Source: an uncultured Rickettsiales bacterium (GTDB lineage Bacteria; Myxococcota_A; UBA796; UBA9615; CAYRNR01). From it: DNA of 64,000 nt. A program made the position numbers and the translations under genes. Shown piece by piece: positions 1-64,000 of the stretch; within the stretch, counting starts at the first letter, position 1; each line of letters opens with the position of its first letter. Below the pieces are notes generated by a model that saw only the letters and a list, made by a program, of their open reading frames with translations, was not told the origin of the DNA and did not search any database. The stretch lies in contig CAZDDH010000006.1 of assembly GCA_964504165.1 (NCBI GenBank), positions 4,235-68,234 of the forward strand. Direction: 5' to 3'.

Positions 1-628
1 GGGTCGAACTCCACAGGGTCAGGTTGCCCTCCAGGTCGAACTCGGCGAGGGCGGTCTGGGGCTCCAAAAAGGCGCCGTCCTGCATCTTTGATGTCAGCGA
101 GCCGGTGACCGTCGCGGCTGCCTTCGACCGGGCCGCGTCCACGTCACCGAACTCCTGGTGTACCCGGGCGGAAATGTTGTCGCGGTACTCCTCGTGCAGA
201 AGCTCCACGCCCTCGTCGGACGCGTGGTGGGCATCCAGCACCAGCGGCAGTTCCTCGTATTCCACGTCGATGAGGGCCAGCGCGGCGATGGCCGTCTTCA
301 GATCCACCGCCGCCACCGCCGCCACCTCGTCACCGATGTAGCGCACCCTATCGGTGGCCAGGATCGTCTCGTCGTAGCGCGCCGGGGAGACGCCGTATTT
401 GATCGAGCCGGCCTCCTCGGCGGTGATCACCGCCCTGACGCCAGGGAGGGCACGGGCGGCCGTCACGTCCAGATGGGTGATGCGGGCGTGGGCCACGGGG
501 CTGTGCAGGATGGCCCCGGTGAGCATCCCGGTGCGGGTCAGGTCATCCGTGTAATCGGCCTTGCCGGTGACCTTGGCCAGGGCATCGACCTTGGGGGCGC
601 GGGTGTTGAGGACGCGGAACTCACTCAT
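1..628 (-). CDS. Molybdopterin-binding large subunit of a xanthine-dehydrogenase/CO-dehydrogenase-family Mo hydroxylase. Partial: the N-terminal ~209 aa are in the window and the gene runs off the left edge.
   Basis: Reverse-strand translation from ATG (cat 626-628) gives MSEFRVLNTRAPKVDALAKVTGKADYTDDL..., a typical CoxL/XdhA N-terminus. A GGGAGG RBS lies 5 nt upstream. The start overlaps the stop of the small subunit by 8 nt. No stop before position 1. Confidence 0.8.
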   Translation of the reverse strand, partial: MSEFRVLNTRAPKVDALAKVTGKADYTDDLTRTGMLTGAILHSPVAHARITHLDVTAARALPGVRAVITAEEAGSIKYGVSPARYDETILATDRVRYIGDEVAAVAAVDLKTAIAALALIDVEYEELPLVLDAHHASDEGVELLHEEYRDNISARVHQEFGDVDAARSKAAATVTGSLTSKMQDGAFLEPQTALAEFDLEGNLTLWSST

Positions 629-1109
629 GATCGCCTCCCTGGTTCATCTGCGTGGCAGCGTCCTGCACCGCCTCGATGATCTTCTGGTACCCCGAGCAGC
701 GGCAAAGGTTGCCGGATAGATAGGTCTGCACCTCGTGGGCGGTGGGGTCCGGGTTGCGGGCCAGCAGGGCCACGGAGCTCAGCACCATGCCCGGCGTGCA
801 GTACCCGCACTGGACCGCGCCGTGTTCGACGAAGGCCGCCTGTACCGGGTGCAGTTCCCGGCCGTTTGAGACCCCCTCGATGGTGACAATTTCGTGGCCC
901 ACGGCGGCGATGGCCAGCACCAGGCAGGAGTTGACCGGAGCGCCGTCCATCAGCACCGTGCACGTGCCGCAGTCGCCGACGCCGCAGCCCTCCTTGGTCC
1001 CGGTCAGGCCGATCTCCTCGCGGAGCGCCTGGAGCAACGTTCGGTTGGTGGCCACGGCGATCTCGTGGACCTCACCGTTGACGGTCAGTTCGATGAGCTG
1101 CTTAGCCAT
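621..1109 (-). CDS. (2Fe-2S)-binding small subunit of the Mo hydroxylase (CoxS/XdhC-like)
   Basis: MAKQLIELTVNGEVHEI...CGVGDCGTCTV...CRCSGYQKI shows both classical [2Fe-2S] cysteine motifs. ATG at 1109 (the upstream part of track ORF 621..1379 is a spurious extension). Start overlaps the upstream FAD subunit by 8 nt. Confidence 0.9.
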   Translation of the reverse strand: MAKQLIELTVNGEVHEIAVATNRTLLQALREEIGLTGTKEGCGVGDCGTCTVLMDGAPVNSCLVLAIAAVGHEIVTIEGVSNGRELHPVQAAFVEHGAVQCGYCTPGMVLSSVALLARNPDPTAHEVQTYLSGNLCRCSGYQKIIEAVQDAATQMNQGGDHE

Positions 1110-2070
1110 GCTGGCCTCCTTCCACGGCCCGGAGAACCGAGGCTTCGAGGGCCCGGCGGGTGAGTACCTCGATGACCTCCCGGCGGTAGGCCGCCGTGCC
1201 CCGGTGATCATCGATGGGGGTCGCGTCCTGCTGTCCGGCGGTCCTGGCTGCCGCGGCGAGGGTGCCGGTGTCGGCCGTCTTGCCGACGAGCGCGGCCTCG
1301 GCGGCGGTGGCCCGGATGGGGGTCGGGCCCACCGCACCCAGCGCGATGCGGGCCTCGGCGATCGTCCCGCCCGGCCCATCCAGGGTCACGCTGGCGGCGG
1401 CGGCGGCGATGGAGATCTCCAGCGCCTCGCGGTTGCCCATCTTGCGGTAGGCGCTGCCCTGATACGGGCGGGGTGCGGGGAGGAGGATGGCCCCGAGCAG
1501 CTCTTCCGGTGTGAGCATCGAGGAGCCGGGAGCGGTCATGAACTGGTCCGCCGGGATCTCACGGGAGCCGCCGGCGCTGACCGCGGCCAGGCTCGCCCCG
1601 AGCACGATGGCCGGCGGCGCCGTGTCGGCGGCCGGCCGAGCGTTGCACAGGTTGCCGCCCACCGTCGCGCGGTTCCTGATCGTGGTGGCGCCGATGGAAA
1701 ACGCCCCCTCCGAGAGCGCCGCGTTGTGTTCGCAGATCACCGGGTGGTCCGCTAGATCGGTCAAGGTCGTCATGGGCCCCACCCGGATCCGTCCGTCATC
1801 GAGTTCGGTGACACCACTCAGTTCCGCGACGCGACCCAGCGAGATCAGCACCCCGGGGGCCTCTGTCCCAGCCAGGGGATGTCCCTTGCCGGGGAACGCC
1901 TCGCCGTTGCGGGGGGTTGGGTGCACGTCGTACAGCGTGCGTTTCTTCATGTTCACCAGCAGGTCGGTGCCGGCCGCCAGCAGGCGCGCAGCTCGACCGT
2001 GGGCGGCCAGCATCTCGCAGGCCTCCTCGACGCTGGTGGGTTCCAGGAGTTTGAAATCGGGAAGGATCAC
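1102..2070 (-). CDS. FAD-binding medium subunit of the Mo hydroxylase (CoxM/XdhB-like)
   Basis: MILPDFKLLEPTSVEEACEML...AGGTDLL... is an FAD-binding PCMH-type fold typical of CoxM. GTG start at 2070 overlaps the TetR stop (GTGA). Confidence 0.88.
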   Translation of the reverse strand: MILPDFKLLEPTSVEEACEMLAAHGRAARLLAAGTDLLVNMKKRTLYDVHPTPRNGEAFPGKGHPLAGTEAPGVLISLGRVAELSGVTELDDGRIRVGPMTTLTDLADHPVICEHNAALSEGAFSIGATTIRNRATVGGNLCNARPAADTAPPAIVLGASLAAVSAGGSREIPADQFMTAPGSSMLTPEELLGAILLPAPRPYQGSAYRKMGNREALEISIAAAAASVTLDGPGGTIAEARIALGAVGPTPIRATAAEAALVGKTADTGTLAAAARTAGQQDATPIDDHRGTAAYRREVIEVLTRRALEASVLRAVEGGQHG

Positions 2071-2738
2071 GGTTTTTCTCCCGCGCCGGCCCCGCTGGAC
2101 GAGGAAGGCGAAGAGGGTGACAGCGTCGCGCCGCCGGCGTTGCCGTGGCTGCGCATTCCGCTGAGGAGCAGGTCGAAGGTTCGTTCGGCAAAGGGGACCA
2201 CATCCGCCTCACCGGGGGCGTGGTCGTACGGGGGGGTGAAGCGCTCGAAGAGCTGGGCCAGGAAAGCGCCCGTTCCATCCGGGTCGGCTACCGCCAGGTC
2301 ACCGATGTCGTTCCCCTGCTTGATCAGACTCGCCGCCAGCTCCCCCTGCCGGCGCACGTAGCTCTCCACCCGCCGGACGATCTCCGGCTTGAACGACCGG
2401 AAGAACTCGTCGCCGTGGGGGTACTTGTGGGCCAACTCGGCGATGGCGTGGACCCGGTGGAGCATCAGGTCGTGCAGCCGGTCCACCGGTGGTCGTTCTT
2501 CGGCGGCGATGGCCTGCAGCTGGTCGAGGATACGGCGGTTGGTCTCCTCGGTGAGGGCCAGCATGATGTCGGCCTTGGAGCGGAAGTACAGGTAGGCCGT
2601 TCCTTTGCCGATACCTGCGTCTGCGGCGATCTCCCCCATGGTCGTCTTGGCGAATCCGTACTGGCGGATGCGGTTCCATGCCGCCCGCAAGATGCGCTCT
2701 CGTTTGGCGGGATCCGCTGCGGTTCGGTTCGTGCTCAT
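2067..2738 (-). CDS. TetR/AcrR-family transcriptional regulator, first gene of the Mo-hydroxylase operon
   Basis: N-terminal HTH ...GFAKTTMGEIAADAGIGKGTAYLYFRSK... with a TetR-like C-terminal ligand domain. ATG at 2738 (cat 2736-2738); an in-frame TTG at 2762 is an alternative start. Stop overlaps the coxM-like start. Confidence 0.8.
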   Translation of the reverse strand: MSTNRTAADPAKRERILRAAWNRIRQYGFAKTTMGEIAADAGIGKGTAYLYFRSKADIMLALTEETNRRILDQLQAIAAEERPPVDRLHDLMLHRVHAIAELAHKYPHGDEFFRSFKPEIVRRVESYVRRQGELAASLIKQGNDIGDLAVADPDGTGAFLAQLFERFTPPYDHAPGEADVVPFAERTFDLLLSGMRSHGNAGGATLSPSSPSSSSGAGAGEKP

Positions 2739-2754
2739 CCGGCTCACTGGATAA

Positions 2755-2779
2755 CTGACCAAAAATGTTTTCTGGTCAG
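2755..2779. promoter_or_regulatory. Inverted repeat CTGACCA-N11-TGGTCAG (candidate TetR operator) directly upstream of the TetR gene
   Basis: CTGACCAAAAATGTTTTCTGGTCAG: perfect 7-bp arms around an AT-rich 11-nt core. It sits 17 nt upstream of the ATG at 2738 on the coding strand. Confidence 0.4.
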
Positions 2780-2864
2780 TGAGGCATTTTGCTCGCGGGA
2801 TCGCTCGCGTGTCAAACGAATTACAAAGATAGGGGGCGGGCGCGCGTGCGAGGAGGGAAGGGGG

Positions 2865-3083
2865 TCAGCCGCCGAACGCCGGGAGGATCAACTCCACCCG
2901 ATCCCCCTGGCCCAGGGAAACGTCGGCCAGTTCTGCGGCGGGAACGTACACGCCGTTGTGCTCGACCATCACCACCTTGGCGGGTTCACCGCGGGCGGCG
3001 AGCAGTTCGGCGAGGGTCATACCTGCCCCCACCTCCTCGGGGAAACCGTCCACGGTGATCTGGATGTTGCCTGAGTCGGTCAC
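2865..3083 (-). CDS. ThiS/MoaD-family sulfur-carrier protein (72 aa, C-terminal GG)
   Basis: MTDSGNIQITVDG...GDRVELILPAFGG is a ubiquitin-like β-grasp carrier with a terminal Gly-Gly. GTG start at 3083. Confidence 0.6.
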   Translation of the reverse strand: MTDSGNIQITVDGFPEEVGAGMTLAELLAARGEPAKVVMVEHNGVYVPAAELADVSLGQGDRVELILPAFGG

Positions 3084-3292
3084 GTAACCAGTCTAGTCAT
3101 CAATCTGAGGCCCGGCACAAAAAAAACCGAACCGTTGGAAATAGAAGGGGCACCTAACCAGTAGAGACAGTTACATGCTCACCTTGTCGGCCTTCCGCGT
3201 GAGATTGGGTTTGGCGTCAAGGTATCGAGGTAGCCACGAGAACCGGACAGGACGGCAACAGGGTCCAAGGGGTATGTCTGTGTCCGGGCCGT

Positions 3293-3345
3293 GAAGATGA
3301 GTTCATCTTCTTGAATATGAATTCATCTTCAGCTACTCTGAGTAG
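3293..3345. promoter_or_regulatory. Tandem palindromic operator candidates with an overlapping sigma70-like promoter, upstream of the TetR-efflux operon
   Basis: Site 1 at 3293-3310 is GAAGATGA-GT-TCATCTTC, a perfect 8-bp inverted repeat. Site 2 at 3313-3330 is GAATATGA-AT-TCATCTTC, with one mismatch. Site 3 at 3333-3345 is CTACTC-T-GAGTAG. A possible promoter is TTGAAT (3311-3316) – 17 nt – TACTCT (3334-3339). All lie 60-115 nt upstream of the TetR ATG at 3408. Confidence 0.45.
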
Positions 3346-3407
3346 GCTCGAGGGGGCCGGCTGGACGTCCGGTGGGGTTCGCCACAAATCCAAACGGAGG
3401 GTGTGTC

Positions 3408-4058
3408 ATGCCGGATGACCGGCCCGATATTCGGTTGAGCCGCAAGGAAAGGGAACGGGAACGAACCCGCCGGGATATCCTGGACGCTGCGCTGCAGGTC
3501 TTCGGGCAGGCGGGGTACCACCAGGCGTGCATGGAGGACGTGGCGCGGGAGGCCGGGTTCTCCACCGGAGCGCTGTACAACTACTTCCGCAACAAAGAAG
3601 ACATCTTCGTATCCCTGGTTCGCAGGGTGTTCGGCGAACTGGAGAGCCAGTTCACCAGCGCTCTGGAGAAGCCGGGGTCGTTCCACGACGGCCTCCAGCA
3701 ATTCCTCGACACCGTCGCCGAGTTCTCCGAGCACAACATCGTCGCGTTCCGCTTCATGATGGCCGCCGAGGCCCAGCCACCGGTGGCCAGCGAACAGCTC
3801 CACAAGGACATGATCGGTGGATTCTTCCGCATGATCGATGCGCTCTCGGGCCTGATGGAGCGGGGCATCGACGAGGGCGCCCTGCGGGAGCAGGACCCCA
3901 ACATCGCCGCCCACGCGATGATGGCGTTGCTCGGCCACTTCCTCCGCGGCTGGGTCATGTCCCAGGCGGAGGATCCACCCCGCCCGGTGCAAGAGTTCAT
4001 GGAGATGGTCCGGACGCACTTCCTGTACGGCGCCGCCGTACCCATAGAGGACAAGTGA
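3408..4058 (+). CDS. TetR/AcrR-family repressor of the adjacent efflux operon
   Basis: Has the TetR_N HTH motif (RRDILDAALQVFGQAGYHQACMEDVAREAGFSTGALYNYFRNKEDIF). ATG at 3408 is preceded by a GGAGG RBS (3396-3400). Stop overlaps the TolC start (ATGA). Confidence 0.85.
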   Translation: MPDDRPDIRLSRKERERERTRRDILDAALQVFGQAGYHQACMEDVAREAGFSTGALYNYFRNKEDIFVSLVRRVFGELESQFTSALEKPGSFHDGLQQFLDTVAEFSEHNIVAFRFMMAAEAQPPVASEQLHKDMIGGFFRMIDALSGLMERGIDEGALREQDPNIAAHAMMALLGHFLRGWVMSQAEDPPRPVQEFMEMVRTHFLYGAAVPIEDK

Positions 4059-5512
4059 TGCTACCGATACGTAAGCCCAGTTTGTGGGTCGCTCTGTTGC
4101 TGGCGGTGTTGGCCGCCGGCACCGCCAACGCCCGCACCCTGACCGCCCAGGACGCTGTCGTCCTGGCCCTGGACCACAGCTTGTTGCTGGACGCCGCCGA
4201 ATACGGCGAGGCCCAGGCCAAGGCCCAGGCGGACGAGGCGTTGATGCAGTTCTTCCCCAAGATCACGGGGACGGCCGGCTACACGCGCCTGGATCCGGTC
4301 CCTTACATGGAGTTCGATACCAGCGATTTCATGACCGACATGGAGCCGGACTTCAGCGATATCGATCCGGATACGTTACCGCCGGGCTGGACCATCGAGT
4401 TCCTGGAGATGTTCGCCGAGGGCATGATGGGCGGCACCTCGGACGAACCCACCGAACCGACCCGCATCGACATGGGCATGGCCAACAACTGGCAGCTGGC
4501 GGGGCAGGCCGAGCAGATCATCTTTGCCGGTGGCGCCCTGCACCAGTCCCGGGCGGCGAGCATGGACATGTGGCGGGCCAGCGGGGAGCAGGTGCGGTTC
4601 ACCCGGCACGATACGGCGTTCCAGGCGGAGCAGAGCTTCTACGGGCTGGTGGCCGCCCGCAACGCGGTGCGGGTCACGGCGGATGCTCAGGCGCTGACCC
4701 AGGCCTATGTGGACGATCTGCAGAACCTGGTGGACGTGGGCATGGCCAGCCGGGCCGATCTGCTGGCAGCCCAGGTGCAGCTGAGCCAGGCCAAGCTGGA
4801 TGCCATGAAGATGGCCCACATGACCGGCCTGGCCGAGCGTTCCTTCCGCATCATGTTGGGTATCCCCATGGGTGAGCGGCTGGAGCTGGTGATGGATGAC
4901 CAGCTGCCGGTGAACGATCTGCCGGCCGAACGGAATGCCATCGTCGAAATGGCGCTGCGCAACCGCCCGGATCTGGCCAGCATGGATTACACCCTGGACG
5001 CCATGAAGCACTACTCCAACGCGGCCTGGGCGTCGTGGCTCCCCGCGGTGGTGCTGCTGGGCAACCTCAACGCCCAGAACCCCAACTACTCCAACGAAGC
5101 GGAGTGGATGTACAGCGCCAACGCCACCGTGGCGCTGAGCTGGTCCCTGTGGGATCGGGGCGCGGCGATCCACCAGAACCGGGCCGCCAAGGCCGGCTAC
5201 CGGCAGCTGGAGAGCCAGCGGGCCTTCATGGTGGAGATGATGGACGTGGAGCTGGAGTCGGCCATCACCTCCTTCGACGAGGCCGCCGCCGAGCTAGCGG
5301 TGGCTCGCGAGGGCCTCGGCCAGGCCCAGGAGAGCATGCGGCTCGAACAGGAACGGTTCGAGGCAGGCGTGGCCAACAACACCCAGCTGTTGACGGCCCA
5401 GACGGCCATGGCCGGCTCGGAGCTGTCGGTCCTACAGGCCGAAACCCAGATGCGAATTTCATACGCGGCGCTCAGAAAAGCCGTGGGGATGGAACCGGAG
5501 GTCGGACGATGA
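4058..5512 (+). CDS. TolC-family outer-membrane efflux protein (OMF)
   Basis: 484 aa with signal peptide MLPIRKPSLWVALLLAVLAAGTANA and two repeated coiled-coil/β-barrel halves typical of OMF proteins. ATG at 4058. Track ORF 3527.. is a spurious 5' extension in the same frame. Confidence 0.82.
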   Translation: MLPIRKPSLWVALLLAVLAAGTANARTLTAQDAVVLALDHSLLLDAAEYGEAQAKAQADEALMQFFPKITGTAGYTRLDPVPYMEFDTSDFMTDMEPDFSDIDPDTLPPGWTIEFLEMFAEGMMGGTSDEPTEPTRIDMGMANNWQLAGQAEQIIFAGGALHQSRAASMDMWRASGEQVRFTRHDTAFQAEQSFYGLVAARNAVRVTADAQALTQAYVDDLQNLVDVGMASRADLLAAQVQLSQAKLDAMKMAHMTGLAERSFRIMLGIPMGERLELVMDDQLPVNDLPAERNAIVEMALRNRPDLASMDYTLDAMKHYSNAAWASWLPAVVLLGNLNAQNPNYSNEAEWMYSANATVALSWSLWDRGAAIHQNRAAKAGYRQLESQRAFMVEMMDVELESAITSFDEAAAELAVAREGLGQAQESMRLEQERFEAGVANNTQLLTAQTAMAGSELSVLQAETQMRISYAALRKAVGMEPEVGR

Positions 5513-6645
5513 ATCACACCCTGAGGAACGGTCTTGCCCTGGCGGGAGTTTCGTTATTGGCCCTGGCCCTGGCGGGATGCCAGGCGATGGGGTTCTCCAG
5601 CACGGAGGTCCAGGAGGTGGGCGCGCTGGTGTCCGTCGAGGACGTGCACAGCGGCTACCTGGAGCGCACGCTCGAACTCACCGGATCCGTGGACGCCGGC
5701 CAGTCGATCCGGATGGTCCCGGACATGCCCGGCAAGGTGAAGCGGCTGCCTGTGAAGGTGGGTGATCGGGTCCCCAAGGGCACCCTGCTGGCCCAGCTGG
5801 ACCTGGACATGGCCCAGCTCCAAAAGGAGCAGGCCGAGGCGGCGGTGAAGCTCGCCGAGCTCCAGCTGGAGAGCGCCACCACCGAGTTCGGCCGCGCCGA
5901 GCAGCTCCACCAGAGCGGCTCCTTGACCGGCCAGCAGTTCGACCAGGCCCGCACCGGCCTGAGCATGGCCGAGCAGCAGCTGGCCCAGGCCTCGGCCGCA
6001 CGCGGCCTCGCCTCCGAGCAGATCAGCGGCGGCGCCCTGTACGCCCCGTTCGACGGCGTGGTGACCCAGGTGGGTTGCGAGCAGGGGGAGTACTTCAATC
6101 CCATGGGGATGTCCGCCACCGGTGGGGCAGCCGTGCTGGTGTCGCTGGTGAACCTGGATACGATCCGCGTCGATCTCCAGGTGGCCGACTCGGACATCGG
6201 CCGCATCCGCGACGGCATGTCCGTGCGGATCTGGGTGGACGTGGTTTCCGACCAGCTCTCCGAGGAGGGCATCGAGGGTACGGTCACCAATATCGGCCTG
6301 GCCGCCGATCCGGCCACCCGCACCTTCCCCGTGCGGGTGGAAGCGACCAACCCCGAGCAGATCGTCCGCGCTGGCATGCACGCCCGGGTGGGACTGGTGC
6401 TGGAGCGCAAGGAGGGCGTGCTGTACGTGCCCGCCGATGCGCTGCGCAATGACGGCAGCGGGGACTACGTGATGGTGGCGGGCACGGCGGAAAAGGGCTC
6501 GGTGGCTCGCAAGACCGATGTGACGATCGCTCTCAAGGGCGACCAAGGGGTGGAGATCGTCTCCGGTCTCGAGGGAGGCGAGAAGGTGGTCGTGGAGGGG
6601 AACTTCGGGCTTCCGGATGGAGCCCTCATCGAGGTGTCCCAGTGA
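5509..6645 (+). CDS. RND efflux periplasmic adaptor (membrane fusion protein, HlyD/AcrA family)
   Basis: Lipobox LALAGCQ followed by a coiled-coil hairpin (AQLQKEQAEAAVKLAELQLESA...) and β-barrel/MPD domains. ATG at 5509 overlaps the TolC stop (ATGA). Confidence 0.88.
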   Translation: MNHTLRNGLALAGVSLLALALAGCQAMGFSSTEVQEVGALVSVEDVHSGYLERTLELTGSVDAGQSIRMVPDMPGKVKRLPVKVGDRVPKGTLLAQLDLDMAQLQKEQAEAAVKLAELQLESATTEFGRAEQLHQSGSLTGQQFDQARTGLSMAEQQLAQASAARGLASEQISGGALYAPFDGVVTQVGCEQGEYFNPMGMSATGGAAVLVSLVNLDTIRVDLQVADSDIGRIRDGMSVRIWVDVVSDQLSEEGIEGTVTNIGLAADPATRTFPVRVEATNPEQIVRAGMHARVGLVLERKEGVLYVPADALRNDGSGDYVMVAGTAEKGSVARKTDVTIALKGDQGVEIVSGLEGGEKVVVEGNFGLPDGALIEVSQ

Positions 6646-9600
6646 GTATCACCGACGTCTCCGTCGATCGGCCGGTCACCATCACCATGCTGGTGATGAT
6701 CGTGGTGGTCATCGGCGTGATCTCGTTCACCAAGCTCGGCGTCGACCTGATGCCGGACGTGGACTACCCCACCTTGACGGTGATGGTCCGCTACCCGGGG
6801 GCCCAATCCGAGGAGCTGGAAGCCATCGTCGCCAAGCCGTACGAGGGGGCCATTGCCGCCGTCAACGGCGTCAAGAAGATCAAGACCGTCTCCCAGGAGG
6901 ACGTGACCTTCATCCTCATCGACTTCGTCTGGGGCACGGATCTGGACGCTGCCGCCGCCGATATCCGCGAGCAGGTGGCCTGGATCGAGCCTTACCTGCC
7001 CGAGGACGTGGAGTCCCCCATCGTCATCAAGTTCTCCCTGGCTTCCATGCCGCAGGCCTTTTACCTGGTCAACGGCATGGAGGACACGGTGGTCCTCAAG
7101 AAGATGATGGAGGACACGGTGCAGGCCCGCCTGGAGCGCCTCGACGGCGTGGCCCAGGCCGCGTTCTTCGGCGGCCGTACGCGGGAGGTCCAGGTCAACC
7201 TGGACCGCAGCTCGATGCTGGGCTCCGGCGTCGGTTCGGACCAGGTGCTGATGGCCCTGGCCTACCAGAACATGAATATGCCCGCCGGCCGGCTGATCGT
7301 GGACCGGGAGGAGCTGCTGCTGCGTACGGTGGGGGTCTACGACAACCTCCAGGACATCCGTAACACCACCGTGGGCATGTCCAGGACCTCCGGCGCGCCG
7401 GTGAAGCTGGCCACCATCGCCGACGTGGAGTGGGGCACCAAGGACGTGCGCAACAAGGTGCGCAGCGGCCCCTTCGAGTCGGTGATGTTCATGGTGCAAA
7501 AGGAGTCGGGGGCCAACCCGCTGCAGACGCGCCGCGAGTACCTCGCCGAGCTGGAAGACGTCAAGAAGCTGTTGCCCAAAGAGATCGAGTTCGGGCTGCT
7601 GTTCGACATCGGCAAGATCATCGCCCAGCTGGGCAAATCGGTGGTCCAAAACGGCATCGTCGGCGCCATGCTGGCGGTGATCATCATGTACCTGTTCCTG
7701 CGCAACATCCGGCCGACGGCCACCATCGCGGTGGTGATCCCGCTGAGCCTGCTGGCCACCTTCATCCCGATCTACATCTCCGGCGACACGCTGAACATGA
7801 TGACGATGGGAGGGCTGGTGCTGGGCATCGGCATGCTTGTGGACAACGCGGTGGTGGTGATCGAGAACATCTACCGGCACATCGAGCTTGGGGAGGGGCG
7901 GCGTAAGGCCGCCAAGCTCGGCGCCCGCGAGGTGGGCATGGCGATCATCGCCTCCACACTGACGACGGTTGTGGTGTTCCTGCCCATCGTCATCGGCGGT
8001 GGGCTCGCGGCCCGGCTGGCCCAGGGCCTGGCGCTGACCGTCGCGGCGGCACTGTTCTGCTCGTTGTTCGTGGCGCTGACCATCGTGCCCATGCTGGCGT
8101 CGGTGTTCTTCTCCAACAAGGGCAGCAAGGACTCCCTGACGGGTGGCCGGCTGTTCGCCCGTTTCAAGGGGCTGTACCGGCGGCTGCTGACCTGGTGCGT
8201 CGGGCACCGGATCATCACCGTGGCCGCCGTGACGGCGTTATTCCTCTTCACGTGCGTGCTGCCGGCGACGCCGCGCATCGGCGCGGAGTTCATGCCCGCC
8301 TCCGAGGATCCGTTCCTGATGGCCAAGATATCCATGCCGGTGGGGACGGCGCTGGAGGAGACCGAGGCCGCCGCCATCCGCGTCGAGAACGTCATTTCCC
8401 AGTATCCCGACGTGCTCACCATCGGATCGATGATGGGCGTGGACGAGAACGACCCCGGCGCCGGCATGCAGGAGAGCAACCCCACCGGCCCCCACGAGGC
8501 GGTGGTGTTCGTCCGCCTCAAGGACAAGAAAGACCGGGTCACCGCCGGCAACGACGAGCTCAAGACCTCCATCCGCGAGAACCTGCCCGTTGTGCAGAAC
8601 ATGCGCGTGGAGTTCGTCGACATGGGCGGCGGCTTCGGGGGCAGCACGTCCCCCATCGACATCAAACTCTACGGCAAGGACCTGGACGTCTTGCGGGACT
8701 GGGCCGAACGCGTCGCGGAGTCCATCGAAGACGTGCCGGGCATCGTCGACGTGGACACCTCGTTGCGGGCCGCCAAGCCCGAGAGCCATATCCTCATCGA
8801 TCGCGCCAAGGCGGCCAACTACGGCCTGACGGTGGGGCAGGTGGCCCAGGCCATCAAGACGGCCACCCTGGGCGCCGTGGCGACCCGGTATCGAGAAGGG
8901 GGCGACGAGTTCGACGTGCGGGTGCGCTACAACGACTCCTACCGGGACTCCAAGGCAGCCTTGCGCCAGATCCTTGTACCGTTGCCGATGGGGGGGACGA
9001 TCCCGCTCAGCCAGGTGGCCGTACTGGAGGACGGGGAGGGGCCGGTGCAGATCACCCGGGAGAATCAGACCCGCCGCGTGTCCATCACCGCCAACCTCGA
9101 GAACACCAACCTCGGCGCCGCGATGGGGGAGGTGACCAAGCGGGTCGATCCCATCAAGAAGCAGCTGCCGGTGGGCTACATGCTGGAGTTCGGCGGCGAA
9201 TACGAGGACATGATGACCACCTTCGGCCAGCTGCTCATGGGCCTGGCCCTGGCTGTCTTGTTGGTCTACATGGTGATGGCGGCCCAGTTCGAGAGCTTCT
9301 CCCACCCCTTCACTATCATGTTCACCATGCCGCTGGCCCTCATCGGAGTGATCTGGATCTTCTTCCTGACCGGGACCAACCTCTCGGTGACCTCGTTCAT
9401 CGGGGTGATCATGCTGGCGGGCATCGTGGTGAACAACGGCATCGTGATGATCGATTACGTCAACCAGCTGCGCAAGCAGGGCCTGTCGCTCCATGAAGCG
9501 GCCATCGAGGGCGCGACCACCCGCCTGCGGCCGGTGATGATCACCTCGCTGACGACCATGATGGCGATGGTGCCGATGGCCTTCTTCAAGACCGAGGGCA

Positions 9601-9806
9601 GCGAGATGATGGCGCCGCTGGCCCTCACCGTCATCGGCGGCCTCGGGGCGGCTTCGCTGTTCACGATGATCGTGGTGCCGGTGGTGTACATCATCATCGA
9701 CAACATCGCCGCCAAGGGTGGCATGGCGTGGACGTGGATCTTCCACCGGGACGAGTACAACCGCGCCAACGGCGTGCCTGCTGCTGCAGACGATCTCCAA
9801 CCCTAG
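6642..9806 (+). CDS. RND efflux transporter permease (AcrB/CzcA/HAE family), 1054 aa
   Basis: Twelve-TM RND architecture with two large periplasmic loops and a conserved N-terminus (MSITDVSVDRPVTITMLVMIVVVIGVISFTKL). GTG start at 6642 overlaps the adaptor stop (GTGA). Confidence 0.95.
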   Translation: MSITDVSVDRPVTITMLVMIVVVIGVISFTKLGVDLMPDVDYPTLTVMVRYPGAQSEELEAIVAKPYEGAIAAVNGVKKIKTVSQEDVTFILIDFVWGTDLDAAAADIREQVAWIEPYLPEDVESPIVIKFSLASMPQAFYLVNGMEDTVVLKKMMEDTVQARLERLDGVAQAAFFGGRTREVQVNLDRSSMLGSGVGSDQVLMALAYQNMNMPAGRLIVDREELLLRTVGVYDNLQDIRNTTVGMSRTSGAPVKLATIADVEWGTKDVRNKVRSGPFESVMFMVQKESGANPLQTRREYLAELEDVKKLLPKEIEFGLLFDIGKIIAQLGKSVVQNGIVGAMLAVIIMYLFLRNIRPTATIAVVIPLSLLATFIPIYISGDTLNMMTMGGLVLGIGMLVDNAVVVIENIYRHIELGEGRRKAAKLGAREVGMAIIASTLTTVVVFLPIVIGGGLAARLAQGLALTVAAALFCSLFVALTIVPMLASVFFSNKGSKDSLTGGRLFARFKGLYRRLLTWCVGHRIITVAAVTALFLFTCVLPATPRIGAEFMPASEDPFLMAKISMPVGTALEETEAAAIRVENVISQYPDVLTIGSMMGVDENDPGAGMQESNPTGPHEAVVFVRLKDKKDRVTAGNDELKTSIRENLPVVQNMRVEFVDMGGGFGGSTSPIDIKLYGKDLDVLRDWAERVAESIEDVPGIVDVDTSLRAAKPESHILIDRAKAANYGLTVGQVAQAIKTATLGAVATRYREGGDEFDVRVRYNDSYRDSKAALRQILVPLPMGGTIPLSQVAVLEDGEGPVQITRENQTRRVSITANLENTNLGAAMGEVTKRVDPIKKQLPVGYMLEFGGEYEDMMTTFGQLLMGLALAVLLVYMVMAAQFESFSHPFTIMFTMPLALIGVIWIFFLTGTNLSVTSFIGVIMLAGIVVNNGIVMIDYVNQLRKQGLSLHEAAIEGATTRLRPVMITSLTTMMAMVPMAFFKTEGSEMMAPLALTVIGGLGAASLFTMIVVPVVYIIIDNIAAKGGMAWTWIFHRDEYNRANGVPAAADDLQP

Positions 9807-9957
9807 ATCCCTAACCCTCCCGAACCAGCCCCGAGAATCCCCGGAAGGATCCGAATGTCCGGGTTCCGTCCAGCCGGTGGAGCGAACCGGCTCAGCGCAC
9901 GGATCTCCACGGATGATACCGGCCGTCTTGCTTCGATGGATTGGGGGATTGTGGCCC

Positions 9958-10033
9958 TGGTGGGCAGGGACGGAATCGAACCGCCGACACGGGGATTTTC
10001 AGTCCCCTGCTCTACCTGCTGAGCTACCTGCCC
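9958..10033 (-). tRNA. tRNA-Phe: tRNA-Phe (anticodon GAA), 76 nt with encoded CCA
   Basis: The reverse complement folds as a canonical cloverleaf: GGGCAGG/CCTGCCC acceptor stem, GCTC..GAGC D-stem, GGGGA-CTGAAAA-TCCCC anticodon arm with GAA, GGCGG-TTCGATT-CCGTC T-arm, discriminator A and CCA. Confidence 0.9.
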
Positions 10034-10209
10034 GGGCCAGAGGTGCAGCGTTTCTAGACAACCATGATCCAAATGTCAACATCCGCGAGTGCGGTGGAAC
10101 CGGTTGACGGGCGAGGAATCACCCTGGCTGTGCTGTCAACACAGGGGTAACGTAGGTATCGTCAGGGGTCGAAACAATCCAGGAGCAATTGGGGCAGGGA
10201 GGCAACACC

Positions 10210-10554
10210 ATGTTCAGTAAGACGACGGTATGGATGGGAATCGCAACCTTGGCGATGGCGTTTGGCCTCGGCTGTAGCGACGTTTGTGATGTGTTCTGCG
10301 AGACCAACGTGGAGAAGATCGAGGAGCTGGGTTGCATGTCCTCCGCCGAATGGAACACGAGCTGGTCGGCTCAGGGCTATGCCAACGCGGACGACTACCT
10401 CGAGCATTGCATGGCGGACAAGGCAGCGGTCTATCGCGATGCCAAAGAACAGTCGGATTCAGCAGCGGCAGACGTCCGTCAGACCTGCAACGACAAGCTC
10501 GAAGAAGCCGAAGCGGCGGACAGCTGCGGTGTCCTGGGGGACGCCGGGTACTGA
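10210..10554 (+). CDS. Small cysteine-rich lipoprotein (114 aa), paralog A
   Basis: Signal peptide and lipobox (MFSKTTVWMGIATLAMAFGLGC), 6 further Cys, motif C-x3-C-x3-C...EE-x-GC...EWNTSW. RBS GGGCAGGGAGG precedes the ATG at 10210. Confidence 0.6.
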   Translation: MFSKTTVWMGIATLAMAFGLGCSDVCDVFCETNVEKIEELGCMSSAEWNTSWSAQGYANADDYLEHCMADKAAVYRDAKEQSDSAAADVRQTCNDKLEEAEAADSCGVLGDAGY

Positions 10555-10637
10555 TCCCTCTTTCGGTCCAACACGCCGTTCCGTGGGGCTTCGCTCCTCT
10601 GGCCGGGCCCACCCCATCGGCCAATAAAGACTCCCAA

Positions 10638-10666
10638 TTGCACTGCTTTCTTCTGTCCTGTAATAT
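10638..10666 (+). promoter_or_regulatory. Sigma70-like promoter candidate TTGCAC – 17 nt – TAATAT upstream of lipoprotein paralog B
   Basis: -35 TTGCAC (10638-10643), 17-nt spacer, -10 TAATAT (10661-10666), about 60 nt upstream of the ATG at 10725. Confidence 0.35.
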
Positions 10667-10724
10667 CCCGCCGAACCTGGGGCGGGTGTGCCCAAAGCGG
10701 CCCCACCGCCAGCCGGAGGGATTC

Positions 10725-11165
10725 ATGATCGGCAGGTTTATCGGTCTGGTAGCGGCGATTTCGTTGAGCCTAACTGCGGTTGGCTGTGGCGGAACATGTG
10801 ACGAACTGTGCAACTTTGCGGCGGATTACTACGAAGAGTGCCTGCCGCAATGGAACACGACCTGGGACGGGCTCGCTCCCGAGGGCGAGGCCTGGGAGAA
10901 CAAGGGCGACTTCCGCGCAGCCTGCCTCGACAGCGCCGAGTCGGGCCGCGCCCAGGCCGGCGATTGTTGCCTCGATCAGGAAGACGAGGACAAGATCGAG
11001 GAGTGCGAGGCCAACACCTTGCTGGCCATCGAGCGCAACTGTGAGGACACCAAGGAACTCTACCGCCAGCCGTGCTCCGAGTACTGGCAGGAGGTCTACA
11101 TCCTCGGTGGCCCCGCGTTCCCGGAAGAAAACCCCACCTGCTCCGAGGAAGAGACCGAGGAATAG
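10725..11165 (+). CDS. Small cysteine-rich lipoprotein (146 aa), paralog B
   Basis: MIGRFIGLVAAISLSLTAVGC lipobox. Shares C-x3-C-x3-C...EEC..WNTTW with paralog A, has 10 further Cys and an acidic tail. GGAGGG RBS at 10715-10720. Confidence 0.65.
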   Translation: MIGRFIGLVAAISLSLTAVGCGGTCDELCNFAADYYEECLPQWNTTWDGLAPEGEAWENKGDFRAACLDSAESGRAQAGDCCLDQEDEDKIEECEANTLLAIERNCEDTKELYRQPCSEYWQEVYILGGPAFPEENPTCSEEETEE

Positions 11166-11475
11166 GCCCGTCGGCCGGGGTTTCACCCGACCTCAGGGCC
11201 CCCCTCTCCTGCCCTCTTCCCTTGCAACGGAACCACGAAAACCCAGGGGCCGGTGACGGCCGGTACGGGGGTCATTGCTCGCGCTCGCGCGCGTTTGCGC
11301 TTGCGGCCATTCGGTAATTGTTCGGTATCATTACCGTCGTTGACATGCCGAGAGGGGCACGACTATCCTTCTGACCAGTGTGAGTTGACGCTGCTGCGAG
11401 TACGTTCTTATGGAAGTTTGTACGTGTGCGCGCGGACGGGACAATCACAAAACCACCCTGAGGTAGGGGCTCACG

Positions 11476-12192
11476 ATGACAGGTAAAATGCACGGATTCC
11501 TGGGGATGTTCATTCTCAGCGCGATGTTGGTTCTGCCGGGATGGGCTGCAGCGCAGCCAGCTGAGGGCGAAGAGGGAAGCGGGGACGAATCCGCCGACGG
11601 GGAGGCGCCGGCCGAACCGGAGGCCACGACCACAGAAGCAGCGCCCGAGGTGGAGGAGATTTCCATCACCCGCGAGCTGCGTACGGTGGAACAGAACGTG
11701 AACGTGCTCAAGGAGAAGGTCTTCCGCTCCAAGGCGCGGTTGCTGCTCCTCGAGGAGAAGGTCATCAAGGGGGTGGTCGCAGGCGCCAAGGCCTCGCTGA
11801 TCCACGTCAACAAGCTGGGCAACTCCTACCGCATCGAGTCCATCTCGTACTTCTTCGACGGCACGCCGATCTTCGAGAAGATCGACAGCGGCAGCGAGTT
11901 CCACCGCAAGAAGGAGCTCAAGATTTTCGAGGGCAACATCCCCCCCGGCAGCCACACGATTACGGCCAACATCGTGGTCAAAGGGCACGGCGGCAGCGAG
12001 TTCTCCTATCTCAACGACTACACGTTCAAGGGCCAGGAGAGCTACTCGTTCATCGCCGAGGACAACAAGACAGCGGTCATCCGTATGGTCCTCGAGAAGA
12101 AGGGCGGCACATTCGGCAAGTTCGAGGATGGGCCGGCGATGAAATTCGAACAAGAAGACGTGGGCAACATCCCCGGTGGTGACGAGTCCTAG
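11476..12192 (+). CDS. Secreted protein (238 aa): signal peptide, acidic low-complexity linker, coiled coil, β-rich C-terminal domain. First gene of the TPR/motor locus.
   Basis: MTGKMHGFLGMFILSAMLVLPGWAAAQ signal peptide, then an E/A/G-rich segment, a heptad region (VEQNVNVLKEKVFRSKARLLLLEEKV) and a β domain. RBS GAGGTAGGGG lies 7 nt upstream of the ATG. Confidence 0.7.
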   Translation: MTGKMHGFLGMFILSAMLVLPGWAAAQPAEGEEGSGDESADGEAPAEPEATTTEAAPEVEEISITRELRTVEQNVNVLKEKVFRSKARLLLLEEKVIKGVVAGAKASLIHVNKLGNSYRIESISYFFDGTPIFEKIDSGSEFHRKKELKIFEGNIPPGSHTITANIVVKGHGGSEFSYLNDYTFKGQESYSFIAEDNKTAVIRMVLEKKGGTFGKFEDGPAMKFEQEDVGNIPGGDES

Positions 12193-12224
12193 CGTGACCC
12201 TCAGGATGGGAGGCGCGGCCCTTC

Positions 12225-14702
12225 ATGCGAAGAAGCGCAGATAAAAAAATAAGACTATGTTCGGCCCTCCGTGGAGCGACCTTGTTGCTCCTGGGGGTCT
12301 GCTGGATCGCCGGGAACGCAGCGGCCGCCCAACGTGCGGGTGGCCGGGGCGGCTCCTTGAACCCGACCACACACCTGGATCTCCTCGTCGAGCGGTTGAA
12401 CATCCTCGAGATCCAGTTCAACAACCTGCGGGACTCGGTGCGTGGTGCCCCCCTCAGCCGTTCGCCGGCGGAGGTCAACGACCTGCTCTTCGAGGCGAAC
12501 TTCGCATTCCTCACCGAGGACTACGAGCGCTCCTCGTTGCTGTACTTCTCCTTGCTGGAGAACGGCGACCTGGTCGGCCACGGCGAGGAGGCCGAGGCCC
12601 AGTACTTCCTGGCCGAGAGCCTGTTCCTGGCGCGCAATTTCTATCCGGCCCAGGAGGCCTTCAAGAATATCGTATCCATCGGTCCGACCCATCCGCACTA
12701 CGACGGCGCGGTGATGAAGCTGATCGAGATCTGTGGGTTCACCGGCGACGTGGAGCTCTTCAACTACTACTACAACAACTTCTTACAGACGACGCGGTCC
12801 GGAAGCGGCCCGTCTGCTCTGCGCGTGCGGTACGCGCTGGGGAAGACCCTCTATCGCCAGGGCAAGCTCGACGAAGCCAAGGCGATGTTCAACGAGTTCC
12901 CCAAGGGCAGCACCTACACCTCGCAGGCGCGGTACCACTACGGCGAGATCCTGGTGAAGGAGGGCTACGAGATGGCCCTCGCCGGCAACACCGAGGCGGC
13001 CGAACAGCGCTACCGGGCGGCCATGCCCGTGTTCCAGGACGTCATCCAGCTGCCCATCTCCACGGATGAACAGCTGAAGATCCAGCACCTGGCTTATCTG
13101 GCGCTGGGGGCCCTGAGTTTCGAACTCAAGGATCTGCCCGCGGCCATCGCCGCGTACCAGAATATCCCCAATAGCTCCTCGTTCTTCGCCGACTCCCTGT
13201 TCCAGATCTGCTGGGCCTACATCCAGCTCGGCGACTACGAGGGTGCCCTACGGACCATCGATATCTTCTTGCTGGCCTTCCCGGACGACACGCGGGAGCC
13301 GGAGCTGAAGCTGCTCGCGGCTCACCTGCGGGTCAAGCTCAAGAACTACGAAGACGCGGTGACCGAGTACAAGGCCGTCGTCGCCGAGTACGAGGACATC
13401 AAACAGCGCCTGGACGTGCTGGTGGGGTCGGACGTGGATCCCATGGTGTACTTCAACCAGCTGGTGGACGAGTCCTACATCGTGGACGTGAACTACCAGG
13501 TCCCCGAGTTGGCCGCCCGGATGGCCCGCGAGGATCCCCGCCTGGCCAAGGCGGTGGGCGTGGCATCGGACCTCCAGCGGGAGGCCATGGAGATCGCCGA
13601 GGGGCAGGAGACTGTTGCGACCATCGAGGCCGCCGTCTACGCCGAGGACTCGGGCGACCTGATGACCGCCTACCGGGCCAAGCGCCAGGAGATGGATGGC
13701 CTGGACGCTCAGATCCTGGACATGGAGTCGGATCTGGTCATCGTGGAGGCCAACTACCTCATCGACGCGTTGGGGGGCGAGAACGCCGCCGGCATCCAGC
13801 AGATCGTCGAGCGGCGCCGTCAGCTCAGCAGGGAAGTGGCCTCTGTATCGGCCATGTACAGCGATCGCGCCGAGTACCGGGAGGACGTGGAATCCGCGGC
13901 CAAGGCCGTGGACAACGAGGCCTACAAGCTCGAGACGATGGTGGACGACATCCTCGCGCGCCTGGCGGGCAACGAGATCTATCTCAAGACCCAGCTGGCC
14001 AGCGGGGCGATGACCGACGGGGAGGTCCAGGGCCACAAGCTGGCGATCCAGGCACTCCGCGACGAGTTGCGTGAGCATCAGGAGGAGTTCGACAGCATCC
14101 ATCGCGCCATGGCTACCGGTCGTCTGACGGCGAGCCTGGGGGATGAATCGGACGAGACCGAGCAGGGCAAGCGCAAAGAGGTGCGCGCGCAGATGGCGCA
14201 GCTGGCCGAGGACCTGATCGGCTATCGGTCCGGCGTCACCAAGGGGAACGCCCGCCAGTTCTTCGCCTCCATCGACTCCGGTCGCCAGCGGCTGAGGAAC
14301 ATGCGCAACGACGGGCAGAGCATGCGGGTCGACCTGGAGCGCCGTGAACGGGAAGAGCTGGACCAGATCCGCCAGCTGCTCAGCCAGGAGAAGAGCGCCC
14401 TTTCGTCGTATGCCGTCGATGCTCAGCAGTACCGCACCGATAGCACGGACGTCTCTGGCCACATCGCCGAAGCGAGCTTCCGCGGTGTGCAGCGGGAGTT
14501 CGAGGACACGGTGATGCAGGCGGACATGGGGGCCATCGACGTCTTCTGGATGCAAAAGGAGGAGGTCACCACGCAGCGCGAGAACCTGCGTGACGAGCGC
14601 AACGCCATGCTCAAGGAGCTCAAGCGTATGTACTCGGGGCTCCTCGACTTCGACGAGGAAGAAGAGGACGAAGACGATGACACCTGGGGGGTGATCGAAT
14701 GA
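12225..14702 (+). CDS. Periplasmic TPR-repeat / coiled-coil protein (825 aa), GltD/GltE-like scaffold candidate
   Basis: Signal peptide (RLCSALRGATLLLLGVCWIAGNAAAAQ), multiple TPR-like helical repeats, a long C-terminal coiled coil and an acidic tail (DFDEEEEDEDDD). Stop overlaps the next start (ATGA). Confidence 0.85.
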   Translation: MRRSADKKIRLCSALRGATLLLLGVCWIAGNAAAAQRAGGRGGSLNPTTHLDLLVERLNILEIQFNNLRDSVRGAPLSRSPAEVNDLLFEANFAFLTEDYERSSLLYFSLLENGDLVGHGEEAEAQYFLAESLFLARNFYPAQEAFKNIVSIGPTHPHYDGAVMKLIEICGFTGDVELFNYYYNNFLQTTRSGSGPSALRVRYALGKTLYRQGKLDEAKAMFNEFPKGSTYTSQARYHYGEILVKEGYEMALAGNTEAAEQRYRAAMPVFQDVIQLPISTDEQLKIQHLAYLALGALSFELKDLPAAIAAYQNIPNSSSFFADSLFQICWAYIQLGDYEGALRTIDIFLLAFPDDTREPELKLLAAHLRVKLKNYEDAVTEYKAVVAEYEDIKQRLDVLVGSDVDPMVYFNQLVDESYIVDVNYQVPELAARMAREDPRLAKAVGVASDLQREAMEIAEGQETVATIEAAVYAEDSGDLMTAYRAKRQEMDGLDAQILDMESDLVIVEANYLIDALGGENAAGIQQIVERRRQLSREVASVSAMYSDRAEYREDVESAAKAVDNEAYKLETMVDDILARLAGNEIYLKTQLASGAMTDGEVQGHKLAIQALRDELREHQEEFDSIHRAMATGRLTASLGDESDETEQGKRKEVRAQMAQLAEDLIGYRSGVTKGNARQFFASIDSGRQRLRNMRNDGQSMRVDLERREREELDQIRQLLSQEKSALSSYAVDAQQYRTDSTDVSGHIAEASFRGVQREFEDTVMQADMGAIDVFWMQKEEVTTQRENLRDERNAMLKELKRMYSGLLDFDEEEEDEDDDTWGVIE

Positions 14703-17700
14703 AGACCTTCCTCACGCTGGTCCTATGCCTGTGGATGCCAACGGTCGTGCTCGCTCAAGAGGCCGAAGAGGGCGAAGCCCCACCGCCGGCCGCCGAACCC
14801 GTGTACCAGGGCAGCGATACCGACATGGAGCTGTTCCGGACGGCCTACCTGCGTTATTCGGACCGGATGGAGGAGATCCGGGCGGAAATCAAGCGGGTCG
14901 TCACCCATCGCTACGAAGAAGAGCTGCATAACATCCGGTCCAGCTACGACGTGCAGACCGAGGAGAAGGAAGCCGAAGAGCGTGCCGCGCGCCTGGAGGC
15001 CATCCGGGAGCACGAGAACTTCATCTCCAAGTACCCGGACAGCCCGTACACGGCCCACCGCATGTTCCGGCTGGCGACCTTATACCTCGAAGAAACCGAC
15101 TACCAGATGGCCGTGGACAACGCCGACTACCGGATGCTCGAAGAGCAGTTCGACGCCGGTGAGATCAGCACCCTTCCGGAGCCGCCGGGCAAGAACTACG
15201 CCCGCAGCATCCGTCTGTTCAAGCGCCTGACCGCGGACTTCCCGGACTACAAGTACCTGGACGCCACCTACTACTTCTTGGGCTATTGCTACGCGGATGA
15301 ACTGAGTGAACAGCAGGACGACGAGCTGGCCCGGGCCACGTACCACGAACTGGTGGAGCGGTTGCCCGACAGCCGCTATGCGGCCAACGGCCACTTCATG
15401 CTCGGCGAGATCTACTTCGAGGATCTGCAGTTCGACGAAGCCATCGTGCACTACACCGAGGTGATGAACACGGGCGTCGAGGAACTCTACGACCGCTCCC
15501 TGTACAAACTCGCTTGGGCTTACTACCGCAAGGACGATCTGGACAACGCCATCCCGCGCTTCGTCCAGCTCATCGACTTCAGCGACTCGATGATGGTGGA
15601 AGAGGGCAAGGAGAGTCAGCTCAAGCCCGAGTCCTTGAAGTACCTCGCCATCTCTCTGGTGGAGCAAGCGGACGATGCCAACCGAACGCCGATGGGGCGG
15701 GCGGAGGCCTTCTTCGAGGAGATCGGAGATCGCGAGTACAAGTACGAGGTCCTCACCGGCATCGATGACGTGCTGTGGCAGCAGGGACGCTACGACGAGG
15801 AGTTGATGACCCTGGAGCGGCTCCAGGAACTGTACCCATTCAGCCCGGACAACCCGGATTTCCAGTACAAGATCATGAACCTTCACTACCTCAAGGACGA
15901 TCGGGATCCCGAAGCTGCTGTGCAGGCACGTATCGACCTGGTGGAGCGTTTCAAGGAAGGGACCCCCTGGTGGGAGGCCAACAAGGACAACCCCGATGCC
16001 CTGCGGGCTGCCGCCAAGTACATCGAGGAATCCCTGGGCGACGTCGCCAGGACCTACCACGCCAGCGCGCAGACCAAGTTCACCGAGCCGGGTGAAGAGC
16101 CTGCCAGGTCCGAGTACATCAAGGCCGCGGTGGCCTATCGGGACTACCTGGACCGTTTCCCGTTCGCCAAGGACGCCTACGAGACCCAGTACCAGATCTC
16201 GGACTGCTACTTCTTCGCCGGCGAGTACGAGATGGCCATCGTCGAGTACAAGAAGCTCGACTCCTATCCGGACAAGACCTACCAAGGGGACGTCCTGGAC
16301 TCCCTGGCGTTCGCCTACGAAGTGCTGATGAACAAGAACGAGGGGGACTACAAGGCCAACCCGTCGTCACTGGCGAACATGGAGATCCCGCTGGGGGACA
16401 AGCCCGAGCAGATCCCGGTCATCCCCATCAGCGAAGCGCGGATGAACTTCATCAAGGCGGTGGACGACCTCTACGCCTTCGATCCGACGCACAAGGACAT
16501 CCCTCGTAAGCAGTACATCGTCGCGGAGATCTTCTACTACCACAACCAGATCGACGAGGCCCGCAGGCGGTTCACCGACATCCTCGACAAATACCCCGAG
16601 AAGTCGTTCGCCGCGTACGTGGCCGGCTACATGGTGGACAGCTACCACAAGACCGGGGACGTCAAGAAGGTCCTGGAGCTGTGCGAGCACTACCTGCAGG
16701 TGGAGATGCTGGGTGACGACCCCGAGTACTGGGCCGAGCGCCTGGCCTTCTACAAGGTCAAGCGGCGCAACTCCCAGTTCAAGCTCGCCGAGCTGGCGGG
16801 TGTGACGGACAAGAAGGAGTCGGCGCGACTCTTCGAGGCGTACTACCGGGAGTATCCGGACAACGAGAATGCGGCCATGGCCCTGTTCAACGCGGCGTTG
16901 CAGTACGAGAACGCCGGGAACACCGTCAAATCCCACTCCCTGTACGAGGAGTTCCTCGACGTCTACGGCAAGGACGAACGCGCACCGAGCATCTTCTTCC
17001 GCATCGCCGGGCAGTACGAGCGCACCATGGACCTGGAAAAGGCCATCGACTACTACACTAAGGTCGCCGCGCTGCACCCCAACTACAAGGATCCGGAGAC
17101 GGGCGAGAACTACACCGCCAACGCCTACTACAACGCCGCCTTCCTGAGCCTGGGGCTCAAGAAGTATGACCAGGCCGCCAAGTTCTTCCTCAAGTACGCT
17201 TCCTATCCGGACGTCGAGGATATCCACGAGGCCTACTGGCGCGCTGCCGAGGCGTACAACGACGGGGGCAACTCCAAGAAGGCCCTCAACCAGTACCAGG
17301 AGTACAACCGGCGCTACGGCGACAAAGAGATCAATCGGACGATGGAGTCCCTGATCAAGCAGCACAAGATTTACAAGGAGCAGAACAACTCCCGCATGAT
17401 CGCCAAGATCGAGGAGCAGCTGCTGGAGGCCTACCACAAGGCACGTGAGGCGGGCGTCGAGCTCAACACCGTCAGCGTGGCCGCTGCCTCTGGCTATGCC
17501 TTCCCGACCCTGGAGACCAGCCTTTTCGAGTACGACAAGATCAAGCTGCCCAACACCATGAAGCAGGAGGACCTCGCGCCGGTCCTGGAGGAAAAGAAGG
17601 AGATGGCCAAGGTGATCCAGGAGGAGGCCAGCACGTTCATGGCCACCTACCCGGACTTCGACCACATCATGGCCTGCTTGTACATCAAGGCGTCCGTGAT

Positions 17701-18049
17701 CCAGAAGTACGCCGAGATGATCTACGCCTGGGACCCGCCCTACGACCGCAAAATTTTCGGACCCAAGACCGAGGACTCGATGTTCGAGTTCAACGACATC
17801 GTCGACGAGATGAAGCTCGAGCTGGCCGAGCCCTTCGAGATCGAGGCCGTCAAGTTGTTCGAGATGGTGCTCGCCAAGGCGCGGGAGATGAAGAAGAACT
17901 CCCCGTGGGTCGACAAAGCCCGCGAGGCGCTGCACAAGGTGGACCCGAACACCTACCCGATGCTCAAGCCCATCAAGGTTCACTACGACGATTCCGTCTA
18001 CGAGCCCATGCCGCAGGCCGTGGCCGCGCCGGTGGAGGAGACACATTGA
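14699..18049 (+). CDS. Periplasmic TPR-repeat protein (1116 aa), GltD/AgmU-like scaffold candidate
   Basis: Signal peptide MKTFLTLVLCLWMPTVVLAQ. Dense TPR-like repeats throughout (e.g. YYFLGYCYADEL.., YKLAWAYYRKDDLDNAI..). Translationally coupled to both neighbours. Confidence 0.88.
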   Translation: MKTFLTLVLCLWMPTVVLAQEAEEGEAPPPAAEPVYQGSDTDMELFRTAYLRYSDRMEEIRAEIKRVVTHRYEEELHNIRSSYDVQTEEKEAEERAARLEAIREHENFISKYPDSPYTAHRMFRLATLYLEETDYQMAVDNADYRMLEEQFDAGEISTLPEPPGKNYARSIRLFKRLTADFPDYKYLDATYYFLGYCYADELSEQQDDELARATYHELVERLPDSRYAANGHFMLGEIYFEDLQFDEAIVHYTEVMNTGVEELYDRSLYKLAWAYYRKDDLDNAIPRFVQLIDFSDSMMVEEGKESQLKPESLKYLAISLVEQADDANRTPMGRAEAFFEEIGDREYKYEVLTGIDDVLWQQGRYDEELMTLERLQELYPFSPDNPDFQYKIMNLHYLKDDRDPEAAVQARIDLVERFKEGTPWWEANKDNPDALRAAAKYIEESLGDVARTYHASAQTKFTEPGEEPARSEYIKAAVAYRDYLDRFPFAKDAYETQYQISDCYFFAGEYEMAIVEYKKLDSYPDKTYQGDVLDSLAFAYEVLMNKNEGDYKANPSSLANMEIPLGDKPEQIPVIPISEARMNFIKAVDDLYAFDPTHKDIPRKQYIVAEIFYYHNQIDEARRRFTDILDKYPEKSFAAYVAGYMVDSYHKTGDVKKVLELCEHYLQVEMLGDDPEYWAERLAFYKVKRRNSQFKLAELAGVTDKKESARLFEAYYREYPDNENAAMALFNAALQYENAGNTVKSHSLYEEFLDVYGKDERAPSIFFRIAGQYERTMDLEKAIDYYTKVAALHPNYKDPETGENYTANAYYNAAFLSLGLKKYDQAAKFFLKYASYPDVEDIHEAYWRAAEAYNDGGNSKKALNQYQEYNRRYGDKEINRTMESLIKQHKIYKEQNNSRMIAKIEEQLLEAYHKAREAGVELNTVSVAAASGYAFPTLETSLFEYDKIKLPNTMKQEDLAPVLEEKKEMAKVIQEEASTFMATYPDFDHIMACLYIKASVIQKYAEMIYAWDPPYDRKIFGPKTEDSMFEFNDIVDEMKLELAEPFEIEAVKLFEMVLAKAREMKKNSPWVDKAREALHKVDPNTYPMLKPIKVHYDDSVYEPMPQAVAAPVEETH

Positions 18050-19668
18050 TGCGCCACCACCTACCTGTCCTGGCCGCCATTTTGGTGTGCATGCCGTTCC
18101 TGGGCGGGGTGCAGCAGTGCGGGAGCACTCAGCCGACGAACTCGGGTGATCAGCAGCCCGACGCGGGCGCCACGACCACGGACGCCACACCCACGAGCGA
18201 AGGCGGCACCGCGACCGACGAGGCGGGGGCACCCGCCGAACCGGGAGCCGTTGACCCGGAAACCGGCGAGCCCGTGCCGGCCGCCCCCCCCGCTCCCCCG
18301 GCCGAGACCGCGGAGCAGATCGCCCGGCGTGAGTTCGACGATGGGGTGATGGCGATGAACCTGGTGCCCCCCCAGTTGCCAACTGCCGTCGCGCGTTTCG
18401 AGAGCGTGGTGTCGCGTGTGCCCGACTGGGCCCAGGGCCACTACAACCTGGGCCTCGCCTACATGAAGCAAGGCAACGTGACCAAGGCCATCCCTTCGCT
18501 GGAGAAGGCCACGAGCAAGGATCCCACCATCGGTGAGGCATGGGTTGCGTTGGGTGTGTGCTACGAGCGCCAGGAGCGGCGCGGTGCGGCGTTGGATGCA
18601 TACTCGCAGTGCATCAAAAATGACCCGGAGAACGCCGACTGCCGGCTCGGCTCGGTGCGCATGGACTTTGCTGCCGGCGCCAGCGCGGATGAGATCGTGG
18701 ATCGGATCCGGGACATCCTGCGTATCAACTCCACCTCGGTAGGGGCGTACCTGTTGCTGTCCCAGGCTTACATGAAGCAGGGGGAACCCCAGCTGGCCAA
18801 GTTCGCCCTGGAGAAGGCCCGCCGGGCGAATCCCCTCGCCGAGCAGAATCCGACGCTGCACTGTAATCTGGGCATGATCTACCGCGAACTCGGGCTGGAT
18901 TTCGAGGCCAAACTCGAGTTCGAGAAGGCCATCGAGCTGGACCCCAATCACATCCAAACGCGGGTCAACCTGGCCAACCTCAAGCTCCATGATCTGGATT
19001 TCGAGGGAGCCCGCGATCTGGCTGCGCCCGCGGTCCAGCTGGATCCCAACCACGTAGGCGCCCGGCTGGCACTGGCCGTTGCCAAGCGCGGTACCGGTGA
19101 TCTGCAGGGCGCGGTGACCGATCTGACCTATGTGCTGGAGAACGATCCGGGCAACAAGGATGCGCTGTTCAACCTCGGCGTGCTCTACTCGGACTTTTCT
19201 CGTGAGAACGACAAGGCCGTCCAGACGTACGAAGAGCTGATCCGGATTCTGCCCGAGGGGGAAGACCGGGATCAGGTCCAGAGTTACATCGACGAGGTCC
19301 GCAAATCCCAGGAGCGCGAGCTGCGGGATCGGGAGCGCGAGCAGCGTCGCAAGGAACGTGAGGCGCAGCGTAAGGCTGATGAGGAGGCCCGTGCCGCCGA
19401 AGAGGCCGCCGCCGCCGCTGCCGAAGCTGCTGCGGCCCAGGAGGCCGCCGCCGCTGCCGAAGCTGCTGCGGCCCAGGAGGCCGCCGCCGCCGCCGAGGAA
19501 GCAGCTGCCGCTGCCGCCGAAGCCGCCGCCAACGAGGCAGCGGGTGCCGAGGCTCCTGCTGCCGAGGCTCCTGCTGCGGGGACGCCGCCGGCAGAAGGTG
19601 AAGGGTCGCAACCCGCAGCCGAGGAAGAGACCCCCGCGGAACCAGCCCCGGCGGGCGGGAGCGAGTAG
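18049..19668 (+). CDS. Periplasmic TPR-repeat protein (539 aa) with a C-terminal Arg/Glu coiled coil and an Ala/Glu-rich low-complexity tail
   Basis: Signal peptide MRHHLPVLAAILVCMPFLGG. TPR repeats (HYNLGLAYMKQGNVTKAI.., AWVALGVCYERQERRGAAL..). Tail REREQRRKEREAQRKADEEARAAEEAAAAAAEAAAAQEAAAAAEAAAAQE... ATG at 18049 overlaps the previous stop by 1 nt. Confidence 0.8.
   Translation: MRHHLPVLAAILVCMPFLGGVQQCGSTQPTNSGDQQPDAGATTTDATPTSEGGTATDEAGAPAEPGAVDPETGEPVPAAPPAPPAETAEQIARREFDDGVMAMNLVPPQLPTAVARFESVVSRVPDWAQGHYNLGLAYMKQGNVTKAIPSLEKATSKDPTIGEAWVALGVCYERQERRGAALDAYSQCIKNDPENADCRLGSVRMDFAAGASADEIVDRIRDILRINSTSVGAYLLLSQAYMKQGEPQLAKFALEKARRANPLAEQNPTLHCNLGMIYRELGLDFEAKLEFEKAIELDPNHIQTRVNLANLKLHDLDFEGARDLAAPAVQLDPNHVGARLALAVAKRGTGDLQGAVTDLTYVLENDPGNKDALFNLGVLYSDFSRENDKAVQTYEELIRILPEGEDRDQVQSYIDEVRKSQERELRDREREQRRKEREAQRKADEEARAAEEAAAAAAEAAAAQEAAAAAEAAAAQEAAAAAEEAAAAAAEAAANEAAGAEAPAAEAPAAGTPPAEGEGSQPAAEEETPAEPAPAGGSE
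19414..19485 (+). repeat. In-frame perfect 36-bp tandem duplication encoding an AAEAAAAQEAAA repeat
   Basis: gccgctgccgaagctgctgcggcccaggaggccgcc occurs twice back-to-back (19414-19449 and 19450-19485), inside the CDS 18049..19668. Confidence 0.8.
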
Positions 19669-19705
19669 GAAATGGGATGCCCCGAGGACCTCGTGCGTGG
19701 TCAAG

Positions 19706-19732
19706 AGACCGTCAAACAAGAGACGGTTTGTC
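19706..19732 (+). terminator. Weak hairpin/terminator candidate downstream of the third TPR gene
   Basis: ACCGTC-aaacaaga-GACGGT is a 6-bp stem with an 8-nt loop, followed by TTTGTCG. It lies 40 nt after the stop at 19668. Confidence 0.3.
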
Positions 19733-19819
19733 GAACATGCGCAACTAGTCCGCGGGACAGCACGTTGGATGGGTTATAACCGTCGCGTTTGATGGTTTGG
19801 AAAAGCGCTGTGAGCGTGG

Positions 19820-19848
19820 TTGTGCCAGGTCTGCGAGTTCCCTATAAT
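19820..19848 (+). promoter_or_regulatory. Sigma70-like promoter candidate TTGTGC – 17 nt – TATAAT upstream of the motor sub-operon
   Basis: -35 TTGTGC (19820-19825), 17-nt spacer, consensus -10 TATAAT (19843-19848), about 50 nt upstream of the GTG at 19897. Confidence 0.4.
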
Positions 19849-19896
19849 GGGATGCTCTTGGGCTAGGACCGGAACCGAAAAAGAGGAGCAATATCG

Positions 19897-20154
19897 GTGA
19901 GTTTGGTACGTTTCAGCCGATCGATAATGCTCGGGGCGATCGCGGTCGTCCTGCTGTGCTGTGCCCCCGTGGGCCAGGCACAACAACGTAAAAAAATCGT
20001 CATAGAAGAGGCGGAACAGGTTGAAGGTACGGTTCAGAAGCCCCAGGTGACGTACATTGTCACTCGCCAGGACATCGAGGACCATGAGCAGTTGAAGCTG
20101 GACAAGAGCTTCGTACCCAAGATCGTCGAGTCTGTGGACAAGGAACCTTTCTGA
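19897..20154 (+). CDS. Small secreted or membrane-anchored protein (85 aa), hypothetical
   Basis: GTG start with RBS AAGAGGAG 6 nt upstream. N-terminal hydrophobic segment MLGAIAVVLLCCAPVGQAQ followed by a charged tail. Confidence 0.5.
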   Translation: MSLVRFSRSIMLGAIAVVLLCCAPVGQAQQRKKIVIEEAEQVEGTVQKPQVTYIVTRQDIEDHEQLKLDKSFVPKIVESVDKEPF

Positions 20155-20244
20155 ACGAATTAGAGGATCGAACATTGAGCGGCCGTGGACTACGTGCCGT
20201 TCAGTGAGATACGGATACAAGTTCATTCCAAGGAGGATTTCGGA

Positions 20245-20898
20245 ATGGGAAGCATGGTTGAGTTCTTCAGTAAGGGTGGACCGTTCATGTACGGGATCTT
20301 GGGCGTGTGGGTTATCGCCCTGGCGACCATCATCGAGCGGTTCTACTTCATCTTCTTCAGGTACAACCTAAACGGCGCCGCCTTCATGGCTCAGATCCAG
20401 AAGCTCGTGATGGCGAACAACATCGACCGCGCCATCAAGCTGTGCAACGCAGAGGCGAACGCCGCGTTGAGCCGCGTGCTCAAGGCAGGCCTCACCCGCG
20501 CCAACCGCAGCACGTTGGAGATCCAGAACGCTGTGGACGAGGCCACGCTGGAGGTCATGCCTCTGGTGACCAAGCGCACCCCGATGCTGGGTATGTGGGC
20601 CAACGTCGCCACCCTGACAGGTCTGCTGGGAACCATTTCCGGTCTGATTCAGGCGTTCAAGGCCGTAGGTGCCGCATCCGCCGAACAGAAGCAGGCCCTC
20701 TTGGCTTCCGGTATTTCCATCGCCATGTACACCACGATGTTCGGTCTCATCGTGGCCATCCCGACCATGGTGTTCCACGCCATCATCCAGGGTCGCACGA
20801 CCAAGGTGATCGACGACGTGGACCAGTACTCGGTGAAACTGGTCAACCTGCTCAGTGCTCGTCAGCGTGGTTCGCTGAAGGAGTCTGAAGGTCAGTAG
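20245..20898 (+). CDS. MotA/TolQ/ExbB-family proton-channel protein (AglR/TolQ-like)
   Basis: MGSMVEFFSKGGPFMYGILGVWVIALATIIERFYF... is a typical ExbB N-terminus and first TM, with two more TMs near the C-terminus (ISIAMYTTMFGLIVAIPTMVFHAII). AGGAGGA RBS at 20231-20237. The track's in-frame GTG at 20185 is an alternative start that cannot be excluded. Confidence 0.9.
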   Translation: MGSMVEFFSKGGPFMYGILGVWVIALATIIERFYFIFFRYNLNGAAFMAQIQKLVMANNIDRAIKLCNAEANAALSRVLKAGLTRANRSTLEIQNAVDEATLEVMPLVTKRTPMLGMWANVATLTGLLGTISGLIQAFKAVGAASAEQKQALLASGISIAMYTTMFGLIVAIPTMVFHAIIQGRTTKVIDDVDQYSVKLVNLLSARQRGSLKESEGQ

Positions 20899-20998
20899 AT
20901 CGGTCTGCTGGGCTTGAGCGTGGTGTCCTGAATGGGGCATCACAGTCGGCTAGCGAACGCGGCCCAATGGCCGCCGCCGTAGAAACCTGGAGAGCCAA

Positions 20999-21568
20999 AT
21001 GAGTGCTGCCGCGAATCGTAAAAAAGGCGCCATTCAGCAGAAGGTCGAGCCACCAAATATGGTGCCGATCATGAACCTGATGACGATTCTCATCCCGTTC
21101 ATCCTGCTGTCGGTACAGTTCGTTCACCTCGCGGTGATCGACAGCTCCCTGCCGGCCATTGGAGCGCCCAAGGCCACATCGGAGACCGTGGACGACAAAC
21201 CCCCGCTGATGCTAACGGTGGCCGTCACCGACCGAGGATTCATCGTGGGTGGAAACGCGGCCATTCTCTCTACAGGTGAAGAAGAGGAAGCCGGACAGAT
21301 CACGGATGTTGCCCAGGCCGTCGAGCGCGAGCCGACCATCCCTGTGGATAACGAGGGCAACCATCAATACGAGAAGCTCACCGAGCTGCTCGTCAAGGTG
21401 AAGGCCGAGTATCCGGATGAGCAGAATGTCATCCTGATACCGGAGTCCGAGATCGTCTACGAAGTCATCATTGGGACCATGGACGCCACGCGAGACCACG
21501 AACCCGAGGGAGCCGAAGAGAAAGAAATGCTCTTCCCCTTCGTGGTCATCGCCGGTGGCGCACAGTAG
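20999..21568 (+). CDS. ExbD/TolR-family protein (AglQ/AglS-like), first copy
   Basis: Short cytoplasmic N-terminus and a single TM (MVPIMNLMTILIPFILLSVQFV) with a conserved acidic residue context, then a periplasmic domain. GGAGAG RBS. Confidence 0.82.
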   Translation: MSAAANRKKGAIQQKVEPPNMVPIMNLMTILIPFILLSVQFVHLAVIDSSLPAIGAPKATSETVDDKPPLMLTVAVTDRGFIVGGNAAILSTGEEEEAGQITDVAQAVEREPTIPVDNEGNHQYEKLTELLVKVKAEYPDEQNVILIPESEIVYEVIIGTMDATRDHEPEGAEEKEMLFPFVVIAGGAQ

Positions 21569-21577
21569 GAGCCAGCA

Positions 21578-22090
21578 ATGCCAAGTCCAGCAGAGCTCCG
21601 CGCTAAATCGAAGAGCAGGGCCGGCGAAAAGCAGGAACTGTCCATCACGTCGCTCATGGACATGATGACCATCATCCTGGTTTTCCTCCTGAAGAGCTAC
21701 TCCGTGGAAGATATCCAGGTGAAGCCTTCAGCTGACCTGCGGTTGCCCGCATCCTCCTCCAAAAAGGCACCCGAGGTCGCCGTCAACCTGGTGGTTTCCA
21801 AGCGGACCATTTCAGTAGACGGGGTCAAGGTCATCGATGTCAGTGACATGGCCGTGGCCGAGGAATACAAGCGTGGGACCATGATCACGCCGCTGTACGA
21901 TACGTTGCAGGAGAAGGCAGACGATGCCAAGGCAATCGCTGCTCGCAACGTGAATCAGCCGTTCACGGGACGCATGCTCCTCCAGTGCGATGAGAAGGTA
22001 CCTTTTTCGTTGCTTCGCGAGGTGATGTACACTGCCGGCCAGGCGCAGTTCGGTGAGTTCAAGTTCGTGGTCTACAAGAACAGTGAATAA
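21578..22090 (+). CDS. ExbD/TolR-family protein, second copy
   Basis: ITSLMDMMTIILVFLLKSY is the ExbD-type TM with the conserved Asp (LMDMM). Periplasmic ExbD fold. Confidence 0.82.
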   Translation: MPSPAELRAKSKSRAGEKQELSITSLMDMMTIILVFLLKSYSVEDIQVKPSADLRLPASSSKKAPEVAVNLVVSKRTISVDGVKVIDVSDMAVAEEYKRGTMITPLYDTLQEKADDAKAIAARNVNQPFTGRMLLQCDEKVPFSLLREVMYTAGQAQFGEFKFVVYKNSE

Positions 22091-22228
22091 CTGGGATTAG
22101 GACCTGAGCAGAACTCGTAAACCCTGCTATGATAGAAGGGCGTGCTCTCCGGGACGGGAGCACTGAAGTTCCGGGTCATGAAGGCCCGAAGCTGAATAAG
22201 GAACCGAACAGCACCTGAAGGGACGTCG

Positions 22229-23578
22229 ATGGGCGCCAAGGCTCAACCAAGCCACAAGGTCCTTCGGATCGGCATCATCCAGGGCGGGAAGATTCTCGAA
22301 GAGCGGTTGATCCGTTCAGGCGAGAACGTGACCGTGGGTGAATCCACGAGGAACACGTTCGTTCTTCCCAAATCGTTTCTGCCCAAGCAGTTCAAATTGT
22401 TCGTGGCCAAGGGGCCAGCGTACGCGCTGGCTTTCACGGACAAGATGCAGGGCAAGATCTCCATCAACAACGCGGTGCAGCCACTCAACAAGTTGGCTGG
22501 CAACGTCGCCAAGAAGCGGGGCGACGCCTACTACCTGAGCTTGACTGAGAAGAATCGAGGCAAGGTCCAGATCGGACCGGTCACGATCTTGTTCCAGTTC
22601 GTACAGGCGCCACCTGAACCCAAGAGGGTCGCTGTCAGCTTCAGCCCGTTCAGTGTCGGGCAAGTGGACTGGGTCTATCTGGGGTTCTTCTTCTTCTCGT
22701 GCATCGTCAACGGTGCCGCGTACATCTATGTGGACTCACAGCCGACGCCTGGGAAAGTCAGTATCGAGGACATCCCGGATCGGTTCACCCAGGTCTTCTT
22801 CGATGAAGAGACCGATGTCCAGGTCCCCGAGGAAGAACCCGAAGAGGATGGACTCGGCGAGGCTGAGGAAAAACCCGAGGACACCGGCGAGCCTACTGAC
22901 GCCGGCGGCGAGGCCGATGAGGGAGAGCCCGAAGAGCAAATGTCGGCCGAGGAGATCCGCGACCAGCGCAAGGCCGAACTGATGCAACAGGGGCTCGCTG
23001 CACTCATCGGTACGACAGGCGATACCGCGTCGGGCGATGCTGTGGCAGACCTCCTAGCCGATGGTGGGAGCTTGTCCGGCGACCTGGACGCAGCGCTCGC
23101 ATCCGCGGACGGCATCAAGGTTGCCCGTCGAGGCGAGGACACCACACTACGCGAGGGTGGATCCGGAACCGGCAAGGTCGGGAGTATCACCGACATGAGT
23201 GGTGCCGGGGGCGGAACAGCCGGCAGCGGCGAGAAGGTCCAGAAACAGGTCGAGGCCAAGGTCGGCGGCAACCTGGAGATTACCTTCGGTGACGCGGGCG
23301 ATGTCAGTGCGGTCAAGAAGTACGTGTCGCGCAAGAAGGGCCAGATCAAGGCCTGCTACGAGGAGCAGCTCAAGGGCAACCCCGATCTGCAAGGCAAGGT
23401 GGAAGTGACCTGGACCGTGCTGCCCAGCGGCGGCGTGTCCGGGGTTCACGTGGCCAGCAACAGCACGGGGAACAAGGGCCTGGAAAGCTGCATCATTCGC
23501 CGCATCAACCGTTGGAAGTTCCCCGAAGGGGCCGACGAGTTCGAGATCACCTACCCCTTCAACTTCTTCTCCGGATGA
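22229..23578 (+). CDS. FHA-like N-terminal domain – single TM – acidic/Pro and Gly-rich linker – TonB C-terminal domain protein (GltG/NfsG-like energy transducer candidate)
   Basis: The N-terminus (VLRIGIIQGGKILEERLIRSGENVTVGESTRNTFVL...GKISINNAV) resembles an FHA fold. TM is WVYLGFFFFSCIVNGAAYIYV. Then an acidic linker (PEEEPEEDGLGEAEEKPEDTGEPTDAGGEADEGEPEE) and a Gly/Ser-rich stretch. The C-terminus KACYEEQLKGNPDLQGKVEVTWTVLPSGGVSGVHVASNSTGNKGLESCIIRRINRWKFP matches the TonB-C pattern. Confidence 0.78.
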   Translation: MGAKAQPSHKVLRIGIIQGGKILEERLIRSGENVTVGESTRNTFVLPKSFLPKQFKLFVAKGPAYALAFTDKMQGKISINNAVQPLNKLAGNVAKKRGDAYYLSLTEKNRGKVQIGPVTILFQFVQAPPEPKRVAVSFSPFSVGQVDWVYLGFFFFSCIVNGAAYIYVDSQPTPGKVSIEDIPDRFTQVFFDEETDVQVPEEEPEEDGLGEAEEKPEDTGEPTDAGGEADEGEPEEQMSAEEIRDQRKAELMQQGLAALIGTTGDTASGDAVADLLADGGSLSGDLDAALASADGIKVARRGEDTTLREGGSGTGKVGSITDMSGAGGGTAGSGEKVQKQVEAKVGGNLEITFGDAGDVSAVKKYVSRKKGQIKACYEEQLKGNPDLQGKVEVTWTVLPSGGVSGVHVASNSTGNKGLESCIIRRINRWKFPEGADEFEITYPFNFFSG

Positions 23579-23755
23579 GTCGCTACTTTTTTTGACCGCC
23601 TGACGACTCAAATTTTTTCACAAAGTGTTATCCGCGCAGCGAATGAGCGGTTATATCAACTGCCAATTCAGGTTCAATCGATCGTGCGGGGCAGTTGACA
23701 CGATGGCTCTCCAGCCGTACGCTGAGAGTTCCGTCGGGGTTGCGGAGGATTCTTG

Positions 23756-24313
23756 ATGAGAGTTAACGGAACAGGCCATTGGCCCGGAAGATTCCTGGGC
23801 ATCATGCTGCTCGCAGCTTGTTTGGTAGCTCCAATTGCCCAAGCAGCCGAGGGCGATCCAGCGGATACCGCCAACATGACGCCGCGGCAGCAACTCGATT
23901 TTGCTGAAGAGGCGGTCTCCGACGTCAAGGGCGGGGCCAGGCACGTATTGAAGATGGTGGAGCAGGCACAGAAGAACAAAGACGTGCTGCTGCTCAATTG
24001 CCTCAATGAAAAATTGGCTGGGCTGAAGGCTCTGTTGAAGGTTGTTGAGGACGCGGACATGGCCATGCAAGAGGCGATGGCACGCGAGAACAACGATCTA
24101 GCAAATCACGAATTCCAAAAAGTCACCATGGCCCAGCAGCAGGCATCTCAGCTGGTCGTGGAAGCAGAGGCTTGCGTTCCGGAGGTCGGTGTTTCGTACG
24201 CCGGGCACGGCCGCTGGTCAGTGGATATGCCTGAAGAGCAAGATGATGCGGATGACTACCTCTCGGATCCCAGTGGTTTCGAACGGGCTCCTGAGAAGTC
24301 GCCCTTCAATTGA
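23756..24313 (+). CDS. Secreted α-helical hypothetical protein (185 aa)
   Basis: GGAGGA RBS 6 nt before the ATG at 23756. Signal peptide FLGIMLLAACLVAPIAQAAEG. A TTG at 23753 is an alternative start. Confidence 0.6.
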   Translation: MRVNGTGHWPGRFLGIMLLAACLVAPIAQAAEGDPADTANMTPRQQLDFAEEAVSDVKGGARHVLKMVEQAQKNKDVLLLNCLNEKLAGLKALLKVVEDADMAMQEAMARENNDLANHEFQKVTMAQQQASQLVVEAEACVPEVGVSYAGHGRWSVDMPEEQDDADDYLSDPSGFERAPEKSPFN

Positions 24314-24505
24314 GGGTTGAAGAGGGACGTTCCATCGGATAAAAATCATTCATCAACGCGGTGCTGAGGATGTGCGATGTGGGGCCGCGTGCGGGGATTT
24401 CAACGACAGCCGGATAAGACAGGAAGTCAAAATCGATCGGGATTGAAGAGGGACCCTCTGGGTTTCACACGGACAGGAAGATCTGTAGTAGTGTCTGACG
24501 TTGGA

Positions 24506-25834
24506 ATGAGCAGTATGAAGAAACGACTGTTGAGATTGGCTGGGCTGTGCGTGGGGGTGTCCTTGTGGATGTACCCCACCGTGTCTGCGGATGCTGCTGA
24601 AGATGATGAGGGGATTCGCGCTGGAGCCAGCGGGCGTTTTCAGCCCGGGATCGAGATTGGTGCAAGCTACGATAGTAATGTCTACCGGTCTGAATCCAAT
24701 GGCGAGGGAGACCTCGTTCTTCGCGTGGAACCGCACCTCCGCTACATCCTGCGTTCCGAGAACGCGGATTTCGAGGTGTACGGCGAATACCATCTGAAGC
24801 AGTACACCGGGGTCGCCGTAGACCACCAGAATGACTCCGTCGGGCACAAGGACCTGAACGTCTATGCCAACTACCTGGCTGGGCTCGATCTGGTCACGAG
24901 GCCCAAGGGGCAGTTCTCGTTCCTGTTCGGTGACAAATTGAGCAGGCTCTCCCGTGAGTTCGATAACGTCGATCTGCCCCAGTTCCGCTACTCCTTGATG
25001 GACAGCCTCAATAACAAAGCTCACATCGGAGTAGAGGGCCGGCCAGGGACCTCCTTGCGTATTCGGGGTACGTTCAACATCGATCTGGCGCGATACACCG
25101 GGGCCAACGCCCAGGGGTTCGGCGAGAGTTCAGATCGCCGGCTGTACGGCCAGGCCTTCGATTTCTACGGCAACATCGAAGTTGGCTGGAAATTCTTCCC
25201 CAAGACACAGGCGATGTTGATTGCCGACTTCGGCCACATCATGTGGGAACCGGATCTTCAGGATTCTTTCACCGTTGCCGGCTGCGATGAGTCTCTGTGT
25301 TCCATGAACCAGTACGACTCCGACCACTGGCGGGTTTGGCTGGGGGTCCAGGGCAAGATCAGCCGCAAGCTGGCTCTGCAGGGCCTGTTCGGGTACGGCA
25401 ACGCCTACTTTCCAAACAGCTCGGAAGGTGTCGGGGGAAATCTGCGCGGCGCGGACGGTATCCTGGGTAAGGTTCAGTTGCACTGGAATCCGGCCCTCAC
25501 TCAGAAGATCACAATCGGCTTCCTGCGCGACTACCGGTTTCTGTATTTCTCCAACTACTACATCACGACGTCGCCCTACGTGAGATACCGCGGGCAGATC
25601 GCCGGATTCATCCTGCCGACAGCCGAGTTCAAGTACCTCTACCGGACCATCGCCGGCGACGTGGACCGTACGGACCACGAGATCAAGGCCCGTGCGGGTG
25701 TGGACTTCCAGATCCGAGACTTCTTCTCCGTGGGCGTGGACTACACTTACTGGTCCATCGTCGCTTCCTCGGACGGCAGTGAACCGACCTTCTCGGACCA
25801 CATGATCGGCCTGACCATCGAACTCGGCTACTGA
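24506..25834 (+). CDS. Outer-membrane β-barrel protein, hypothetical (GltA/B/H- or NfsA/B-like candidate)
   Basis: Signal peptide MSSMKKRLLRLAGLCVGVSLWMYPTVSADA. Alternating amphipathic β-strands with aromatic girdle residues and a C-terminal ...IGLTIELGY strand. ATG at 24506; ATG at 24515 is an alternative start. Confidence 0.7.
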   Translation: MSSMKKRLLRLAGLCVGVSLWMYPTVSADAAEDDEGIRAGASGRFQPGIEIGASYDSNVYRSESNGEGDLVLRVEPHLRYILRSENADFEVYGEYHLKQYTGVAVDHQNDSVGHKDLNVYANYLAGLDLVTRPKGQFSFLFGDKLSRLSREFDNVDLPQFRYSLMDSLNNKAHIGVEGRPGTSLRIRGTFNIDLARYTGANAQGFGESSDRRLYGQAFDFYGNIEVGWKFFPKTQAMLIADFGHIMWEPDLQDSFTVAGCDESLCSMNQYDSDHWRVWLGVQGKISRKLALQGLFGYGNAYFPNSSEGVGGNLRGADGILGKVQLHWNPALTQKITIGFLRDYRFLYFSNYYITTSPYVRYRGQIAGFILPTAEFKYLYRTIAGDVDRTDHEIKARAGVDFQIRDFFSVGVDYTYWSIVASSDGSEPTFSDHMIGLTIELGY

Positions 25835-25983
25835 ACCGTTTCCCCTTCAGTTGATCGAATCCTGAATCAATACGGGCGCCGCTGCGTCTGACCCACTGAA
25901 TAGCTCAGGAACGCTGCGCCTGAAGGGTAACCCCGTGGGCAAGGTATGGTCCCCATTTTGCCCATGGTAATTTGGCGAACATA

Positions 25984-26013
25984 TTGACATGGAAGGCCGC
26001 CGAAGCTTAAAAT
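25984..26013 (+). promoter_or_regulatory. Sigma70-like promoter candidate TTGACA – 18 nt – TAAAAT upstream of ftsK
   Basis: Consensus -35 TTGACA (25984-25989) and -10 TAAAAT (26008-26013) with an 18-nt spacer, about 80 nt upstream of the GTG at 26093. Confidence 0.35.
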
Positions 26014-26092
26014 TCTCGTGGCTCGATCTCGTTGGAGATGAATGCTGTAAAGCCCGCGGGAGCCACGTTCGTGGGCAGCTGAGGATGGGAAA

Positions 26093-28816
26093 GTGGCGAA
26101 AAGACGAGCCGGTACGACTCGCCGTCGCAAGGCACCGAAGAATAGCGCTCACTCCGAGCGCCTGCGCAGGCATGCGCGGGAATCCATAGGTCTGGTGCTG
26201 CTCGCCCTTGGAATCCTTCTATCCCTGGCGCTGCTCAGCTACCACCCGACGGATCCATCCCTCAATACGCAGAGCGCGGAGCCGGTGCGCAACTGGATCG
26301 GTCCCTTTGGGGCGACTCTCGCCGACTACCTGTTCCAGCTACTCGGTGTAACCAGTTTCGTTACCGCCGGAGTCTCACTGGTCTTCGGTGGGCGGTTGCT
26401 GGTGCGCCGGAAATCACCGGTGCATTGGCCCGAGGTGGCCGCACTATTCACCGTGGTCGTGATGGTGGCGCTGCTGGCTCAACTGCTCATCGGCAGCGTG
26501 CACTTCCGGGGGGAACCCCTTCCCACCGGTGGAGCCATTGGCGAGATCCTGGCCTCGTTGCTCACCCGCCTGATGGGGCGCGCGGGCAGCGTGGTGGTCA
26601 CCTGCTTTGCCCTGCTGATCATGATCAAGCTGGCGCTGGATGTGTCCTTCTCCGAGATCTGGGAACGGACGAAGGGCCCCATGGCTCGACTGTGGGGCTG
26701 GGGCCGGGCTCAACTGGCATCTGCGGGGCAGCGCACTCGAGCAGCGGCTCAGGGTGGCTTGCAGGGGATTCGAACGCGCTGGACGGACTATCTCCAGGCG
26801 AGGGCGCGGCGCAGGTCCGCCCGCCAGCGGAGTCGAGAAGAAGACGAGCAGCTGGAAGAGTTGGCGGTCGAGGCTCAGGAGGGGATGCGGGACACGCTCG
26901 AGAGTTCGGAGTTGCTGGCCGTCCCCCCCCGGATCGTGCACGGCGGCGTGAGCGAACCCGCAGATGGCGACTCACAGGAAGTCATCAGCCTCGAGAAGCT
27001 GGACTCCGTGACCCAATCGGACCGGACGAAGGCCCCCCCGGAGGACGCCTGTGCGGTGGAGGTCGAGGTGGAGGAGACGGGCGCGGGTGAAGCGCCGGCC
27101 ATCGTCGCCGACGATCCGACCCTGCTCCCCGAGACTCCCGCTGAGTTGCTCATGGCGGTGACCGCACCGGCCGGGAGTGAAAAGGCCGGCGACGAGCCCA
27201 GCGAGCCAGCCAAGCCCACAGAACCAGCCGAGGCCGCTACGGGCGAGCCGGAGATCGTCGAGAGCGAACATCTGCAGGCCAACCCCAAACAAGAAGTGGA
27301 CAGCCTGCGAGGGTGGTCCGCCGACGTGGAGTTCAAGGTTCCGCCGATGGCCCTGCTGGACCCGGTGTCCCGGGACCGTTTCGGCTACAGCAAGGAAGAA
27401 CTCCACGGCTTCGCCAGGACCCTCGAACGCAAACTGCTGGACTACAAGGTCAAGGGTCGGGTCACGGCCATCCGTCCCGGCCCGGTCGTGACGATGTACG
27501 AGTTCGAGCCCGCCCCGGGGGTGAAGATCTCCACCATCGCCAACCTCTCCGATGATCTGTCGCTGGCGTTGAAGGCCGAGCGGGTACGCATCGTGGCCCC
27601 CCTCCCGGGCAAAGGGGTGGTGGGCGTCGAGGTCCCCAACCTCAAGCGGCAGACGGTCTTCCTGCGGGAGGTGCTGGCTCACGAATCGGCGGAGATCGCC
27701 AAGCGTGCCCTTCCCATCGCCATGGGCAAGGACATCATCGGCCGCCCCAACGTGGCGGACCTGGCCAAGATGCCGCACATGCTCATCGCAGGGACCACCG
27801 GTTCGGGTAAGTCGGTGGCGGTCAACTCCATGCTGACCACCTTGCTGCTGAGCCGCACCCCCGACGAGGTCCGCATGATCCTCGTCGATCCGAAGATGAT
27901 CGAGTTCAGCGTCTACGAGGACATCCCCCACCTGCTGTTCCCGGTGGTGACCAACCCGCGCCGTGCCACAGCCGCTCTGCGGTGGGCCGTCGGGGAGATG
28001 ACCCGCCGCTACGAACTGCTGCGCTTTTTCAAGAAGCGCAACATCGCCGGCTTCAACAAGCAGATGGAGGAGCAGCGCGAGGCCTGGGAGAAGGGCGGCG
28101 ACGAGGCGCTGAGCTACGACCCCGAAGATGCCAAGTGCCCACTCACCGGCCCGCCGGAGAAGCTGCCTTTCATCGTGATCGTCATCGACGAGCTCGCCGA
28201 TCTGATGATGGTGGCCAAGAAGGACGTGGAGGACTGCATCGTCCGGCTGGCACAGATGGCCAGGGCCGCAGGTATCCACATGATGCTGGCGACCCAGCGA
28301 CCGTCCGTGGACGTGATCACGGGGCTCATCAAGGCCAACTTCCCGGCTCGCTTGTCGTTCAAGGTGGCATCGAAGGTGGACAGCCGTACCGTGCTGGATT
28401 CCAACGGTGGCGAAAACCTGCTGGGCGCCGGCGATATGTTGTTCCTCAAGCCGGGGCAGTCTGGATTGCTCCGCGTTCATGCGCCGCTGGTGACGATCTC
28501 GGAGATCGAACGGATCTGCGAGGAACTCCGCGTACAGGCCGAGCCGGCCTATCTGGAGAATGTCCTGGAAGCGGCTGTCGCGGCAGAAGCGGCGGGTGAG
28601 GAAGAGGAAGAGTACGACGAGTTCTACGACCGTGCGGTGGCTATCGTGTCCGAGACACGCAAGGCCAGCACATCCATGCTTCAGCGCCGGCTGAAGATCG
28701 GGTACAACCGCGCAGCGCGGATCGTGGAACGCATGGAAGAAGAGGGAGTCGTGGGGCCGGCGGACGGCGTGAAACCGCGCGAGGTATTCGTGCAACCGTT
28801 CGGGGCAGAGATGTGA
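26093..28816 (+). CDS. ftsK: DNA translocase FtsK/SpoIIIE
   Basis: N-terminal 4-TM domain, Pro/Glu-rich linker, motor domain with Walker A (AGTTGSGKS) and the C-terminal gamma winged helix. GTG start at 26093. Confidence 0.9.
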
Positions 28817-28835
28817 GACGGACAAGGGAGCGACG

Positions 28836-29495
28836 ATGAGGCTGGTTACGACGGGTGTGATCTCGATGATGCTCTTACTGGGAATGGTGAGTGTGGCGTC
28901 GGGGGAGAAGGGATCGGGACTGGATCAGGTGCTCCATGGTGTGAACGAGCACTATGCGAACGTGACGGCGATCCAGTGTTCGTTCGAGCAGGAGAACCAG
29001 TACCTGGGTGGCGAGAACTTCGTCCAGAAGGGGACGCTGTTGATCCAGCGCCCTGCCAAGATGAAGTGGGACTATACCAGCCCGTCCCTGCGCCAGTTCA
29101 TCAGCGACGGCGAGAGCCTGTGGGTCTACCACCCGGACGAGAAACGGGCCTTCGTGATGAACGACCTGGATTCGGGGGACCAGGCGCGGATGTTCGGCTT
29201 CATCTTGGGCCTGGAGGACGTGCGCAGCCAGTTCACGGTCACCCTGCTGCCCGAGCCGGGAGAGGGCGGACGGATCCGGCTGCAGCTCGTCCCCAAGGAG
29301 GCGATGGCCGGTGTGGACAAGATCTGGGTCGAGGTGGAGCCGGAGAAGCACGCCATCGTGTCGGTGACGTTCGATGATGGCATGGGCAACCTGACCGTGA
29401 CCCGTCTCACCGATGTACAGACCAACCCGGAGATTCCCACCGGTGAGTTCACCTTCGAGGCCCCTGACGGGGTTGAGATCCTTCCCTACAACTAG
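28836..29495 (+). CDS. lolA: Outer-membrane lipoprotein carrier LolA
   Basis: Signal peptide and LolA fold motifs (..QCSFEQENQYLGGENFVQKGTLLIQRPAKMKWDYTSP..). Conserved ftsK–lolA adjacency. RBS AAGGGAG. Confidence 0.85.
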   Translation: MRLVTTGVISMMLLLGMVSVASGEKGSGLDQVLHGVNEHYANVTAIQCSFEQENQYLGGENFVQKGTLLIQRPAKMKWDYTSPSLRQFISDGESLWVYHPDEKRAFVMNDLDSGDQARMFGFILGLEDVRSQFTVTLLPEPGEGGRIRLQLVPKEAMAGVDKIWVEVEPEKHAIVSVTFDDGMGNLTVTRLTDVQTNPEIPTGEFTFEAPDGVEILPYN

Positions 29496-29498
29496 CCC

Positions 29499-30851
29499 GT
29501 GACATCCCCAAAAACCGACAAGAACGCTGGACCGACCGTCCACATCGCGGCGCTGGGGTGCGCCAAGAACCAGGTAGACGCGGAGGTGATGGCGGGCCAG
29601 CTGAATACGCTGGGCGCCCGGATCGTAGACGACCCGGAGGACGCCGAGGTGCTGGTCGTGCATACCTGCACGTTCATCGAGGACGCCTCCCAGGAGTCGG
29701 TGGATGTGGTGCTGGAGCTGGCCCGGCACCGTGAGCAGGGGCGGTGCCGCAAGCTGGTATTGAGCGGATGCCTGGCCGAACGGTACGGCGAGAAGTTGCT
29801 GGAGTTGATGCCGGAGGTGGACCTGGTAGCGGGTACGGGAGCCGTACATCAGGTCGCTGAGATGTGCCTGGATGATCAGGCCGGCGTCGTTCGCCCTCCG
29901 CCTCAGTGTGCGGCGCTGGACGGTGCCGTCAGGGCGGGCATGCCACAGGGAGGATCGGCCTTCGTGAAGGTGGGGGAGGGGTGCTCCCAGCAATGTTCGT
30001 TTTGCATCATCCCCCAGCTGCGCGGTCCGCTGAGGACCCGGCCGGTGGCGTCCATTGTCGCTGAGGTACGGGAACTGGTGGAGAACGGTGTGCGAGAGGT
30101 GAACCTCATCGGTCAGGACACAACCGCTTTCGGGCGGGACCGGGGCAAGGTGCGGCTGCCAGACCTGTTGTGGGCGCTGGACGACGTCGAGGGGTTGGAC
30201 TGGATCCGCATCCTGTACGCTTACCCTGCTCGGTTCAGTGATCGGTTGATCGAGGCCATCCGAGAGGGGCAACGGGTTGTTCCCTACGTGGATGTGCCGC
30301 TGCAGCACGTGGATGGCGGCGTGTTGAAGGGCATGGGGAGGGGAACGTCCGAGAAGACGGTGCGAGAGTTGGTCGAGCGGCTGCGCGCTGGGATACCGGG
30401 CGTGGCGCTGCGAACCACGTTCCTGGTGGGGTTCCCCGGTGAAAGCGAGTCGGCTTTCGGCAAGCTGATGGACTTCGCCAGCGAGGCACGCTTCGAACGC
30501 ATGGGTGTATTCCCGTTCAGCGCCGAGGAGGGGACGCCTGCGGCCCAGCTACCGGGCCAGCTCCCTGAAGATGTCCGCGAGGAGCGTCAGGCTGCCCTGA
30601 TGGCCTTGCAGGAGGGAATCCACCTCGAACACAACGAGGCGCTGGTAGGAAGCCGTCAGCGAGTGCTTGTCGAGGGACTGGAGCAGGGCCCCCTGTGGAC
30701 GGGACGAACGGCACTCCAGGCACCGGAGGTGGACGGCTGCGTGATCCTGGACGGCGGCGACCTGGAAGCGGGCCAGATGATCGATGCGACGATAACAGGG
30801 GTGGATGGCTACGATCTGGTGGCGAGCTTGGCCCGCCAAGGGGAAGGATAG
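29499..30851 (+). CDS. rimO: Ribosomal protein S12 methylthiotransferase RimO (MiaB-family radical-SAM enzyme)
   Basis: N-terminal MTTase domain (IAALGCAKNQVDAE), radical-SAM CxxxCxxC (CSQQCSFC) and a C-terminal TRAM domain. GTG start at 29499. Confidence 0.88.
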   Translation: MTSPKTDKNAGPTVHIAALGCAKNQVDAEVMAGQLNTLGARIVDDPEDAEVLVVHTCTFIEDASQESVDVVLELARHREQGRCRKLVLSGCLAERYGEKLLELMPEVDLVAGTGAVHQVAEMCLDDQAGVVRPPPQCAALDGAVRAGMPQGGSAFVKVGEGCSQQCSFCIIPQLRGPLRTRPVASIVAEVRELVENGVREVNLIGQDTTAFGRDRGKVRLPDLLWALDDVEGLDWIRILYAYPARFSDRLIEAIREGQRVVPYVDVPLQHVDGGVLKGMGRGTSEKTVRELVERLRAGIPGVALRTTFLVGFPGESESAFGKLMDFASEARFERMGVFPFSAEEGTPAAQLPGQLPEDVREERQAALMALQEGIHLEHNEALVGSRQRVLVEGLEQGPLWTGRTALQAPEVDGCVILDGGDLEAGQMIDATITGVDGYDLVASLARQGEG

Positions 30852-30854
30852 GAT

Positions 30855-31202
30855 CTAGAGATAGGCGATGGCCTTGACCACCTGAGCCACGATTTCCCTT
30901 TCTTCGTCGGTCACCGCTGAGAACTGGATGCCCATGCCGGGGTTGGGATTGTCGTCGTCTGGCCTGAACGGGTTGATCCACACGACCTTGCCCTTCACCT
31001 CGACGGGGTCTTCCGTTCCGGGAGGCTGGAAGCGCATCTCCACGGTGGTGCCCACGGGCAGCGGCTCCCTGGTCTCGATGAAGATCCCGCCTTCACTGAT
31101 GTTCTGCGTGTACTCGTACAGAAAATCGCCGCCGCCTTCGTTGCGATAATCCATCCTGGTCCGCATGGCTTTGCGTTCGTCGTGGCGTTTCTCTGTGCTC
31201 AT
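30855..31202 (-). CDS. PilZ-domain (c-di-GMP-binding) protein
   Basis: RxxxR...D/NxSxGG signature: RHDERKAMRTRMDYRNEGGGDFLYEYTQNISEGGIFIE. Confidence 0.8.
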   Translation of the reverse strand: MSTEKRHDERKAMRTRMDYRNEGGGDFLYEYTQNISEGGIFIETREPLPVGTTVEMRFQPPGTEDPVEVKGKVVWINPFRPDDDNPNPGMGIQFSAVTDEEREIVAQVVKAIAYL

Positions 31203-31332
31203 CGCCCCTCCTGGGAACGTCCGTGCTTGTTGTAGGCGCTGCTATGTTGTCAAGGGGAGTGGTAGCGGTCAAGCCCGCCCACCAATGGAACAAAAAGTAA
31301 ATTCTGGCTGGAGTCGGAGAGCGGTCTGCCGG

Positions 31333-33645
31333 TCACCCGGATGAAGCGATACTCAGAGTGTAGGTCTCGCAGGGGTCGGCGGTTCCGCTCTGGCGAACGA
31401 CACGGAAGTAGTAGTTGTCCGAGTCGTCGTCCAGCCAGTCCCCCCCGAAGCTGACGCTGGTCTGTCCCGGGCCACCATCCTCGAGGGAGTTGTCCTTGTA
31501 GAGTTCCAGGTAGACCGTCACCCCCGCCGGCGCCGTGACCGAGCCGGTCACCGAGTAGTTCCCGCCGAAGGGATCCCCCTGGTAGATGTAGAACCAGTCC
31601 TCGTCCGAGTTGTTGTGGAGGGTCGCATCGGACAGGGCCGTGGAAGACGTGGAGGTCGAATTGCTCGAGTACAGCTGTGGTGCGCTGGCGCGGGAGTCGT
31701 TGGACTCGTAGGGATCGATCTCGTCCTCCCCGATGGCGCCGTCGCAGTCGTTGTCCATCCCGTCGCAGTAGTCGGCCGCTCCGGGGTGGACGGCCGCCTC
31801 CCCGTCGTCACAGTCCCCGTCGCAGTCGCTGTATCCGTCCCCGTCGTCGTCCGTCTCGTTGGTGTCGTTGACCCCGTCGCAGTTGTTGTCCAGCTCCCCG
31901 TCGCAGTTCTCGGGGGCGCCCAGATAGACCAGAGCGTTGCCGTCGTCACAGTCGCCGTCACACTCGGTCATGCCGTCGCCGTCGTCGTCGAGTTCGTCGC
32001 CGTCGAGGGTGCCGTCGCAGTTGTTGTCGGCCACGCCATCGCAGACCTCGGCGGCGTTTGGGTTGACGTTGGGGTTGTTGTCGTCGCAGTCATCCTCGTC
32101 GCAGCTGGCATGGTCTCCGAAGATATCGCCATCGTTGTCGCTGGCGTAGCAGTCGCAGTCGTCGTTGTCGTCGCTGGGCGTGCCGAAATCGAAGCCGGCC
32201 CCGAGGGAGGTCGTGGAGCCGCACCAGTTGGCCGGATCGTCGTTGGCGACATAGTCCAGCTGGCTCATGTCCAGCATGATGGGCTGGCCGGCTGCTGTGG
32301 ACGGCCAGGGGCCGCTGAAGTCGTACTCCACGCGGTCCACTTCCACGACGCCGATGCTCAGCACGATCTCGTCGACGGTGTCGTCGAGGTTGAATCCGGC
32401 GTACTCGTAGTCCACCGCCACGTTCCCGTTGCTGCCCATGTCCCCGTTGTTGCCCAGGGTGGCGAAATGCCCGGGGAGGATCATCAGCGCGTCGTCGATG
32501 GTGTGGCTCTCCCCATTGGTGATGTCGGAGATGACCCAGCCGTACAGCCCGATGGTCTCGCCGGTGTTGTTGTACACCTCGAACCACTCGCCCGAGCCGT
32601 CGTTGACGGCGTCCGGGTTGGCCTGGACCTCGCTGATGACCACGTCGCCGTCGTTGGGCAGGACCACGACCGAATCCTGGCCCAGGGGGCCCTCCAGCTG
32701 CCCGTCGGTGGGGACGACCTGGCAAATCCACTCCTCGCTGACGGTCGTTTCCGCCGCCAGCACCGTGTCCGTCGTGTTCCCCGTCTGGGCACCGTCGAGC
32801 AGCCAGTTGTACAGGTAGGTGACCGTATCCCCATTGGGATCGACGGAGCCGCTCGCCGTGCACAGCAGATCATCCGATGTCTGTGGATTGGCCGGCGTGA
32901 TCTGCACGGTGGGCTGGGACGGGGCGGAGGGTTCGGAGTTGATATGGATGGTGATCTCGTCTTCGGCGATCTGATCGGATGCATCGGTGACGGTCACCCG
33001 GATGGTGTGATCGCCCACGCTGAGTTGGTCCGTGGAGACGAACATCCAGCCCTCATCGCTGGGGACCGTCGTGTCGAATTCTCCATCCAGGTTGGACCAC
33101 CAGGAGACCGTCAGGTTGGCTGGGCCGTTGTCATCATCGGCCGTCGCGGCAAAATCCACCTCTTCGTCCATCTCGAAGGTCTCGCCGTCCGACGGGCTGT
33201 TGATGGCCACGGTCGGGACCTGGTCGAGGGGAGTCTCCAGGACGATGATCTCGATGGTGTCGGTATCGGATAGATCGTCCGAATCTGTGGCCGTGACGGA
33301 AATAGAGTGAGTCGCGCCGACCAACGCCGGGGCGATGAAATACGTGAGCCCGTCGGCGCTTGCGGTGCTGGTACCCAGCTCCTCGATGATGGTGTCTACG
33401 CCATCCGAATAGACGGTTTGCCACACGATCTGGAGTTCGTCTGGGGTGTCCAGATTGTCCGAAACCTGCGCTGAGAACTCGACGCCGTCCCCCTCGTCGT
33501 ACGTCGGCGTGCCATCGACGACCGAGGGTTGCAGGATCACGACCGTGGGCGGGATGGGGGTCTTGTGGGCGCCGGGATCCTGGCACGAGGACAGCAGCAG
33601 GACCATCGCAGCCAAGCAGATAATCAGTCGCAGGCAGTGGTACAT
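31333..33645 (-). CDS. Large surface lipoprotein (770 aa): Ig-like domains + lamin-tail domain + three MopE-like 'putative metal-binding motif' Cys/Asp repeats + C-terminal β domain
   Basis: Lipobox LLLSSCQ. Repeated ~90-aa Ig-like modules. LTD-like segment GEWFEVYNNTGETIGLYGWVISD. Repeats CDGxxDxxCDG...DCDDxN (e.g. TECDGDCDDGNALVYLGAPENCDGELDNNCDG). Confidence 0.8.
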   Translation of the reverse strand: MYHCLRLIICLAAMVLLLSSCQDPGAHKTPIPPTVVILQPSVVDGTPTYDEGDGVEFSAQVSDNLDTPDELQIVWQTVYSDGVDTIIEELGTSTASADGLTYFIAPALVGATHSISVTATDSDDLSDTDTIEIIVLETPLDQVPTVAINSPSDGETFEMDEEVDFAATADDDNGPANLTVSWWSNLDGEFDTTVPSDEGWMFVSTDQLSVGDHTIRVTVTDASDQIAEDEITIHINSEPSAPSQPTVQITPANPQTSDDLLCTASGSVDPNGDTVTYLYNWLLDGAQTGNTTDTVLAAETTVSEEWICQVVPTDGQLEGPLGQDSVVVLPNDGDVVISEVQANPDAVNDGSGEWFEVYNNTGETIGLYGWVISDITNGESHTIDDALMILPGHFATLGNNGDMGSNGNVAVDYEYAGFNLDDTVDEIVLSIGVVEVDRVEYDFSGPWPSTAAGQPIMLDMSQLDYVANDDPANWCGSTTSLGAGFDFGTPSDDNDDCDCYASDNDGDIFGDHASCDEDDCDDNNPNVNPNAAEVCDGVADNNCDGTLDGDELDDDGDGMTECDGDCDDGNALVYLGAPENCDGELDNNCDGVNDTNETDDDGDGYSDCDGDCDDGEAAVHPGAADYCDGMDNDCDGAIGEDEIDPYESNDSRASAPQLYSSNSTSTSSTALSDATLHNNSDEDWFYIYQGDPFGGNYSVTGSVTAPAGVTVYLELYKDNSLEDGGPGQTSVSFGGDWLDDDSDNYYFRVVRQSGTADPCETYTLSIASSG

Positions 33646-33708
33646 GACTCTCTCCCGAGTTGCCTTAGTTTAACGCGTTCGGAGTATTTCGACCTGCCTG
33701 GCAGTAGG

Positions 33709-35292
33709 TCAGGCCTCGCGGAAACCGGTGACCGGAAGCTCGAGGATGAAGCAGCCGTTCCCCTCGACGTCGAATTCGGTGCGTAGATTCCCGCCCATTC
33801 CGCGGGCCAACAGGCGCGCGATGTTGAGCCCGAGCCGGGACGATGAGTAGGGCGTCGGCCCCTCGTGCTCAGGGAAATGTGGGCCGAAGATGAAGCCGTC
33901 GTCGTGGCCCGGCTCCAGCCGCTTGGAGGGGATCTCGAGCTGGTACTGGTTGCCCATCAAGCAATGATTGATCTGGGAGCCGATGCCGCCGACGAAGGGG
34001 CGCGGATCCACGATCTCCTCGAAGATGCGCTCGGTCCAGCCCCGATCCACACATAGCAAAGGGATCCGGCCACCGGCGGTGATGGCGTGGTCGAACACCG
34101 GCGGCTTGCCCCAGTCCGCTTCGCGGATCAGGCGTAGGGCGGTGACCTCCTCACGGGCCGGTTTGGCCAAGCCGGCGTGGAGCTTGGAGATCATCAACAT
34201 GTCATCCACCAGCTCCTGGAAGGCGGCAGTATTCCGTTTGATGATGCCGGCAAATCGCCGTTGTTCCGGATCGAGTGGGCCAGAATCGGCATCGAGCAGG
34301 AGGTTGGCCTCATTGCACATGGCATCGAGGGGAGTCCTCAGCTCATGGCTGACACCGGCGACGAAGCGGCTGCCCGTTTGCCCGGCCTGTTCCAGTTCCA
34401 TGCTCCGGCTCTCCATGGCAGCCAGCTCCGCGTACTGGGCCCGCAGGTCATGCAACAGGACCAGGTAGTCGTCCTCCGAGCCCAGGGTGAGGATGCGATA
34501 GGCGACGGGGATCGGCTCGCCACCCTTGACGGGGATCTCGCTGCGGCCCTTCCTGTCATTGAGCTCTTGGTCGGTACTGGACCACCCCAGGTGGACCACC
34601 GCATCCACCAGGATCCCCTCCAGCAGAGACGACGAACGGCCGGTGAGGTCCTCGGCCGCACGATTGGCACGACGGATCCAGCCGCTGCGGTCGACGACCA
34701 CCACGGCGGTGCTGATGGCGGCCAAAATGGCTTCCAGCCGCATATGTTGCGCGGTCGCCCGCCCGAGTTCCTCCCGGCGGGTGGCACGGTGCTGGTCCAG
34801 CGCTTCGAGTAACGGCAGCAGGAGCAAGATGCTGATCCACAGATAGCCGATCTGCAGAACCAGCCTGAGCATGGAATCCAGCGTGAGCGCCTGCCCCCCT
34901 TGGGGGGGCACGAGCAGGGCGGAGCCCAGCACCAGGGAGAGGAACACGGATATGGCCACGGATGCCAGGCCGCCCCTCCACAGCAGGGCCATGGCAACCG
35001 CCGGCAGCGCCGCGAGCACCCACAGCGGTGTGTCCAGGAAGCTGACCATGCGGCTGCACAGCAAGACGGCAGCAGACAGCAGCAGGATATGCAGGGTCCG
35101 GCTGATGACCGGGCGCCGGAGGATCACCGAGCTGATGAACAGGAGCACCTCGATGCCACCGATGGCCAGCAGGACCGCGGTCAGAGTCCAGGGGCTCTCG
35201 ATGCGGTTTGACGAGACGGCAACCGACGTCAATCCCAGCATCAGCAGGATCAGACCAAAAATGGTCAAGATCCGCTCGTTCGATTCGCTCAT
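33709..35292 (-). CDS. Membrane sensor histidine kinase (multi-TM N-terminus, PAS-like, HisKA, HATPase)
   Basis: H-box VAGVSHELRTPLDAM. N, G1 and G2 boxes in the C-terminal part. About 6 N-terminal TM helices. Confidence 0.85.
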   Translation of the reverse strand: MSESNERILTIFGLILLMLGLTSVAVSSNRIESPWTLTAVLLAIGGIEVLLFISSVILRRPVISRTLHILLLSAAVLLCSRMVSFLDTPLWVLAALPAVAMALLWRGGLASVAISVFLSLVLGSALLVPPQGGQALTLDSMLRLVLQIGYLWISILLLLPLLEALDQHRATRREELGRATAQHMRLEAILAAISTAVVVVDRSGWIRRANRAAEDLTGRSSSLLEGILVDAVVHLGWSSTDQELNDRKGRSEIPVKGGEPIPVAYRILTLGSEDDYLVLLHDLRAQYAELAAMESRSMELEQAGQTGSRFVAGVSHELRTPLDAMCNEANLLLDADSGPLDPEQRRFAGIIKRNTAAFQELVDDMLMISKLHAGLAKPAREEVTALRLIREADWGKPPVFDHAITAGGRIPLLCVDRGWTERIFEEIVDPRPFVGGIGSQINHCLMGNQYQLEIPSKRLEPGHDDGFIFGPHFPEHEGPTPYSSSRLGLNIARLLARGMGGNLRTEFDVEGNGCFILELPVTGFREA

Positions 35293-35669
35293 TCCTTGCG
35301 CTCCCGGCCTTCCAACAAACCGCTTACCGCCGAATGAAGCTGCTTCAGACTGACGGGTTTGCTCAGCGATCCATCGAACCCGGCCGCCAGCATCAGGCGT
35401 TCGTCATCGGGGAGGACATGGGCCGACAGGGCAAGCACGGGAATGTGGCCGGCGATCTCGCGGAGGTTGGCCAGGGTCGTGAAACCGTCCATCCCGGGCA
35501 TCTGCAGATCCAGCACGATGAGGTCAGGTGGCGACTCTGCGACCAGATCCAGGGCCGTCTGGCCGGATGCCGCGGCCTTCACCTCGTACCCCGCGACCTT
35601 GAGGAGCTCCACGATCAGCGTGCGGCTGTCCGGTGTGTCGTCGACGACGAGGATCTTTGCGTCTCCCAC
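35289..35669 (-). CDS. Single-domain response regulator (CheY-like receiver)
   Basis: KILVVDDTPDSR...DLIVLDLQMPGMDG...SKP receiver signature. GTG start at 35669. Stop overlaps the downstream HK start (ATGA). Confidence 0.85.
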   Translation of the reverse strand: MGDAKILVVDDTPDSRTLIVELLKVAGYEVKAAASGQTALDLVAESPPDLIVLDLQMPGMDGFTTLANLREIAGHIPVLALSAHVLPDDERLMLAAGFDGSLSKPVSLKQLHSAVSGLLEGRERKE

Positions 35670-35670
35670 C

Positions 35671-37377
35671 TCAGTCCTCCTCCATCCTCAACACGGGGAT
35701 ATCTTCCCAGGATGCCACGAGCCGCTCCAGGCGCAGCGCTTCGGCGTCGTCCGGCGTCTCGTCCTTGGGGAAGGCGATGCTGAAGGTGCTCCCCTGCCCC
35801 GGACGGCTCCTGAGGTTGATCACCCCCCCCTGACGTTCGACCAGACGCCGTGCCACAGCCAGGCCCATGCCCGTGCCGGTGTCGCGGGTGGTGGCAGTCC
35901 GTCCGCGGTCGAAAGGCTCGAACACCCGGGCCTGCTCCGTCCAGGAGATGCCGACGCCCGTGTCTTCGACCTCCACCTCGATCCGGTCCACACCGTCCAT
36001 GACGCGCACGGAGATGCGCCCCCCCGGCGGGGTGAACTGGATCGCGTTGGACATGATGTTGAGCAATGCCCTGGACGTCATCTGCCAGTTCCCGTTGACC
36101 ATCAGCGTGGCGGGGGGTGGGACGACCGTGAGCACGATCTGGTTCTTTTCGGCGGTGGAAGCGATGAGCAGAGCGGTCTCGGCGGCCATCTGACCGATGT
36201 CGTACGGGTCGATGTCGAAGGCCGGCCGATCCCCCTGGCGGACAAATTCGCGGACATCGTCCAGGGAACCCTGCAGGAGATGGCCGGTCTGCTGGATGAG
36301 TTCGAGGCTCGCGCGACGCTCATCGGTGAGTTCACCGTGCTTTTCGAGCAGCAAGAGCTCGGTGAACCCCAAGATGGCGTGTAGCGGCGTGCGCAGCTCG
36401 TGGCTCATCAAGCGCAGGAACTGCTGGCGTTGCAGCGCGGCCTCCTCCAGCTTCCTGAACCGTTCTTCCTCGTGCTTGACCTGGTCCACCATGACCTGGG
36501 AGCTGTGGAGGACGGCCACCCATCGGGCCAGCTCCTGGCTTCCCGTCGGCATGCGGCGGACGTCCAGCGACCAGCGCTTGCCCCGCTTCGGGCCGGTGGC
36601 GGTGTAGGCCTCCACGGCGTGGTAGTGGTTTTGCAGGTCCTTGGCATCCGGGATCGGTTCGTAGCCCTCCGGTGGGCGTATCAGCTCGGTGATATGCCTT
36701 CTCTCGATGGCGTTGCCCAGGCATTCCACTGCGTCATGGTTGTAGTCCAGCACCTTCAGATCGCGGTCGAGCAAAAGCACAGGTTCGTCGATGGCCTCGA
36801 GGGCGGTCCGTTCGATCTTCTGGCGTTTCCGCAGACGCCACTGCTCGTGCACCATGCTCTTGGCGTTTCTTCGTTCCCGCATGGCGATCAGCAGAGTCAA
36901 CGATCCCAGCACGATGAGCATCGGCAGCCCGATGGCGGCGGATGCCAGGGACGATGCGTCCGGCGAAAGCATCCACGCCGGCCGGGCCAGTACCGCCGGT
37001 GCGATGGCGACCAGCGGGATACCCGGGATGGCCAGCAGGCGCCAGCGCGTGGGATTGCGCGCGGCCTCGAACAGGCCCGCAGCGGCCACCGTCAAGTAGA
37101 TGGGCGTGGACAGGGGATCGGCAAAACGGCACAGCAGGATCAACAGCAGCGTGACCCACGGCAACCGCAGGTCGATGAAGCCCGTGCCAAATGTCGGCCG
37201 GGGTAGCCGGACCAGCAATTGCTCGAAACCCACCAGTACGACCAGCGTGATACACGCCGGGCCCAAACGGACGTTGGGGTGTTCGGCATAGACCAACAGG
37301 ACGGTGAAGCCGAACATGGCCGAGATCAGCTCGAGCCGCGTTATGGACCGTCTCAGGTTGGTACGAGGATCGCTCAC
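35671..37377 (-). CDS. Membrane sensor histidine kinase (second HK of the operon)
   Basis: H-box LMSHELRTPLHAILGF. HATPase N/G boxes (IMSNAIQFTPPGGRISV.., DTGVGIS.., GTGMGLAV). Multi-TM N-terminus. GTG start at 37377 is tentative (short RBS spacing); an internal ATG (MFGFTV..) is possible. Confidence 0.78.
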   Translation of the reverse strand: MSDPRTNLRRSITRLELISAMFGFTVLLVYAEHPNVRLGPACITLVVLVGFEQLLVRLPRPTFGTGFIDLRLPWVTLLLILLCRFADPLSTPIYLTVAAAGLFEAARNPTRWRLLAIPGIPLVAIAPAVLARPAWMLSPDASSLASAAIGLPMLIVLGSLTLLIAMRERRNAKSMVHEQWRLRKRQKIERTALEAIDEPVLLLDRDLKVLDYNHDAVECLGNAIERRHITELIRPPEGYEPIPDAKDLQNHYHAVEAYTATGPKRGKRWSLDVRRMPTGSQELARWVAVLHSSQVMVDQVKHEEERFRKLEEAALQRQQFLRLMSHELRTPLHAILGFTELLLLEKHGELTDERRASLELIQQTGHLLQGSLDDVREFVRQGDRPAFDIDPYDIGQMAAETALLIASTAEKNQIVLTVVPPPATLMVNGNWQMTSRALLNIMSNAIQFTPPGGRISVRVMDGVDRIEVEVEDTGVGISWTEQARVFEPFDRGRTATTRDTGTGMGLAVARRLVERQGGVINLRSRPGQGSTFSIAFPKDETPDDAEALRLERLVASWEDIPVLRMEED

Positions 37378-37465
37378 CGCTCCCTAAAATATCACTTCCT
37401 CAACTTCGGTGATGGCCGGGAGTATGTCCGTCGTAGGTTGAGCATCGTGCCCGCGCAGCGCATAG

Positions 37466-40400
37466 TTGTATGTTGTGAAGTCTGGCATCCTCCTCGCGTC
37501 TCGATTCCGCGTGATCCGCACCCTGGGTAAGGGCGGGATGAGCAAGGTGTTCGAAGCCATCGACACCCACTACGACCGGAGGGTTGCCCTCAAGGCCATT
37601 CGCCGGGCTGAGGGCCTGTCGTTACTCCGTTTCAAGGAGGAATTCCGTAGCCTGGCGGAGCTGCGCCACCCCAACCTGGTCGAACTCTACGACCTGGCCC
37701 GCGACGGCAAGCGGTGGTTCTTCAGCATGGAGCTGATCGAAGGCATCGACCTGATCACTCACATCGAAGCGGTGGGCGGTTCCGGGAGCATGTACGGGCT
37801 GAGCACCGACGACTCACAGCTCGAGGATGGTGATCTCAGCGAGCACTCGGCGACCCCCTGGCACGAAGTGCGGAGAATGTACGCCGAGATCGGGCGGGCG
37901 CTGGTCTACCTGCACGAACGGGGCACGATTCATAGGGATCTCAAGCCGTCCAACATCCTCGTGGACGCCATGGGACGACCCCGGATCCTGGATTTTGGAA
38001 TCGCCAAGTTCGTCGGCGTCGCCGAAGAGGTCCAGACGGCCCTCAGCCGGCGCAAGGTCGGAACACCGGGGTACGTGGCACCGGAACAGATCAAGGGCAA
38101 GGCGATCCCAGCGTCGGATATCTACTCGTTGGGGGTCATCCTGTATCGCATCTTGACGGGACGCCTGCCGTTCCGCGGCCGGAAGCGGGATGTCCTCGTC
38201 GCCCACCTCACGGAGATGCCACCGCCTCCGGGGGACGTCCCCGGCGTGGATAGCGAACTGGCTGAACTGGCCATGCGCATGCTCGACAAGGATCCGGCGC
38301 GTCGCCCCATCGCCGCAGAGCTCGAGCAGCTGGCGGCACTGGACGCGCCGCGCCAGTCCATCGACATGCCGTCCCTGGACGATACCGATGTTCAGACACC
38401 GTTCGTCGGCCGGGAGGGGCCGGTCCGCGAAGCCCTGGGGCACCTCCTGGAGATGACCATCGGCGGGCCGTTGATGGTGTGCATCGACGGCCCTTCGGGT
38501 ATCGGAAAGACCCGCCTGGCCGAGGAAGTCATTGATCTGGCGCGCCAGCGGGGAGTGCGGTGTTTCTACTCCCGGTGCTACGAGCGGGAGCAGATCCCCT
38601 ACAAGGCCTTCGACTCGACCGTCGATCAGCTGGTGGGAACCCTGGTCTCCTCGGAGGATCGGGAACTGCTGCTCAACGCCGTGGATCTGGACAAGCTGCG
38701 GATCCTGTCCCGCATGTTCCCCTACGCGGCCGAACTGATGCGTCAGCGCAAGGACGAGACCTCCCAAGAACGGCCTGTCCTGCGTGAGCCTGCGGTGCGC
38801 AGGCATCAGGCCTTCACCGCCTTGCAGCGGCTGCTCGATATCGTCGCTGGAGGATCGGGGCTGTTGCTGTTCATCGACGATCTCCAGTGGGCTGACGGTG
38901 GTAGCTTCGAGCTGCTGGACCATCTGCTGCGTCAACGGGGGCAGCGGCTGGGCATCATGGCCACGCTTCGTCCGGACGAGGGGGTCGTACCTGCCTGGAT
39001 CACCGAGAATAGGCCCAGCGCGAGCCGGCGGATCTACCACATCCCGCTGTCGTCGATGGAGGCGAACGAGACGGAGACTCTGGTCCACTCCATCTCCCCG
39101 GGAATGTCCCTGACGGACGAAACGGTGGAGAGTATCGTCGAGGAGGCCGAGGGCAACCCGCTGATCATCGAGGAGTTGGTCCGTTTCAACCGCGACAACG
39201 TCCTGGAGTCCGGGCGTTCGACGTCTCCCATCTCCTTCAACGAGATGGTGCGACGGCGCCATCGGTCGCTGGAGCCGGGGGCCCAGGATATCGTCGAGAT
39301 CTGCGCTGCCGCCGCTTACGCCCTGGAGCTGGGAGCCATCGCCGCGGCGGCCAAGCTGTCCATACAGGAGACGAGTTCGCTGGCGGTGATGTTGACCGAC
39401 CAACGGATCCTGCGGCGGGTGGCCGGCAAGGAAGGGCGCGTGCAGCTGGTGCCGTTCCATGATCGGGCGACGCGCATCGTTTTAGAAGAAGTCGAACCCG
39501 CTCGCCGTCGCCAGATTCATCGACGGCTGGCGGCGTCCCTCGAGCAGTCGAGCCCCGAGTCCTTCCACGCTCTGGCCGACCATTGGCGAATGGCCGGCGT
39601 GCCGGAGCGTGCCTCGACATACGCACTGCGTGCGGCCGAACATGCCGAGCAGGTGCAGCTGCTGGACCGGGCGATCCGGTATTACGCGATGGCCCTGGGG
39701 TTCCCGCCTGCAGGGGTCGAGGAGTGGCAGATCCGGATCCGGCTGGCCGAGGCCCTCGACCGGCGTGGGCGCTTCACGGAAGCGGGCCGGGCGTTCCGTG
39801 CTGCCGCCAGCCGCTCACCCATCGAGGTGCGTAGCTCGCTGATGTTGCGCGGCGCCCGGGCGATGCTCAAGAGTGGAGACGCCCCCCTGGCGGTCCGCAC
39901 CATGTCCAACGTGACCGAACTGATCTGGGCGGAGCCGCTCGTGCTCCCCTGGGGCCGGCTATTGTTGGGTACGGCCCACGAGGTTCTGGGATCCCGTCCC
40001 TGGATTCCTCCGGGGCTGGTCTTCCGCGGGAGTGGCGATGAGATCGGGGGAGAGATCTGCCTGGACGTCGCTCAGGTGCTTCGATTCCTGTTGCCGCAGC
40101 GCTCACTCCATCTGATGTTCCGGGGGCTGAGGCTGGCCCGTCATCGCGGCGATCCGGTGATGACCGCCCGTGCCCTGGTGGCACTGGCGGGATTCGTGGG
40201 GACCATCGGTTCGCCGTGGTTGCTGAGGAGGGCACAACGACTGCTGGGCAAGGCCGAGGCGCTGTTCGGTGCCGATCGCGCCAAGCGTGGCCTGGCGGAC
40301 CTGCACGGGGCCCGGGCGTTCTTGTGCTCCATGGACTGCCGCTGGGACGACATGCGGGCCTCGACGGCCCAGGCGCTCGAGGTCTTCCGCGACGAGGGGG

Positions 40401-41182
40401 TCGAGCGATCCTGGGAGGCCCAGATGGTCCAGGTCCAGGCCGTCCTCGGCGAGGTGGATGCCGGGGACCTGACGCAAGCCGATCTGCTGTGTGCCGAGTT
40501 GTTACCCGAGCGTAAGTCCTGGTCCGATCCCGATCTCCTGTTGTGGATACGTTGGGCTCGGATCCGTATCGAGATGGCATTTGGGCGCTGGGAGGTGGTC
40601 GAGAAGCTGTGCCGGGTGGGGCTCCGTTCCACGACGGAAACCCCCGCGGCGTCCCGGCCCTTGTGGTCACGTTTCCGTGGGGCGCTTGCCGTGGCACAGG
40701 CCGGGCAGGGCAACGACAGCGCTGCGGTCACCGGGTTGGAGCGGACGCAGCTGGCCCTCCGCCGTCAGTACGGGCTCGATCCGCTCTCCCTGTCCGAGTT
40801 CCGCAACTGCGCCGTCTTCGTGTACGCCTCTGCTGCTGGCCGGGAGGTGGGCTCTCAGCGCAAGCGCTACCTACGCCGCACCCGACGGATCGCCCGGCGG
40901 CTGAGCCGATCCACGCACCGGGTGTTCCATGCGCGCGGATTACGCTGGCTGGCCGAGGCGGACCTCATCGATGGTCGGGCGGAGCGTGCGGCCCGTACGG
41001 CTAGACGGGCCGTGGACGGCCTGCTGCGCGGCGGGCAGCGCCGGGAGGCGGCCCAGGCGCGGGTGGCCCCGGCCCGGGCCGCGGCCGAGGCTAAACACCC
41101 GGAGGCGGAGGAAACCCGCCGGGTGGCAGCGCGTCAGGTTGGCGAGATTCTCAAGGGGGCAGGGGGCTCGAAGGAGCCGTAG
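37466..41182 (+). CDS. Ser/Thr protein kinase fused to an AAA/STAND NTPase and a C-terminal TPR-like helical domain (1238 aa)
   Basis: Hanks kinase motifs (LGKGGMSKVFEA, VALK, HRDLKPSNILV, DFGIAK, GTPGYVAPE), then P-loop GPSGIGKTRLAEE and a long helical repeat region. Confidence 0.85.
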   Translation: MYVVKSGILLASRFRVIRTLGKGGMSKVFEAIDTHYDRRVALKAIRRAEGLSLLRFKEEFRSLAELRHPNLVELYDLARDGKRWFFSMELIEGIDLITHIEAVGGSGSMYGLSTDDSQLEDGDLSEHSATPWHEVRRMYAEIGRALVYLHERGTIHRDLKPSNILVDAMGRPRILDFGIAKFVGVAEEVQTALSRRKVGTPGYVAPEQIKGKAIPASDIYSLGVILYRILTGRLPFRGRKRDVLVAHLTEMPPPPGDVPGVDSELAELAMRMLDKDPARRPIAAELEQLAALDAPRQSIDMPSLDDTDVQTPFVGREGPVREALGHLLEMTIGGPLMVCIDGPSGIGKTRLAEEVIDLARQRGVRCFYSRCYEREQIPYKAFDSTVDQLVGTLVSSEDRELLLNAVDLDKLRILSRMFPYAAELMRQRKDETSQERPVLREPAVRRHQAFTALQRLLDIVAGGSGLLLFIDDLQWADGGSFELLDHLLRQRGQRLGIMATLRPDEGVVPAWITENRPSASRRIYHIPLSSMEANETETLVHSISPGMSLTDETVESIVEEAEGNPLIIEELVRFNRDNVLESGRSTSPISFNEMVRRRHRSLEPGAQDIVEICAAAAYALELGAIAAAAKLSIQETSSLAVMLTDQRILRRVAGKEGRVQLVPFHDRATRIVLEEVEPARRRQIHRRLAASLEQSSPESFHALADHWRMAGVPERASTYALRAAEHAEQVQLLDRAIRYYAMALGFPPAGVEEWQIRIRLAEALDRRGRFTEAGRAFRAAASRSPIEVRSSLMLRGARAMLKSGDAPLAVRTMSNVTELIWAEPLVLPWGRLLLGTAHEVLGSRPWIPPGLVFRGSGDEIGGEICLDVAQVLRFLLPQRSLHLMFRGLRLARHRGDPVMTARALVALAGFVGTIGSPWLLRRAQRLLGKAEALFGADRAKRGLADLHGARAFLCSMDCRWDDMRASTAQALEVFRDEGVERSWEAQMVQVQAVLGEVDAGDLTQADLLCAELLPERKSWSDPDLLLWIRWARIRIEMAFGRWEVVEKLCRVGLRSTTETPAASRPLWSRFRGALAVAQAGQGNDSAAVTGLERTQLALRRQYGLDPLSLSEFRNCAVFVYASAAGREVGSQRKRYLRRTRRIARRLSRSTHRVFHARGLRWLAEADLIDGRAERAARTARRAVDGLLRGGQRREAAQARVAPARAAAEAKHPEAEETRRVAARQVGEILKGAGGSKEP

Positions 41183-41189
41183 CTTCGGA

Positions 41190-42389
41190 TCAGACGATGC
41201 CGAGTTCCTTGCCGCACTTGGTGAAGGCGGCGATGGCGCGGTCGATTTGATCGATGTCGTGCCCAGCCGAGATCTGCACGCGGATGCGAGCCTGGCCACG
41301 GGGCACCACCGGGAAGAAGAAGCCGATGACGTAGATGCCCTCTTCCAGCACGGCGTTGGCGAACTTCTGCGACAGGGCGGCGTCGTTTTCGAACTTGCCC
41401 AGCATGATCGGGCAGATGGGATGCACGCCGGGGCGGATGTCGAATCCCGCGTTGTTCATCTCCTTGCGGAAATGCATGGTGTTGGTCTCGAGCTTGTCGC
41501 GCAGCTCGGTGGTCTCGGAGAGCATGTTCAGCACGGCCAGCGTACCGGCGGCCACCACCGGGGAGAGGGTGTTGCTGAACAGGTAGGGGCGGCCCCGTTG
41601 ACGCATCAGGTCGACGATTTCCTTGCGGGCAGAGATGCAGCCGCCGGACGAGCCACCCAGCGCCTTGCCGAAGGTGGTGGTGATGATGTCGATGCGGTCC
41701 ATCACGCCACAGTGCTCGTGGGTGCCGCGGCCGTTCTTGCCCATGAAGCCGGTGGAGTGGGAGTCGTCCACCATCACCAAGGCGTCGTACTTGTCGGCCA
41801 GATCGCAGATCTGCTCGAGGTGGGCGATGTCGCCGTCCATGGAGAATACGCCATCCGTGGCGATCATCCGGTAGCGCTGGCCCTGGGCCTCCTTGAGGCA
41901 CTCTTCCATGTGGTTCATATCGTCGTGCTTGATGATGTAGCGCTTGGCCTTGCACAGGCGGATGCCGTCGATGACCGAGGCGTGATTGAGGCCGTCGGTG
42001 AGGATGGCGTCCTCCTTGCCCAGCAGCGGCTCGAAGACCGATGCATTCGCGTCGAAGCAGGACGAGAAAAGGATGGTGTCTTCCATGCCCAGGAACTCGG
42101 AGACCTTGGTCTCGAGCTGCTTGTGGATGTCCTGGGTACCACAGATGAAGCGCACTGAGGACAGCCCGTAGCCCCACTCGTCCAGCGCCTGACGCGCCGC
42201 TTCGAGGACCTTGGGGTGGCTGGAAAGGCCCAGGTAGTTGTTGGCACAGAAGTTCAATACTTCCTGGCCCGTGCTGATGCGGATCCCGGCGCCCTGCGGG
42301 CCCATGATGATCCGTTCGTGCTTGTAGAGCCCGCTCTCGTCAATATTCTGGAGCTCTTGCTGCAGATCTTCCTTCATCTTGCCGTACAT
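41190..42389 (-). CDS. kbl: 2-amino-3-ketobutyrate CoA ligase (glycine C-acetyltransferase)
   Basis: Near-collinear with E. coli Kbl (…ERIITSAQ / [11 protein letters not shown] / VRFICGTQD / CKAKRY / [10 protein letters not shown] / DSHA.GF / PLP-lysine TFGKALGG). ATG at 42389 with a GGAGG RBS 8 nt upstream. Confidence 0.93.
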
Positions 42390-42452
42390 GATTGGTTCCT
42401 CCGAGCTGGGGAAATGGTGTCGAAGCCGTTTGTTTGCCGCATTTTCCCTTCC

Positions 42453-42471
42453 CCGACCCCCTAGGGGTCGG
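42453..42471. repeat. 8-bp perfect inverted repeat CCGACCCC-cta-GGGGTCGG in the kbl 5' region
   Basis: Read directly from the sequence. About 65-80 nt upstream of the kbl start, on the kbl coding strand. Confidence 0.5.
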
Positions 42472-42666
42472 AGAAGACCGCGGGGATTGTACTGAACCCT
42501 TCGGCTCGTTGCGAGTACAGAAGCTGATCCGGACTGCGATGGACCCCAACAAACGCAGATGTTATGTTCCGTTGACTGAAATTTGACGACTCGGGGGGGA
42601 TCGTCGTATGGGAACTTGCTTCGGGCGAGCAAAAAGCTTGGCCCGAACGCGATGGAGGAGGTTCAA

Positions 42667-43377
42667 ATGCTGCGACGTAACGGACTGGTTTTGATGGCCC
42701 TGACCATTGGTATGAGCTTGCTGCTGGCAGGCCCGGCCTTCGCGAAGAAGGCAAAGGACTCGGGTAGCGACAGCGGCTCGTCCGAATTCGACCCGGAGAA
42801 CATCGACGAGTGCAAGATCCAGTCGGTCAACGCACTCAGCGCCAAGACCGAAGGTCTGGCCACGGAGTGGGGCGGACTCAAGGGCAAGGTCGACGCCATC
42901 CCCACCAAGATCGGCGAGGCGGCCGGCAAAGAGGTAGCGACTGTCGACGCCGCCCTCGAGGAAATCATCGCCCTGGAGCTGCCGCTCAAGGTGGATGTGG
43001 CCGCCCTGTCGGTGAGCTTCGACAAGGAAGGGATGGACGAGAAGAAGGCTGCCGTGTGCACCGCCATCGAAGAGGTGGCCAACGAGATCAAGTCCGTGCC
43101 GGACGACGCCACGGTCGTCAGTGACAAGGCCGTCGCGCTGGGCACGGAGATCTCCGCGTTCATCCCCGGCGTCGCTGGCGAGTTCAAGGGCAACCCCCTT
43201 CAGGCCGCCGCCGAGGTCCCCAAGGCGACCCAGATCCTCAAGGGCCAGGTGGACTACCTGACCGCCCTCCCCGATGAGATCAAGGTCACGGCCGAGATGG
43301 TTCCGGCGTTCTTCGAGGGGCTGGCCAAGGCCGCCACCGATACCGCAGACACCGTCGAAGAAGCTGCCGCCGAGTAG
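42667..43377 (+). CDS. Secreted Ala/Glu/Lys-rich α-helical hypothetical protein (236 aa)
   Basis: GGAGGAGG RBS. Signal peptide LVLMALTIGMSLLLAGPAFA. Amphipathic helical repeats. Confidence 0.65.
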   Translation: MLRRNGLVLMALTIGMSLLLAGPAFAKKAKDSGSDSGSSEFDPENIDECKIQSVNALSAKTEGLATEWGGLKGKVDAIPTKIGEAAGKEVATVDAALEEIIALELPLKVDVAALSVSFDKEGMDEKKAAVCTAIEEVANEIKSVPDDATVVSDKAVALGTEISAFIPGVAGEFKGNPLQAAAEVPKATQILKGQVDYLTALPDEIKVTAEMVPAFFEGLAKAATDTADTVEEAAAE

Positions 43378-43449
43378 CGCTCAGCGCTCCCTGTTCCCCA
43401 CCCGCCCGTATTCCGCTCGACTCCCCGAACAAGCCGTTGCCGAAGGGCA

Positions 43450-44769
43450 TCAGTTCGCGCAGGCTTCCTCGATCTCCACGACACTGCGCGGCACACCGGC
43501 GGTGAGATTGCGTGAGCCTTCGTCCGTGACCAGGATGTCATCTTCGATGCGGACCCCTATCCCCCTCATCTCGGCGGGGGCCCGAGTGTCGGACGCGGGC
43601 ACGTACAACCCGGGCTCGACGGTGAAGACCATGCCCGCCTCCAGCGCTCGCGGTTTGCCGTCCAGGTAATAGGCCCCCACATCGTGGACGTCGAGGCCCA
43701 GCCAGTGGCTGGTCTGATGGGGGTAGTACCGGCGGAACAGCTTGTCCTCCAGCACTCGATCGGCCGGCCCCTCCACGAGCCCCAGATCCACCATCGACGT
43801 GGATAGCTTCCTGAGTGCCAGTTCGTGTAGGCCGTCGAGCGTCTGACCCGGGCGGACCGCCTCGATGACCGCCAACTGGGCATGTAGGACCGCCTCGTAC
43901 AGATCCCGTTGAGGGGCGCTGAATTTCCCACGCACCGGGAACGTATGGGAGATGTCCGCGCCATAGCCGTCCACCTCGGCTCCCGCGTCGATGAGCACCA
44001 GATCGTCCTCTCCACAAGCTCTTGCGTTGGCATCGTAGTGGAGCACGCAGGCGTTGGCTCCGGATGCCACGATGGTCGGATAGGCCCAGCCCCATCCACC
44101 GCGCTTGCGGAACGCCGCCTCCAAGATGGCCTGGATTTCCCATTCGCCGGTGTCGGCGCGGGTGGTGGCCATCACCTGGCGCAGGCCTTCGTTGGTGATG
44201 CGATTGGCCCGGGCGATGGCCTCGACCTCCTCCGGATCCTTGAGCATTCGCAACTCGTGTAGCGTCAGGGATGGATCCATCACCGAGTGGGGCCCCTTGT
44301 CCGGTCCCCTGGGGCCTCCCCGGACGGCCTGGAGGGCCCGGCCGACGGCCCGCGACTCGTCGGTTTCGTGAGCGTTGCGGTAGATCAACACCTGGGCGGG
44401 TCGCAGGAGGGACGTCAGCTCTTGGGTCAGGTCCTGGATGTCGTGGGCTGCGTCCACTCCGAGCTGGTCTGGCGCGTCCTCGACTCCGATGCGCGGCCCG
44501 GTCCACAGCTCCTGATCTGGGTTGCGGTCCTGGAGGAACAGGACAGACGCCGGCGCATCGAGGCCGCGGGTCACCAGCAGGGCGCACCGTGGCTCGGCAA
44601 AACCGGTGAGGTACCACAGGTCGCTGTCCGGCCGGTACGGATAGACGACGTCCCCGTTTCGGGGCGAAGGAGGAAGGGAGAGGAACAGCGCAGCGCTCCT
44701 GTCGGGCATACGTTCGATGAGCCTCGAACGTCTGTTGGCGTGCGTTTCGTTGGCTTGGGGCAGAACCAT
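43450..44769 (-). CDS. pepP: Xaa-Pro aminopeptidase (M24B, PepP)
   Basis: N-terminal AMP_N domain (YPYRPDSDLWYLTGF) and M24 'pita-bread' catalytic residues (DAGAEVDGYGADISHTFPV, HGLGLDVHD, EPGLYV). Confidence 0.88.
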   Translation of the reverse strand: MVLPQANETHANRRSRLIERMPDRSAALFLSLPPSPRNGDVVYPYRPDSDLWYLTGFAEPRCALLVTRGLDAPASVLFLQDRNPDQELWTGPRIGVEDAPDQLGVDAAHDIQDLTQELTSLLRPAQVLIYRNAHETDESRAVGRALQAVRGGPRGPDKGPHSVMDPSLTLHELRMLKDPEEVEAIARANRITNEGLRQVMATTRADTGEWEIQAILEAAFRKRGGWGWAYPTIVASGANACVLHYDANARACGEDDLVLIDAGAEVDGYGADISHTFPVRGKFSAPQRDLYEAVLHAQLAVIEAVRPGQTLDGLHELALRKLSTSMVDLGLVEGPADRVLEDKLFRRYYPHQTSHWLGLDVHDVGAYYLDGKPRALEAGMVFTVEPGLYVPASDTRAPAEMRGIGVRIEDDILVTDEGSRNLTAGVPRSVVEIEEACAN

Positions 44770-44854
44770 GACACCTCACTAGAACCTGTAGGGGAATATC
44801 TCAAGGATGCCCTACCATGATATACATCGCCTCCTTCGAGGTCCGGGAGAAATC

Positions 44855-45853
44855 ATGACCCATCTGACACAAACCATCGAACGGCTCGCGGCCGAAGTGA
44901 AGGGCGCTCGGCGAGTCCTGCTGGCCGGGCCCACGGATGCGGATGGCGACTCCGTCGGCGCCTCCCTGGCTCTGGCCGAGGTGATGAGGCGGTGCAACCC
45001 CTCACTGGTGGCGGTCGTCGCCTCCGGCGCGCCAATCCCCCGGCGCTATCATTTCCTGGAAGGCTGTGATTCGGTGGTGGGGCCAGATGAACTCGAGGGC
45101 CCCTTCGATATGGCCATCGTACTGGACGGGGTCAGGCATCGGATCGGGGATGTGGGGCCGGCGTTCGACGCCGCGCCCTGCCACGTGCTGGTGGACCACC
45201 ATCGCTCTAGCGACCCGGGGGACTACCACCTGCCCATCTGGGACGCTGCCCGCTCGAGCACCTGCGAGATCGTTCACGAGATCGCCGGTCATCCGAGCTT
45301 TGCCGTGCCCCTGGACCGGATCCTCGCCGAGCACCTGTACGCGGGTATCGTGTTCGACACGGGCGCCTTCCGTTACTCCAACACCTCTCCGGAGACATTG
45401 CGGGCCGCCGCAGCGATGCTGGAGCAGGGTATCGATGCACAGCGCATCATCGAGCGTCTGTTCCTGGACACCCGCGCCGAAGATATGGTCCTGCGGGGGC
45501 GGGTGATGGCCGATGTACAGCTGGATACGAGCGGCAAGGTGGCCCACGGCTGCGTGACCCTGGAACGGATGCGTGAGACGAGGGCCACCGGCGAAGCCAC
45601 GGAGGGACTGGTCAGTACGCTGGTCTTCATCGAGGGCGTACAAGCCGCTGCGCTGTTCATCGAGCTGCCCGCGGGAGGGATACGGGTCTCCCTGCGATCT
45701 CGTGGTCAGGTCGATGTCGCCGGGATTGCTCGCCGGCTGAGCTCCCGGGGTGGAGGACACGACCGGGCCGCTGGGCTGACCCTGGATGGGCCACTCGACG
45801 GGGCCGTCCAGCGTGTAATCGAGCAGCTGAGGGCGGGCCTGGGGGTCGGCTGA
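44855..45853 (+). CDS. DHH-family phosphoesterase (NrnA-like oligoribonuclease/pAp phosphatase)
   Basis: DHH motifs (DADGDSVGAS, VLVDHH) and a DHHA1-like C-terminus with GGGH. ATG at 44855; the ORF is open in-frame from 44807. Confidence 0.78.
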   Translation: MTHLTQTIERLAAEVKGARRVLLAGPTDADGDSVGASLALAEVMRRCNPSLVAVVASGAPIPRRYHFLEGCDSVVGPDELEGPFDMAIVLDGVRHRIGDVGPAFDAAPCHVLVDHHRSSDPGDYHLPIWDAARSSTCEIVHEIAGHPSFAVPLDRILAEHLYAGIVFDTGAFRYSNTSPETLRAAAAMLEQGIDAQRIIERLFLDTRAEDMVLRGRVMADVQLDTSGKVAHGCVTLERMRETRATGEATEGLVSTLVFIEGVQAAALFIELPAGGIRVSLRSRGQVDVAGIARRLSSRGGGHDRAAGLTLDGPLDGAVQRVIEQLRAGLGVG

Positions 45854-46034
45854 ACGCTCCACCCGATCCCAAGATCGATCCGATTTTCTGTCCGGTACAG
45901 TGGTTGGACCATCGAATCTCTTGACAAGTAGACCTTGCGTGTCTAGGATTCTTCTGTTGCTGGGTGAATGACCATTCAGCGCACCGGCCACCCGCTGTTG
46001 GGTAGCCAGGGGCCAGGCCCCGAGGAGAGGGATC

Positions 46035-46541
46035 ATGAATCTCCCGATTATCGAGAAGATCCAGGAACATGCCCGCAAGGCCGAAGACGCAACCAAGGAG
46101 CGTATGGAAAGGACGCGCGACCAGATCAAAGAGATCCAGAACAAGGGTCAGGAACTGGTCAGCAAGAGCAACGAGACCATCCGCCAGCGTGCCACTCGGT
46201 CCCGCAAGAACATCACTCGCGCCGAGGCGCAGGCACTGGACACCATCGGTGCCTGGCTCGACCGCCTGAACGAGGTAACCGGAGAGAAGGCGGAGTTCAT
46301 CGACAAGGGCCGCCAGTTCATCGACCAGGTTTCCCGTGACGTGCGCATGGGCAACCTGACCATGGAAGATCTTCCCATCGGGGACTACGACAGCCTCGGC
46401 GTCAAGAAGATCGCAGCGGCCCTCAAGGAGTTGCCGCCTGACCAGCGCGAGATGGTCCGCGTCTACGAGCAGGCGCACAAAAACCGCGTGTCGGTGGGGC
46501 GTGCCATCGACCGGCTGGCCAAGGCCGAAGCGCAGGCCTAG
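46035..46541 (+). CDS. α-Helical hypothetical protein (168 aa) with a C-terminal helix-hairpin-helix-like segment
   Basis: GGAGAGGG RBS. Lys/Glu/Arg-rich coiled coil. ...DYDSLGVKKIAAALKELPPDQ... Confidence 0.6.
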   Translation: MNLPIIEKIQEHARKAEDATKERMERTRDQIKEIQNKGQELVSKSNETIRQRATRSRKNITRAEAQALDTIGAWLDRLNEVTGEKAEFIDKGRQFIDQVSRDVRMGNLTMEDLPIGDYDSLGVKKIAAALKELPPDQREMVRVYEQAHKNRVSVGRAIDRLAKAEAQA

Positions 46542-46561
46542 ACCAGTCGCCAACCGTTCCA

Positions 46562-46593
46562 GGGCAGCGGGAAATCCCCGCTGCCCTTTTTTT
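46562..46593 (+). terminator. Rho-independent terminator
   Basis: GGGCAGCGGG-aaat-CCCCGCTGCCC hairpin followed by TTTTTTT. It lies 21 nt after the stop at 46541. Confidence 0.75.
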
Positions 46594-46643
46594 GTTCACC
46601 ATCGTTCGCGGTACACTTGCGCCACCGAATTGCGAGGAGCCCC

Positions 46644-47618
46644 ATGCCAGCGTTCAGACGACCCCGACTGGGGCATAACGTGCACCGCCTGATCTGCCGT
46701 CCGATGCGCCGTGATCTGTTTTCGCGTTTTCGCTACAGCGCGCCACTGGCCGACGATCAAGTGCAGGTTACCTGGCTCGGGACAGCAGGTTTCCGAGTGG
46801 AGTACGGTGGCCATACCCTGCTGCTGGATCCCTACCTGAGCCGGCCGGGACTCCGTAAGACTCTGGCGGGGCCTCTGGTTCCGGATGTGGAGGCCATCCG
46901 TCGCCACGCTCCCAGGGCGGACGTCATCGTCGCGGGGCATTCGCACAGTGATCACATCCTCGATATTCCCGAGATCGCCCGCCTCACCGGTGCCCGAGTG
47001 CTGGGGTCGGACTCCACCAGTAACCTCTGCCGGGGGTATGGGCTACCTGCGAGTCAGATCCTGGAGGTCGAGGCGGACCAGGCCGTCGAGGCCGGGCCGT
47101 TCCGGATCACCATCAAGCCATCCCTCCACGGCAAGGCGATCCGGGGGCGCGTACCGCTGGTGGGCAAGATCCCCCAGGGCGCACATCCCCCGTTGCGCTT
47201 CCAGGAATACCTCAACGATACGACCTTCGGGATCGTCGTGGAGTGCCGCGACGAAAACCTGCCCGGGCAGGGCCTGACCCTGTTCCATCTGGGCAGCGCG
47301 GATTACTACCCCGAGACCATCGAGGGGCAACGCGCGGACGTGCTGCTGCCTTGCCTGATGGGCCGGGAACACCACGCGGGATTCGTCCACGGCCTGCTGG
47401 AGCAGCTCAGGCCCCGGGTGGTCATTCCCTGCCACTTCGATGATTTCTTCGTGCCGATGGAACGGCCCATCCGCGAGCTACCCGGGGCCGACCTCGAGGG
47501 ATTCCGCCAGGACGTGTTGCGCAACAGCGTGAACACCCGCCTGGTGATCCTCGACAAGCTAGGGTGTTTCCGTTTCGGTTTCGACGATCCAGCCTTGCCC
47601 GAACGCAACTGGGCCTGA
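46644..47618 (+). CDS. MBL-fold metallo-hydrolase
   Basis: HxHxDH motif (VAGHSHSDH) and downstream His/Asp ligands. ATG at 46644 with GAGGAG 4 nt upstream. The frame is open from a TTG at 46617. Confidence 0.72.
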   Translation: MPAFRRPRLGHNVHRLICRPMRRDLFSRFRYSAPLADDQVQVTWLGTAGFRVEYGGHTLLLDPYLSRPGLRKTLAGPLVPDVEAIRRHAPRADVIVAGHSHSDHILDIPEIARLTGARVLGSDSTSNLCRGYGLPASQILEVEADQAVEAGPFRITIKPSLHGKAIRGRVPLVGKIPQGAHPPLRFQEYLNDTTFGIVVECRDENLPGQGLTLFHLGSADYYPETIEGQRADVLLPCLMGREHHAGFVHGLLEQLRPRVVIPCHFDDFFVPMERPIRELPGADLEGFRQDVLRNSVNTRLVILDKLGCFRFGFDDPALPERNWA

Positions 47619-47629
47619 TTCCATCGGAA

Positions 47630-48460
47630 TCAAGGGAGCTGGAGTTGCTCCACCTTGGAGCCGTCAGGGGCCGCCGGCGGGGGGCGGTCGGTGCCGAAGT
47701 GCTGGTCGATATTGGCCGCGCGCTTTTCGACCTCGCGTACCAGCTTCACGAGCCCGCCGGGGCCAAATTCGTTGACGAGCCAGGACGGGATCTTGCCGCC
47801 GATGTCGCTGAGATCCTGGTATGCGATGAAGCAGCGGCCATCGGGCAAGTCGATGAGCAGCCAGCAGCCGTCGTTGCGGGGAGTGACCACGGCCGCATCG
47901 ATCTCGTCGGAGGTGATCTTCTCGATGACGCCCTGTTCGGCGTAGGCCTCGATCAGGCTTTGCGCGTCCGGCTCGAGCTCCCAATAGGATTCCCACACGG
48001 TGTGGCCGGAGGTGGCCCATAGCGGGCCGTTGGTGCGGGTACGGATGATCCAGTGGCGGTCCTTGACGGCCGGCAGGGAGAGGTACTGGTACACGAGCCG
48101 GGAGTGCCCGAAATCGTCCAGGCACACACCCTCCCTGATGTGGGGCATGAACTCCTCGTGGTGATCCCGGTCGCAGATGGCCAGCCAGATCTGCCACGCC
48201 TGGACCTCGGCCACGTGGAATACGGTGGCCCCCAGCGTGTCGGTGCCTTCCATGGTCTGCTGCATGATCACCGGCTCGCCGGATGCCAGGCGGACAAAAT
48301 CCGACTCCGAGAGTTGGGGTAGGGTTCCCCCTTGGCGCTCGGTCAGGGTGGCCTCCAGGGATTCCAGATGAGCGGCCAGCCCGGCTCCGTCGAGAGGATC
48401 GGCTGCCCGGGCGTGCGGGGCCCACAGAAGGGCACCGACCAGCAGCAGGAGCGGCCTCAT
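47630..48460 (-). CDS. Secreted protein with a START/SRPBCC-like lipid-binding fold (tentative)
   Basis: Signal peptide MRPLLLLVGALLWAPHARA. β-rich domain with Trp/Tyr-rich strands. Start overlaps the upstream HEAT-protein stop (ATGA). Confidence 0.55.
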   Translation of the reverse strand: MRPLLLLVGALLWAPHARAADPLDGAGLAAHLESLEATLTERQGGTLPQLSESDFVRLASGEPVIMQQTMEGTDTLGATVFHVAEVQAWQIWLAICDRDHHEEFMPHIREGVCLDDFGHSRLVYQYLSLPAVKDRHWIIRTRTNGPLWATSGHTVWESYWELEPDAQSLIEAYAEQGVIEKITSDEIDAAVVTPRNDGCWLLIDLPDGRCFIAYQDLSDIGGKIPSWLVNEFGPGGLVKLVREVEKRAANIDQHFGTDRPPPAAPDGSKVEQLQLP

Positions 48461-50781
48461 GATTCCCAGGGCGGCTTCTCGGATGAGGGCAGCTGGGCCG
48501 GCGGCGCAGCCGGTGCCGCCGATCGGGGCGATGGGGTGACCCCCTCGCCTGCGGTGCGGACCTGCTCGGATGGATCGAGGGGTAGATCCCTCAGCGCCTT
48601 CTGCGCCTCCGGATCGTCCCGACGCCGCAACTCCTGGACCGCGGCCGCGCGCAGCTCATCCGGGTAGAACGGTTTGCGCCCGATGAGGCCCCGCTTTCGG
48701 TTGAGGACCTGGTCCAGGGCTTCGATGACGGCCTTGCCGGGTAAGGACGAGAGCCGCTCAACCGCAGCCAACCGGACGGCCAGCACCGGGGATTCGTCGG
48801 CCACCTGCATCAGGAATTGCAGGACGTTGAATTCCGGATCGTAACGGAAGGCCGTGACGATGGCTTCCAGGGCATCCGGTGTATCCAGCTCGACGCCCTC
48901 GGCAACCGATCTCAGCACCCGGCGGGCTGCCGGAGTGTCCATCTCCGCGCAGGCCACGATGGCCTCTTGGCGCACGCGCGGATCCTCGTTGTCCAAGAAG
49001 CGGGCGATCCAGTCCAGGAATCGGTCATCCCCGATCTTTCGGATCACCAGCAGGAGGTTACGGACGTAGTACCAAGGGTGGTCGTCCGCGTGTTCGATCT
49101 CCAGCAGGATCGAACGGAAGGTCCTGTTGAACGCGCCGCGCGTGATGGAGTGTTCCTGGGACAACAGGCGGGCCACGATGTCCACGATGGAGAGCCTGAT
49201 CCGCGGATTCTGGGAGCGCTTGAGTTCGGCCAGCAGCAGGTCGCCGACGTTGGGGCCCAGGTGCATGAGGATATCGTTGGAGCGCCGCGAGATCGGTACA
49301 TCCGCGTCGATGCAGCCCAGCAGCAACCGGTCGACCAGCTCGGGACGGCACAACCAGCGCAACAGCTGGTTGGCCCGCGACCGGATGATCAGGGGCGTGC
49401 GCTGGGACATGCGCATGTGGTCGACCACCTTGAGGGACGACAACGCCGGCTCCAGATCCCCATCGGCGATCCGTCCGGGAATGAGCGTCTCGAGGGCCTC
49501 GCAGATGAGCATGAACAGGTCCGGATCGTCGGTCTTCGAGCTGCGGAAGGCCAGTTCCTGGACGACGCGGCTCGCCAGCTGATCCGCGTGGACCAGGCCC
49601 TTGAGGGTCTGCTCGCGGAGGCCCTTGTTCTGGGGGAGGGGATAGGCGAGGAATCGGGCGATGACATCCGGGGGAAGATCCAGCACCAGCGAAGCCATGC
49701 GCTGGGTGAAGATCATCGTCTCCTGGGGATCCCCCAGCTGACTGATAGCCGTCGAGTACCGGCCGACCAGCTCGCGTAGCACCGTGTGGCGCGTGGCGGA
49801 ATCCTGGCCCTCCAGGGCCACCTCCAGATAGGTACGGACAAAGGTGTCGAACTTGCGGAAACCGGCACCCGAGGCGTAGCCGACGAAGTGCCGTGATGCC
49901 AGCAGGTTGACCGGATCCCAGCGCGCCAGATCGGGATCGTCCTCGAGCATCGAGAAGTCGTACCGCACCGTGTCGAGCTGGGAACCCCGGAGTTTCCAGA
50001 AGGGAAAGCCCTCGGGGAACACGTCGTATTTGACTCCGGTGAAATCCATCTCGCCCAGGTCGACGGAGTTGAAATCGAAGCTGGCGAAATCGATCTTGCT
50101 GACATCGACGTCAGCCGCACCCACGTCGGTGAGCTCCACGGAATCGGTCGCACCGAGCTCGGGCACGGGATAGGAACCCGAGATGGAGGCATCGCCGGTG
50201 GAATGGAAGATGTCCAGCCTGCTGCTGACCACGCTTTCGCCGACGTCACCCCCGCCCATGGTGGTACGGACGATGGCGAAGTTCACCGCGATATGCTGGA
50301 TGGACCGCGATTTCAGCACATCGGCAAGATCGACGGGAGCGTTGGCATTGTCGGGTAGCTTGTACAGCAACCCGCAGAACCCGACGAGTTCGGTCCGGTT
50401 GAGCTGGGGCATGAATCCCAAGCTGGTGATTCCCCTCGTCCGCAGGAACGTGGAGGTCATCACCGCGTAGTCCATGGTCTCCCCCGGTACCGTGGGGACA
50501 CAGCCGTTGACCTGCATGTACTGATCGGTGGACTGGAGGATCAGCGGCTTGCCGTGGGCGTGGAACGGCTTGAGCTCGTTCAGCCATTGCTGCGCAGCAT
50601 CCAAGACCACCGGATGGTCAGGCGTATAGAGCCGCATGTTCAGCAGCAGGTTCCTGAACGACCTCAAGACGGACCCCACCTGTTTGGGCGGGGGAACCAT
50701 CACCTCGGATAGGTCGAAACGTCTGGTTTCTGGAGTCTTTTTGGACACAGCTATCCACTCCTCATCGGAATGCTGGCCCAT
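48457..50781 (-). CDS. Large cytoplasmic HEAT/PBS-lyase-repeat protein (774 aa), hypothetical
   Basis: C-terminal HEAT-like repeats (..DPRVRQEAIVACAEM.., ..NPRIRLSIVDIVARL..). No signal peptide or TM. Confidence 0.72.
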   Translation of the reverse strand: MGQHSDEEWIAVSKKTPETRRFDLSEVMVPPPKQVGSVLRSFRNLLLNMRLYTPDHPVVLDAAQQWLNELKPFHAHGKPLILQSTDQYMQVNGCVPTVPGETMDYAVMTSTFLRTRGITSLGFMPQLNRTELVGFCGLLYKLPDNANAPVDLADVLKSRSIQHIAVNFAIVRTTMGGGDVGESVVSSRLDIFHSTGDASISGSYPVPELGATDSVELTDVGAADVDVSKIDFASFDFNSVDLGEMDFTGVKYDVFPEGFPFWKLRGSQLDTVRYDFSMLEDDPDLARWDPVNLLASRHFVGYASGAGFRKFDTFVRTYLEVALEGQDSATRHTVLRELVGRYSTAISQLGDPQETMIFTQRMASLVLDLPPDVIARFLAYPLPQNKGLREQTLKGLVHADQLASRVVQELAFRSSKTDDPDLFMLICEALETLIPGRIADGDLEPALSSLKVVDHMRMSQRTPLIIRSRANQLLRWLCRPELVDRLLLGCIDADVPISRRSNDILMHLGPNVGDLLLAELKRSQNPRIRLSIVDIVARLLSQEHSITRGAFNRTFRSILLEIEHADDHPWYYVRNLLLVIRKIGDDRFLDWIARFLDNEDPRVRQEAIVACAEMDTPAARRVLRSVAEGVELDTPDALEAIVTAFRYDPEFNVLQFLMQVADESPVLAVRLAAVERLSSLPGKAVIEALDQVLNRKRGLIGRKPFYPDELRAAAVQELRRRDDPEAQKALRDLPLDPSEQVRTAGEGVTPSPRSAAPAAPPAQLPSSEKPPWES

Positions 50782-50893
50782 TGTATACGCTCACTCGGTG
50801 TACACAACTGTAACGCTCATTTACGTACGCGCGGGATTCTGGTTAGCTTCGGGCGCGGGGTCGGTTCCGGCCGCCGCGCCACGGGAGGTAGGA

Positions 50894-52252
50894 ATGACGG
50901 CACCGAAGTGGCTGCAGGAAGTGGACTGGGAGCAGGTTCAGGCCGAGGCGCTGGATTTCTTGCAGCGCCTGCTTCGCATCGACACGACGAATCCTCCAGG
51001 CAATGAACTGGCCGCTTGCCAGCTGATCGCGGAGGTGCTCGAAGAGGAAGGTATTCCCCACGAACTTTTCGAAGTGGCCCCCGGGAGAGCCAACCTCGTC
51101 GCGCGCATCGAGGGCGACGGTGGAGGCGAGCCGGTCCTGCTGTCGGCCCACCTGGATGTGGTCGAGGCGGACGACGAGGCGTGGACCTATCCGCCCTTTG
51201 GCGGCGAGATCCACGAGGGCTGTGTGTGGGGCCGCGGTGCCATCGACATGAAGAACATGGCTGCCATGGAACTCGCGTGCGTGCTCGCCGTGAAGCGGCA
51301 CGTGGGATCGAAGATCGGACGCGACCTGATCTTCGCTGCGGTCGCTGACGAAGAGGCCGGTTGTGAGCTGGGCTCCCTGTGGCTGGCCCGTCACCATCCC
51401 CAGAAGGTGCGCGCGGGTATCGCCATCGGTGAGGTGGGAGGATTCACGGTCCATGTCGGTGACACGCGCATCGTGCCGGTGCAGGTAGCCGAGAAGGGTG
51501 TGTGCTGGCTCAAGATCACCGCAAGCGGCGAGGGCGGTCACGGATCGATGCCGATCGGCGACAGCGCCATCGGACGGATCGGTGAAGCGGCACAGCGCCT
51601 GGCCCGCACCGATCTACCCATGCATGTCACACCGGTCGTGCGACATTTTGTCGAACAGCTCGCATCGCACCAGCCGGCGGTGAAAGGAATCGTGCTGAAA
51701 CGGTTGCTACAACCCTGGAGCAGCGACTGGATCCTCGACCATGTCATCCCAGACGCCGAGCAAGCGCAGCTGTTCCGGGTACTGTTGCGGAATACGGCCG
51801 CGCCGACCGTGCTCCAGGCGGGATCCAAGGTCAACGTGATCCCGACGGCGGCCGAACTCAAGGTGGATGGCCGCACACTCCCGGGACAGGACGATGAGGC
51901 CTTTCTCGCCGAGGTTCGTGCCGTCATCGGCGAGGGGTTCGAGGTCGAGATCGAGCGATCCTTGCCGCCGGTCGAAGGGCGCGTCGATGATCCGGTGCTC
52001 GCCGTGATCCAGGAGGTCATCGACCAGCTAGATCCTGGCGCCGTCGTCATCCCCAACACGATTACCGGATTCACCGATGCCAAGGCCTGGTCATCGTTGG
52101 GCAGCCGCTGTATCGGATTTTCGCCGATCCGGCTCGGGCCCGAACTTCCGTTCAAGAAGATGTTCCACGGTGTGGACGAACGCATCCCCGTGGACGGATT
52201 CCAGTTTGGTGTGCGGGCTCTGGTCGAGACGGTGGCGCGGATTCTGGACTGA
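50894..52252 (+). CDS. M20-family metallopeptidase/deacylase (ArgE/DapE/CPG2-like)
   Basis: Metal ligands HLDVV, DMK, ADEE(AG), a dimerisation domain and a C-terminal His. GGGAGG RBS before the ATG at 50894. Confidence 0.88.
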   Translation: MTAPKWLQEVDWEQVQAEALDFLQRLLRIDTTNPPGNELAACQLIAEVLEEEGIPHELFEVAPGRANLVARIEGDGGGEPVLLSAHLDVVEADDEAWTYPPFGGEIHEGCVWGRGAIDMKNMAAMELACVLAVKRHVGSKIGRDLIFAAVADEEAGCELGSLWLARHHPQKVRAGIAIGEVGGFTVHVGDTRIVPVQVAEKGVCWLKITASGEGGHGSMPIGDSAIGRIGEAAQRLARTDLPMHVTPVVRHFVEQLASHQPAVKGIVLKRLLQPWSSDWILDHVIPDAEQAQLFRVLLRNTAAPTVLQAGSKVNVIPTAAELKVDGRTLPGQDDEAFLAEVRAVIGEGFEVEIERSLPPVEGRVDDPVLAVIQEVIDQLDPGAVVIPNTITGFTDAKAWSSLGSRCIGFSPIRLGPELPFKKMFHGVDERIPVDGFQFGVRALVETVARILD

Positions 52253-52254
52253 CT

Positions 52255-52983
52255 CTACTTCTTCTTGGCGGGCGCCTTCTTGGCCTTGGGCGCGGCCTTC
52301 TTCTTGGCGGCGGGCTTCTTGGCCGCAGGCTTCTTGGCCTTGGGCGCGGCCTTCTTCTTGGCGGCGGGCTTCTTGGCAGCGGCTTTCGGCGCGGCCTTCG
52401 GCGCGGCCTTCGGCGTGGCCTTCTTACGCCGGATCTCCTTGCCGTCGCGTACGGTGGCCACAATCTCGTCACCGTCCACCTTCACGGTCACGGCATCGCC
52501 AGCGTAGCGCTTGTCCAGCTTGACCTTGGCACCATTCACCAGGATCAGGCCGTCCGGATCCACGAATCCTTCGAGACGCCCGCGGCGCCACGCCTGGTAG
52601 TGCTTGGGGCAGAACCCCTTGGACCGGACCGCAACGTCACAACCATCCACCCTGCAGATGGGCGGGGGGCCGACGCGGGGCGGACGGCCACGGCGCTTGC
52701 CCGTCTTGGTCGTCGCCTTGGCCGGCGGCGTCGCGACAGGAGTTGGTGCCGGCGGGGCCGCCGTAGTCTCACTGGCCTTGGCCAGCTGGTCGGTCAACTC
52801 TTTGATGGTCTCGTCCATCCGCTCGAGCCGGTTCTTCAGGTCCCGGATCTCGGAGCGGGTCGGCAAACCCTTCCGGTCGAGGATCTCGTAGACGATGTCC
52901 TCGACCGGAGTCTGCAGCAGCGGAGTCAGGCGTTCGGCCAGGTTGGCCAAGAAGAAATTCGATACGGTGCTCATGGCTGGCAT
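52255..52983 (-). CDS. PhaF-like protein: phasin-type N-terminal helix + Cys4/His zinc-ribbon + small β (KOW/S4-like) domain + histone-H1-like Ala/Lys/Pro repeat tail
   Basis: N-terminus LAERLTPLLQTPVEDIVYEILDRKGLPTRSEIRDLKNRLERMDETIKEL (PHA-granule-associated family signature). ICRVDGCDVAVRSKGFCPKHYQAWRRG zinc-ribbon. Tail KKATPKAAPKAAPKAAAKKPAAKKKAAPKAKKPAAKKPAAKKKAAPKAKKAPAKKK. Confidence 0.72.
   Translation of the reverse strand: MPAMSTVSNFFLANLAERLTPLLQTPVEDIVYEILDRKGLPTRSEIRDLKNRLERMDETIKELTDQLAKASETTAAPPAPTPVATPPAKATTKTGKRRGRPPRVGPPPICRVDGCDVAVRSKGFCPKHYQAWRRGRLEGFVDPDGLILVNGAKVKLDKRYAGDAVTVKVDGDEIVATVRDGKEIRRKKATPKAAPKAAPKAAAKKPAAKKKAAPKAKKPAAKKPAAKKKAAPKAKKAPAKKK
52276..52383 (-). 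repeat. In-frame 54-bp tandem duplication (2 copies, ~94% identical) encoding the AKP histone-like tail
   Basis: cttcttggccttgggcgcggccttcttcttggcggcgggcttcttggc(c/a)gc(a/g)gg at 52276-52329 and 52330-52383. Confidence 0.7.
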
Positions 52984-52998
52984 CTCCCTATCACAAGA

Positions 52999-53256
52999 TT
53001 AGCGGCGGTCTCCTGTCACCTGTATTCTCGATATTCGCGGCCCGCTGTTCTGCTTCAGCTGGTCAATCTCGTCCCGTACCGACTCCAACAAACGTTCCTG
53101 CTCACCGGTACGCGACAGGACTTTTTGGAATTCGGTGCGAGACGGAATTTCCTTGCGCTCGATGACCTCGAGTACGACGTCTTCGGCAGTTCTCTGCAGC
53201 AGCGGCATCAGGCGCTCCCGCAAGGATCGGAGTATGAGGTCAGAAAGCGGGCCCAT
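52999..53256 (-). CDS. PhaI-like short phasin-type protein (85 aa), paralog of the N-terminus of the adjacent PhaF-like gene
   Basis: LRERLMPLLQRTAEDVVLEVIERKEIPSRTEFQKVLSRTGEQERLLESVRDEI aligns with the N-terminus of 52255..52983. Confidence 0.6.
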   Translation of the reverse strand: MGPLSDLILRSLRERLMPLLQRTAEDVVLEVIERKEIPSRTEFQKVLSRTGEQERLLESVRDEIDQLKQNSGPRISRIQVTGDRR

Positions 53257-53415
53257 CCAACTCCTCCGGACCGACGGAGCAAGAAACTCCGTTTGGGCAA
53301 CAATCCTGGAAAGCTACCGGCCGTTAGGATCAGCTGTCAAGAAAATCCACCGAAACCATGAATAAAACAAAGGACTTGCCGCGCTGTCACAGCTGTATGC
53401 GTCTCGGCGGGTGTT

Positions 53416-53925
53416 TCACGGTGACGGTCGGCCGTACAGTGCATCTGCCTCGGCACGCATATCCACGACCAATTGTTGTAGTTCCGTGACCTGTGATGAC
53501 AGTTCCGTGGCCCCGGAAGCGATCTGTTCGGCGGACTCCAACAGCTGCGTCACAGCTTGTGGATCGCGTGGGTTGACCGTTTCGTTGCGACCGGTCATGG
53601 ACTCGGCCACGGTTTCCATCTGCTGGGCTCCGTTCCCCGTGGCCGCAGCCAGCGTCCGGCAGCGAGTTGCACGGATCTCGAGGTCTGCGGCGATGGCTTG
53701 GGTGTCACCGGCATCGATCAACGCCTGCACCTCAGCAGAAACCTGCGTTCCCTCGGGAGGGGCATTTGCGTCCGTTTCCTTGTCATCAACGGTGCCGGAC
53801 GGTTCCGCCGTAGGTGGTTCGGTGCCCGGCTCGGGGCTGCCACAACGGCAACCTAGCGCGAGCAGCGGGAGCAGCATGAGGAGGCAAAATATGGGCAATC
53901 CAGGCAGGAATTCATGGTGTTTCAT
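53416..53925 (-). CDS. Lipoprotein, hypothetical (169 aa)
   Basis: Signal peptide and lipobox LPLLALGC. Thr/Glu/Ala-rich α-helical mature part. Confidence 0.6.
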   Translation of the reverse strand: MKHHEFLPGLPIFCLLMLLPLLALGCRCGSPEPGTEPPTAEPSGTVDDKETDANAPPEGTQVSAEVQALIDAGDTQAIAADLEIRATRCRTLAAATGNGAQQMETVAESMTGRNETVNPRDPQAVTQLLESAEQIASGATELSSQVTELQQLVVDMRAEADALYGRPSP

Positions 53926-54048
53926 AGGCTGGACGATAGCGACCCATCGTCGAAAAAATCAAGCAAAGGTATGATTCGGTTCATACTCGTGCACTCGCGC
54001 GACGACACCGGGGGTTCCGGCCCCGGAGATGGTTTGGGTGGAGGTCTC

Positions 54049-54675
54049 ATGGCGCTGGACGTTGCGGAAGAAATCCTCGACCGCCTGGAACAACGGGTGG
54101 TCGAAGTGGAAGAGGGAACCACGGCGGAGGTCGTGGTCGTGATCGCCCACCGATCGGGTTCCTACAGAGACGCGGCGGCGCTGTGGGGAGTCGGCGTGGG
54201 GTTGTCCGCATTGCTACTACTGATGGTGGTTCCTGTCGGGTTCTGGGAAGGCACGGTGATGGCTTTGACACTGGTCGCAGGGTTGGCCGGCAGCGCCATT
54301 GCGGCCCGTCAGCCTTTCCTGCTACGCCTGCTGTCGTCGCGTGCGCGTCAGCGCGGAAACGTACGCCGGCGAGCACGGGCAGCGTTCTTCGATGAAGCCG
54401 TCTCGGCGACCCGTGAACGGACCGGACTGCTCGTTTTCTATTCTCTCCTGGAGGACACCGTGGAAGTACTCACCGACCACGGGCTGGACGCGAGGATCGC
54501 CAAGGGCACCTGGAACACGATCGTCGCGGAGGCGACGGAAGTGGCAGGGCCAGGACGATGGGAGCACAACATCGACGAGTTGTTAGCCCGCTGTACGCCC
54601 ATTCTCGCCGAGCGCTTCCCCTGTACCGAAGACAACCCAAACGAGATTTCGAACCGTCCGAGGGTATTGCTGTGA
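54049..54675 (+). CDS. Membrane protein, hypothetical (2 TM). Start uncertain; in-frame alternatives are ATG 53971 and GTG 53914.
   Basis: ATG at 54049 is preceded by GGAGG 4 nt upstream. TM helices AALWGVGVGLSALLLLMVVPVGF and ALTLVAGLAGSAIAA. Stop overlaps the next gene's GTG (GTGA). Confidence 0.45.
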   Translation: MALDVAEEILDRLEQRVVEVEEGTTAEVVVVIAHRSGSYRDAAALWGVGVGLSALLLLMVVPVGFWEGTVMALTLVAGLAGSAIAARQPFLLRLLSSRARQRGNVRRRARAAFFDEAVSATRERTGLLVFYSLLEDTVEVLTDHGLDARIAKGTWNTIVAEATEVAGPGRWEHNIDELLARCTPILAERFPCTEDNPNEISNRPRVLL

Positions 54676-56273
54676 TCCACATCGGCCGACCATTATTTGC
54701 AACACTCCGTCCCCGGTTTTATTGTTTTTTCTTGCTTTGCATCGCGGCAGCGGTGGTCAGCAATCCGCTGGATGCGCTAGCTCGAGTAGGCGGAGGGGAT
54801 AGTTTCGGCGGCGGCGGTGGTGGTGGATTCGACGGCGGTGGCGGTGATGACGCCGTGATCATTTATATCCTCTTTCAGATCGCCCGGCTGTTGATCATCT
54901 TGACCATCGAACATCCTGCCATCGGCATTCCCCTGGACATCATCTTCGTGATCGTCGTGGCCCTCTACATCCGCCGCCGCATGAAGAGCAAGCGGCCGGG
55001 AATCCGTGGTTCCACGACCAGGCCCCCGGCCCGGCGCCAGCCGGCCCGCAACGACGCCATCAGGCGTGCGTCGGCGATCCAGGCCGCCCTGGCTCAGCTG
55101 CGTAGCGAAGATCCCAACTTCTCCCGGCCCCTGTTCCTTGATTTCGTGCAACTCCTGTATACGCGTGCACAAGAACACCGTGGTTCCGGCAAACTCGATC
55201 ACCTCGCTCCGTATATCCGCAACAAGGTCCGCCAGGAGCTGGCCGCGCTGCCGGGCATCGAGCGGGGCTCGTCCGCTCTGGCTGGCGTGGACCGTATCGT
55301 CGTCGGCGCGTCGCGCATCATCGACGTGGGGGGGAAGGGGCAGTCCTTCCGGCGCGTCGGCGTGGAATTCGAGACCAACTACAGGGAGCGCTGGGGGGAC
55401 GGGAAGACGTCGGGTGAGCAGACCCTGTATTGCCAGGAACGCTGGATCTTCCGCCGGGACCACGGGGTTCTGTCCAAGGGGCCGGAGGCGATCACGAGCT
55501 TCCGCTGCCCGAGCTGCGGCGCCGCAGCCGAGCTGTCCCCCGATGGCACCTGTCCATACTGCAAGAACGTGGTGGACCGGGGAGCCTTCCACTGGGTCGT
55601 CGAAGCGGTCCAGGTGATACAACGAAGGCCCCGGGGTCGCTCGGAGATGCATCTGGGGGGTGGAGAAGAGGTCGGTACGGATCTGGCTTCGGTGATGCAA
55701 CCCGAGATCGGTGCCACGCTGCGAGCCCTCCAGGCGCGGGATCCATCCTTCTCCATCGATTCGTTCAGCGAACACGTCCGCGTCGTGTTTTTGGCCTTGC
55801 AGAAGGCCTGGACCGAGATGAACTGGGAAAACGCGCGGGCTTACGAGACCGACCACCTGTTCAGCACCCATCGGTTCTGGATGGATCAGTACAAGGCGGA
55901 AGGATTGCGCAATGTGCTCGACCGCATCGAGATCCAGAAGGTCCAGGTGGTCAAGGTGGAGCAAGACGCTTACTTCGAAGCGGTGACAGCCCGGATCCAT
56001 GCCTCCATGCTCGATTTCGTGCAGGACCCGTCAGGCAAGGTGGTCTCCGGTTCGGCGCGTAAACCACGGGTGTTTTCCGAGTACTGGACCTTCATCCGTC
56101 GCAGCGGCGCCACGGTGGCCGAGGACACCGCCAGCGACCAGTGCCCGAGCTGCGGTGCCGAACTCTCCGTCAGCCAGGCGGGGGTGTGCGAATACTGCGG
56201 CACCAAGGTGGTCACCGGCGAGTTCGGCTGGGTCCTCTCCTCCATCGAACAGGACGAGGTGTACGGCGGCTGA
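54672..56273 (+). CDS. Membrane protein with Gly-rich periplasmic segment and two tandem Tim44-like + Cys4 zinc-ribbon modules
   Basis: Signal/TM (LFATLRPRFYCFFLLCIAAAVVS), then GGGDSFGGGGGGGFDGGGGDD, then a TM. Two repeats each end in CPSCG...C.YC (RCPSCGAAAELSPDGTCPYC and QCPSCGAELSVSQAGVCEYC) after Tim44-like segments. Confidence 0.68.
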   Translation: MIHIGRPLFATLRPRFYCFFLLCIAAAVVSNPLDALARVGGGDSFGGGGGGGFDGGGGDDAVIIYILFQIARLLIILTIEHPAIGIPLDIIFVIVVALYIRRRMKSKRPGIRGSTTRPPARRQPARNDAIRRASAIQAALAQLRSEDPNFSRPLFLDFVQLLYTRAQEHRGSGKLDHLAPYIRNKVRQELAALPGIERGSSALAGVDRIVVGASRIIDVGGKGQSFRRVGVEFETNYRERWGDGKTSGEQTLYCQERWIFRRDHGVLSKGPEAITSFRCPSCGAAAELSPDGTCPYCKNVVDRGAFHWVVEAVQVIQRRPRGRSEMHLGGGEEVGTDLASVMQPEIGATLRALQARDPSFSIDSFSEHVRVVFLALQKAWTEMNWENARAYETDHLFSTHRFWMDQYKAEGLRNVLDRIEIQKVQVVKVEQDAYFEAVTARIHASMLDFVQDPSGKVVSGSARKPRVFSEYWTFIRRSGATVAEDTASDQCPSCGAELSVSQAGVCEYCGTKVVTGEFGWVLSSIEQDEVYGG

Positions 56274-56365
56274 AACACGACGGACGTGTGAACGCTTTAC
56301 AGCAAACCGCCGATGTCCGATGATCCTCTGCCGGCGTCAGCAAGGCGTCGTATCAGGAGGAAACC

Positions 56366-57121
56366 ATGGCGGAGTTGTCAGAGAGTCTCAAAGGTAAGGT
56401 CGCGCTGGTCACCGGCGGCATGAAGGGGATCGGGCTGGCCATCTCCACGGATCTAGCGGCCCATGGCGCGGACGTGGCGGCCTGTGGCCGCGGCATGGAC
56501 GCGGCGGAGGAGTTCACCCGGCTCATCGAAGAGAAGGGCCAACGGGCGTTGCCGCTGCAGGCCGATGTATCGGATCACGCGCGAGCCATCGAGGTCGCGG
56601 AGACGATCCGCAAGGAGCTGGGAGGCTTGGACATCCTGGTGCTCAATGCAGGGCTCAATCGCGACGGCGTGATCTGGAAGATGGGTGAAGATTCCTGGGA
56701 CGCGGTCCTGGGCGCCGATCTCAAGGGCAACTTCAACTACACCCGCGCTGTGTCCCCCGGATTCCGGGAGCAGGGCGGCGGCCGCATCATCATCATCTCT
56801 TCCATCAACGGCCTGCGGGGCAAGTTTGGTCAGTCCAACTACTCCGCCGCCAAGGCCGGCGGGATCGGTTTTGCCAAGGCCGTGGCCAAGGAACTGGGCC
56901 GCAAGAACGTGACGGTCAATGTGGTGGCGCCCGGCATGATCCGCACGGCGATGGCTGCCAACATCCCCGAGAAGTTCATCAAGATCGCGGAAGACGAGAC
57001 GGCCGTCGGTCGCATCGGTGACCCCGAGGACATCGCCGGGATCGTCACCTTCCTGGCGTCCGATCGCGCCCGTCACATCACCGGTGAGGTGATCAAGGTA
57101 GACGGCGGTCAGTACATCTGA
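56366..57121 (+). CDS. SDR-family oxidoreductase (3-oxoacyl-ACP reductase FabG-like)
   Basis: TGGxxGIG cofactor motif (VTGGMKGIGLAI), NAG, catalytic S...YxxxK (SSINGLRGKFGQSNYSAAK), PG-I-T. Confidence 0.88.
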   Translation: MAELSESLKGKVALVTGGMKGIGLAISTDLAAHGADVAACGRGMDAAEEFTRLIEEKGQRALPLQADVSDHARAIEVAETIRKELGGLDILVLNAGLNRDGVIWKMGEDSWDAVLGADLKGNFNYTRAVSPGFREQGGGRIIIISSINGLRGKFGQSNYSAAKAGGIGFAKAVAKELGRKNVTVNVVAPGMIRTAMAANIPEKFIKIAEDETAVGRIGDPEDIAGIVTFLASDRARHITGEVIKVDGGQYI

Positions 57122-57154
57122 CGCACGGAAGACAGGGTTCGGACGGGGTGGGGC

Positions 57155-57607
57155 TCAGGAGCCGAACCAGTTGAGATCCCGGTCCAGATCCTCGCGGTAA
57201 GTCTCCGCATCGTCGCCGAATTCTCGCTCCACGTTCCGGCCCTGCGGGTCGATGACGAACGTGCTGCGCTTGCCGAACAGCTTGTTGAAGCTGACCATGT
57301 ATTCCTTGCCCGCTTCGTCCCGCATCAGGATCTGGGCCAGATCGTCCTCGTCCGTTTCGGAGAACGGTTCCTTGCAGTCCGGGCAGGCGAACTGGATTTT
57401 CGTGCCCTCACCCAGCTCCACGGAGGTGGCCGTCAGACGGCCGTAGACACCCAACCCCGAGGGGAGGAAGACATCCGTGGACACCGAAAAGGTGGGCGCA
57501 TCCAGGCGGCCACGCATCTTGATGATGGGTCCATTCCCCGGGTTGAGTTCGATCTTGCAATGGGGGCACATGAAGGTGTTGTAGTGGTGCCCATTCATGC
57601 CGCTCAT
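57155..57607 (-). CDS. Hypothetical protein (150 aa) with a split CxxC...CxxC zinc-ribbon
   Basis: MCPHCKIELNPG ... FACPDCKEPF; no recognised family. Confidence 0.55.
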   Translation of the reverse strand: MSGMNGHHYNTFMCPHCKIELNPGNGPIIKMRGRLDAPTFSVSTDVFLPSGLGVYGRLTATSVELGEGTKIQFACPDCKEPFSETDEDDLAQILMRDEAGKEYMVSFNKLFGKRSTFVIDPQGRNVEREFGDDAETYREDLDRDLNWFGS

Positions 57608-57684
57608 ACCGCTATCTCCTTTTTGTATGAACCATTCATGATGATCCGTGATCCTGCCCTGAGCAAGGGAGATTTCATCGCCTC

Positions 57685-58758
57685 TTATGGGACGACTATC
57701 TCCACCAGCAAGGGCAGATGGTCTGAAATATCCGGAGAATCCGTCAGCACTCGGGCCTGCTGGACCTCCACTTCTTCCGAGACAAACAGGTAGTCCAAGG
57801 TACGGTCGGGACCGTCCGAACCGTAGGGTTGATACGTCCCGACCGACTCCTCCTCGAGCAGGGCAGTCGGAGAAAACGCCGAGCGCCGCCCTGCGGCGAA
57901 CAGGATCTCGATGGGGTTGTTGTGGTCCGAGTAGTACCCTGCGTCGTCGCCCAGACGGCCCGGATCATCACCGGGGGGGAGCAGGTTGAAATCGCCGCCG
58001 AGGATCCAGGGCGACCCCGCCTCGTCCAGCTCCTCGAGCCGCCGTTCGATCTGCTGGACCTGTGCTTCCAGGGTCCCGTCCCCATAGCTGAACGCGCTCA
58101 GATGGGTGTTGAGCACGACAAAGGGCGGGCCGGAACTCCGCGTGAAGGTGGTTTCGAGGATGGCCCGCTTGAGGTTGAAGGCGCGGCGGTAGAACGGCTC
58201 GTCCAGCAACGCGAGCTGATGGCGGACGGCGGACGACATACCCCGCTGAGCCAGGGTGACGAGCTCCATGTCCACGCGACCCAGGTGTTTCCCTGGGGGA
58301 TGGGGCACATAGCCGGCCTTGTGGTACGGCGCGGCTGCCCAGCCTGCATGGGGTTGGGCAGCCAGCAGGCGATCCAGCTGATCCAGCCTCCCCGTCCGGT
58401 CCGAGTTCCGGTCGATCTCCTGCAGCAGCGAGATATGGGGCTGGTGCTGCCCGATGACGTCGCCAATGGCCCCCAGCGCCTCGTGCACATCCTCGGCCGG
58501 GACGTGCACGGTGTCGCCGCCATCGTAGAAGAAGTGGTGCTTACGCGTGCCGCAAAACTGGACGTTCCACACGAGTACCTTGAGGGAGGTCCCCGGGGCC
58601 AGGACGGACGCCTCACCGCTGCCCTCCACGGCGATCTCCTGCCGATCGGCTGGGTGATAGGTCTGCCCGCGGAACAGGCCCGCCACGGTCGCGCAGGCGA
58701 CCAGCACGCCACCCGCACACCCGGCGGCCAGCTTGAACAGGCGGTTGCTGCGTCTCAT
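57685..58758 (-). CDS. Endonuclease/exonuclease/phosphatase (EEP)-family secreted or membrane-anchored protein
   Basis: N-terminal hydrophobic anchor. EEP motifs (VLVWNVQF, LLQEID, VLNTHLS, GGDFN, SDHLPL). Start overlaps the upstream GntR stop. Confidence 0.8.
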   Translation of the reverse strand: MRRSNRLFKLAAGCAGGVLVACATVAGLFRGQTYHPADRQEIAVEGSGEASVLAPGTSLKVLVWNVQFCGTRKHHFFYDGGDTVHVPAEDVHEALGAIGDVIGQHQPHISLLQEIDRNSDRTGRLDQLDRLLAAQPHAGWAAAPYHKAGYVPHPPGKHLGRVDMELVTLAQRGMSSAVRHQLALLDEPFYRRAFNLKRAILETTFTRSSGPPFVVLNTHLSAFSYGDGTLEAQVQQIERRLEELDEAGSPWILGGDFNLLPPGDDPGRLGDDAGYYSDHNNPIEILFAAGRRSAFSPTALLEEESVGTYQPYGSDGPDRTLDYLFVSEEVEVQQARVLTDSPDISDHLPLLVEIVVP

Positions 58759-59555
58759 GGCTCCGTCTGCTTCTTGCGTGAGCGCCGGCGGAACAGGCCC
58801 TTGGTCTCGTTGGGCGACTCCTCGTCGGGGTCCGCGGATTCGGGCGCCCGGTGGTGTGCCAGCACACGCTCCATCCCCTCTTCGAGGAAGAGGCGCGCGA
58901 GCCCGGCTGCCGCATCGGCGTCCTGGCCCCGCACCGCTTCGATGATCCGGCGGTGGTTTTCGACGATGGCCTCGGGGGCATCGACCAGGGGCTCGAAGTA
59001 GGAACTGTTCCCCAGGTACAGGCTCCGGATCGAGTTGAACAGGAACACGAAGACCAGGTTGTGAGAAGCGGTGGAGATGGTGTGGAAGAAATCGAATTCG
59101 AGCTCGCGGAAGCCGTCTTCACCCTGGGATGCATGCTCCAGCTGGAGCAGCGCTTCGTCCAGGTTGAGGAGATCATCCTCGCTGCGCCGTCGGGCCGCCA
59201 GCCGGGTCGCCTCGACGCCGATGACCACACGCGCCTCGAGGACGTTTTCGAGCAAGCCCACGTTGATGCGGTTCTTGCGCCCGGCCAGGTCGTTGAGCAG
59301 CTCGATGCTGCCGTGGCGCATGTAATCCAGCACCGTGGCCCGGTCGCCGTGTCGGATGAAGATCAGCTTGAGGCCCTCCAGCTTCTTGAGGGCCTCCCGC
59401 AACGTCGTGCGGGTGACCTCGAACTGCGCCGCCAGATCTCGCTCTGAGGGAAGCCGCTGCCCCGGTCGAAGGAGTCCCCCCAGGATCGAGCTACGGATTT
59501 GCTCGGCGACCTGTTCGGAAGCCTTCTTGCGGTCGATGGGTTTGAACCTGGCCAT
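58755..59555 (-). CDS. GntR-family transcriptional regulator (FadR/FCD subtype)
   Basis: wHTH GLLRPGQRLPSERDLAAQFEVTRTTLREALKKLE followed by an FCD ligand domain. Confidence 0.85.
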   Translation of the reverse strand: MARFKPIDRKKASEQVAEQIRSSILGGLLRPGQRLPSERDLAAQFEVTRTTLREALKKLEGLKLIFIRHGDRATVLDYMRHGSIELLNDLAGRKNRINVGLLENVLEARVVIGVEATRLAARRRSEDDLLNLDEALLQLEHASQGEDGFRELEFDFFHTISTASHNLVFVFLFNSIRSLYLGNSSYFEPLVDAPEAIVENHRRIIEAVRGQDADAAAGLARLFLEEGMERVLAHHRAPESADPDEESPNETKGLFRRRSRKKQTEP

Positions 59556-59705
59556 GAAACGTCCCGTGGTGCGATGGTCCTACCAATTTGAGCATTGTAG
59601 GGCAGGGTTGCCCCACTCGCAACCGGCGAAATAGGCGGAAATGCTACTCAAATCGAGTATTCTGTAAAGGGCGGTCTGCGGGAAACGAACGTACCAGGAG
59701 GACCC

Positions 59706-60659
59706 ATGATGCGATTCTTCGTCCCGTTGCTCGCGATCATTACCTTGGCCGGCTGTTTCGAGCCGGAACCGCCACTGGATCTCAGGGCCGATAGCATCAT
59801 CGGGGGGGAGGCGACGAGCGAGTGGGATGGCGTCGGCGCCTATATGGTCGTGGGGAGCGGTTGGTCCACGATTTGCACCGGGACGTTGGTTGCACCCCGG
59901 GTGGTGCTCACGGCTGCGCACTGTGCTCTGGTCGGGGGGGACGCTCACACGTTCTTCGTGGGAGGGTCGGTTTACGACAATGGGGACTACTACGACGTCG
60001 ATGAGGTCGTCGTGCACCCGGATTATTCCGACTCGACGATGCAACACGATCTGGCCGTGCTGCTCATGGACGAGGACGTGGATGCGGACATCTACCCGCT
60101 CCGCACCGAGCCCATCGGCAGCGGTTGGGTCGGTACGATGATGCACGTCGTCGGCTACGGCAACATCCACAGCTACAACGGCACCGATACGGGCGTGAAA
60201 TACGAGACGGACGTGCAGCTGGTGCAGGTGGACGGGGATCTTCTGTACCACGAGACCCCCGGCCACAACACCTGTAGCGGTGACTCGGGGGGGCCGGTAT
60301 TCGTGGAGGTGGATGACGAGTGGGTCCTCATCGCCGTGACCTCCTTCGTCTATGCCACCGAGTCCGGCCAGGACGCCTGCGCGGGTGGGGGCGGGGAGAA
60401 CCGTGTCGATACCCACATGGACTGGTTAGACGAGGTGATGGCCGAGGACTACGAGCCCGACCCGTCGGACGACGACGACGACGACAACGGCGGGGCCGGT
60501 GGTGGCGATGATGACGACGACGGGGCTGGCGGCAGCTATCTGGACGATGGGGGGGGCGGGTGCAAGGCGGCCACGGCCGGAACGGACTCGGCGGGACCCC
60601 TGGCCGTGGCGCTCATGTTCCTGGCAGCTTGGCTTCGACGACCTTGGGGTCGCGGTTGA
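59706..60659 (+). CDS. Trypsin-like (S1) serine protease lipoprotein with a MYXO-CTERM-like C-terminal sorting signal
   Basis: Lipobox LAGCF. Catalytic His (TAAHC), Asp (HDLAVL) and Ser (GDSGGP). Asp/Gly-rich spacer, then ...GGGCKAATAGTDSAGPLAVALMFLAAWLRRPWGRG (Cys – TM – Arg cluster). Confidence 0.8.
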   Translation: MMRFFVPLLAIITLAGCFEPEPPLDLRADSIIGGEATSEWDGVGAYMVVGSGWSTICTGTLVAPRVVLTAAHCALVGGDAHTFFVGGSVYDNGDYYDVDEVVVHPDYSDSTMQHDLAVLLMDEDVDADIYPLRTEPIGSGWVGTMMHVVGYGNIHSYNGTDTGVKYETDVQLVQVDGDLLYHETPGHNTCSGDSGGPVFVEVDDEWVLIAVTSFVYATESGQDACAGGGGENRVDTHMDWLDEVMAEDYEPDPSDDDDDDNGGAGGGDDDDDGAGGSYLDDGGGGCKAATAGTDSAGPLAVALMFLAAWLRRPWGRG

Positions 60660-62130
60660 ACAGTTCCCGGTAGCGATCCACGAAGACATCCTTGCCACCG
60701 ATCAGCTGTAGCGCGAGCGGCATCACGTCGTGGGCCTGGCGGACCATCTCGGCCGAGATGTTGCGGATGTCCCACTGGGCGTGCTTGTCCTCGCGCAGCC
60801 GGGAGACGTGGTACAGCTCGCGGGCGTTGAGGGTGACGAGCACACGGCGCCGGTGAGCGTTGAGCAGAGCGTAGGCGCTAGCCGCCGGATGGCCGATGCG
60901 GGCGGCGAACTCCTCCGACTCGCTGGCGATCTCCAGCAGCTTTTGCTCCAGCCCCACGGCGCGTACGGCCTCGGGCACCGTCACTCCCAGCGTTGGGTCG
61001 TAGGGTTGGGCCGTGAGGGTCATCATGCGGTGCCGCTTGAGCTGGCCGAAGCAGGCAGACGAGAGGGTGATCTCGAAGGTGCAGCCGATGTGCTCGAACT
61101 CACGCAACACCGAATCGAAGAGCTCCATGTGTTGCATGGAGGTGGTCACCAGCTTGCGGCAGGCGTCCAGGCTCATGGCGGTGGCGCGGCGGTAGCAGTC
61201 GCCGTAGTCCTGCCCGCTCACCGCATGTAGCAGGGCACTCACCAGCCTTCGGTCGGCGTGGTCGGTGGCCCCCACCAGGCGCACGGACCCCGAGGTGGAC
61301 GAGCACGGCGGGCAGGAGCGCTCGGGGGCCTCGTCGTTCTCCGCCTCCCCACACCCCACCGCGAATTCGGCCAGATCGCCGTAGGTCTTGGAATCGTGGT
61401 CACAGGCATCGACGAACAGGATCAGGGACGGCGCTACCTTTTCCACCGCGGCGTACATCGCCCGCCCCAGCTGCCGCACCTCGGCCAGTTCGTGGGCCTC
61501 GAAGCGGCGCACCAGAAGCTCCAGGTTCCGGGCGTTGAGGGTCATGCCCAGCTGGCCTTCGGTGGCCAGCGCCGTGACGTAGCGGGCGTCTTCCTTGGCT
61601 TCGCCGCGCAGCAGGCCCATCCCTTGCTTGGTTTCTGCCTGATCGGGGCGTTCTTCTACCAGCCGGCCCAGGATGGCGGCGTTGATCTCGTCGTACAGCT
61701 CATTTTGCCGGCCGACCAGTGCCTGGAATTCTGCGACCAGTCCGGCTTCACCGATCTCGTCCGGGGTGACGAAATCACCGTCCAGGGTGATGTAGCGTTG
61801 AGACTTCTCGGTGAACGAGCACAGCCGCATGCGCTCCACCGCCTCGATAGCCAGCCGGGAGACGCCGATCAGGTCGAAGTTGAACACGGCATGTTCGGCC
61901 ACCGAGTGGTGCCCCATGCCGAAGATGATCTGCCGGTTCGAGCGGCGGGCGTTGGCCACCTTCTCCCGGGCGACGGCGCGCAACTCGTCCACCGGCTTGC
62001 GGTAGCGGCTGATCCGAGCGTAGGCGGCGGAGAGCGTCTCCGGGGTGAGCAGGTTTCGGTCCACGCCGAGTTCCTCGGCCTGTTCCAGCACGGAGGTGTC
62101 GACGTTGTATCCGGCGAGCAGGACGCGCAT
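60613..62130 (-). CDS. thyX: Flavin-dependent thymidylate synthase ThyX, fused tandem-domain form (505 aa)
   Basis: The C-terminal half carries the ThyX RHRx7 motif (LKRHRMMTLTAQ). The N-terminal half is ThyX-like with a degenerate motif (GHHSVAEHAVF...RMRLCSFTEKSQRY). The last 47 nt overlap the convergent protease gene. Confidence 0.82.
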   Translation of the reverse strand: MRVLLAGYNVDTSVLEQAEELGVDRNLLTPETLSAAYARISRYRKPVDELRAVAREKVANARRSNRQIIFGMGHHSVAEHAVFNFDLIGVSRLAIEAVERMRLCSFTEKSQRYITLDGDFVTPDEIGEAGLVAEFQALVGRQNELYDEINAAILGRLVEERPDQAETKQGMGLLRGEAKEDARYVTALATEGQLGMTLNARNLELLVRRFEAHELAEVRQLGRAMYAAVEKVAPSLILFVDACDHDSKTYGDLAEFAVGCGEAENDEAPERSCPPCSSTSGSVRLVGATDHADRRLVSALLHAVSGQDYGDCYRRATAMSLDACRKLVTTSMQHMELFDSVLREFEHIGCTFEITLSSACFGQLKRHRMMTLTAQPYDPTLGVTVPEAVRAVGLEQKLLEIASESEEFAARIGHPAASAYALLNAHRRRVLVTLNARELYHVSRLREDKHAQWDIRNISAEMVRQAHDVMPLALQLIGGKDVFVDRYRELFNRDPKVVEAKLPGT

Positions 62131-62186
62131 GGGTCACTCCCCTGAATGGTTACTGCAGGTCGATGAATGTACCGCCAACCGGGCCA

Positions 62187-63455
62187 CTATTGAAGCGCGA
62201 TCTCGTACTGGGTCGCGGATGGCGCGGTCACTGCCAGGAAGGCGGTGGCGCCGGCCTCCACCGTCACGCTGCCGCCGGAGCTCACGTCCTCGACGGACAG
62301 GTCAGTGGCGTAGGTGATGGCCAGGGTGGTCAACGGGCCACCGCCAAGGTCGCTGGGTGTCACGGTCCAGGTGCCCTCGGGCAACGAGAGGTAGTCGATA
62401 CCGTACGGCGACACGCTGCCGGCGAGCGTGCCCGCCCCCGGGAACGTGCCCGCGTCGGTGACCGCACCGAGGCTGAAGCTCTGCATCCCGTGCTCGCCAT
62501 CCACCGCGTCCATGTACACCGCGACGATCCAGTCCAGGAACAGGGCCCAGGTGTCCCCCTGCAACCCGGCGGTCGCCAGCGCCTGGTCCAGGCTCTCCCA
62601 GCCGTTGGCCGGTTCGGCGGTGATGGCCCGCATGAGGTCGACGCCCCCCCGTTCCCACAGGTAGGAGCCCCACAGCGTGAATGCGCCATAGTGGGCCACG
62701 TTGCCTTCCGGATCCCCCGGCCCCCAGTTGTAGTCGGGGTTGGCCAAGAAGGCGTTGACCCACCCCTCCTCCAGGTAGAAGCCGTTGATGGTGATCGCGG
62801 CCTGGGCCAGGCTCTCGTCGACCCATAGCTCCTCGTCCTCGTCGGAAAAACCGTGCAGCAGGTGGAAGGCCTCCCTGGCGGTCACGGCCAGAGCGTCGTC
62901 CCCGTCGATGGGCTCCATCATCACGCCGTCGAGGTGGACGCAGGCGTAGGCGCATCGTTCAGCTGTGGCCGGGCAGACGTAGGCGTCATCGATGCCCTCC
63001 GTGTCCAGCACGAAGATGTGCATCTTGCCCGACGGCATGCTATCGGTCTGCAACGGCCCGAAGACGGCCTCGACGTTTTGCAGGAGCCCCAACTCGGGAT
63101 CGTAGGCGTCCGGTTCCGAGTAAAGCTCGACGTGGTGCACGAAGCGGTTCACCAACTCCTGGTCGATGAAGGACTCCCACAGCTGGTCGGCCACGAAGAC
63201 CATCACCCGCTCCCCTTCGGCGCGGCAGGTGGTGGCGACATCCACGTAGCCGGCCGAGTCGTGGTCGAACATGGATGTCGTTTCCGCCGTCCCCCAGCAG
63301 GGGGAGTCCGAGTAGTCGGGCAGCCCCCCGCTGTCATCGTCATCGTCGTCAGCCGCCGCCGAATCGTCGTCCAGGGCGATATCGCCTTCGTCCTCCTCAC
63401 AGCCAGCGGGGAACAGCAGCAGCAAGATCAGGGCGAAGGGGACTCGTGGTCGCAT
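62187..63455 (-). CDS. Lipoprotein, hypothetical (422 aa), acidic N-terminal region
   Basis: Lipobox LLLLFPAGCEE, then a DDDSAAADDDDDDSGG stretch and a mixed α/β domain. Confidence 0.7.
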   Translation of the reverse strand: MRPRVPFALILLLLFPAGCEEDEGDIALDDDSAAADDDDDDSGGLPDYSDSPCWGTAETTSMFDHDSAGYVDVATTCRAEGERVMVFVADQLWESFIDQELVNRFVHHVELYSEPDAYDPELGLLQNVEAVFGPLQTDSMPSGKMHIFVLDTEGIDDAYVCPATAERCAYACVHLDGVMMEPIDGDDALAVTAREAFHLLHGFSDEDEELWVDESLAQAAITINGFYLEEGWVNAFLANPDYNWGPGDPEGNVAHYGAFTLWGSYLWERGGVDLMRAITAEPANGWESLDQALATAGLQGDTWALFLDWIVAVYMDAVDGEHGMQSFSLGAVTDAGTFPGAGTLAGSVSPYGIDYLSLPEGTWTVTPSDLGGGPLTTLAITYATDLSVEDVSSGGSVTVEAGATAFLAVTAPSATQYEIALQ

Positions 63456-63618
63456 GGTGGCCTCCCGGACGGGGTCGTGTGGTGACCATTATTACAGCGC
63501 TGGCGTGGCGATGGGTTCAATCATCTTCACCATTCCGGGCCGGGGCCGATTTCCGTCCATCAGGGCGCGCGAGTACCATGGGATCTTGGACACGGTGTCC
63601 GCGATCCTGGGAGAAACC

Positions 63619-64000
63619 ATGGCCTTGAACCGTCTCGCCATCGCTGCTGTCTGTCTGGTGCTGGTCCTGTGCAACGCACCGGGGGCGGCCTCGGCTGGGC
63701 AGGCGGACCGCTATGGGATCGGTGCTGCGGCGATGGGACGCGGGAACGGGGGCATCTGTCTGGAAAACGAGGCGCCGTCTCTGTTCTACAACCCGGCGGC
63801 CATGGCGTTGACCCCTTTCGATACCTTCTCCGCGGGTGGCCAGCTTGGATTCCATTCCTTTACCGACGCCGATGGGGTGTCCTGGAACGGGGATCGGTCC
63901 GGACCGATCCCGCAAGAACCCCTGTCCCCCCATGCTGTGCACCTGTCGCTGCTCAAGCGGATCGCCCCACCCGTGCGTATCGGATTCACGTTCATCACAC
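63619..64000 (+). CDS. Outer-membrane transport protein of the FadL/TodX (OMPP1) family. Partial: N-terminal 127 aa, runs off the right edge.
   Basis: GGGAGAAA RBS. Signal peptide MALNRLAIAAVCLVLVLCNAPGAASA. DRYGIGAAAMGRGNGGICLENEAPSLFYNPAAMAL matches the FadL N-terminal signature. Confidence 0.6.
   Translation, partial: MALNRLAIAAVCLVLVLCNAPGAASAGQADRYGIGAAAMGRGNGGICLENEAPSLFYNPAAMALTPFDTFSAGGQLGFHSFTDADGVSWNGDRSGPIPQEPLSPHAVHLSLLKRIAPPVRIGFTFIT

Follow-up and report, generated by a model that had tools for sequence, protein, structure and literature searches.

The Agl-Glt machinery of Myxococcus xanthus includes a set of outer-membrane lipoproteins, GltK/CglC among them (Luciano et al. 2011, PMC3169522; Jakobczak et al. 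2015, PMC4488436), and when the Agl-Glt 'core complex' was first defined, its function in organisms other than gliding myxobacteria had yet to be settled (Luciano et al. 2011, PMC3169522). Among other membrane-anchored lipoproteins, Braun's lipoprotein Lpp has the lipid Cys as its only cysteine, forms a trimeric coiled coil and carries a C-terminal Lys for peptidoglycan linkage. RcsF, an envelope-stress sensor, is a small lipoprotein of the outer membrane that carries two structural disulfides, its fold needing non-consecutive disulfides. Here we describe two genes, A and B, which lie between a tRNA-Phe gene and a Glt-like cluster in a stretch of 64,000 nucleotides (the window) from an uncultured bacterium.

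Gene A (10210..10554, plus strand) and gene B (10725..11165, plus strand) were defined by ORF calls and encode prolipoproteins of 114 aa with 7 Cys and of 146 aa with 11 Cys, respectively; coordinates, strand and cysteine counts match those given in a previous reading of the DNA made without database searches (the sequence-only reading). Both genes start with ATG, preceded by GGGAGG at 10197-10202 in A and by GGAGGG at 10715-10720 in B, and in public assemblies A is called identically while B is also called. When compared to the orthologues of locus L039, dN/dS is 0.137 for A and 0.168 for B, with a GC3 in the reading frame of 0.75 and 0.80, and 43 columns of B are invariant among 11 orthologues. 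The case for A and B as genuine genes kept by purifying selection is well supported, and with GC3 at 0.75-0.80 and dN/dS at 0.14-0.17 the frames did not turn out to be non-coding, an outcome that the sequence-only reading had considered. The two proteins match each other in BLASTP (27% identity over 100 aa, E=2e-6) and in profile-profile comparison with hhalign (probability 97.8%, E=8.5e-13), and the paralogy that had been proposed for them is therefore beyond chance. A-B pairs are also found in lineages where they share only 25-31% identity with the pair of the window; judged from these comparisons, the duplication is ancient.

The predicted signal peptide covers residues 1-21 of A, with K4, a hydrophobic stretch at 7-21 and the lipobox G-L-G-C22 (codon of Cys22 at 10273-10275, plus strand), and residues 1-20 of B, with R4, a hydrophobic stretch at 5-20 and the lipobox A-V-G-C21 (codon of Cys21 at 10785-10787, plus strand). 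The lipobox of A departs from the textbook L-[AS]-[GA]-C in having Gly, not Leu, at position -3. Both proteins pass a PROSITE-style lipobox pattern (PS51257-type), as expected from their initial description as lipobox proteins, and so do 88 of 111 family members; the lipobox Cys, C22 in A, is invariant in an alignment of 90 sequences. Once processed, A would be a protein of 93 aa with 6 free Cys and a net charge of -15, and B a protein of 126 aa with 10 free Cys and a net charge of -27. An even number of Cys follows the lipid Cys in 98 of the 111 members and, because of this even number, A and B are probably disulfide-bonded, in agreement with the hint that had been drawn from the Cys pattern.

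AlphaFold2 predicts helices at residues 25-40, 60-81, 83-102 and 106-111 of A (pLDDT 88) and at residues 24-39, 60-76, 88-114 and 117-124 of B (pLDDT 81, with low confidence in the tail 125-146). Across the mature core of both proteins the pLDDT exceeds 90, and the models confidently predict a helical bundle, in which B adds further helix to an A-like N-terminal core and ends in a disordered, acidic tail. The C-termini read ..AGY in A and ..TEE in B. With RcsF, A and B share their small size, the lipid anchor and putative fold-stabilising disulfides; unlike RcsF, which has an alpha/beta fold, they are predicted to be helical, and neither sequence nor fold searches returned a match to it. The arrangement also recalls the CHCH or twin-CxnC proteins (small Tims, Cox17, COX6B), disulfide-stapled hairpins with two Cx3C or Cx9C motifs on antiparallel helices, in which a Cx3C on one helix pairs with Cys of neighbouring helices; A and B differ from these in having one Cx3C only (C26/C30 in A) and no twin motif, and in being bacterial exported lipoproteins. 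The strong negative charge of both proteins, their numerous Cys and the long GDDDDSA repeats found in the acidic tail of B-type relatives would also suit cation-binding lipoproteins, which would buffer or capture Ca2+, Mg2+ or a thiolate-bound metal at the membrane via an acidic surface, D-rich tails or Cys. We consider this quite unlikely, since in the family alignment Cys and Trp alone are invariant and a conserved Asp/Glu/His ligand set is absent, the Cys are scattered across different helices with no CxxC pairs, and their even number is what disulfides in an exported protein predict. Moreover, the acidic tail is highly variable in length among relatives and almost missing in B of the window.

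A profile search of 1.84 billion proteins returned 79 small relatives at E<=1e-3, all annotated as 'hypothetical protein' wherever they are named, one of them from a Myxococcota genome bin; a subfamily found in single copy matches A in hhalign with E=3.3e-8. The skeleton of the family consists of the lipobox C, C-x3-C, a further C, W-x3-W and then 3 more Cys, the number of Cys after W-x3-W being 3 in A and 7 in B, and the core motif occurs in 91 of 95 family sequences. C22, C26, C30, C42, W52 and C67 (numbering of A) are the invariant columns of the 90-sequence alignment, with C93 and C106 close to invariant. The C-x3-C-x3-C motif noticed at the outset is present in both proteins (C22/C26/C30 in A and C21/C25/C29 in B), and WNT[ST]W is likewise found at residues 48-52 of A and 43-47 of B, but its exact wording is confined to close relatives. 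It is the skeleton of Cys and Trp, rather than WNT[ST]W, that defines the family.

Searches of Pfam and NCBIfam with A, B and 90 relatives gave nothing significant, and no match was obtained with A and B in a sequence-profile search of the PDB. Foldseek against the PDB returned no significant structure either, the best being NiSOD for A (E about 3, TM 0.30) and a match with E=0.97 for B. Several matches were considered, namely the sub-threshold FemAB_like (21.9 bits for a cut-off of 27), COX6B (E=4.1, 8.1 bits for a cut-off of 26) and a ferredoxin model, and DUF4142, which matches the single chimeric member P0050 only; all were put down to chance or to fusion artefacts. Full-text searches of the literature turned up neither an account of this kind of family nor one of a lipoprotein linked to tRNA-Phe. 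Homology searches did not place either protein in a known family, and the impression that no recognised family was involved held across Pfam, NCBIfam and the PDB searches by sequence and by fold; the A/B family is, as far as these comparisons indicate, undescribed and uncurated. Two further weak matches, a halocin C8-like model (TIGR04449) for A (17 bits for a cut-off of 24) and Lepto_8Cys (TIGR04453; best E 0.0047, in 3 of 90 members), could be taken together with the small size and the Cys content to suggest secreted peptides rich in Cys, with an antimicrobial or signalling role, or the immunity proteins that go with them. Such a function is highly improbable: both scores lie under the cut-offs, processing or export genes are absent nearby, the conserved lipobox speaks for membrane retention, and the genes occupy a single-locus, syntenic, housekeeping-like position under purifying selection.

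The tRNA-Phe gene (anticodon GAA; 9958..10033, minus strand) was identified by ARAGORN and by the Rfam tRNA model (70.3 bits), and it is the only Rfam match over positions 9800-11500. Since it lies on the minus strand, A and B are on its 5' side and divergently transcribed, which corrects their earlier placement downstream of the tRNA. A tRNA-Phe(GAA) gene adjoins the family gene in 34 out of 34 distinct loci with enough sequence; it is divergent in all 11 distinct A-B loci reaching that far and co-directional in 22 of 23 single-copy relatives. The adjacency is not incidental, and it is the most conserved feature of the genomic context of the family. An RND efflux operon located upstream was also considered as a partner of A and B and was discarded, as loci L016, L041 and L043 carry other upstream genes. 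A tRNA gene next to A and B could signal the cargo of a mobile genomic island, a reading that is refuted here and to which we leave a negligible probability. Islands integrate at the 3' side of a tRNA and not at the 5' side where A and B are found; no integrase was found in the neighbourhood, a search for a direct repeat of the tRNA-Phe 3' end found none, the GC content (58-65%) is similar to that of the flanks, and synteny extends across lineages down to 25% protein identity. The sequence-only reading had likewise seen no support for an island.

The spacer between the tRNA and A holds a likely tRNA-Phe promoter on the minus strand (10051..10079), made of TTGACA (10079-10074), 17 nt and TAGAAA (10056-10051). 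The block AACCGCGATCCAAATGTCAACATCC at this site is near-identical in 7 of 8 orthologous spacers and its core ATGTCAAC is invariant in 8 of 8, and from this conservation we infer its promoter role. Closer to A, the spacer alignment revealed two conserved blocks on the plus strand (10115..10168), GGAATCACCCTGGC at 10115-10128 and a block at 10144-10168 beginning with GGGGTAnnnTAGGTATCGT, both kept in 7 of 8 aligned tRNA-A spacers, which are candidates for the promoter or operator of A. A consensus promoter scan over these two blocks called none, and inspection by eye gave no convincing match to a sigma-54 or ECF-type promoter. The promoter that had been proposed for B (10638..10666, plus strand), TTGCAC, 17 nt and TAATAT, agrees with the consensus at 7 of 12 positions, below the threshold of the consensus scanner. 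It is borne out by a phylogenetic footprint: TTGC and TA..AT at 17-nt spacing are invariant in 8 of 8 aligned A-B spacers whose flanks are unalignable, the -10 hexamer reads TAATAT or TATCAT across the 8 spacers, and the GC-rich CCCGCCGA (10667-10674) directly after it is conserved in all 8. Promoters under stringent control typically carry such a GC-rich stretch just downstream of the -10.

In the single-copy relatives the ORF begins 0-20 nt after tRNA-Phe, or abuts it, on the same strand and without a Shine-Dalgarno sequence; this gap leaves no space for a promoter of its own, and the gene is probably co-transcribed with tRNA-Phe. In nine relatives the signal peptide is in frame from the 3' end of the tRNA without a canonical start codon, and about one fifth of the database representatives of the family bear a spurious N-terminal extension that is translated tRNA-Phe. 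Co-transcripts of tRNA and mRNA are known from Escherichia coli (thrU-tyrU-glyT-thrT-tufB and tyrT-tpr) and from mitochondrial 'tRNA punctuation', and the ORF of the single-copy relatives, directly after tRNA-Phe on the same strand, resembles them. The window differs in its divergent tRNA and in the normal ribosome-binding sites that precede A and B. A bolder view, which we regard as unlikely, is that the family is welded physically and functionally to tRNA-Phe: the single-copy mRNA would be made from the tRNA-Phe precursor as in 'tRNA punctuation', translation in at least nine lineages would begin either at the CCA end or within the tRNA gene, and the divergent arrangement of the window would be derived. 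The start codon would then be AUC or AUU, with its A supplied by tRNA position 76, or, alternatively, would lie within the tRNA gene in its only stop-free frame, while the tRNA-A-B form of the window would have gained promoters and ribosome-binding sites of its own. We know of no described case of a bacterial ORF that starts at the CCA end or within a tRNA gene.

Downstream of B, tblastn synteny and NCBIfam searches delimit a co-oriented Glt-like cluster (11476..23578, plus strand), so that the module reads tRNA-Phe (minus strand), A, B, a 238-aa protein, a GltC-like protein, a big TPR protein, a GltE-like protein, TolQ/ExbD and a GltG-like protein. The 238-aa protein is secreted, the GltC-like TPR protein has 825 aa and the big TPR protein 1116 aa, the GltE-like protein also has TPRs, and TolQ-like and ExbD-like proteins precede a GltG-like protein with an AgmX/PglI tail domain. 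In its make-up this cluster resembles the Agl-Glt 'core complex' (Luciano et al. 2011, PMC3169522). The NCBIfam scores for GltC (74.7 bits), GltE (94.3 bits) and GltG (151.2 bits) are all under the equivalog cut-offs, and since they are far under them the machine is best called Glt-like or 'core-complex'-like rather than the gliding apparatus proper; the myxo_SS_tail domain (NF033768) scores 95.2 bits, above its cut-off of 40. The family occurs in uncultured, mostly marine, Myxococcota-like bacteria. Six genome matches carry the label 'uncultured Rickettsiales bacterium', a label that is doubtful because one relative is a 'Myxococcota bacterium' and because of the myxo_SS_tail domain in the cluster.

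By tblastn synteny, the same cluster follows A-B in all A-B loci that reach far enough downstream (the window, L039, L004, L005, L009, L011, L012, L014, L016, L041 and L043), and the order is kept in L041 and L043 though A and B there are just 25-31% identical to the pair of the window. In some loci unrelated genes separate B from the cluster, namely an S49 peptidase in L004 and L005 and Opp transporter and S13 peptidase genes in L016. The single-copy subfamily keeps the tRNA-Phe link, with the Glt-like cluster absent within 6 kb. The tie of A and B to the cluster is positional; no homologue of assigned function was found for either protein, and their role is inferred from context only. Our tentative proposal, which we hold at a little under even confidence, is that A and B are anciently duplicated acidic helical lipoproteins that serve the downstream-encoded machine of the Agl-Glt 'core complex' type as accessory subunits or adaptors. 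Like GltK/CglC, they are small lipoproteins at the edge of a cluster with GltC/GltE/GltG-like and TolQ/ExbD-like proteins in a Myxococcota-type organism; unlike GltK/CglC, neither they nor the 90 relatives match an NCBIfam gliding model, and some family members lack the cluster in their vicinity.

The widespread link to tRNA-Phe raises the possibility that A and B are instead abundant structural envelope lipoproteins, spacers or tethers like that of Braun, coupled to growth rate in their synthesis, by using or sharing the strong tRNA-Phe promoter region, and independent of the Glt-like machine. This would account for tRNA-Phe being the sole universal neighbour (34/34 loci), for a single-copy ORF so close to the tRNA and for the conserved GC-rich stretch of stringent-control type after the -10 of B. 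Like Lpp, A and B are predicted to be small, alpha-helical and membrane-anchored, and they may be highly expressed. They depart from it in their 6 and 10 extra Cys, bundle fold and acidic C-termini; coiled-coil heptads, a C-terminal Lys and a match to the Pfam LPP family are all absent, and A-B have kept their place before the Glt-like cluster across deeply diverged lineages. We judge this alternative rather improbable. Under the accessory-subunit proposal, A and B would be exported by Sec and lipidated by Lgt/LspA on Cys22 and Cys21, respectively, and oxidation to 3 disulfides in A and 5 in B would staple a three- to four-helix bundle. Both would remain anchored in the envelope and, perhaps paired, would serve the trans-envelope machine as accessory lipoprotein subunits or adaptors, the acidic tail of B projecting as a flexible polyanionic arm. 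Their expression would be tied to the tRNA-Phe promoter region, with promoters back to back in this lineage.

Altogether, A and B define a protein family outside all curated databases, with a predicted fold that has no significant match among solved structures, in poorly known uncultured marine Myxococcota-like bacteria, and both are candidate lipoprotein components of the Agl-Glt 'core complex'. The tie to tRNA-Phe offers a concrete case for tRNA-coupled expression of envelope proteins, and the translated tRNA-Phe extensions are a practical annotation problem in databases. In the relatives, the reading frame that abuts or overlaps the tRNA gene could reveal an unusual way of initiating translation or a tRNA gene with two uses; if the punctuation view were true, a single stretch of DNA would code for a tRNA and also for the first part of a signal peptide.

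Gene A (10210–10554, plus strand) encodes a 114 aa protein with an ATG 7 nt past GGGAGG, and gene B (10725–11165, plus strand) encodes a 146 aa protein with an ATG 4 nt past GGAGGG. Both N termini display a basic residue and a hydrophobic stretch followed by the lipobox Cys, which is C22 in A and C21 in B. In each protein, C-x3-C, a further (fourth) Cys and WNT[ST]W come next. They contain 7 and 11 Cys in total, with net charges of −15 and −27 for mature A and B, and share 27% identity over 100 residues (E=2e-6). Comparison of their family profiles gives a match probability of 97.8% (E=8.5e-13). The open reading frames, the Cys pattern and the A–B match therefore bear out the sequence-only reading, which had described two paralogous Cys-rich lipobox genes. 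When compared to their orthologues in the related locus L039 (77% and 83% protein identity), A and B have dN/dS values of 0.137 and 0.168, with 0.115 and 0.107 for the adjoining genes. Their GC3 in the reading frame, proposed in that reading as a check of coding status, is 0.75 (A) and 0.80 (B), against 0.85–0.93 for the neighbours, and together with dN/dS it indicates coding sequence. Gene calls for both also exist in public assemblies, either of the same organism or of related ones. Thus, A and B are real genes.

Searches of Pfam and NCBIfam gave no above-threshold match for A, B or 90 relatives, and a PDB sequence-profile search with the family gave no match, in agreement with the initial impression that the proteins belong to no recognised family. 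Word-indexed searches retrieved a handful of orthologues, and when 1.84 billion cluster representatives were scanned in full with HMMER, 79 proteins reached E≤1e-3, with lengths of 90–200 aa in nearly every case. Where a source names them it is as 'hypothetical protein', and one relative, MCK6526720.1, belongs to a genome bin labelled 'Myxococcota bacterium'. Of 95 sequences, 91 have the core motif (lipobox-C, C-x3-C, 8–14 residues, C, W-x3-W); in a 90-sequence alignment C22, C26, C30, C42, W52 and C67 are invariant, and C93 and C106 nearly so. Counted from the lipobox Cys on, 98 of 111 members have 7, 9, 11 or 13 Cys. The free Cys are hence even in number, which is what disulfide bonding in an exported protein would predict. 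This is a new, conserved family with an N-terminal signal that closes on an invariant Cys and an even count of Cys beyond it. Disulfides or metal binding had been suggested at the outset, and the even count fits the former. A and B would be lipid-anchored and may hold three and five disulfides, respectively.

Three subfamilies are visible. A-type proteins have a mature part of ~90 aa with 6 free Cys, B-type proteins add to the same N-terminal core an extra Cys-bearing helical part and an acidic tail, and the single-copy C-type, homologous to A (hhalign E=3.3e-8), ends in ..CDELRALYL. The AlphaFold2 models of A and B are helical and confident. For A (pLDDT 88; 95–98 for the bulk of the mature domain), the model has helices at 25–40, 60–81, 83–102 and 106–111, with the W-x3-W segment in a loop behind helix 1. 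For B (pLDDT 81) the predicted layout is the same with a longer third helix (88–114), and the acidic tail (125–146) is modelled at low confidence. The pair diverges faster than its neighbours: at the closer loci (L004 to L014) identity to the window is 38–58% for A and 48–62% for B versus 82–89% for a 238-aa protein. The C-terminal tails of several B-type proteins contain GDDDDSA repeats, up to ~10 (L041 6462–7082, L043 6001–6624, P0021, P0027, P0037, P0061, P0064). In place of these, the B-type representative P0019 has a Cys-containing, hydrophobic, Arg-rich tail that is MYXO-CTERM-like, and therefore combines a lipobox at one end with a sorting tail at the other. Two further representatives are chimeras, P0014 with an unrelated N terminus replacing the signal peptide and P0050 with a DUF4142 domain fused behind the N-terminal core; both probably reflect errors of assembly or gene calling, or else genuine fusions.

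The genes had been placed downstream of tRNA-Phe; instead, they sit 5' of this minus-strand tRNA-Phe(GAA) (9958–10033; Rfam tRNA model, 70.3 bits) and diverge from it. In all 11 distinct A-B loci reaching far enough (window/L001, L039, L004, L005, L009, L010, L011, L014, L016, L041, L043), the gene directly upstream of A is tRNA-Phe(GAA), encoded on the other strand. Genes beyond the tRNA vary, with an RND efflux operon in the window, L004, L005 and L014, and enoyl-CoA hydratase and amidohydrolase genes further upstream in L016, L041 and L043. A metagenome scan and look-ups gave 23 distinct C-type loci, and in 22 of them (including L024, which the contig end truncates) a co-directional tRNA-Phe gene immediately precedes the lipoprotein gene; the exception is L029, where the tRNA is divergent. 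Adjacency to tRNA-Phe is thus obligatory for the family. A genomic-island origin of the pair was rejected, with A-B 5' of the tRNA, not on the side expected for an island, and with deep synteny across loci. No integrase near A-B, direct repeat of the tRNA-Phe end or compositional shift was found (composition is unremarkable, with GC of 58–65% across the region), consistent with the earlier view that an island was not supported.

The C-type junction can be tight, with 29–51 nt from tRNA C75 to the lipobox Cys codon in 12/22 co-directional loci. In nine loci no ATG, GTG or TTG gives even seven residues ahead of the Cys (L018 703–816, L019 5875–6003, L020, L021 469–594, L024 1–98, L025 5884–6000, L026 1661–1774, L028 5890–6003, L034 5881–6003), and L025 has no canonical start throughout its open frame. 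All nine are in frame with the sole stop-free frame of tRNA-Phe, versus 3/13 loci with their own start codon (Fisher exact ~4e-4, hand-calculated and indicative only because the loci are related). Their spacers differ by whole codons (12 to 17), and their hydrophobic core begins at the last bases of the tRNA (e.g. ..W-A-T-I-L-L-L-C-A-G-A-F-A-A-G-C, I-A-R-L-L-L-L-G-L-L-G-A-C); in 6/9 this stretch begins with an AUC or AUU codon, its A being tRNA position 76. Other C-type members have an ATG 8 or 17 nt past the tRNA, lack a Shine-Dalgarno sequence and display very short signal peptides (e.g. MFLLLLAC, MLLAALLLSC). Fifteen of the 79 database representatives (P0033, P0043, P0054, P0059, P0068, P0070, P0071, P0074, P0079, P0080, P0082, P0083, P0088, P0090, P0093) are extended at the N terminus by a peptide of the type 'GQVAQLVEQGTENPxVGGSIPS', which is tRNA-Phe translated in its sole stop-free frame; in these public gene calls it is an artefact of annotation or, for some members, may be the true N terminus. 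Co-transcription of the C-type lipoprotein gene with tRNA-Phe is the likeliest general reading.

Putative promoter footprints are conserved at the A-B loci. The near-invariant block of the tRNA–A spacer (10079–10051, minus strand; TTGACA, 17 nt, TAGAAA) lies ~17 nt upstream of the 5' end of the tRNA and is therefore likely the tRNA-Phe promoter. Between it and A are two further conserved non-coding blocks, GGAATCACCCTGGC (10115–10128) and GGGGTAnnnTAGGTATCGT (10144–10168), with no fit to the sigma-70 consensus nor, by eye, to sigma-54 or ECF patterns. The promoter-like element proposed for B (10638–10666) was not called by a consensus promoter scanner, though TTGC and TA..AT are invariant at 17-nt spacing in 8/8 orthologous A-B spacers (TTGCnC, then TAATAT or TATCAT), and CCCGCCGA, directly behind the −10-side element, is conserved in most of them. 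Conservation within spacers of ~100 to 230 nt that are otherwise unalignable supports this candidate promoter.

In every A-B locus extending downstream, the pair precedes one co-oriented, same-strand cluster that starts with the 238-aa secreted protein and an 825-aa TPR protein, followed by 1116-aa and 587-aa TPR proteins where the contig continues. In L041 and L043, A and B are only 25–31% identical to the window pair (cluster proteins, 35–57%), yet the position is kept with no insertion. An opposite-strand S49 peptidase gene in L004 and L005, and Opp transporter and S13 peptidase genes in L016, lie between B and the cluster. The A-B pair thus keeps its place as the leading genes of a Glt-like core cluster. 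In the window this complete-looking Agl-Glt 'core complex'-type cluster (11476–25834) comprises the 238-aa secreted protein, a GltC-like TPR protein, the 1116-aa TPR protein, a GltE-like TPR protein, a 75-aa ORF, a TolQ-like, two ExbD-like and a GltG-like protein with myxo_SS_tail. NCBIfam scores for GltC (74.7 bits), GltE (94.3 bits), GltG (151.2 bits), TolQ/ExbB and ExbD are all far under the equivalog cut-offs, which makes it a distant version of the Agl-Glt machine; the AgmX/PglI tail domain NF033768 scores 95.2, above its cut-off of 40. The gene set corresponds to aglRQS with gltC, D, E and G, which Luciano et al. 2011 (PMC3169522) described as a 'core complex' whose function was unknown. 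Six genome bins with the pair and the cluster (L009–L014) are titled 'uncultured Rickettsiales bacterium', a label that gene content and the 'Myxococcota bacterium' relative suggest is wrong.

C-type loci have an NtrC-type activator and share with A-B loci a double-S49 peptidase neighbour. This large protein recurs beside both A-B and single-copy genes (L004 7809–10274, L005 11225–13684, L019 7653–10349, L034 7878–10673, all minus strand) and is absent from that position in the window. No Glt-like cluster was found within 6 kb of the C-type genes, and this favours the main rival explanation, a growth-coupled structural envelope lipoprotein independent of the Glt-like machine; cation binding by A and B is a weaker alternative. 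We propose that A and B would instead serve the envelope machine encoded downstream as accessory or adaptor proteins, possibly working as an A/B pair, and that their expression may be coupled to the tRNA-Phe promoter region.

Follow-up and report, generated by a model that had tools for sequence, protein, structure and literature searches.

The 'core complex' is a class of gene cluster, described in 2011, in which gltC, gltD, gltE and gltG are found together with aglR, aglQ and aglS in Geobacter, Gammaproteobacteria and Fibrobacter (PMC3169522). What the Agl/Glt core complex does, and what role the G4, G5 and M2 paralogues have in Myxococcus xanthus, has been a question since that year. Of the proteins concerned, AglQ loses its proton conductance through the D28N substitution (PMC3858216); AglR binds both GltG and NfsG in M. 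xanthus. GltF, which is identical with CglF (PMC4488436), is a Group A gene that occurs only in Myxococcales and Bdellovibrionales, and Bdellovibrio glides without GltH, GltI, GltJ or GltK (PMC3169522); the 'expanded core complexes' of this genus have been proposed to play a gliding-type role. In M. xanthus itself a mutant in MXAN_1922, the gltD homologue of G4, glides normally, and the polarity GTPase gene of motility, mglA, is MXAN_1925.

Within a 64-kb window (64,000 nucleotides, the whole stretch of DNA analysed here) lies an operon-like cluster of eleven genes, in the order X–GltC-like–GltD-like–GltE-like–GltF-like–AglR-like–two ExbD-like–GltG-like–Y–18-strand outer-membrane (OM) barrel (Table 1), which is very probably a self-contained, PMF-driven, envelope-spanning machine of the Agl/Glt family, from the branch of the core complex and the G4 paralogue, in an uncultured bacterium of Myxococcota type. 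All eleven open reading frames are co-directional and present at, or a few codons off, the coordinates of a reading made earlier from the sequence only, and the same genes appear in an independent JGI gene call on the identical metagenome contig. Their third-position GC (0.74-0.90, in surrounding DNA of 63% GC) is what real genes would be expected to show, and since the complete gene order is repeated in dozens of species the cluster is not a chance arrangement. Translational coupling of the first two TPR genes, proposed in the sequence-only reading, is borne out by an ATGA overlap at 14699-14702 between the 825-aa and 1116-aa genes; the next junction, between the 1116-aa and 539-aa genes, is TGATG at 18047-18051, a 1-nt overlap of start and stop (both read directly). 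A Shine–Dalgarno-like GAGGTAGGGG precedes the ATG of X. Scans for promoters and terminators returned two promoter-like sites only, ahead of X and ahead of ftsK, which are compatible with a single operon though not above chance, and Rfam and tRNA scans of the cluster interior found no RNA genes. A further open reading frame at 10332-11165 was considered as a member and rejected: it matches no family, lacks homologues in the related loci and is low in third-position GC.

Table 1. Genes of the cluster, with coordinates counted from the first nucleotide of the window
Feature	Length	Coordinates	Strand	Basis
X, secreted	238 aa	11476..12192	+	ORF; conserved first gene of cluster
GltC-like periplasmic protein	825 aa	12225..14702	+	Pfam TPR; best NCBIfam match GltC
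Putative GltD-like large periplasmic TPR scaffold	1116 aa	14699..18049	+	multiple TPR, YbgF-type matches
GltE-like TPR protein, predicted lipoprotein	539 aa	18049..19668	+	best NCBIfam match GltE
GltF/CglF-like small secreted protein	75-85 aa	19897..20154	+	NF033764 CglF
AglR-like MotA/TolQ/ExbB proton-channel subunit	217 aa	20245..20898	+	PF01618, 87 bits
ExbD/TolR-like stator subunit 1	189 aa	20999..21568	+	PF02472, 31 bits
ExbD/TolR-like stator subunit 2, AglQ-equivalent	170 aa	21578..22090	+	PF02472, 46 bits
Short GltG-like transducer	449 aa	22229..23578	+	NF033760 GltG, 4e-44; NF033768; TIGR01352
Y, secreted helical protein	169-185 aa	23756..24313	+	signal peptide, SPase I type
OM 18-strand beta-barrel, ends ...ELGY	about 420-442 aa	24506..25834	+	BBP2_2, OMP_b-brl

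When the proteins were searched against 18,950 NCBIfam models, the best models for four of them were those of gliding transducers: GltC (6.4e-21; 75 bits against an equivalog cutoff of 450), GltE (8e-27; 94 against 225), GltG (151 against 650) and CglF (1.5e-4; 22 against 90). Scores so far under the cutoffs indicate distant paralogues rather than orthologues of the gliding proteins. All three large proteins that had been read as signal-peptide TPR proteins do match TPR models in Pfam, and the 825-aa and 539-aa proteins are best matched by GltC and GltE rather than by unrelated families. The trio probably corresponds to GltC, GltD and GltE; GltG, which the sequence-only reading had listed among the scaffold counterparts, is the transducer. 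The 825-aa protein has a signal peptide, an N-terminal TPR region and a long coiled-coil, acidic C-terminal half, and is comparable in size to MXAN_1923 (809 aa) and Hoch_6494 (823 aa) (PMC3169522). The 1116-aa protein meets only generic TPR models in NCBIfam, where no GltD model was on offer, as does the G4-type D protein of a Myxococcaceae locus (L064); it exceeds the YbgF/CpoB TPR cutoff (133 bits, cutoff 90), and these YbgF-type matches are to repeated TPR modules, which the L064 protein also contains. Its assignment as GltD-like is a probable one, which rests on its position, on its size, comparable to that of the G4 gltD homologue MXAN_1922 (1111 aa; PMC3169522), and on its alignment with the D genes of G4-type loci, which spans >90% of its length at 28-34% identity. 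The third protein, whose GltE model is entitled 'TPR repeat lipoprotein', has an Ala/Glu-rich C-terminal tail and a Cys24 that aligns with the canonical lipoboxes of its homologues in a comparison of N-termini, and the description of it as a signal-peptide protein is therefore refined to a predicted lipoprotein.

Three adjacent genes (20245-22090), one of MotA/TolQ/ExbB type and two of ExbD/TolR type, would form the motor, and their Pfam matches agree with the channel and paired ExbD/TolR paralogues recognized earlier. The AglR-like protein, for which an alternative GTG start at 20185 would give 237 aa, is 92-95% identical among its closest relatives and has TolQ (4e-8) and then ExbB (1e-4) as its closest solved structures; it retains the Thr residues of TM2 and TM3, and the TM3 Glu of TolQ/ExbB is replaced by Ile, a point against the proposed reading. 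In alignment with E. coli TolR and ExbD, the 189-aa ExbD-like copy has Asn26 at the position of the transmembrane Asp (Asn in 51/58 homologues), and the 170-aa copy keeps the Asp as Asp28 (57/63 homologues). Exactly one of the two copies carries the Asp, and in one sub-clade it is swapped between them. Whether these proteins fall within the TolQ, TolR, ExbB or ExbD clades was judged by NCBIfam equivalog scores, which are 56 bits against a cutoff of 221 for TolQ, 17 against 127 for TolR, 29 against 206 for ExbB and 19 against 216 for ExbD, and so lie 4-10 fold under the cutoffs, whereas the E. coli TolQ control passes its model at 311 bits. By these scores they are not TolQ/TolR or ExbB/ExbD equivalogs. 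A second AglR-like/ExbD-like pair, 3' of lolA in two related loci, was rejected as a true TolQ at 49 bits.

The transducer passes the model of the AgmX/PglI C-terminal domain (NF033768; 95.2 bits, cutoff 40) and, narrowly, that of the TonB C-terminus (TIGR01352; 29.4 against 27.1 bits); its Pfam TonB_C match is weak (21 bits, under the 24.6 cutoff), and its alignment to the GltG model begins at model position 206. It comprises a cytoplasmic domain (residues 10-126), a TM helix (148-170), an acidic/Gly disordered linker of ~155 aa and, in the periplasm, an AgmX/PglI domain (343-448) that resembles the TonB CTD and in which two Cys are conserved. No PF00498 FHA match was obtained from Pfam. The AF2 model of the N-terminal domain (pLDDT 83-91) has only FHA domains among its top Foldseek matches in the PDB, and the C-terminal part retrieves TonB C-terminal domains. 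Of the FHA-like/TM/linker/TonB-C architecture first proposed, the TM helix, linker and TonB-CTD fold hold, and the N-terminal domain appears from the model to be FHA at fold level only, that is, cryptic. At E<=1e-30 the 449-aa protein has matches in 391 cluster representatives, and almost all of the 150 best listed measure ~430-500 aa; its match to the GltJ model is only through the shared C-terminal domain. Stand-alone second copies in seven loci were rejected as system members; they adjoin TPR/AAA_16 and adenylate-cyclase genes, without motor or Glt genes.

The remaining products are secreted or lie in the OM. X has a signal peptide, an acidic stretch, a coiled coil and a beta-rich C-terminal part; profile searches against Pfam, NCBIfam and the PDB gave nothing credible, and homologues lie 5' of the GltC-like gene in all eight related loci where the upstream DNA suffices. 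The small protein after GltE, formerly read as anchored, is instead a secreted GltF/CglF homologue: 21 of the 28 members of its family match the CglF model (best 9.6e-8), and these proteins have signal peptides and a conserved ...[EK]PF-COOH end. Y, whose secretion was correctly anticipated, is a soluble periplasmic protein with two invariant Cys (C83/C141) and a conserved C-terminal ...SPF-x; its gene is present in 51/62 evaluable related loci, and profile searches against the PDB and Pfam place it in no known family and find no PDB match. The last gene encodes an OM beta-barrel, as had been proposed, on the evidence of its Pfam matches (BBP2_2 at 6.5e-7, and OMP_b-brl, beside a weak TIGR03016 match) and of an AF2 model (pLDDT 79.9, pTM 0.73) with 18 long strands, which Foldseek matches to the barrels of TonB-dependent transporters, AlgE, Occ and porins. 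It occurs in 55/62 evaluable related loci. Its identification as a GltA/B/H counterpart is not sustained; it has 442 aa and 18 strands, against the 209-275 aa of those barrels.

A scan of contigs for related loci, of which the best 80, all from MAGs, were listed, yielded at least 73 with homologues and context. The order X-C-D-E-F-R-ExbD-ExbD-G-Y-H recurs among them, with the motor in 50/59 and linkage to ftsK–lolA in 35/48 evaluable loci. Three loci from Myxococcaceae and Archangium MAGs, L064 among them, have X, C, D, E, F, G, Y and H in common with the window and no motor; genes for MglB (Robl_LC7) and an MglA-like GTPase stand immediately upstream, the Myxococcaceae cluster beginning 2 nt after mglA. 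These motor-less loci are nested inside the family in a neighbour-joining tree, and they share the insertion of a cNMP-binding gene with motor-bearing loci. The MAG loci, their neighbourhood, and published protein sizes and locus tags link the cluster to M. xanthus G4 as its closest relative: MXAN_1919-1923 encode 447, 91, 490, 1111 and 809 aa (PMC3169522), against 449, 85, 539, 1116 and 825 aa here. Both have the C-D-E-F-G series at near-identical sizes and a short GltG-like protein without a canonical FHA domain, and the Myxococcaceae MAG versions hold X, Y and the large barrel at equivalent positions. They differ in that the window cluster has its own AglR-like and two ExbD-like genes between F and G, where G4 has none, and in their surroundings: G4 lies beside mglBA, with a cNMP-binding gene following its G gene, and the window cluster lies beside ftsK-lolA, without the cNMP gene. 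The gene order also equals the C-D-E-x-R-Q-S-G of the core complexes GM21_0438-0445 and Gura_3070-3077, with similar sizes (626/1090/272/-/211/166/165/505 aa for GM21_0438-0445; PMC3169522), although the E protein of the window is about twice as long and X, Y, the GltF homologue and the 18-strand barrel are added, which makes this an 'expanded' core complex. The earlier identification as an Agl–Glt/Nfs-like machine stands by family models and by a gene order, C-D-E-F-[R-ExbD-ExbD]-G, that also agrees with gltD-H and nfsC-H; it is refined to the G4/core-complex branch rather than Glt or Nfs itself.

From the components and folds described above, together with their order, conservation and family ties, we infer how such a machine would assemble, its stoichiometry and its transfer of energy. 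The TolQ-like AglR-type channel would assemble with the ExbD-like pair in the inner membrane. ExbB–ExbD and TolQ–TolR complexes have an established 5:2-type stoichiometry, and a stator of the same type is envisaged here, in which protons would be carried only by the 170-aa copy through Asp28, the 189-aa copy having Asn26. Motor work would be handed to the bitopic GltG-like protein, whose linker and TonB-CTD-like head may extend into a periplasmic scaffold of the GltC-, GltD- and GltE-like TPR proteins, the GltF-like protein, X and Y, and this scaffold would be joined to the OM barrel. Because M. xanthus G4 is dispensable for gliding and no gliding-specific genes lie beside the cluster, the output is more likely a non-motility task at the OM or cell surface, perhaps the moving or anchoring of a surface or envelope component of the kind that Agl-Nfs or Tol-Pal carry out, than gliding.

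A wider evolutionary reading can be proposed only tentatively and is rather unlikely. It would make the motor-bearing cluster the ancestral housekeeping form of the entire Agl/Glt family in Myxococcota, vertically inherited and kept beside ftsK-lolA; would give it a Tol-Pal-like task linked to division or the OM, driven by a heteromeric stator in which one ExbD subunit alone carries protons; would derive Glt, for gliding, and Nfs, for the spore coat, from it later; and would see in the orphan M2 of M. xanthus (MXAN_3003-3005) the detached motor of G4.

That the cluster is an actual gliding engine, functionally equivalent to Agl-Glt with focal-adhesion-type complexes, is quite improbable. The families of the motor (AglRQS), the transducer (GltG, AgmX/PglI), GltC/D/E and even GltF are common to both, as is a presumed PMF-driven transmission of force to the OM; motor and transducer share one cluster, as in Bdellovibrio, which manages without several Glt proteins, and the Myxococcaceae version directly follows mglA. 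Against this stand the normal gliding of the MXAN_1922 mutant, a transducer without the canonical FHA domain that GltG has at residues 26-90, and a vertical ftsK-lolA linkage that resembles a housekeeping neighbourhood; nor are GltI, GltJ, GltK, CglB or small GltA/B/H barrels found among the large open reading frames of the 64-kb window.

A system of Nfs type, in which a surface polysaccharide, exported as coat or capsule, would be moved or compacted about the cell, is very doubtful too. The cluster is, as in Nfs, a single C-D-E-F-G-H series, parallel to nfsC-H, with the OM barrel last and a motor of AglRQS type; by sequence the barrel gives family hints only of BBP2 and of PEP-CTERM/EpsL-type OM proteins of polysaccharide systems, and the 18-strand polysaccharide exporter AlgE is among its structural matches. 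However, these hints are weak, with E of 4e-4 to 6.5e-7 across short stretches, and the Foldseek matches are to generic barrels; no polysaccharide synthesis or export genes, Exo genes included, and no sporulation genes were found near the cluster; and Nfs, which starts with NfsA/B (no such genes lie upstream here) and is without motor genes, is the paralogue closest to Glt, the present cluster being of the G4 branch.

It is highly improbable that the cluster is a diverged form of Tol-Pal or ExbBD-TonB with added TPR proteins, serving envelope integrity, division or nutrient uptake, although such a system would account for the TolQ-like channel with its ExbD/TolR partners, the long-linker bitopic protein with a TonB-CTD-like head, the YbgF/CpoB-type score of the 1116-aa protein and the envelope-related neighbourhood of ftsK and lolA. 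The cluster and the 64-kb window contain no TolA, TolB or Pal domains and no TonB-dependent receptor (the sequence-only reading had noted the lack of TolB/Pal and of an adjacent receptor), the motor proteins stay far under the TolQ, TolR, ExbB and ExbD cutoffs, the YbgF-type matches reflect repeated TPR modules, and in M. xanthus a complete Tol-Pal exists separately. The cluster also differs from these systems in its two distinct ExbD paralogues, of which only one has the Asp, its acidic/Gly-rich rather than Pro-rich linker and its TPR scaffold of >2,400 residues, and the predicted cytoplasmic FHA-fold domain is foreign to TonB and TolA. As the C-terminal domain of the transducer passes TIGR01352 while the ExbB/ExbD equivalogs fail, only the TonB-C fold is held in common with TonB systems.

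The cluster, as a machine of the core-complex/G4 branch, is of the known Agl/Glt-type kind and not a new kind of system. Together with some 70 relatives it presents the G4 branch as a complete 11-gene unit, in which X, Y and the large OM barrel had not been counted before; most uncultured Myxococcota lineages still carry the unit's dedicated motor, and a one-Asp rule holds across its two ExbD subunits. For M. xanthus these comparisons suggest that M2 may serve as the motor of G4, that G4 may also include MXAN_1924 and, downstream, the genes Y and H, and that loss of G4 would produce a phenotype in the envelope or in division rather than in motility.

Eleven co-directional open reading frames fill positions 11476-25834 in the order X-C-D-E-F-R-ExbD-ExbD-G-Y-H, where C, D, E, F and G resemble GltC to GltG of Myxococcus xanthus, R resembles the channel subunit AglR, X and Y are secreted proteins and H is an outer-membrane barrel. 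The genes are those drawn by the sequence-only reading; their third-position GC (0.74-0.90) is typical for real genes in a window of ~63% GC, and the same genes occur in an independent JGI gene call on the identical metagenome contig (3300007510, Ga0105013_1002892). Translational coupling, previously suggested for C and D, is real and extends to E, since C and D overlap in ATGA and D and E in TGATG, with a Shine-Dalgarno-like purine run ahead of each junction. Between 9.8 and 26.2 kb, the only sigma-70-like sites precede the first gene by ~110 nt and ftsK by ~80 nt, a placing that fits a single operon, the sites themselves being not above chance.

By Pfam, C, D and E (825, 1116 and 539 aa) contain TPR repeats, the 217-aa protein R matches MotA_ExbB (87 bits) and the two proteins after it (189 and 170 aa) match ExbD, as had been anticipated; the barrel matches BBP2_2/OMP_b-brl. 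The best NCBIfam models were GltC for C (6e-21), the GltE 'TPR repeat lipoprotein' for E (8e-27), CglF for the 85-aa protein F (1.5e-4) and GltG for the 449-aa protein G (4e-44, residues 14-446 aligned); CglF, which is GltF (PMC4488436), was also matched by 21 of 28 homologues of F (best 9.6e-8). Every one of these scores is far below its equivalog cut-off, which makes the cluster proteins paralogues, not orthologues, of the gliding proteins.

Luciano et al. (2011, PMC3169522) gave the name 'core complex' to gltC, D, E and G with aglR, Q and S, genes that form a cluster without known function in Geobacter, Fibrobacter and some Gamma- and Betaproteobacteria. The same study described 'expanded' versions in Bdellovibrio and, in M. 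xanthus, the paralogous clusters G3 (= nfs), G4, G5 and M2. The gene order in Geobacter sp. M21, C(626)-D(1090)-E(272)-extra gene-R(211)-ExbD(166)-ExbD(165)-G(505) (PMC3169522, supplementary table), is exactly that of the window, and the proteins of G4 (MXAN_1919-1923; same source) measure 447, 91, 490, 1111 and 809 aa against 449, 85, 539, 1116 and 825 aa for their counterparts here. Such gene order and the best-scoring models support the original Agl-Glt/Nfs-like interpretation, which the comparison of loci refines. This kind of system was already described in 2011, and the window locus is an unusually complete example.

Homologues of the transducer G number more than 480 and derive exclusively from metagenomes or MAGs; a pattern-based scan in which each GTDB species was represented by a single genome gave 241 relatives, and the best 80 loci were compared. 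Their records are labelled Myxococcota, 'Deltaproteobacteria' or Oligoflexia, and others bear names such as uncultured Rickettsiales or Enterobacterales, which we take to be placeholder taxonomy. By tblastn of the window proteins the full eleven-gene order recurs again and again. Over 73 loci, with denominators restricted to those evaluable for each feature, the motor adjoins G in 50 of 59, the barrel is present in 55 of 62 and Y in 51 of 62, while X is found wherever enough upstream DNA is available; in 35 of 48 the next 10 kb downstream include ftsK, mostly followed by lolA, even where transducer identity has fallen to 35-40%.

Three Archangium and Myxococcaceae MAG loci (L064, L078, L074) have the order X-C-D-E-F-G-(cNMP-binding gene)-Y-H, without a motor. 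Their clusters begin 2 nt past an MglA-like GTPase gene, itself preceded by a Roadblock/LC7 MglB gene (this stretch is 300-2082 in L064), and as mglA is MXAN_1925, these loci are the G4 cluster; the short gap means that mglBA and G4 may be co-transcribed. In a neighbour-joining tree of the transducer they nest inside the family, and they have the cNMP-binding-gene insertion in common with motor-bearing loci (L050, L056, L062, L070, L071, L080). Hence, the window cluster is a member of the G4/core-complex branch that has retained its motor. In the sub-clade formed by those six loci with L027 and L059, the insertion is ~5.5 kb long, lies between the transducer gene and Y (~11.4-17 kb, locus coordinates) and includes a 147-aa cyclic-nucleotide-binding protein, which the Myxococcaceae G4 loci have too.

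In an AlphaFold2 model of the transducer, built from 12 homologues, residues 10-126 form an all-beta domain predicted with confidence (pLDDT 83-91); a transmembrane helix (148-170) comes next, and an acidic/Gly linker that is disordered (~185-341) leads to an alpha/beta domain, again confident (343-448). Foldseek against the PDB placed FHA domains first (1uht, 2lc1, 1r21 and others; probability 1.0, TM-score to target 0.57-0.64) and TonB C-terminal domains next (6sly, 7zc8, 1u07). The FHA-like domain proposed from sequence is thus upheld as a fold in the model, without a match to Pfam FHA; the proposed TonB-C domain is likewise upheld by fold, by TIGR01352 tonB_Cterm (29.4 vs 27.1) and by the AgmX/PglI C-terminal domain model (95 bits vs 40), its Pfam TonB_C match being sub-threshold. 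In M. xanthus, the 640-aa GltG carries a canonical FHA domain over residues 26-90. Since Pfam FHA is not matched and the GltG model aligns only from its position 206 on, the window transducer is without that canonical domain and retains a second, cryptic FHA-fold domain; this N-terminal domain is the best-conserved part of the family alignment. An exhaustive HMMER search gave 391 cluster representatives at E<=1e-30, and nearly all of the best 150 are ~430-500 aa long with full-length matches, which marks out a distinct 'short GltG' subfamily. Three representatives (P0149, P0150, P0156; ~920-940 aa) match in three stretches, the full-length one in the C-terminal half, and may be duplicated or fused GltG-like proteins. 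The MAGs nearest to the window (L007, L009, L010, L011, L013, L014, L025) each have a second, stand-alone transducer paralogue (42-49% identity) on contigs of GC 0.70-0.74 (window 0.63). Genes for a TPR/AAA_16 protein of ~1180 aa and an AAA_16-adenylate/guanylate cyclase of ~850 aa come after this paralogue, and motor and Glt genes are absent.

In E, Cys24 aligns with the canonical lipoboxes of homologues, which makes this TPR protein a lipoprotein, as GltE is. F and Y both carry SPase-I-type signal peptides and, across dozens of homologues, a conserved C-terminal ...PF motif (...[EK]PF-COOH in F, ...SPF-x in Y); we speculate that these tails might dock the two proteins to the TPR scaffolds. 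Two Cys residues are invariant in Y, and neither X nor Y has relatives in Pfam, NCBIfam or the PDB. The outer-membrane barrel of the sequence-only reading is reproduced as a predicted 18-strand barrel (pLDDT 79.9, pTM 0.73), but its likeness to GltA, GltB and GltH is not: it measures 442 aa against their 209-275 aa, and Foldseek matches are confined to generic barrels (TonB-dependent transporter barrels, AlgE, Occ channels, porins).

For the channel subunit, the nearest relative of solved structure is TolQ (4e-8), ahead of ExbB (1e-4). Its score on the TolQ equivalog model is 56 bits (cutoff 221; E. coli TolQ control 311), and the ExbD-like proteins reach 17-19 bits on the TolR and ExbD models; such low scores argue against bona fide TolQR or ExbBD. 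The TM2 and TM3 Thr residues are kept, with Ile in place of the TM3 Glu of TolQ and ExbB. Relative to E. coli TolR/ExbD, the transmembrane Asp is kept in the 170-aa ExbD (Asp28) and is Asn26 in the 189-aa copy. Across related loci, Asn occupies this site in 51 of 58 first copies and Asp in 57 of 63 second copies; a sub-clade (L027, L050, L080) shows the reverse, the first copy having Asp and the second Gly or Ala, and in L070 the first copy likewise has Asp. Essentially every locus therefore has exactly one Asp per pair, a 'one-Asp rule'. In M. xanthus, AglQ D28N ends proton conductance (PMC3858216). Two loci (L068, 20170-21284; L079, ~20247) have a second AglR-like/ExbD-like pair downstream of lolA that keeps the TM3 Glu; it is not a TolQ equivalog (49 bits) and may be another orphan motor.

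ExbB-ExbD and TolQ-TolR have an established 5:2 stoichiometry. The analysis establishes the parts of the machine with their folds, topology signals, conservation and family ties; by analogy with that stoichiometry and with the binding of AglR to GltG and NfsG (PMC3858216), we infer that a 5:2-type stator would form with a heterodimeric ExbD pair bearing one Asp, and would drive the short GltG-like protein. The long linker and TonB-CTD-like head would then engage a periplasmic TPR scaffold made of C, D and the lipoprotein E together with F, X and Y, and this scaffold would be joined to the outer-membrane barrel. The output is rather probably a non-motility task at the outer membrane or surface. 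This is favoured over gliding, which seems unlikely, because gliding does not require G4 (it is normal in an MXAN_1922 mutant, and G4, G5 and M2 are without known function; PMC3169522), no GltI, GltJ, GltK or CglB gene is present in the window, and the position next to ftsK-lolA is conserved. MXAN_3003, the channel of M2, binds neither GltG nor NfsG (PMC3858216), and full-text searches for G4 and M2 locus tags returned no later functional work. An Nfs-like polymer role is an outside chance, placed just after gliding. A true Tol-Pal or TonB uptake system, already discounted from the sequence, is very improbable: the window has no TolA, TolB, Pal or TonB-dependent transporter, equivalog scores fail, the transducer linker is acidic, not Pro-rich, and cytoplasmic FHA-fold domains do not belong to such systems.

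Elsewhere in the window, the PilZ-type protein matches the TIGR02266 'gmx' paralogous domain (94 bits vs cutoff 69), a family presumably typical of Myxococcus; together with a Ser/Thr kinase that also has an AAA_16 domain and a MopE-motif protein, it fits a Myxococcota origin. The protein with two Thy1 stretches is apparently a tandem-fused flavin-dependent thymidylate synthase.

Positions of the cluster and of other features in the window
Feature	Position	Strand	Remarks
TetR gene	2067-2762		RND efflux operon
OEP, MFP genes			RND efflux operon
AcrB gene	6642-9806		RND efflux operon
tRNA-Phe (GAA)	9958-10033	-	Between RND efflux operon and cluster
Interval	10034-11475		~1.4 kb after tRNA-Phe; only one doubtful ORF
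Doubtful ORF	10332-11165		277 aa; low GC3; no family matches
Eleven-gene cluster	11476-25834	+	X to H
F	19897-20154	+	GltF-like
Y	23756-24313	+	Secreted
ftsK	26093-28816		Downstream of cluster
lolA	28836-29495		Downstream of cluster
Radical-SAM gene	29499-30851		MiaB/RimO-type; downstream of cluster
PilZ-type protein	30855-31202	-	115 aa
Tim44-like protein	54558-56273	+	571 aa; C-terminal zinc ribbon
Thy1 (ThyX) protein	60613-62130	-	505 aa; two Thy1 stretches

The value of the locus lies in a full eleven-gene unit of the G4 branch, its retained motor, the one-Asp rule and the linkage to ftsK-lolA, four points that provide testable ideas on what G4, M2 and the core complex do.

Follow-up and report, generated by a model that had tools for sequence, protein, structure and literature searches.

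Does the protein encoded at 22229..23578 (+) represent a TonB motor under the control of Ser/Thr-kinase signalling, or does it belong to another kind of envelope machine? The window, i.e. the whole stretch of 64,000 nucleotides that was analysed, comes from an uncultured Rickettsiales bacterium assigned to the Myxococcota_A in GTDB. An earlier note, made from the sequence alone, had described the protein as a TonB-C protein with an FHA-like cytoplasmic domain in front of its single transmembrane (TM) helix, and had proposed that this domain reads phosphothreonine signals. The protein is made up of the following parts:

22229..23578, + strand: GltG-like, TonB-like transducer, short form (PglI/AgmX-tail family), 449 aa (ORF, profiles, homologs, AF2 full-length model)
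22256..22603, + strand: cytoplasmic pseudo-FHA beta-sandwich, aa 10-125 (AF2, Foldseek, GltG profile, hhalign)
22670..22738, + strand: single TM helix, aa 148-170, N-in C-out (AF2 helix, hydrophobicity, charge asymmetry, column conservation)
22739..23248, + strand: disordered periplasmic linker, aa 171-340 (AF2 pLDDT, composition)
23249..23575, + strand: TonB-C-like AgmX/PglI domain, aa 341-449 (NF033768, TIGR01352, Foldseek)

The reading frame starts with ATG and is preceded by a Shine-Dalgarno-like GAAGGGA 6-12 nt upstream. In a set of 5.8 billion proteins we found 480 homologs at E<=1e-3, the majority of them full length, and relatives are present in 348 species-level genomes. Together with the wide occurrence of the N-domain this places the ORF far beyond chance. 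M1 and the entire N-domain are conserved among the homologs, so the true start does not lie 3' of the FHA-like region; an internal start just 5' of the TM helix is ruled out by this conservation and by the Shine-Dalgarno-like motif at the ATG. The strings given in the earlier note are all present in the protein, VTVGESTRNTFVL at aa 34-46, GKISINNAV at aa 75-83 and the acidic run EEPEEDGLGEAEEKPEDTGEPTDAGGEADEGEPEE at aa 202-236, and the roughly 150 residues it had placed before the membrane amount to about 147 aa preceding one hydrophobic helix. Several database sources label homologs as 'TonB family protein'; looking up the cluster of the exact protein gave no source names.

For the N-domain, AF2 predicts an 11-strand beta-sandwich spanning aa 10-125 with pLDDT above 90, directly followed by an invariant LFQFVxAPPEP motif. 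In a Foldseek comparison with the PDB, FHA domains made up nearly all of the best ~28 matches (probability about 1.0, TM about 0.6 on the target), with E-values of 1.5e-3 to 1e-2 and no match at E<=1e-3, so that the FHA similarity is weak by E-value. Alignment of the N-domain profile to an FHA consensus with hhalign gave 82% probability and E 1e-5, the consensus having been typed by hand with the retrieval of 48 distinct solved FHA sequences as its sole validation. The alignment to a single real FHA domain, GarA (sequence 100% identical to PDB 2kfu_A), was not significant (E 0.27) and showed the same register as the consensus alignment. A HMMER profile of the N-domain retrieved no solved FHA from all PDB sequences and only two chance-level matches. 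Pfam FHA (PF00498) left the window protein unmatched even at E<=10 and touched 1 of 32 homolog N-domains (E 0.004), and PF16697 was touched by 3 of the 32 (E 1.5e-3). The FHA fold that had been suspected is therefore borne out by the predicted sandwich, the Foldseek matches and the consensus alignment.

The positions that contact phosphothreonine in canonical FHA domains were read in the register of the two hhalign alignments (GarA and FHA consensus) across 61 aligned homologs. R81, S95, H98 and N117 of GarA (M. tuberculosis, PDB 2kfu) correspond to E38, P52, F55 and a variable residue in the window protein. At the position of the GR Arg we found Glu in 45 homologs, Asp in 6 and Ala in 6, and Arg in none. 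The Ser of SxxH is replaced by Pro in 58 of the 61 and is present in none, the His position is occupied by F34/H16/Y11, and the Asn (NG) position is variable with no Asn conserved. Compared with a canonical FHA such as GarA, the domain has the 11-strand beta-sandwich, the conserved Gly ending strand 3 and the sequence register in common, but it is not matched by Pfam FHA. Judged from its sequence, it is an FHA-fold domain without the phosphothreonine pocket, a pseudo-FHA. The cytoplasmic domain of the type III secretion proteins YscD/PscD/PrgH (Pfam Yop-YscD_cpl, PF16697) likewise has an FHA fold lacking the phosphothreonine-binding residues and is, like the N-domain here, located directly before a single TM helix, where both would act as structural docking modules. 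Degenerate secretion-system FHA domains (4a0e, 4d9v, 6uid) were also among the Foldseek matches. However, no family-level sequence relationship to YscD/PscD/PrgH is detectable, and their periplasmic parts and partner machines are entirely unlike those of the window protein.

The remaining parts of the protein agree well with the earlier description. The net charge of +13 in the N-domain versus -29 in the linker fits an N-in topology of the TM helix, which contains S157-x3-N161; position 161 is A33/N17/H10 across the family, and the TM His of the SHLS motif (S-x3-H-x6-L-x3-S) is not conserved among the homologs. The linker (aa 171-340) consists of 25% Asp+Glu, 22% Gly+Ser and 5% Pro. Its acidic EP/E-rich run at aa 201-240 is followed by a stretch rich in Gly/Ala/Ser that contains short conserved motifs (conserved residues L256, T262, G264, D274, A289 and G313), and pLDDT is below 50 across most of aa 190-337. 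At the C-terminus, where pLDDT is above 90 for aa 360-449, the TonB-type assignment is supported by the AgmX/PglI tail model NF033768 (95.2 to 98.9 bits, cutoff 40) and TIGR01352 tonB_Cterm (29.4-32.6 bits, cutoff 27.1), with Pfam TonB_C staying below its cutoff (21.1 under 24.6). Foldseek matches of the C-domain comprise the C-terminal domains of TonB, FusB and H. pylori TonB (TM 0.5-0.68), among them the TonB-FhuA and TonB-BtuB complexes. Cys is present at C376 and C421 in 59 of 61 homologs, which supports a periplasmic location; the C-domain is a disulfide-containing, AgmX/PglI TonB-C-like domain.

The architecture had been presented as unusual for a TonB, but it is already known as that of GltG (PglI), the TonB-like protein that couples a proton-driven motor to the cell envelope in the Agl-Glt gliding machinery of myxobacteria. 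NF033760 GltG matches the window protein at E 4e-44 (151.2 bits) in one stretch covering profile positions 206-645 of 650. The N-domain alone (aa 14-139) falls on positions 206-332 (E 1.2e-11) and the C-domain alone on 555-645 (E 1.3e-22). M. xanthus GltG has two FHA domains, one N-terminal and one central in front of the TM helix, as well as a TonB-C domain, and its membrane-proximal FHA-like domain has already been described (PMC11761067). By profile alignment, the N-domain of the window protein corresponds to this 'central FHA'. Profile positions 1-205, which hold the canonical N-terminal FHA, are unmatched in the window protein, in line with the missing Pfam FHA match, and because this FHA is absent the protein represents a short form: residues 1-114 of M. 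xanthus GltG (MXAN_4867; canonical FHA, Pfam FHA at 26-90) and the disordered segment next to them have no counterpart, and the length is 449 aa versus 640 aa. Common to both proteins are an FHA-like domain that immediately precedes the one TM helix, the long disordered periplasmic linker, the AgmX/PglI TonB-C-like tail and the genetic association with gltD/E/F-like and aglR/Q/S-like genes (PMC3169522, PMC11761067). The linker is acidic and Gly-rich here, whereas the TonB-like motif of GltG was called proline-rich in the 2011 paper (PMC3169522). The motor genes, which form a separate aglRQS locus in M. xanthus, are located directly upstream in the same cluster, whose members besides the transducer are:

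12225..14702, + strand: GltC-like TPR protein, 825 aa (NF033756 E 6.4e-21, 74.7 bits, below cutoff; syntenic in 42/80 loci)
14699..18049, + strand: GltD-like large TPR protein, 1116 aa (size, position, TPR content; syntenic in 46/80)
18049..19668, + strand: GltE-like periplasmic TPR protein (NF033758 E 8e-27, 94 bits, below cutoff; TPR families)
19897..20154, + strand: GltF/CglF-like small secreted protein, 85 aa (NF033764 CglF E 1.5e-4, below cutoff; syntenic in 56/80)
20185..20898, + strand: AglR-like MotA/TolQ/ExbB proton-channel subunit (PF01618 87 bits; TolQ and ExbB matches; syntenic in 55/80)
20999..21568, + strand: ExbD/TolR-like subunit 1 (PF02472)
21578..22090, + strand: ExbD/TolR-like subunit 2 (PF02472)
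23753..24313, + strand: conserved candidate for a secreted protein or lipoprotein, 186 aa, LAAC lipobox-like (no significant family; syntenic in 61/80)
24377..25834, + strand: conserved candidate beta-barrel of the outer membrane, up to 485 aa (PF10082 BBP2_2 29 bits, cutoff 23.7; syntenic in 61/80)

All genes of this cluster are encoded on one strand in the order gltC, gltD, gltE, gltF, aglR, exbD, exbD, gltG, lipoprotein, beta-barrel, and of 80 loci from MAGs of Myxococcota most show the same order. The transducer does lie beside motor genes, with an ExbB/MotA-type gene and two ExbD genes directly upstream on the same strand; only 138 nt separate it from the second ExbD gene, which ends at 22090. 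The two ExbD/TolR-like subunits differ at the protonatable TM Asp: subunit 1 has Asn in its place (Asn in 55 of 58 orthologs) and subunit 2 keeps it (Asp in 60 of 63). TolQ is the best NCBIfam match of the AglR-like channel protein. The GltD-like protein contains five YbgF/CpoB-type TPR stretches (133 bits, cutoff 90.1) and had no GltD model match in the profile search. For the GltE-like gene the longest ORF begins at 17905, and the probable start Met at 18049 precedes a signal-peptide-like stretch. The 485-aa beta-barrel candidate may serve the machine as a partner in the outer membrane.

About half of the 80 loci have ftsK-lolA-rimO after the cluster. A scan for promoters and terminators yielded fewer sites than shuffled sequence did and hints only weakly at unit boundaries near 11340 and 25984. 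With GarA and Ki67 as seeds, phmmer searches through 1.3 Mb of sequence, comprising the 80 related loci and the window, found no canonical FHA; the neighbourhood of these clusters therefore does not encode a stand-alone FHA partner. A scan of the larger ORFs of the window detected none of the gliding-specific genes gltA/B/H/K, cglB, gltI/J, aglZ and mglA. The scores stay far from the equivalog cutoffs (GltG 151 vs 650, GltE 94 vs 225, GltC 75 vs 450), and the Glt-like proteins are therefore distant relatives and not orthologs of the proven gliding proteins.

Luciano et al. (2011) defined an Agl-Glt 'core complex' (Group B) of gltC, gltD, gltE, gltG, aglR, aglQ and aglS that is clustered in one region (PMC3169522), and the same seven gene types form one co-directional block in the window. 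Such a one-block layout with extra gene(s) is found in beta- and gammaproteobacteria and Fibrobacter, which are carriers outside the Myxococcales and Bdellovibrionales, and in Geobacter (PMC3169522). Different from the core complex, the cluster includes a gltF/cglF-like gene, typical of Myxococcales and Bdellovibrionales, and a conserved pair of lipoprotein and 485-aa beta-barrel that matches no Glt family. Taken as a whole, we regard 22229..23578 as probably encoding a protein of the GltG (PglI) family in short form, the TonB/TolA-like force transducer of an Agl-Glt-type, envelope-spanning machine.

Three other explanations have to be weighed against this one. If the N-domain were a functional phosphothreonine-binding FHA, a Ser/Thr kinase could control the ExbB/ExbD-type motor, as the earlier note had proposed. 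The kinase it pointed to exists:

37466..41182, 13.9 kb downstream of 22229..23578: Ser/Thr kinase, Pkinase + AAA_16, STAND-type, 1238 aa

Ser/Thr kinases are abundant in myxobacteria, the fold of the N-domain is of the FHA type, and one of the homolog N-domains is touched by Pfam FHA, as mentioned above. However, the Arg, Ser and Asn phosphate contacts are replaced in 61 of 61 homologs, 51 of which have an acidic residue at the Arg position, and the window protein itself has no Pfam FHA match. Moreover, ftsK, lolA and rimO as well as two minus-strand genes, encoding a 770-aa surface protein and a histidine kinase, are located between the cluster and the STAND kinase. The conserved neighbourhood stops at ftsK-lolA-rimO, no kinase homolog is present in the 10-kb flanks of the syntenic loci, and the 80 loci yielded a single kinase-homolog match, encoded on the opposite strand of a paralog locus. 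In view of the intervening genes and the synteny, a link of the STAND kinase to the cluster was rejected. The proposed kinase input does not hold against these data, and control of the motor through this domain appears extremely unlikely.

The protein could also be an ordinary, if divergent, TonB, which together with ExbB/ExbD would supply energy to TonB-dependent receptors of the outer membrane in nutrient uptake. The TIGR01352 score above cutoff, the Foldseek matches to TonB C-terminal domains including the FhuA and BtuB complexes, the adjacent ExbB and ExbD genes and the database name 'TonB family protein' speak for this. It shares with TonB and TolA of E. coli, which work with ExbB/ExbD or TolQ/TolR, a single passage through the inner membrane, coupling to a proton channel of the MotA/ExbB/TolQ type, an extended spacer in the periplasm and, at the C-terminus, a small alpha/beta domain of TonB-C fold. 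In contrast to them it has a large folded cytoplasmic domain of ~147 aa instead of the short N-tail of TonB, no Pro-rich rod (5% Pro in the linker) and no conserved SHLS His; genes for a TonB-dependent receptor or TolB-Pal partners are absent from the cluster, and the stator plug is heterodimeric (Asn/Asp), one of the two different ExbD paralogs lacking the Asp. The 485-aa barrel matches BBP2_2 and not a TonB-dependent receptor plug or barrel, the GltG and AgmX/PglI tail models score best, and GltC/E/F-like genes accompany the gene, which makes a role as ordinary TonB very unlikely. Somewhat less improbable, although still unlikely, is a role of the cluster similar to that of Tol-Pal, in envelope integrity or in cell division, where the window protein would be an analogue of TolA and would not belong to any machinery for surface transport or gliding. 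TolQ as the top NCBIfam match of the channel protein, the YbgF/CpoB-type TPR stretches of the GltD-like protein and ftsK-lolA-rimO next to the cluster in about half of the loci would fit such a system, and AglR5QS-GltG has been likened to TolQ5R2-TolA (PMC11761067). Nevertheless, no TolB or Pal homolog was found among the cluster ORFs scanned, there are two distinct TolR-like genes and not one, the matches to GltC, GltE, GltG and CglF are specific though sub-threshold, and in M. xanthus a bona fide Tol-Pal system exists separately (PMC3169522).

How a GltG-type transducer of this kind might work can be pictured by analogy to M. xanthus, where AglR and GltG interact in a two-hybrid assay (PMC3169522) and an AlphaFold complex model predicts that the central FHA and TM helix of GltG bind AglR5QS (PMC11761067). 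The TM helix and the pseudo-FHA would clamp onto the AglR-like pentamer at its membrane face and at its cytoplasmic face; that the FHA-like domain docks on the stator is an AlphaFold prediction made for another species. Being clamped onto the pentamer in this way, the FHA fold would serve as a constitutive protein-protein docking module and not as a phosphopeptide reader. In the stator, formed by an AglR pentamer and an ExbD heterodimer, proton flow would be converted into conformational work, which would be transmitted via the linker, where conserved motifs may bind the GltD/GltE-like TPR proteins. The work would finally arrive at the TonB-C-like domain, which would engage periplasmic and outer-membrane parts of the machine. 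What the machine drives may be gliding, Nfs-like transport of polymers or some other function in the envelope.

When the N-domain alone was used as query it retrieved 1816 representatives (50% clustering), and nearly all of the best 150 of these carry the domain N-terminally in proteins of ~450 aa. This dominance of the short form among the best 150 matches suggests that the family has its conserved core in the membrane-proximal pseudo-FHA rather than in the canonical N-terminal FHA of M. xanthus. The latter is predicted to bind GltI, and GltI was dated to the ancestor of the Myxococcales by the 2011 study (PMC3169522). As a tentative idea, which we consider possible but doubtful, the short form and its cluster could represent an ancestral minimal Agl-Glt-type machine with a non-gliding output, to which the canonical FHA was added later for GltI scaffolding. 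Such a machine would comprise the pseudo-FHA/TonB-C transducer, the AglR-like channel, the Asn/Asp TolR-like plug, the GltC/D/E/F-like proteins and the family-less lipoprotein and barrel. The pseudo-FHA would then be the original stator-docking module, and the output could be, for example, transport at the outer membrane or of surface polymers by way of the new barrel.

The idea of a kinase-gated TonB motor thus gives way to a documented coupling protein of the GltG type, whose FHA fold would have been repurposed for phosphate-independent docking next to the membrane. For most specialists this will be a confirmation and extension of what is known about the GltG family, with little surprise. 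The membrane-proximal pseudo-FHA would be the part to target in studies of how force is handed over from MotA/TolQ-type stators to TonB-like transducers, and the compact single cluster with its Asn/Asp TolR-like pair could serve as a simpler structural model of Agl-Glt machines.

The open reading frame at 22229 to 23578 (+), described in the earlier note as encoding a TonB-C protein with an FHA-like input domain, does encode 449 aa, and all sequence strings quoted there were found in the protein. A Shine-Dalgarno-like GAAGGGA lies upstream of its ATG. The gene is strongly conserved: at E ≤1e-3 we found 480 homologs, almost all of them close to 450 aa in length and aligning end to end, and 348 species-level genomes contain relatives. 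A downstream start was excluded because M1 and the N-terminal domain are conserved. The N-terminal region is basic (net charge +13) and is followed by a single hydrophobic helix at aa 148–170, a 170-aa linker of net charge -29 (25% Asp+Glu, 22% Gly+Ser, just 5% Pro) and a C-terminal domain. The full-length AlphaFold2 model reproduces the transmembrane helix at aa 148–170 and a confident alpha/beta C-terminal domain, with the linker disordered (pLDDT <50 across most of aa 190–337); short conserved motifs are present in the linker at about aa 250–320. The charge asymmetry and two C-terminal-domain cysteines, kept in 59 of 61 homologs, indicate an N-in/C-out topology. Within the helix, S157-x3-N161 (22697–22711) is similar to the first part of the S-x3-H motif of TonB/TolA. 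Because both positions vary across the family (157: Ser 27, Phe 24; 161: Ala 33, Asn 17, His 10), this motif is clade-specific at best.

Among NCBIfam models, the protein matched NF033760 (adventurous gliding motility protein GltG) with E 4e-44 and 151 bits, aa 14–446 aligning in one stretch to profile positions 206–645 of 650. Searched alone, the N-terminal domain aligned to positions 206–332 (E 1.2e-11), and the C-terminal domain matched the AgmX/PglI tail model NF033768 (98.9 bits, cutoff 40) and TIGR01352 tonB_Cterm (32.6 bits, cutoff 27.1). Judged from these alignments, the protein corresponds to GltG minus its first ~205 residues, a short form in which exactly the membrane-proximal FHA-like domain is retained; in comparison with Myxococcus xanthus GltG, described as a three-domain protein (PMC11761067), the canonical N-terminal FHA is absent. 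All Glt-family scores are well under the equivalog cutoffs, so the protein is only remotely related within the family and not orthologous to the gliding protein; it is best regarded as belonging to the GltG/AgmX-PglI-tail family in a broad sense. A profile search with the N-terminal domain gave 1816 representatives at 50% clustering, and nearly all of the 150 best-scoring matches listed carry it at the N-terminus of a ~450-aa protein, which makes the short form dominant at least among the closest relatives. Three GltG-like matches of ~925 aa (P0121–P0123) carry three FHA-like copies, arranged as two tandem copies, an extra multi-TM block, the third copy, a final TM helix and the AgmX/PglI tail.

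The gene is part of a block from 12225 to 25834 located wholly on the plus strand, with the following neighbors:

upstream of the gene, + strand: GltC-like TPR protein (E 6e-21)
upstream of the gene, + strand: GltD-sized TPR protein of 1116 aa with YbgF-type repeats and no GltD match
upstream of the gene, + strand: GltE-like TPR protein (E 8e-27)
between the GltE-like and channel genes, + strand: CglF/GltF-like protein of 85 aa (E 1.5e-4)
20185–20898, 20999–21568 and 21578–22090, directly before the gene, + strand: MotA/TolQ-like (MotA/ExbB-family) channel, then two ExbD/TolR-like genes (ExbD1, ExbD2)
23753–24313, + strand: lipoprotein-like ORF of 186 aa (p186) with lipobox-like LAAC, no Glt family model match
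24377–25834, + strand: beta-barrel ORF of at most 485 aa (BBP2_2, 29 bits), no Glt family model match

By gene content this cluster is the 'core complex' (Group B) described by Luciano et al. in 2011, in which gltC, D, E and G and aglR, Q and S share one region with an extra gene (PMC3169522), plus gltF. An ORF of 238 aa without family match (11476–12192) lies just upstream of gltC, in the same place in 10 related loci, and is preceded by a sigma-70-like site (11340–11369); the unit may begin with this gene. Further upstream, a complete RND efflux set (TolC-like outer-membrane factor, membrane-fusion protein and RND permease, 3527–9806) is unrelated to the cluster.

We searched 80 related loci by tblastn with the cluster proteins. 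Their sources are MAGs of uncultured Myxococcota/'Deltaproteobacteria', in part under implausible placeholder names; the record titles of many contigs with the Myxococcota-type cluster read 'uncultured Rickettsiales', 'Enterobacterales' or 'Cognaticolwellia', apparently placeholders or wrongly assigned MAG taxonomy. The same gene order was found in most loci. GltG was present in all 80, ExbD2 in 63, ExbD1 in 58, GltF in 56, AglR in 55, GltE in 47, GltD in 46 and GltC in 42, counts lowered by the many loci that end at contig ends. The p186 and beta-barrel ORFs, each present in 61 loci, follow gltG in 61 of the 80 and are candidate outer-membrane partners of the machine. ftsK, lolA and rimO (26093–30851 in the window) usually lie 3' of the cluster (49, 41 and 39 of 80 loci), an unusually stable neighborhood for a putative motility or transport cluster. 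In six loci (L069, L071, L073, L078, L079, L080) gltG directly follows gltF without intervening aglR/exbD. This is the G1-type order of M. xanthus, and Myxococcota thus have both arrangements. A second full-length GltG-like paralog of 42–49% identity is found in MAGs that also contain the syntenic cluster (L007, L009, L010, L011, L013, L014, L033), in an unrelated context without motor or Glt-like neighbors; the one at L009:9944–11359 precedes four ORFs (1179, 851, 558 and 558 aa) that have essentially no family matches.

Regarding the ExbD pair, ExbD1 carries Asn26 at the position of the protonatable transmembrane Asp (Asn in 55 of 58 orthologs), whereas ExbD2 keeps Asp28 (Asp in 60 of 63). 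This difference suggests that the stator plug is an obligate heterodimer with a single proton-carrying subunit.

The N-terminal domain was modeled with AlphaFold2 from a 32-sequence alignment of aa 1–150 as an 11-strand beta-sandwich (pLDDT >90 at aa 10–125). The top ~28 Foldseek matches in the PDB were almost exclusively FHA domains (1uht, Rv0020c, Rv1747, Ki67, MDC1, GarA/OdhI and CT664), with probability ~1.0 and target TM ~0.6, but E only 1.5e-3 to 1e-2 and identity 10–17%. The full-length model matched TonB C-terminal domains (H. pylori TonB, FusB, E. coli TonB-FhuA and -BtuB) and also the degenerate FHA of the T3SS protein YscD. At the sequence level the FHA relationship is faint: Pfam FHA did not match the protein and scored E 0.004 in 1 of 32 homologs, Yop-YscD_cpl touched 3 of 32, a HMMER profile of the domain found no solved FHA, and the hhalign comparison with one real FHA, that of GarA (sequence confirmed to be identical to PDB 2kfu), was not significant. 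Against an FHA consensus that retrieves 48 solved FHA sequences, hhalign gave 82% probability and E 1e-5. Model, Foldseek and consensus alignment together bear out the FHA-like fold as a remote FHA-type fold.

Both hhalign alignments have the same register through strands 3–5, which fits the predicted strand boundaries. In this register the invariant G37 is the Gly of the FHA 'GR' motif, E38 occupies the phosphate-binding Arg position, and P52 and F55 take the Ser and His positions of 'SxxH'. Among 61 homologs the Arg position is Glu in 45, Asp in 6, Ala in 6 and never Arg, the Ser position is Pro in 58 and never Ser, and the His position is Phe, His or Tyr; neither of two candidate positions for the 'NG' Asn is conserved. 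The acidic residue at the Arg position argues against phosphopeptide binding. With the pocket residues of canonical FHA domains absent, a canonical FHA was ruled out, and the domain would not be a phosphothreonine reader. Its invariant residues (K10, R13, E25, Y65, G75-K76, R110-G111-K112) and the equally invariant LFQFVxAPPEP motif at its end point to a different conserved interface. The closest functional analogy is the docking module of T3SS YscD/PscD, where a degenerate FHA likewise directly precedes a TM helix.

A Ser/Thr-kinase input, as had been proposed, is not supported, because the phosphothreonine pocket is missing and kinase synteny is absent in 10-kb flanks. The 1238-aa Pkinase + AAA_16 protein (STAND kinase, 37466–41182) lies 13.9 kb downstream, separated by ftsK, lolA, rimO, a 770-aa surface protein and a histidine kinase (both on the minus strand) and two unassigned ORFs. 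Only 1 of the 80 loci has a kinase homolog, which is encoded next to a paralog and on the other strand (the 10-kb flanks fall short of 14 kb).

The mode of action of the protein would be that of GltG, TolA and TonB. Three features nevertheless distinguish it from a canonical TonB, which it is not: the cytoplasmic domain is large, a Pro-rich rod is lacking, and the SHLS His is not conserved. Its domain combination is already published for GltG, and the cluster type is published as well. The most serious rival is a Tol-Pal-like role of the cluster, supported by the YbgF-type TPRs, the TolQ-like best match of the channel and the ftsK-lolA neighborhood; tolB and pal, however, are absent among the cluster ORFs scanned, and the specific Glt-family matches also weaken this reading.

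In M. xanthus, AlphaFold predicts binding of the central FHA and TMH of GltG to three AglR monomers of the AglR5QS stator (PMC11761067), and the AglR-GltG interaction was demonstrated by two-hybrid assay (PMC3169522). In its section 'The periplasmic complex', PMC11761067 gives PDB 7zc8 as the match of the central FHA and 3gqs as that of TonB-C; the two IDs appear swapped, because Foldseek describes 3gqs as the CT664 FHA domain and 7zc8 as the FusB TonB-like C-terminal domain. By analogy with M. xanthus, the TMH and pseudo-FHA would dock on the AglR-like pentamer, proton flow would be turned into conformational work, and this work would pass via the linker to the TonB-C-like domain and from there to TPR and outer-membrane components; in the 2025 model GltD and GltE are bound by the GltG middle region (PMC11761067). 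The protein is linked in conserved fashion to a MotA/TolQ-type channel, two TolR-like partners and GltC/D/E/F-like periplasmic proteins, and possible outputs of this machine are gliding, polymer transport as in Nfs, and an envelope function of the Tol type.
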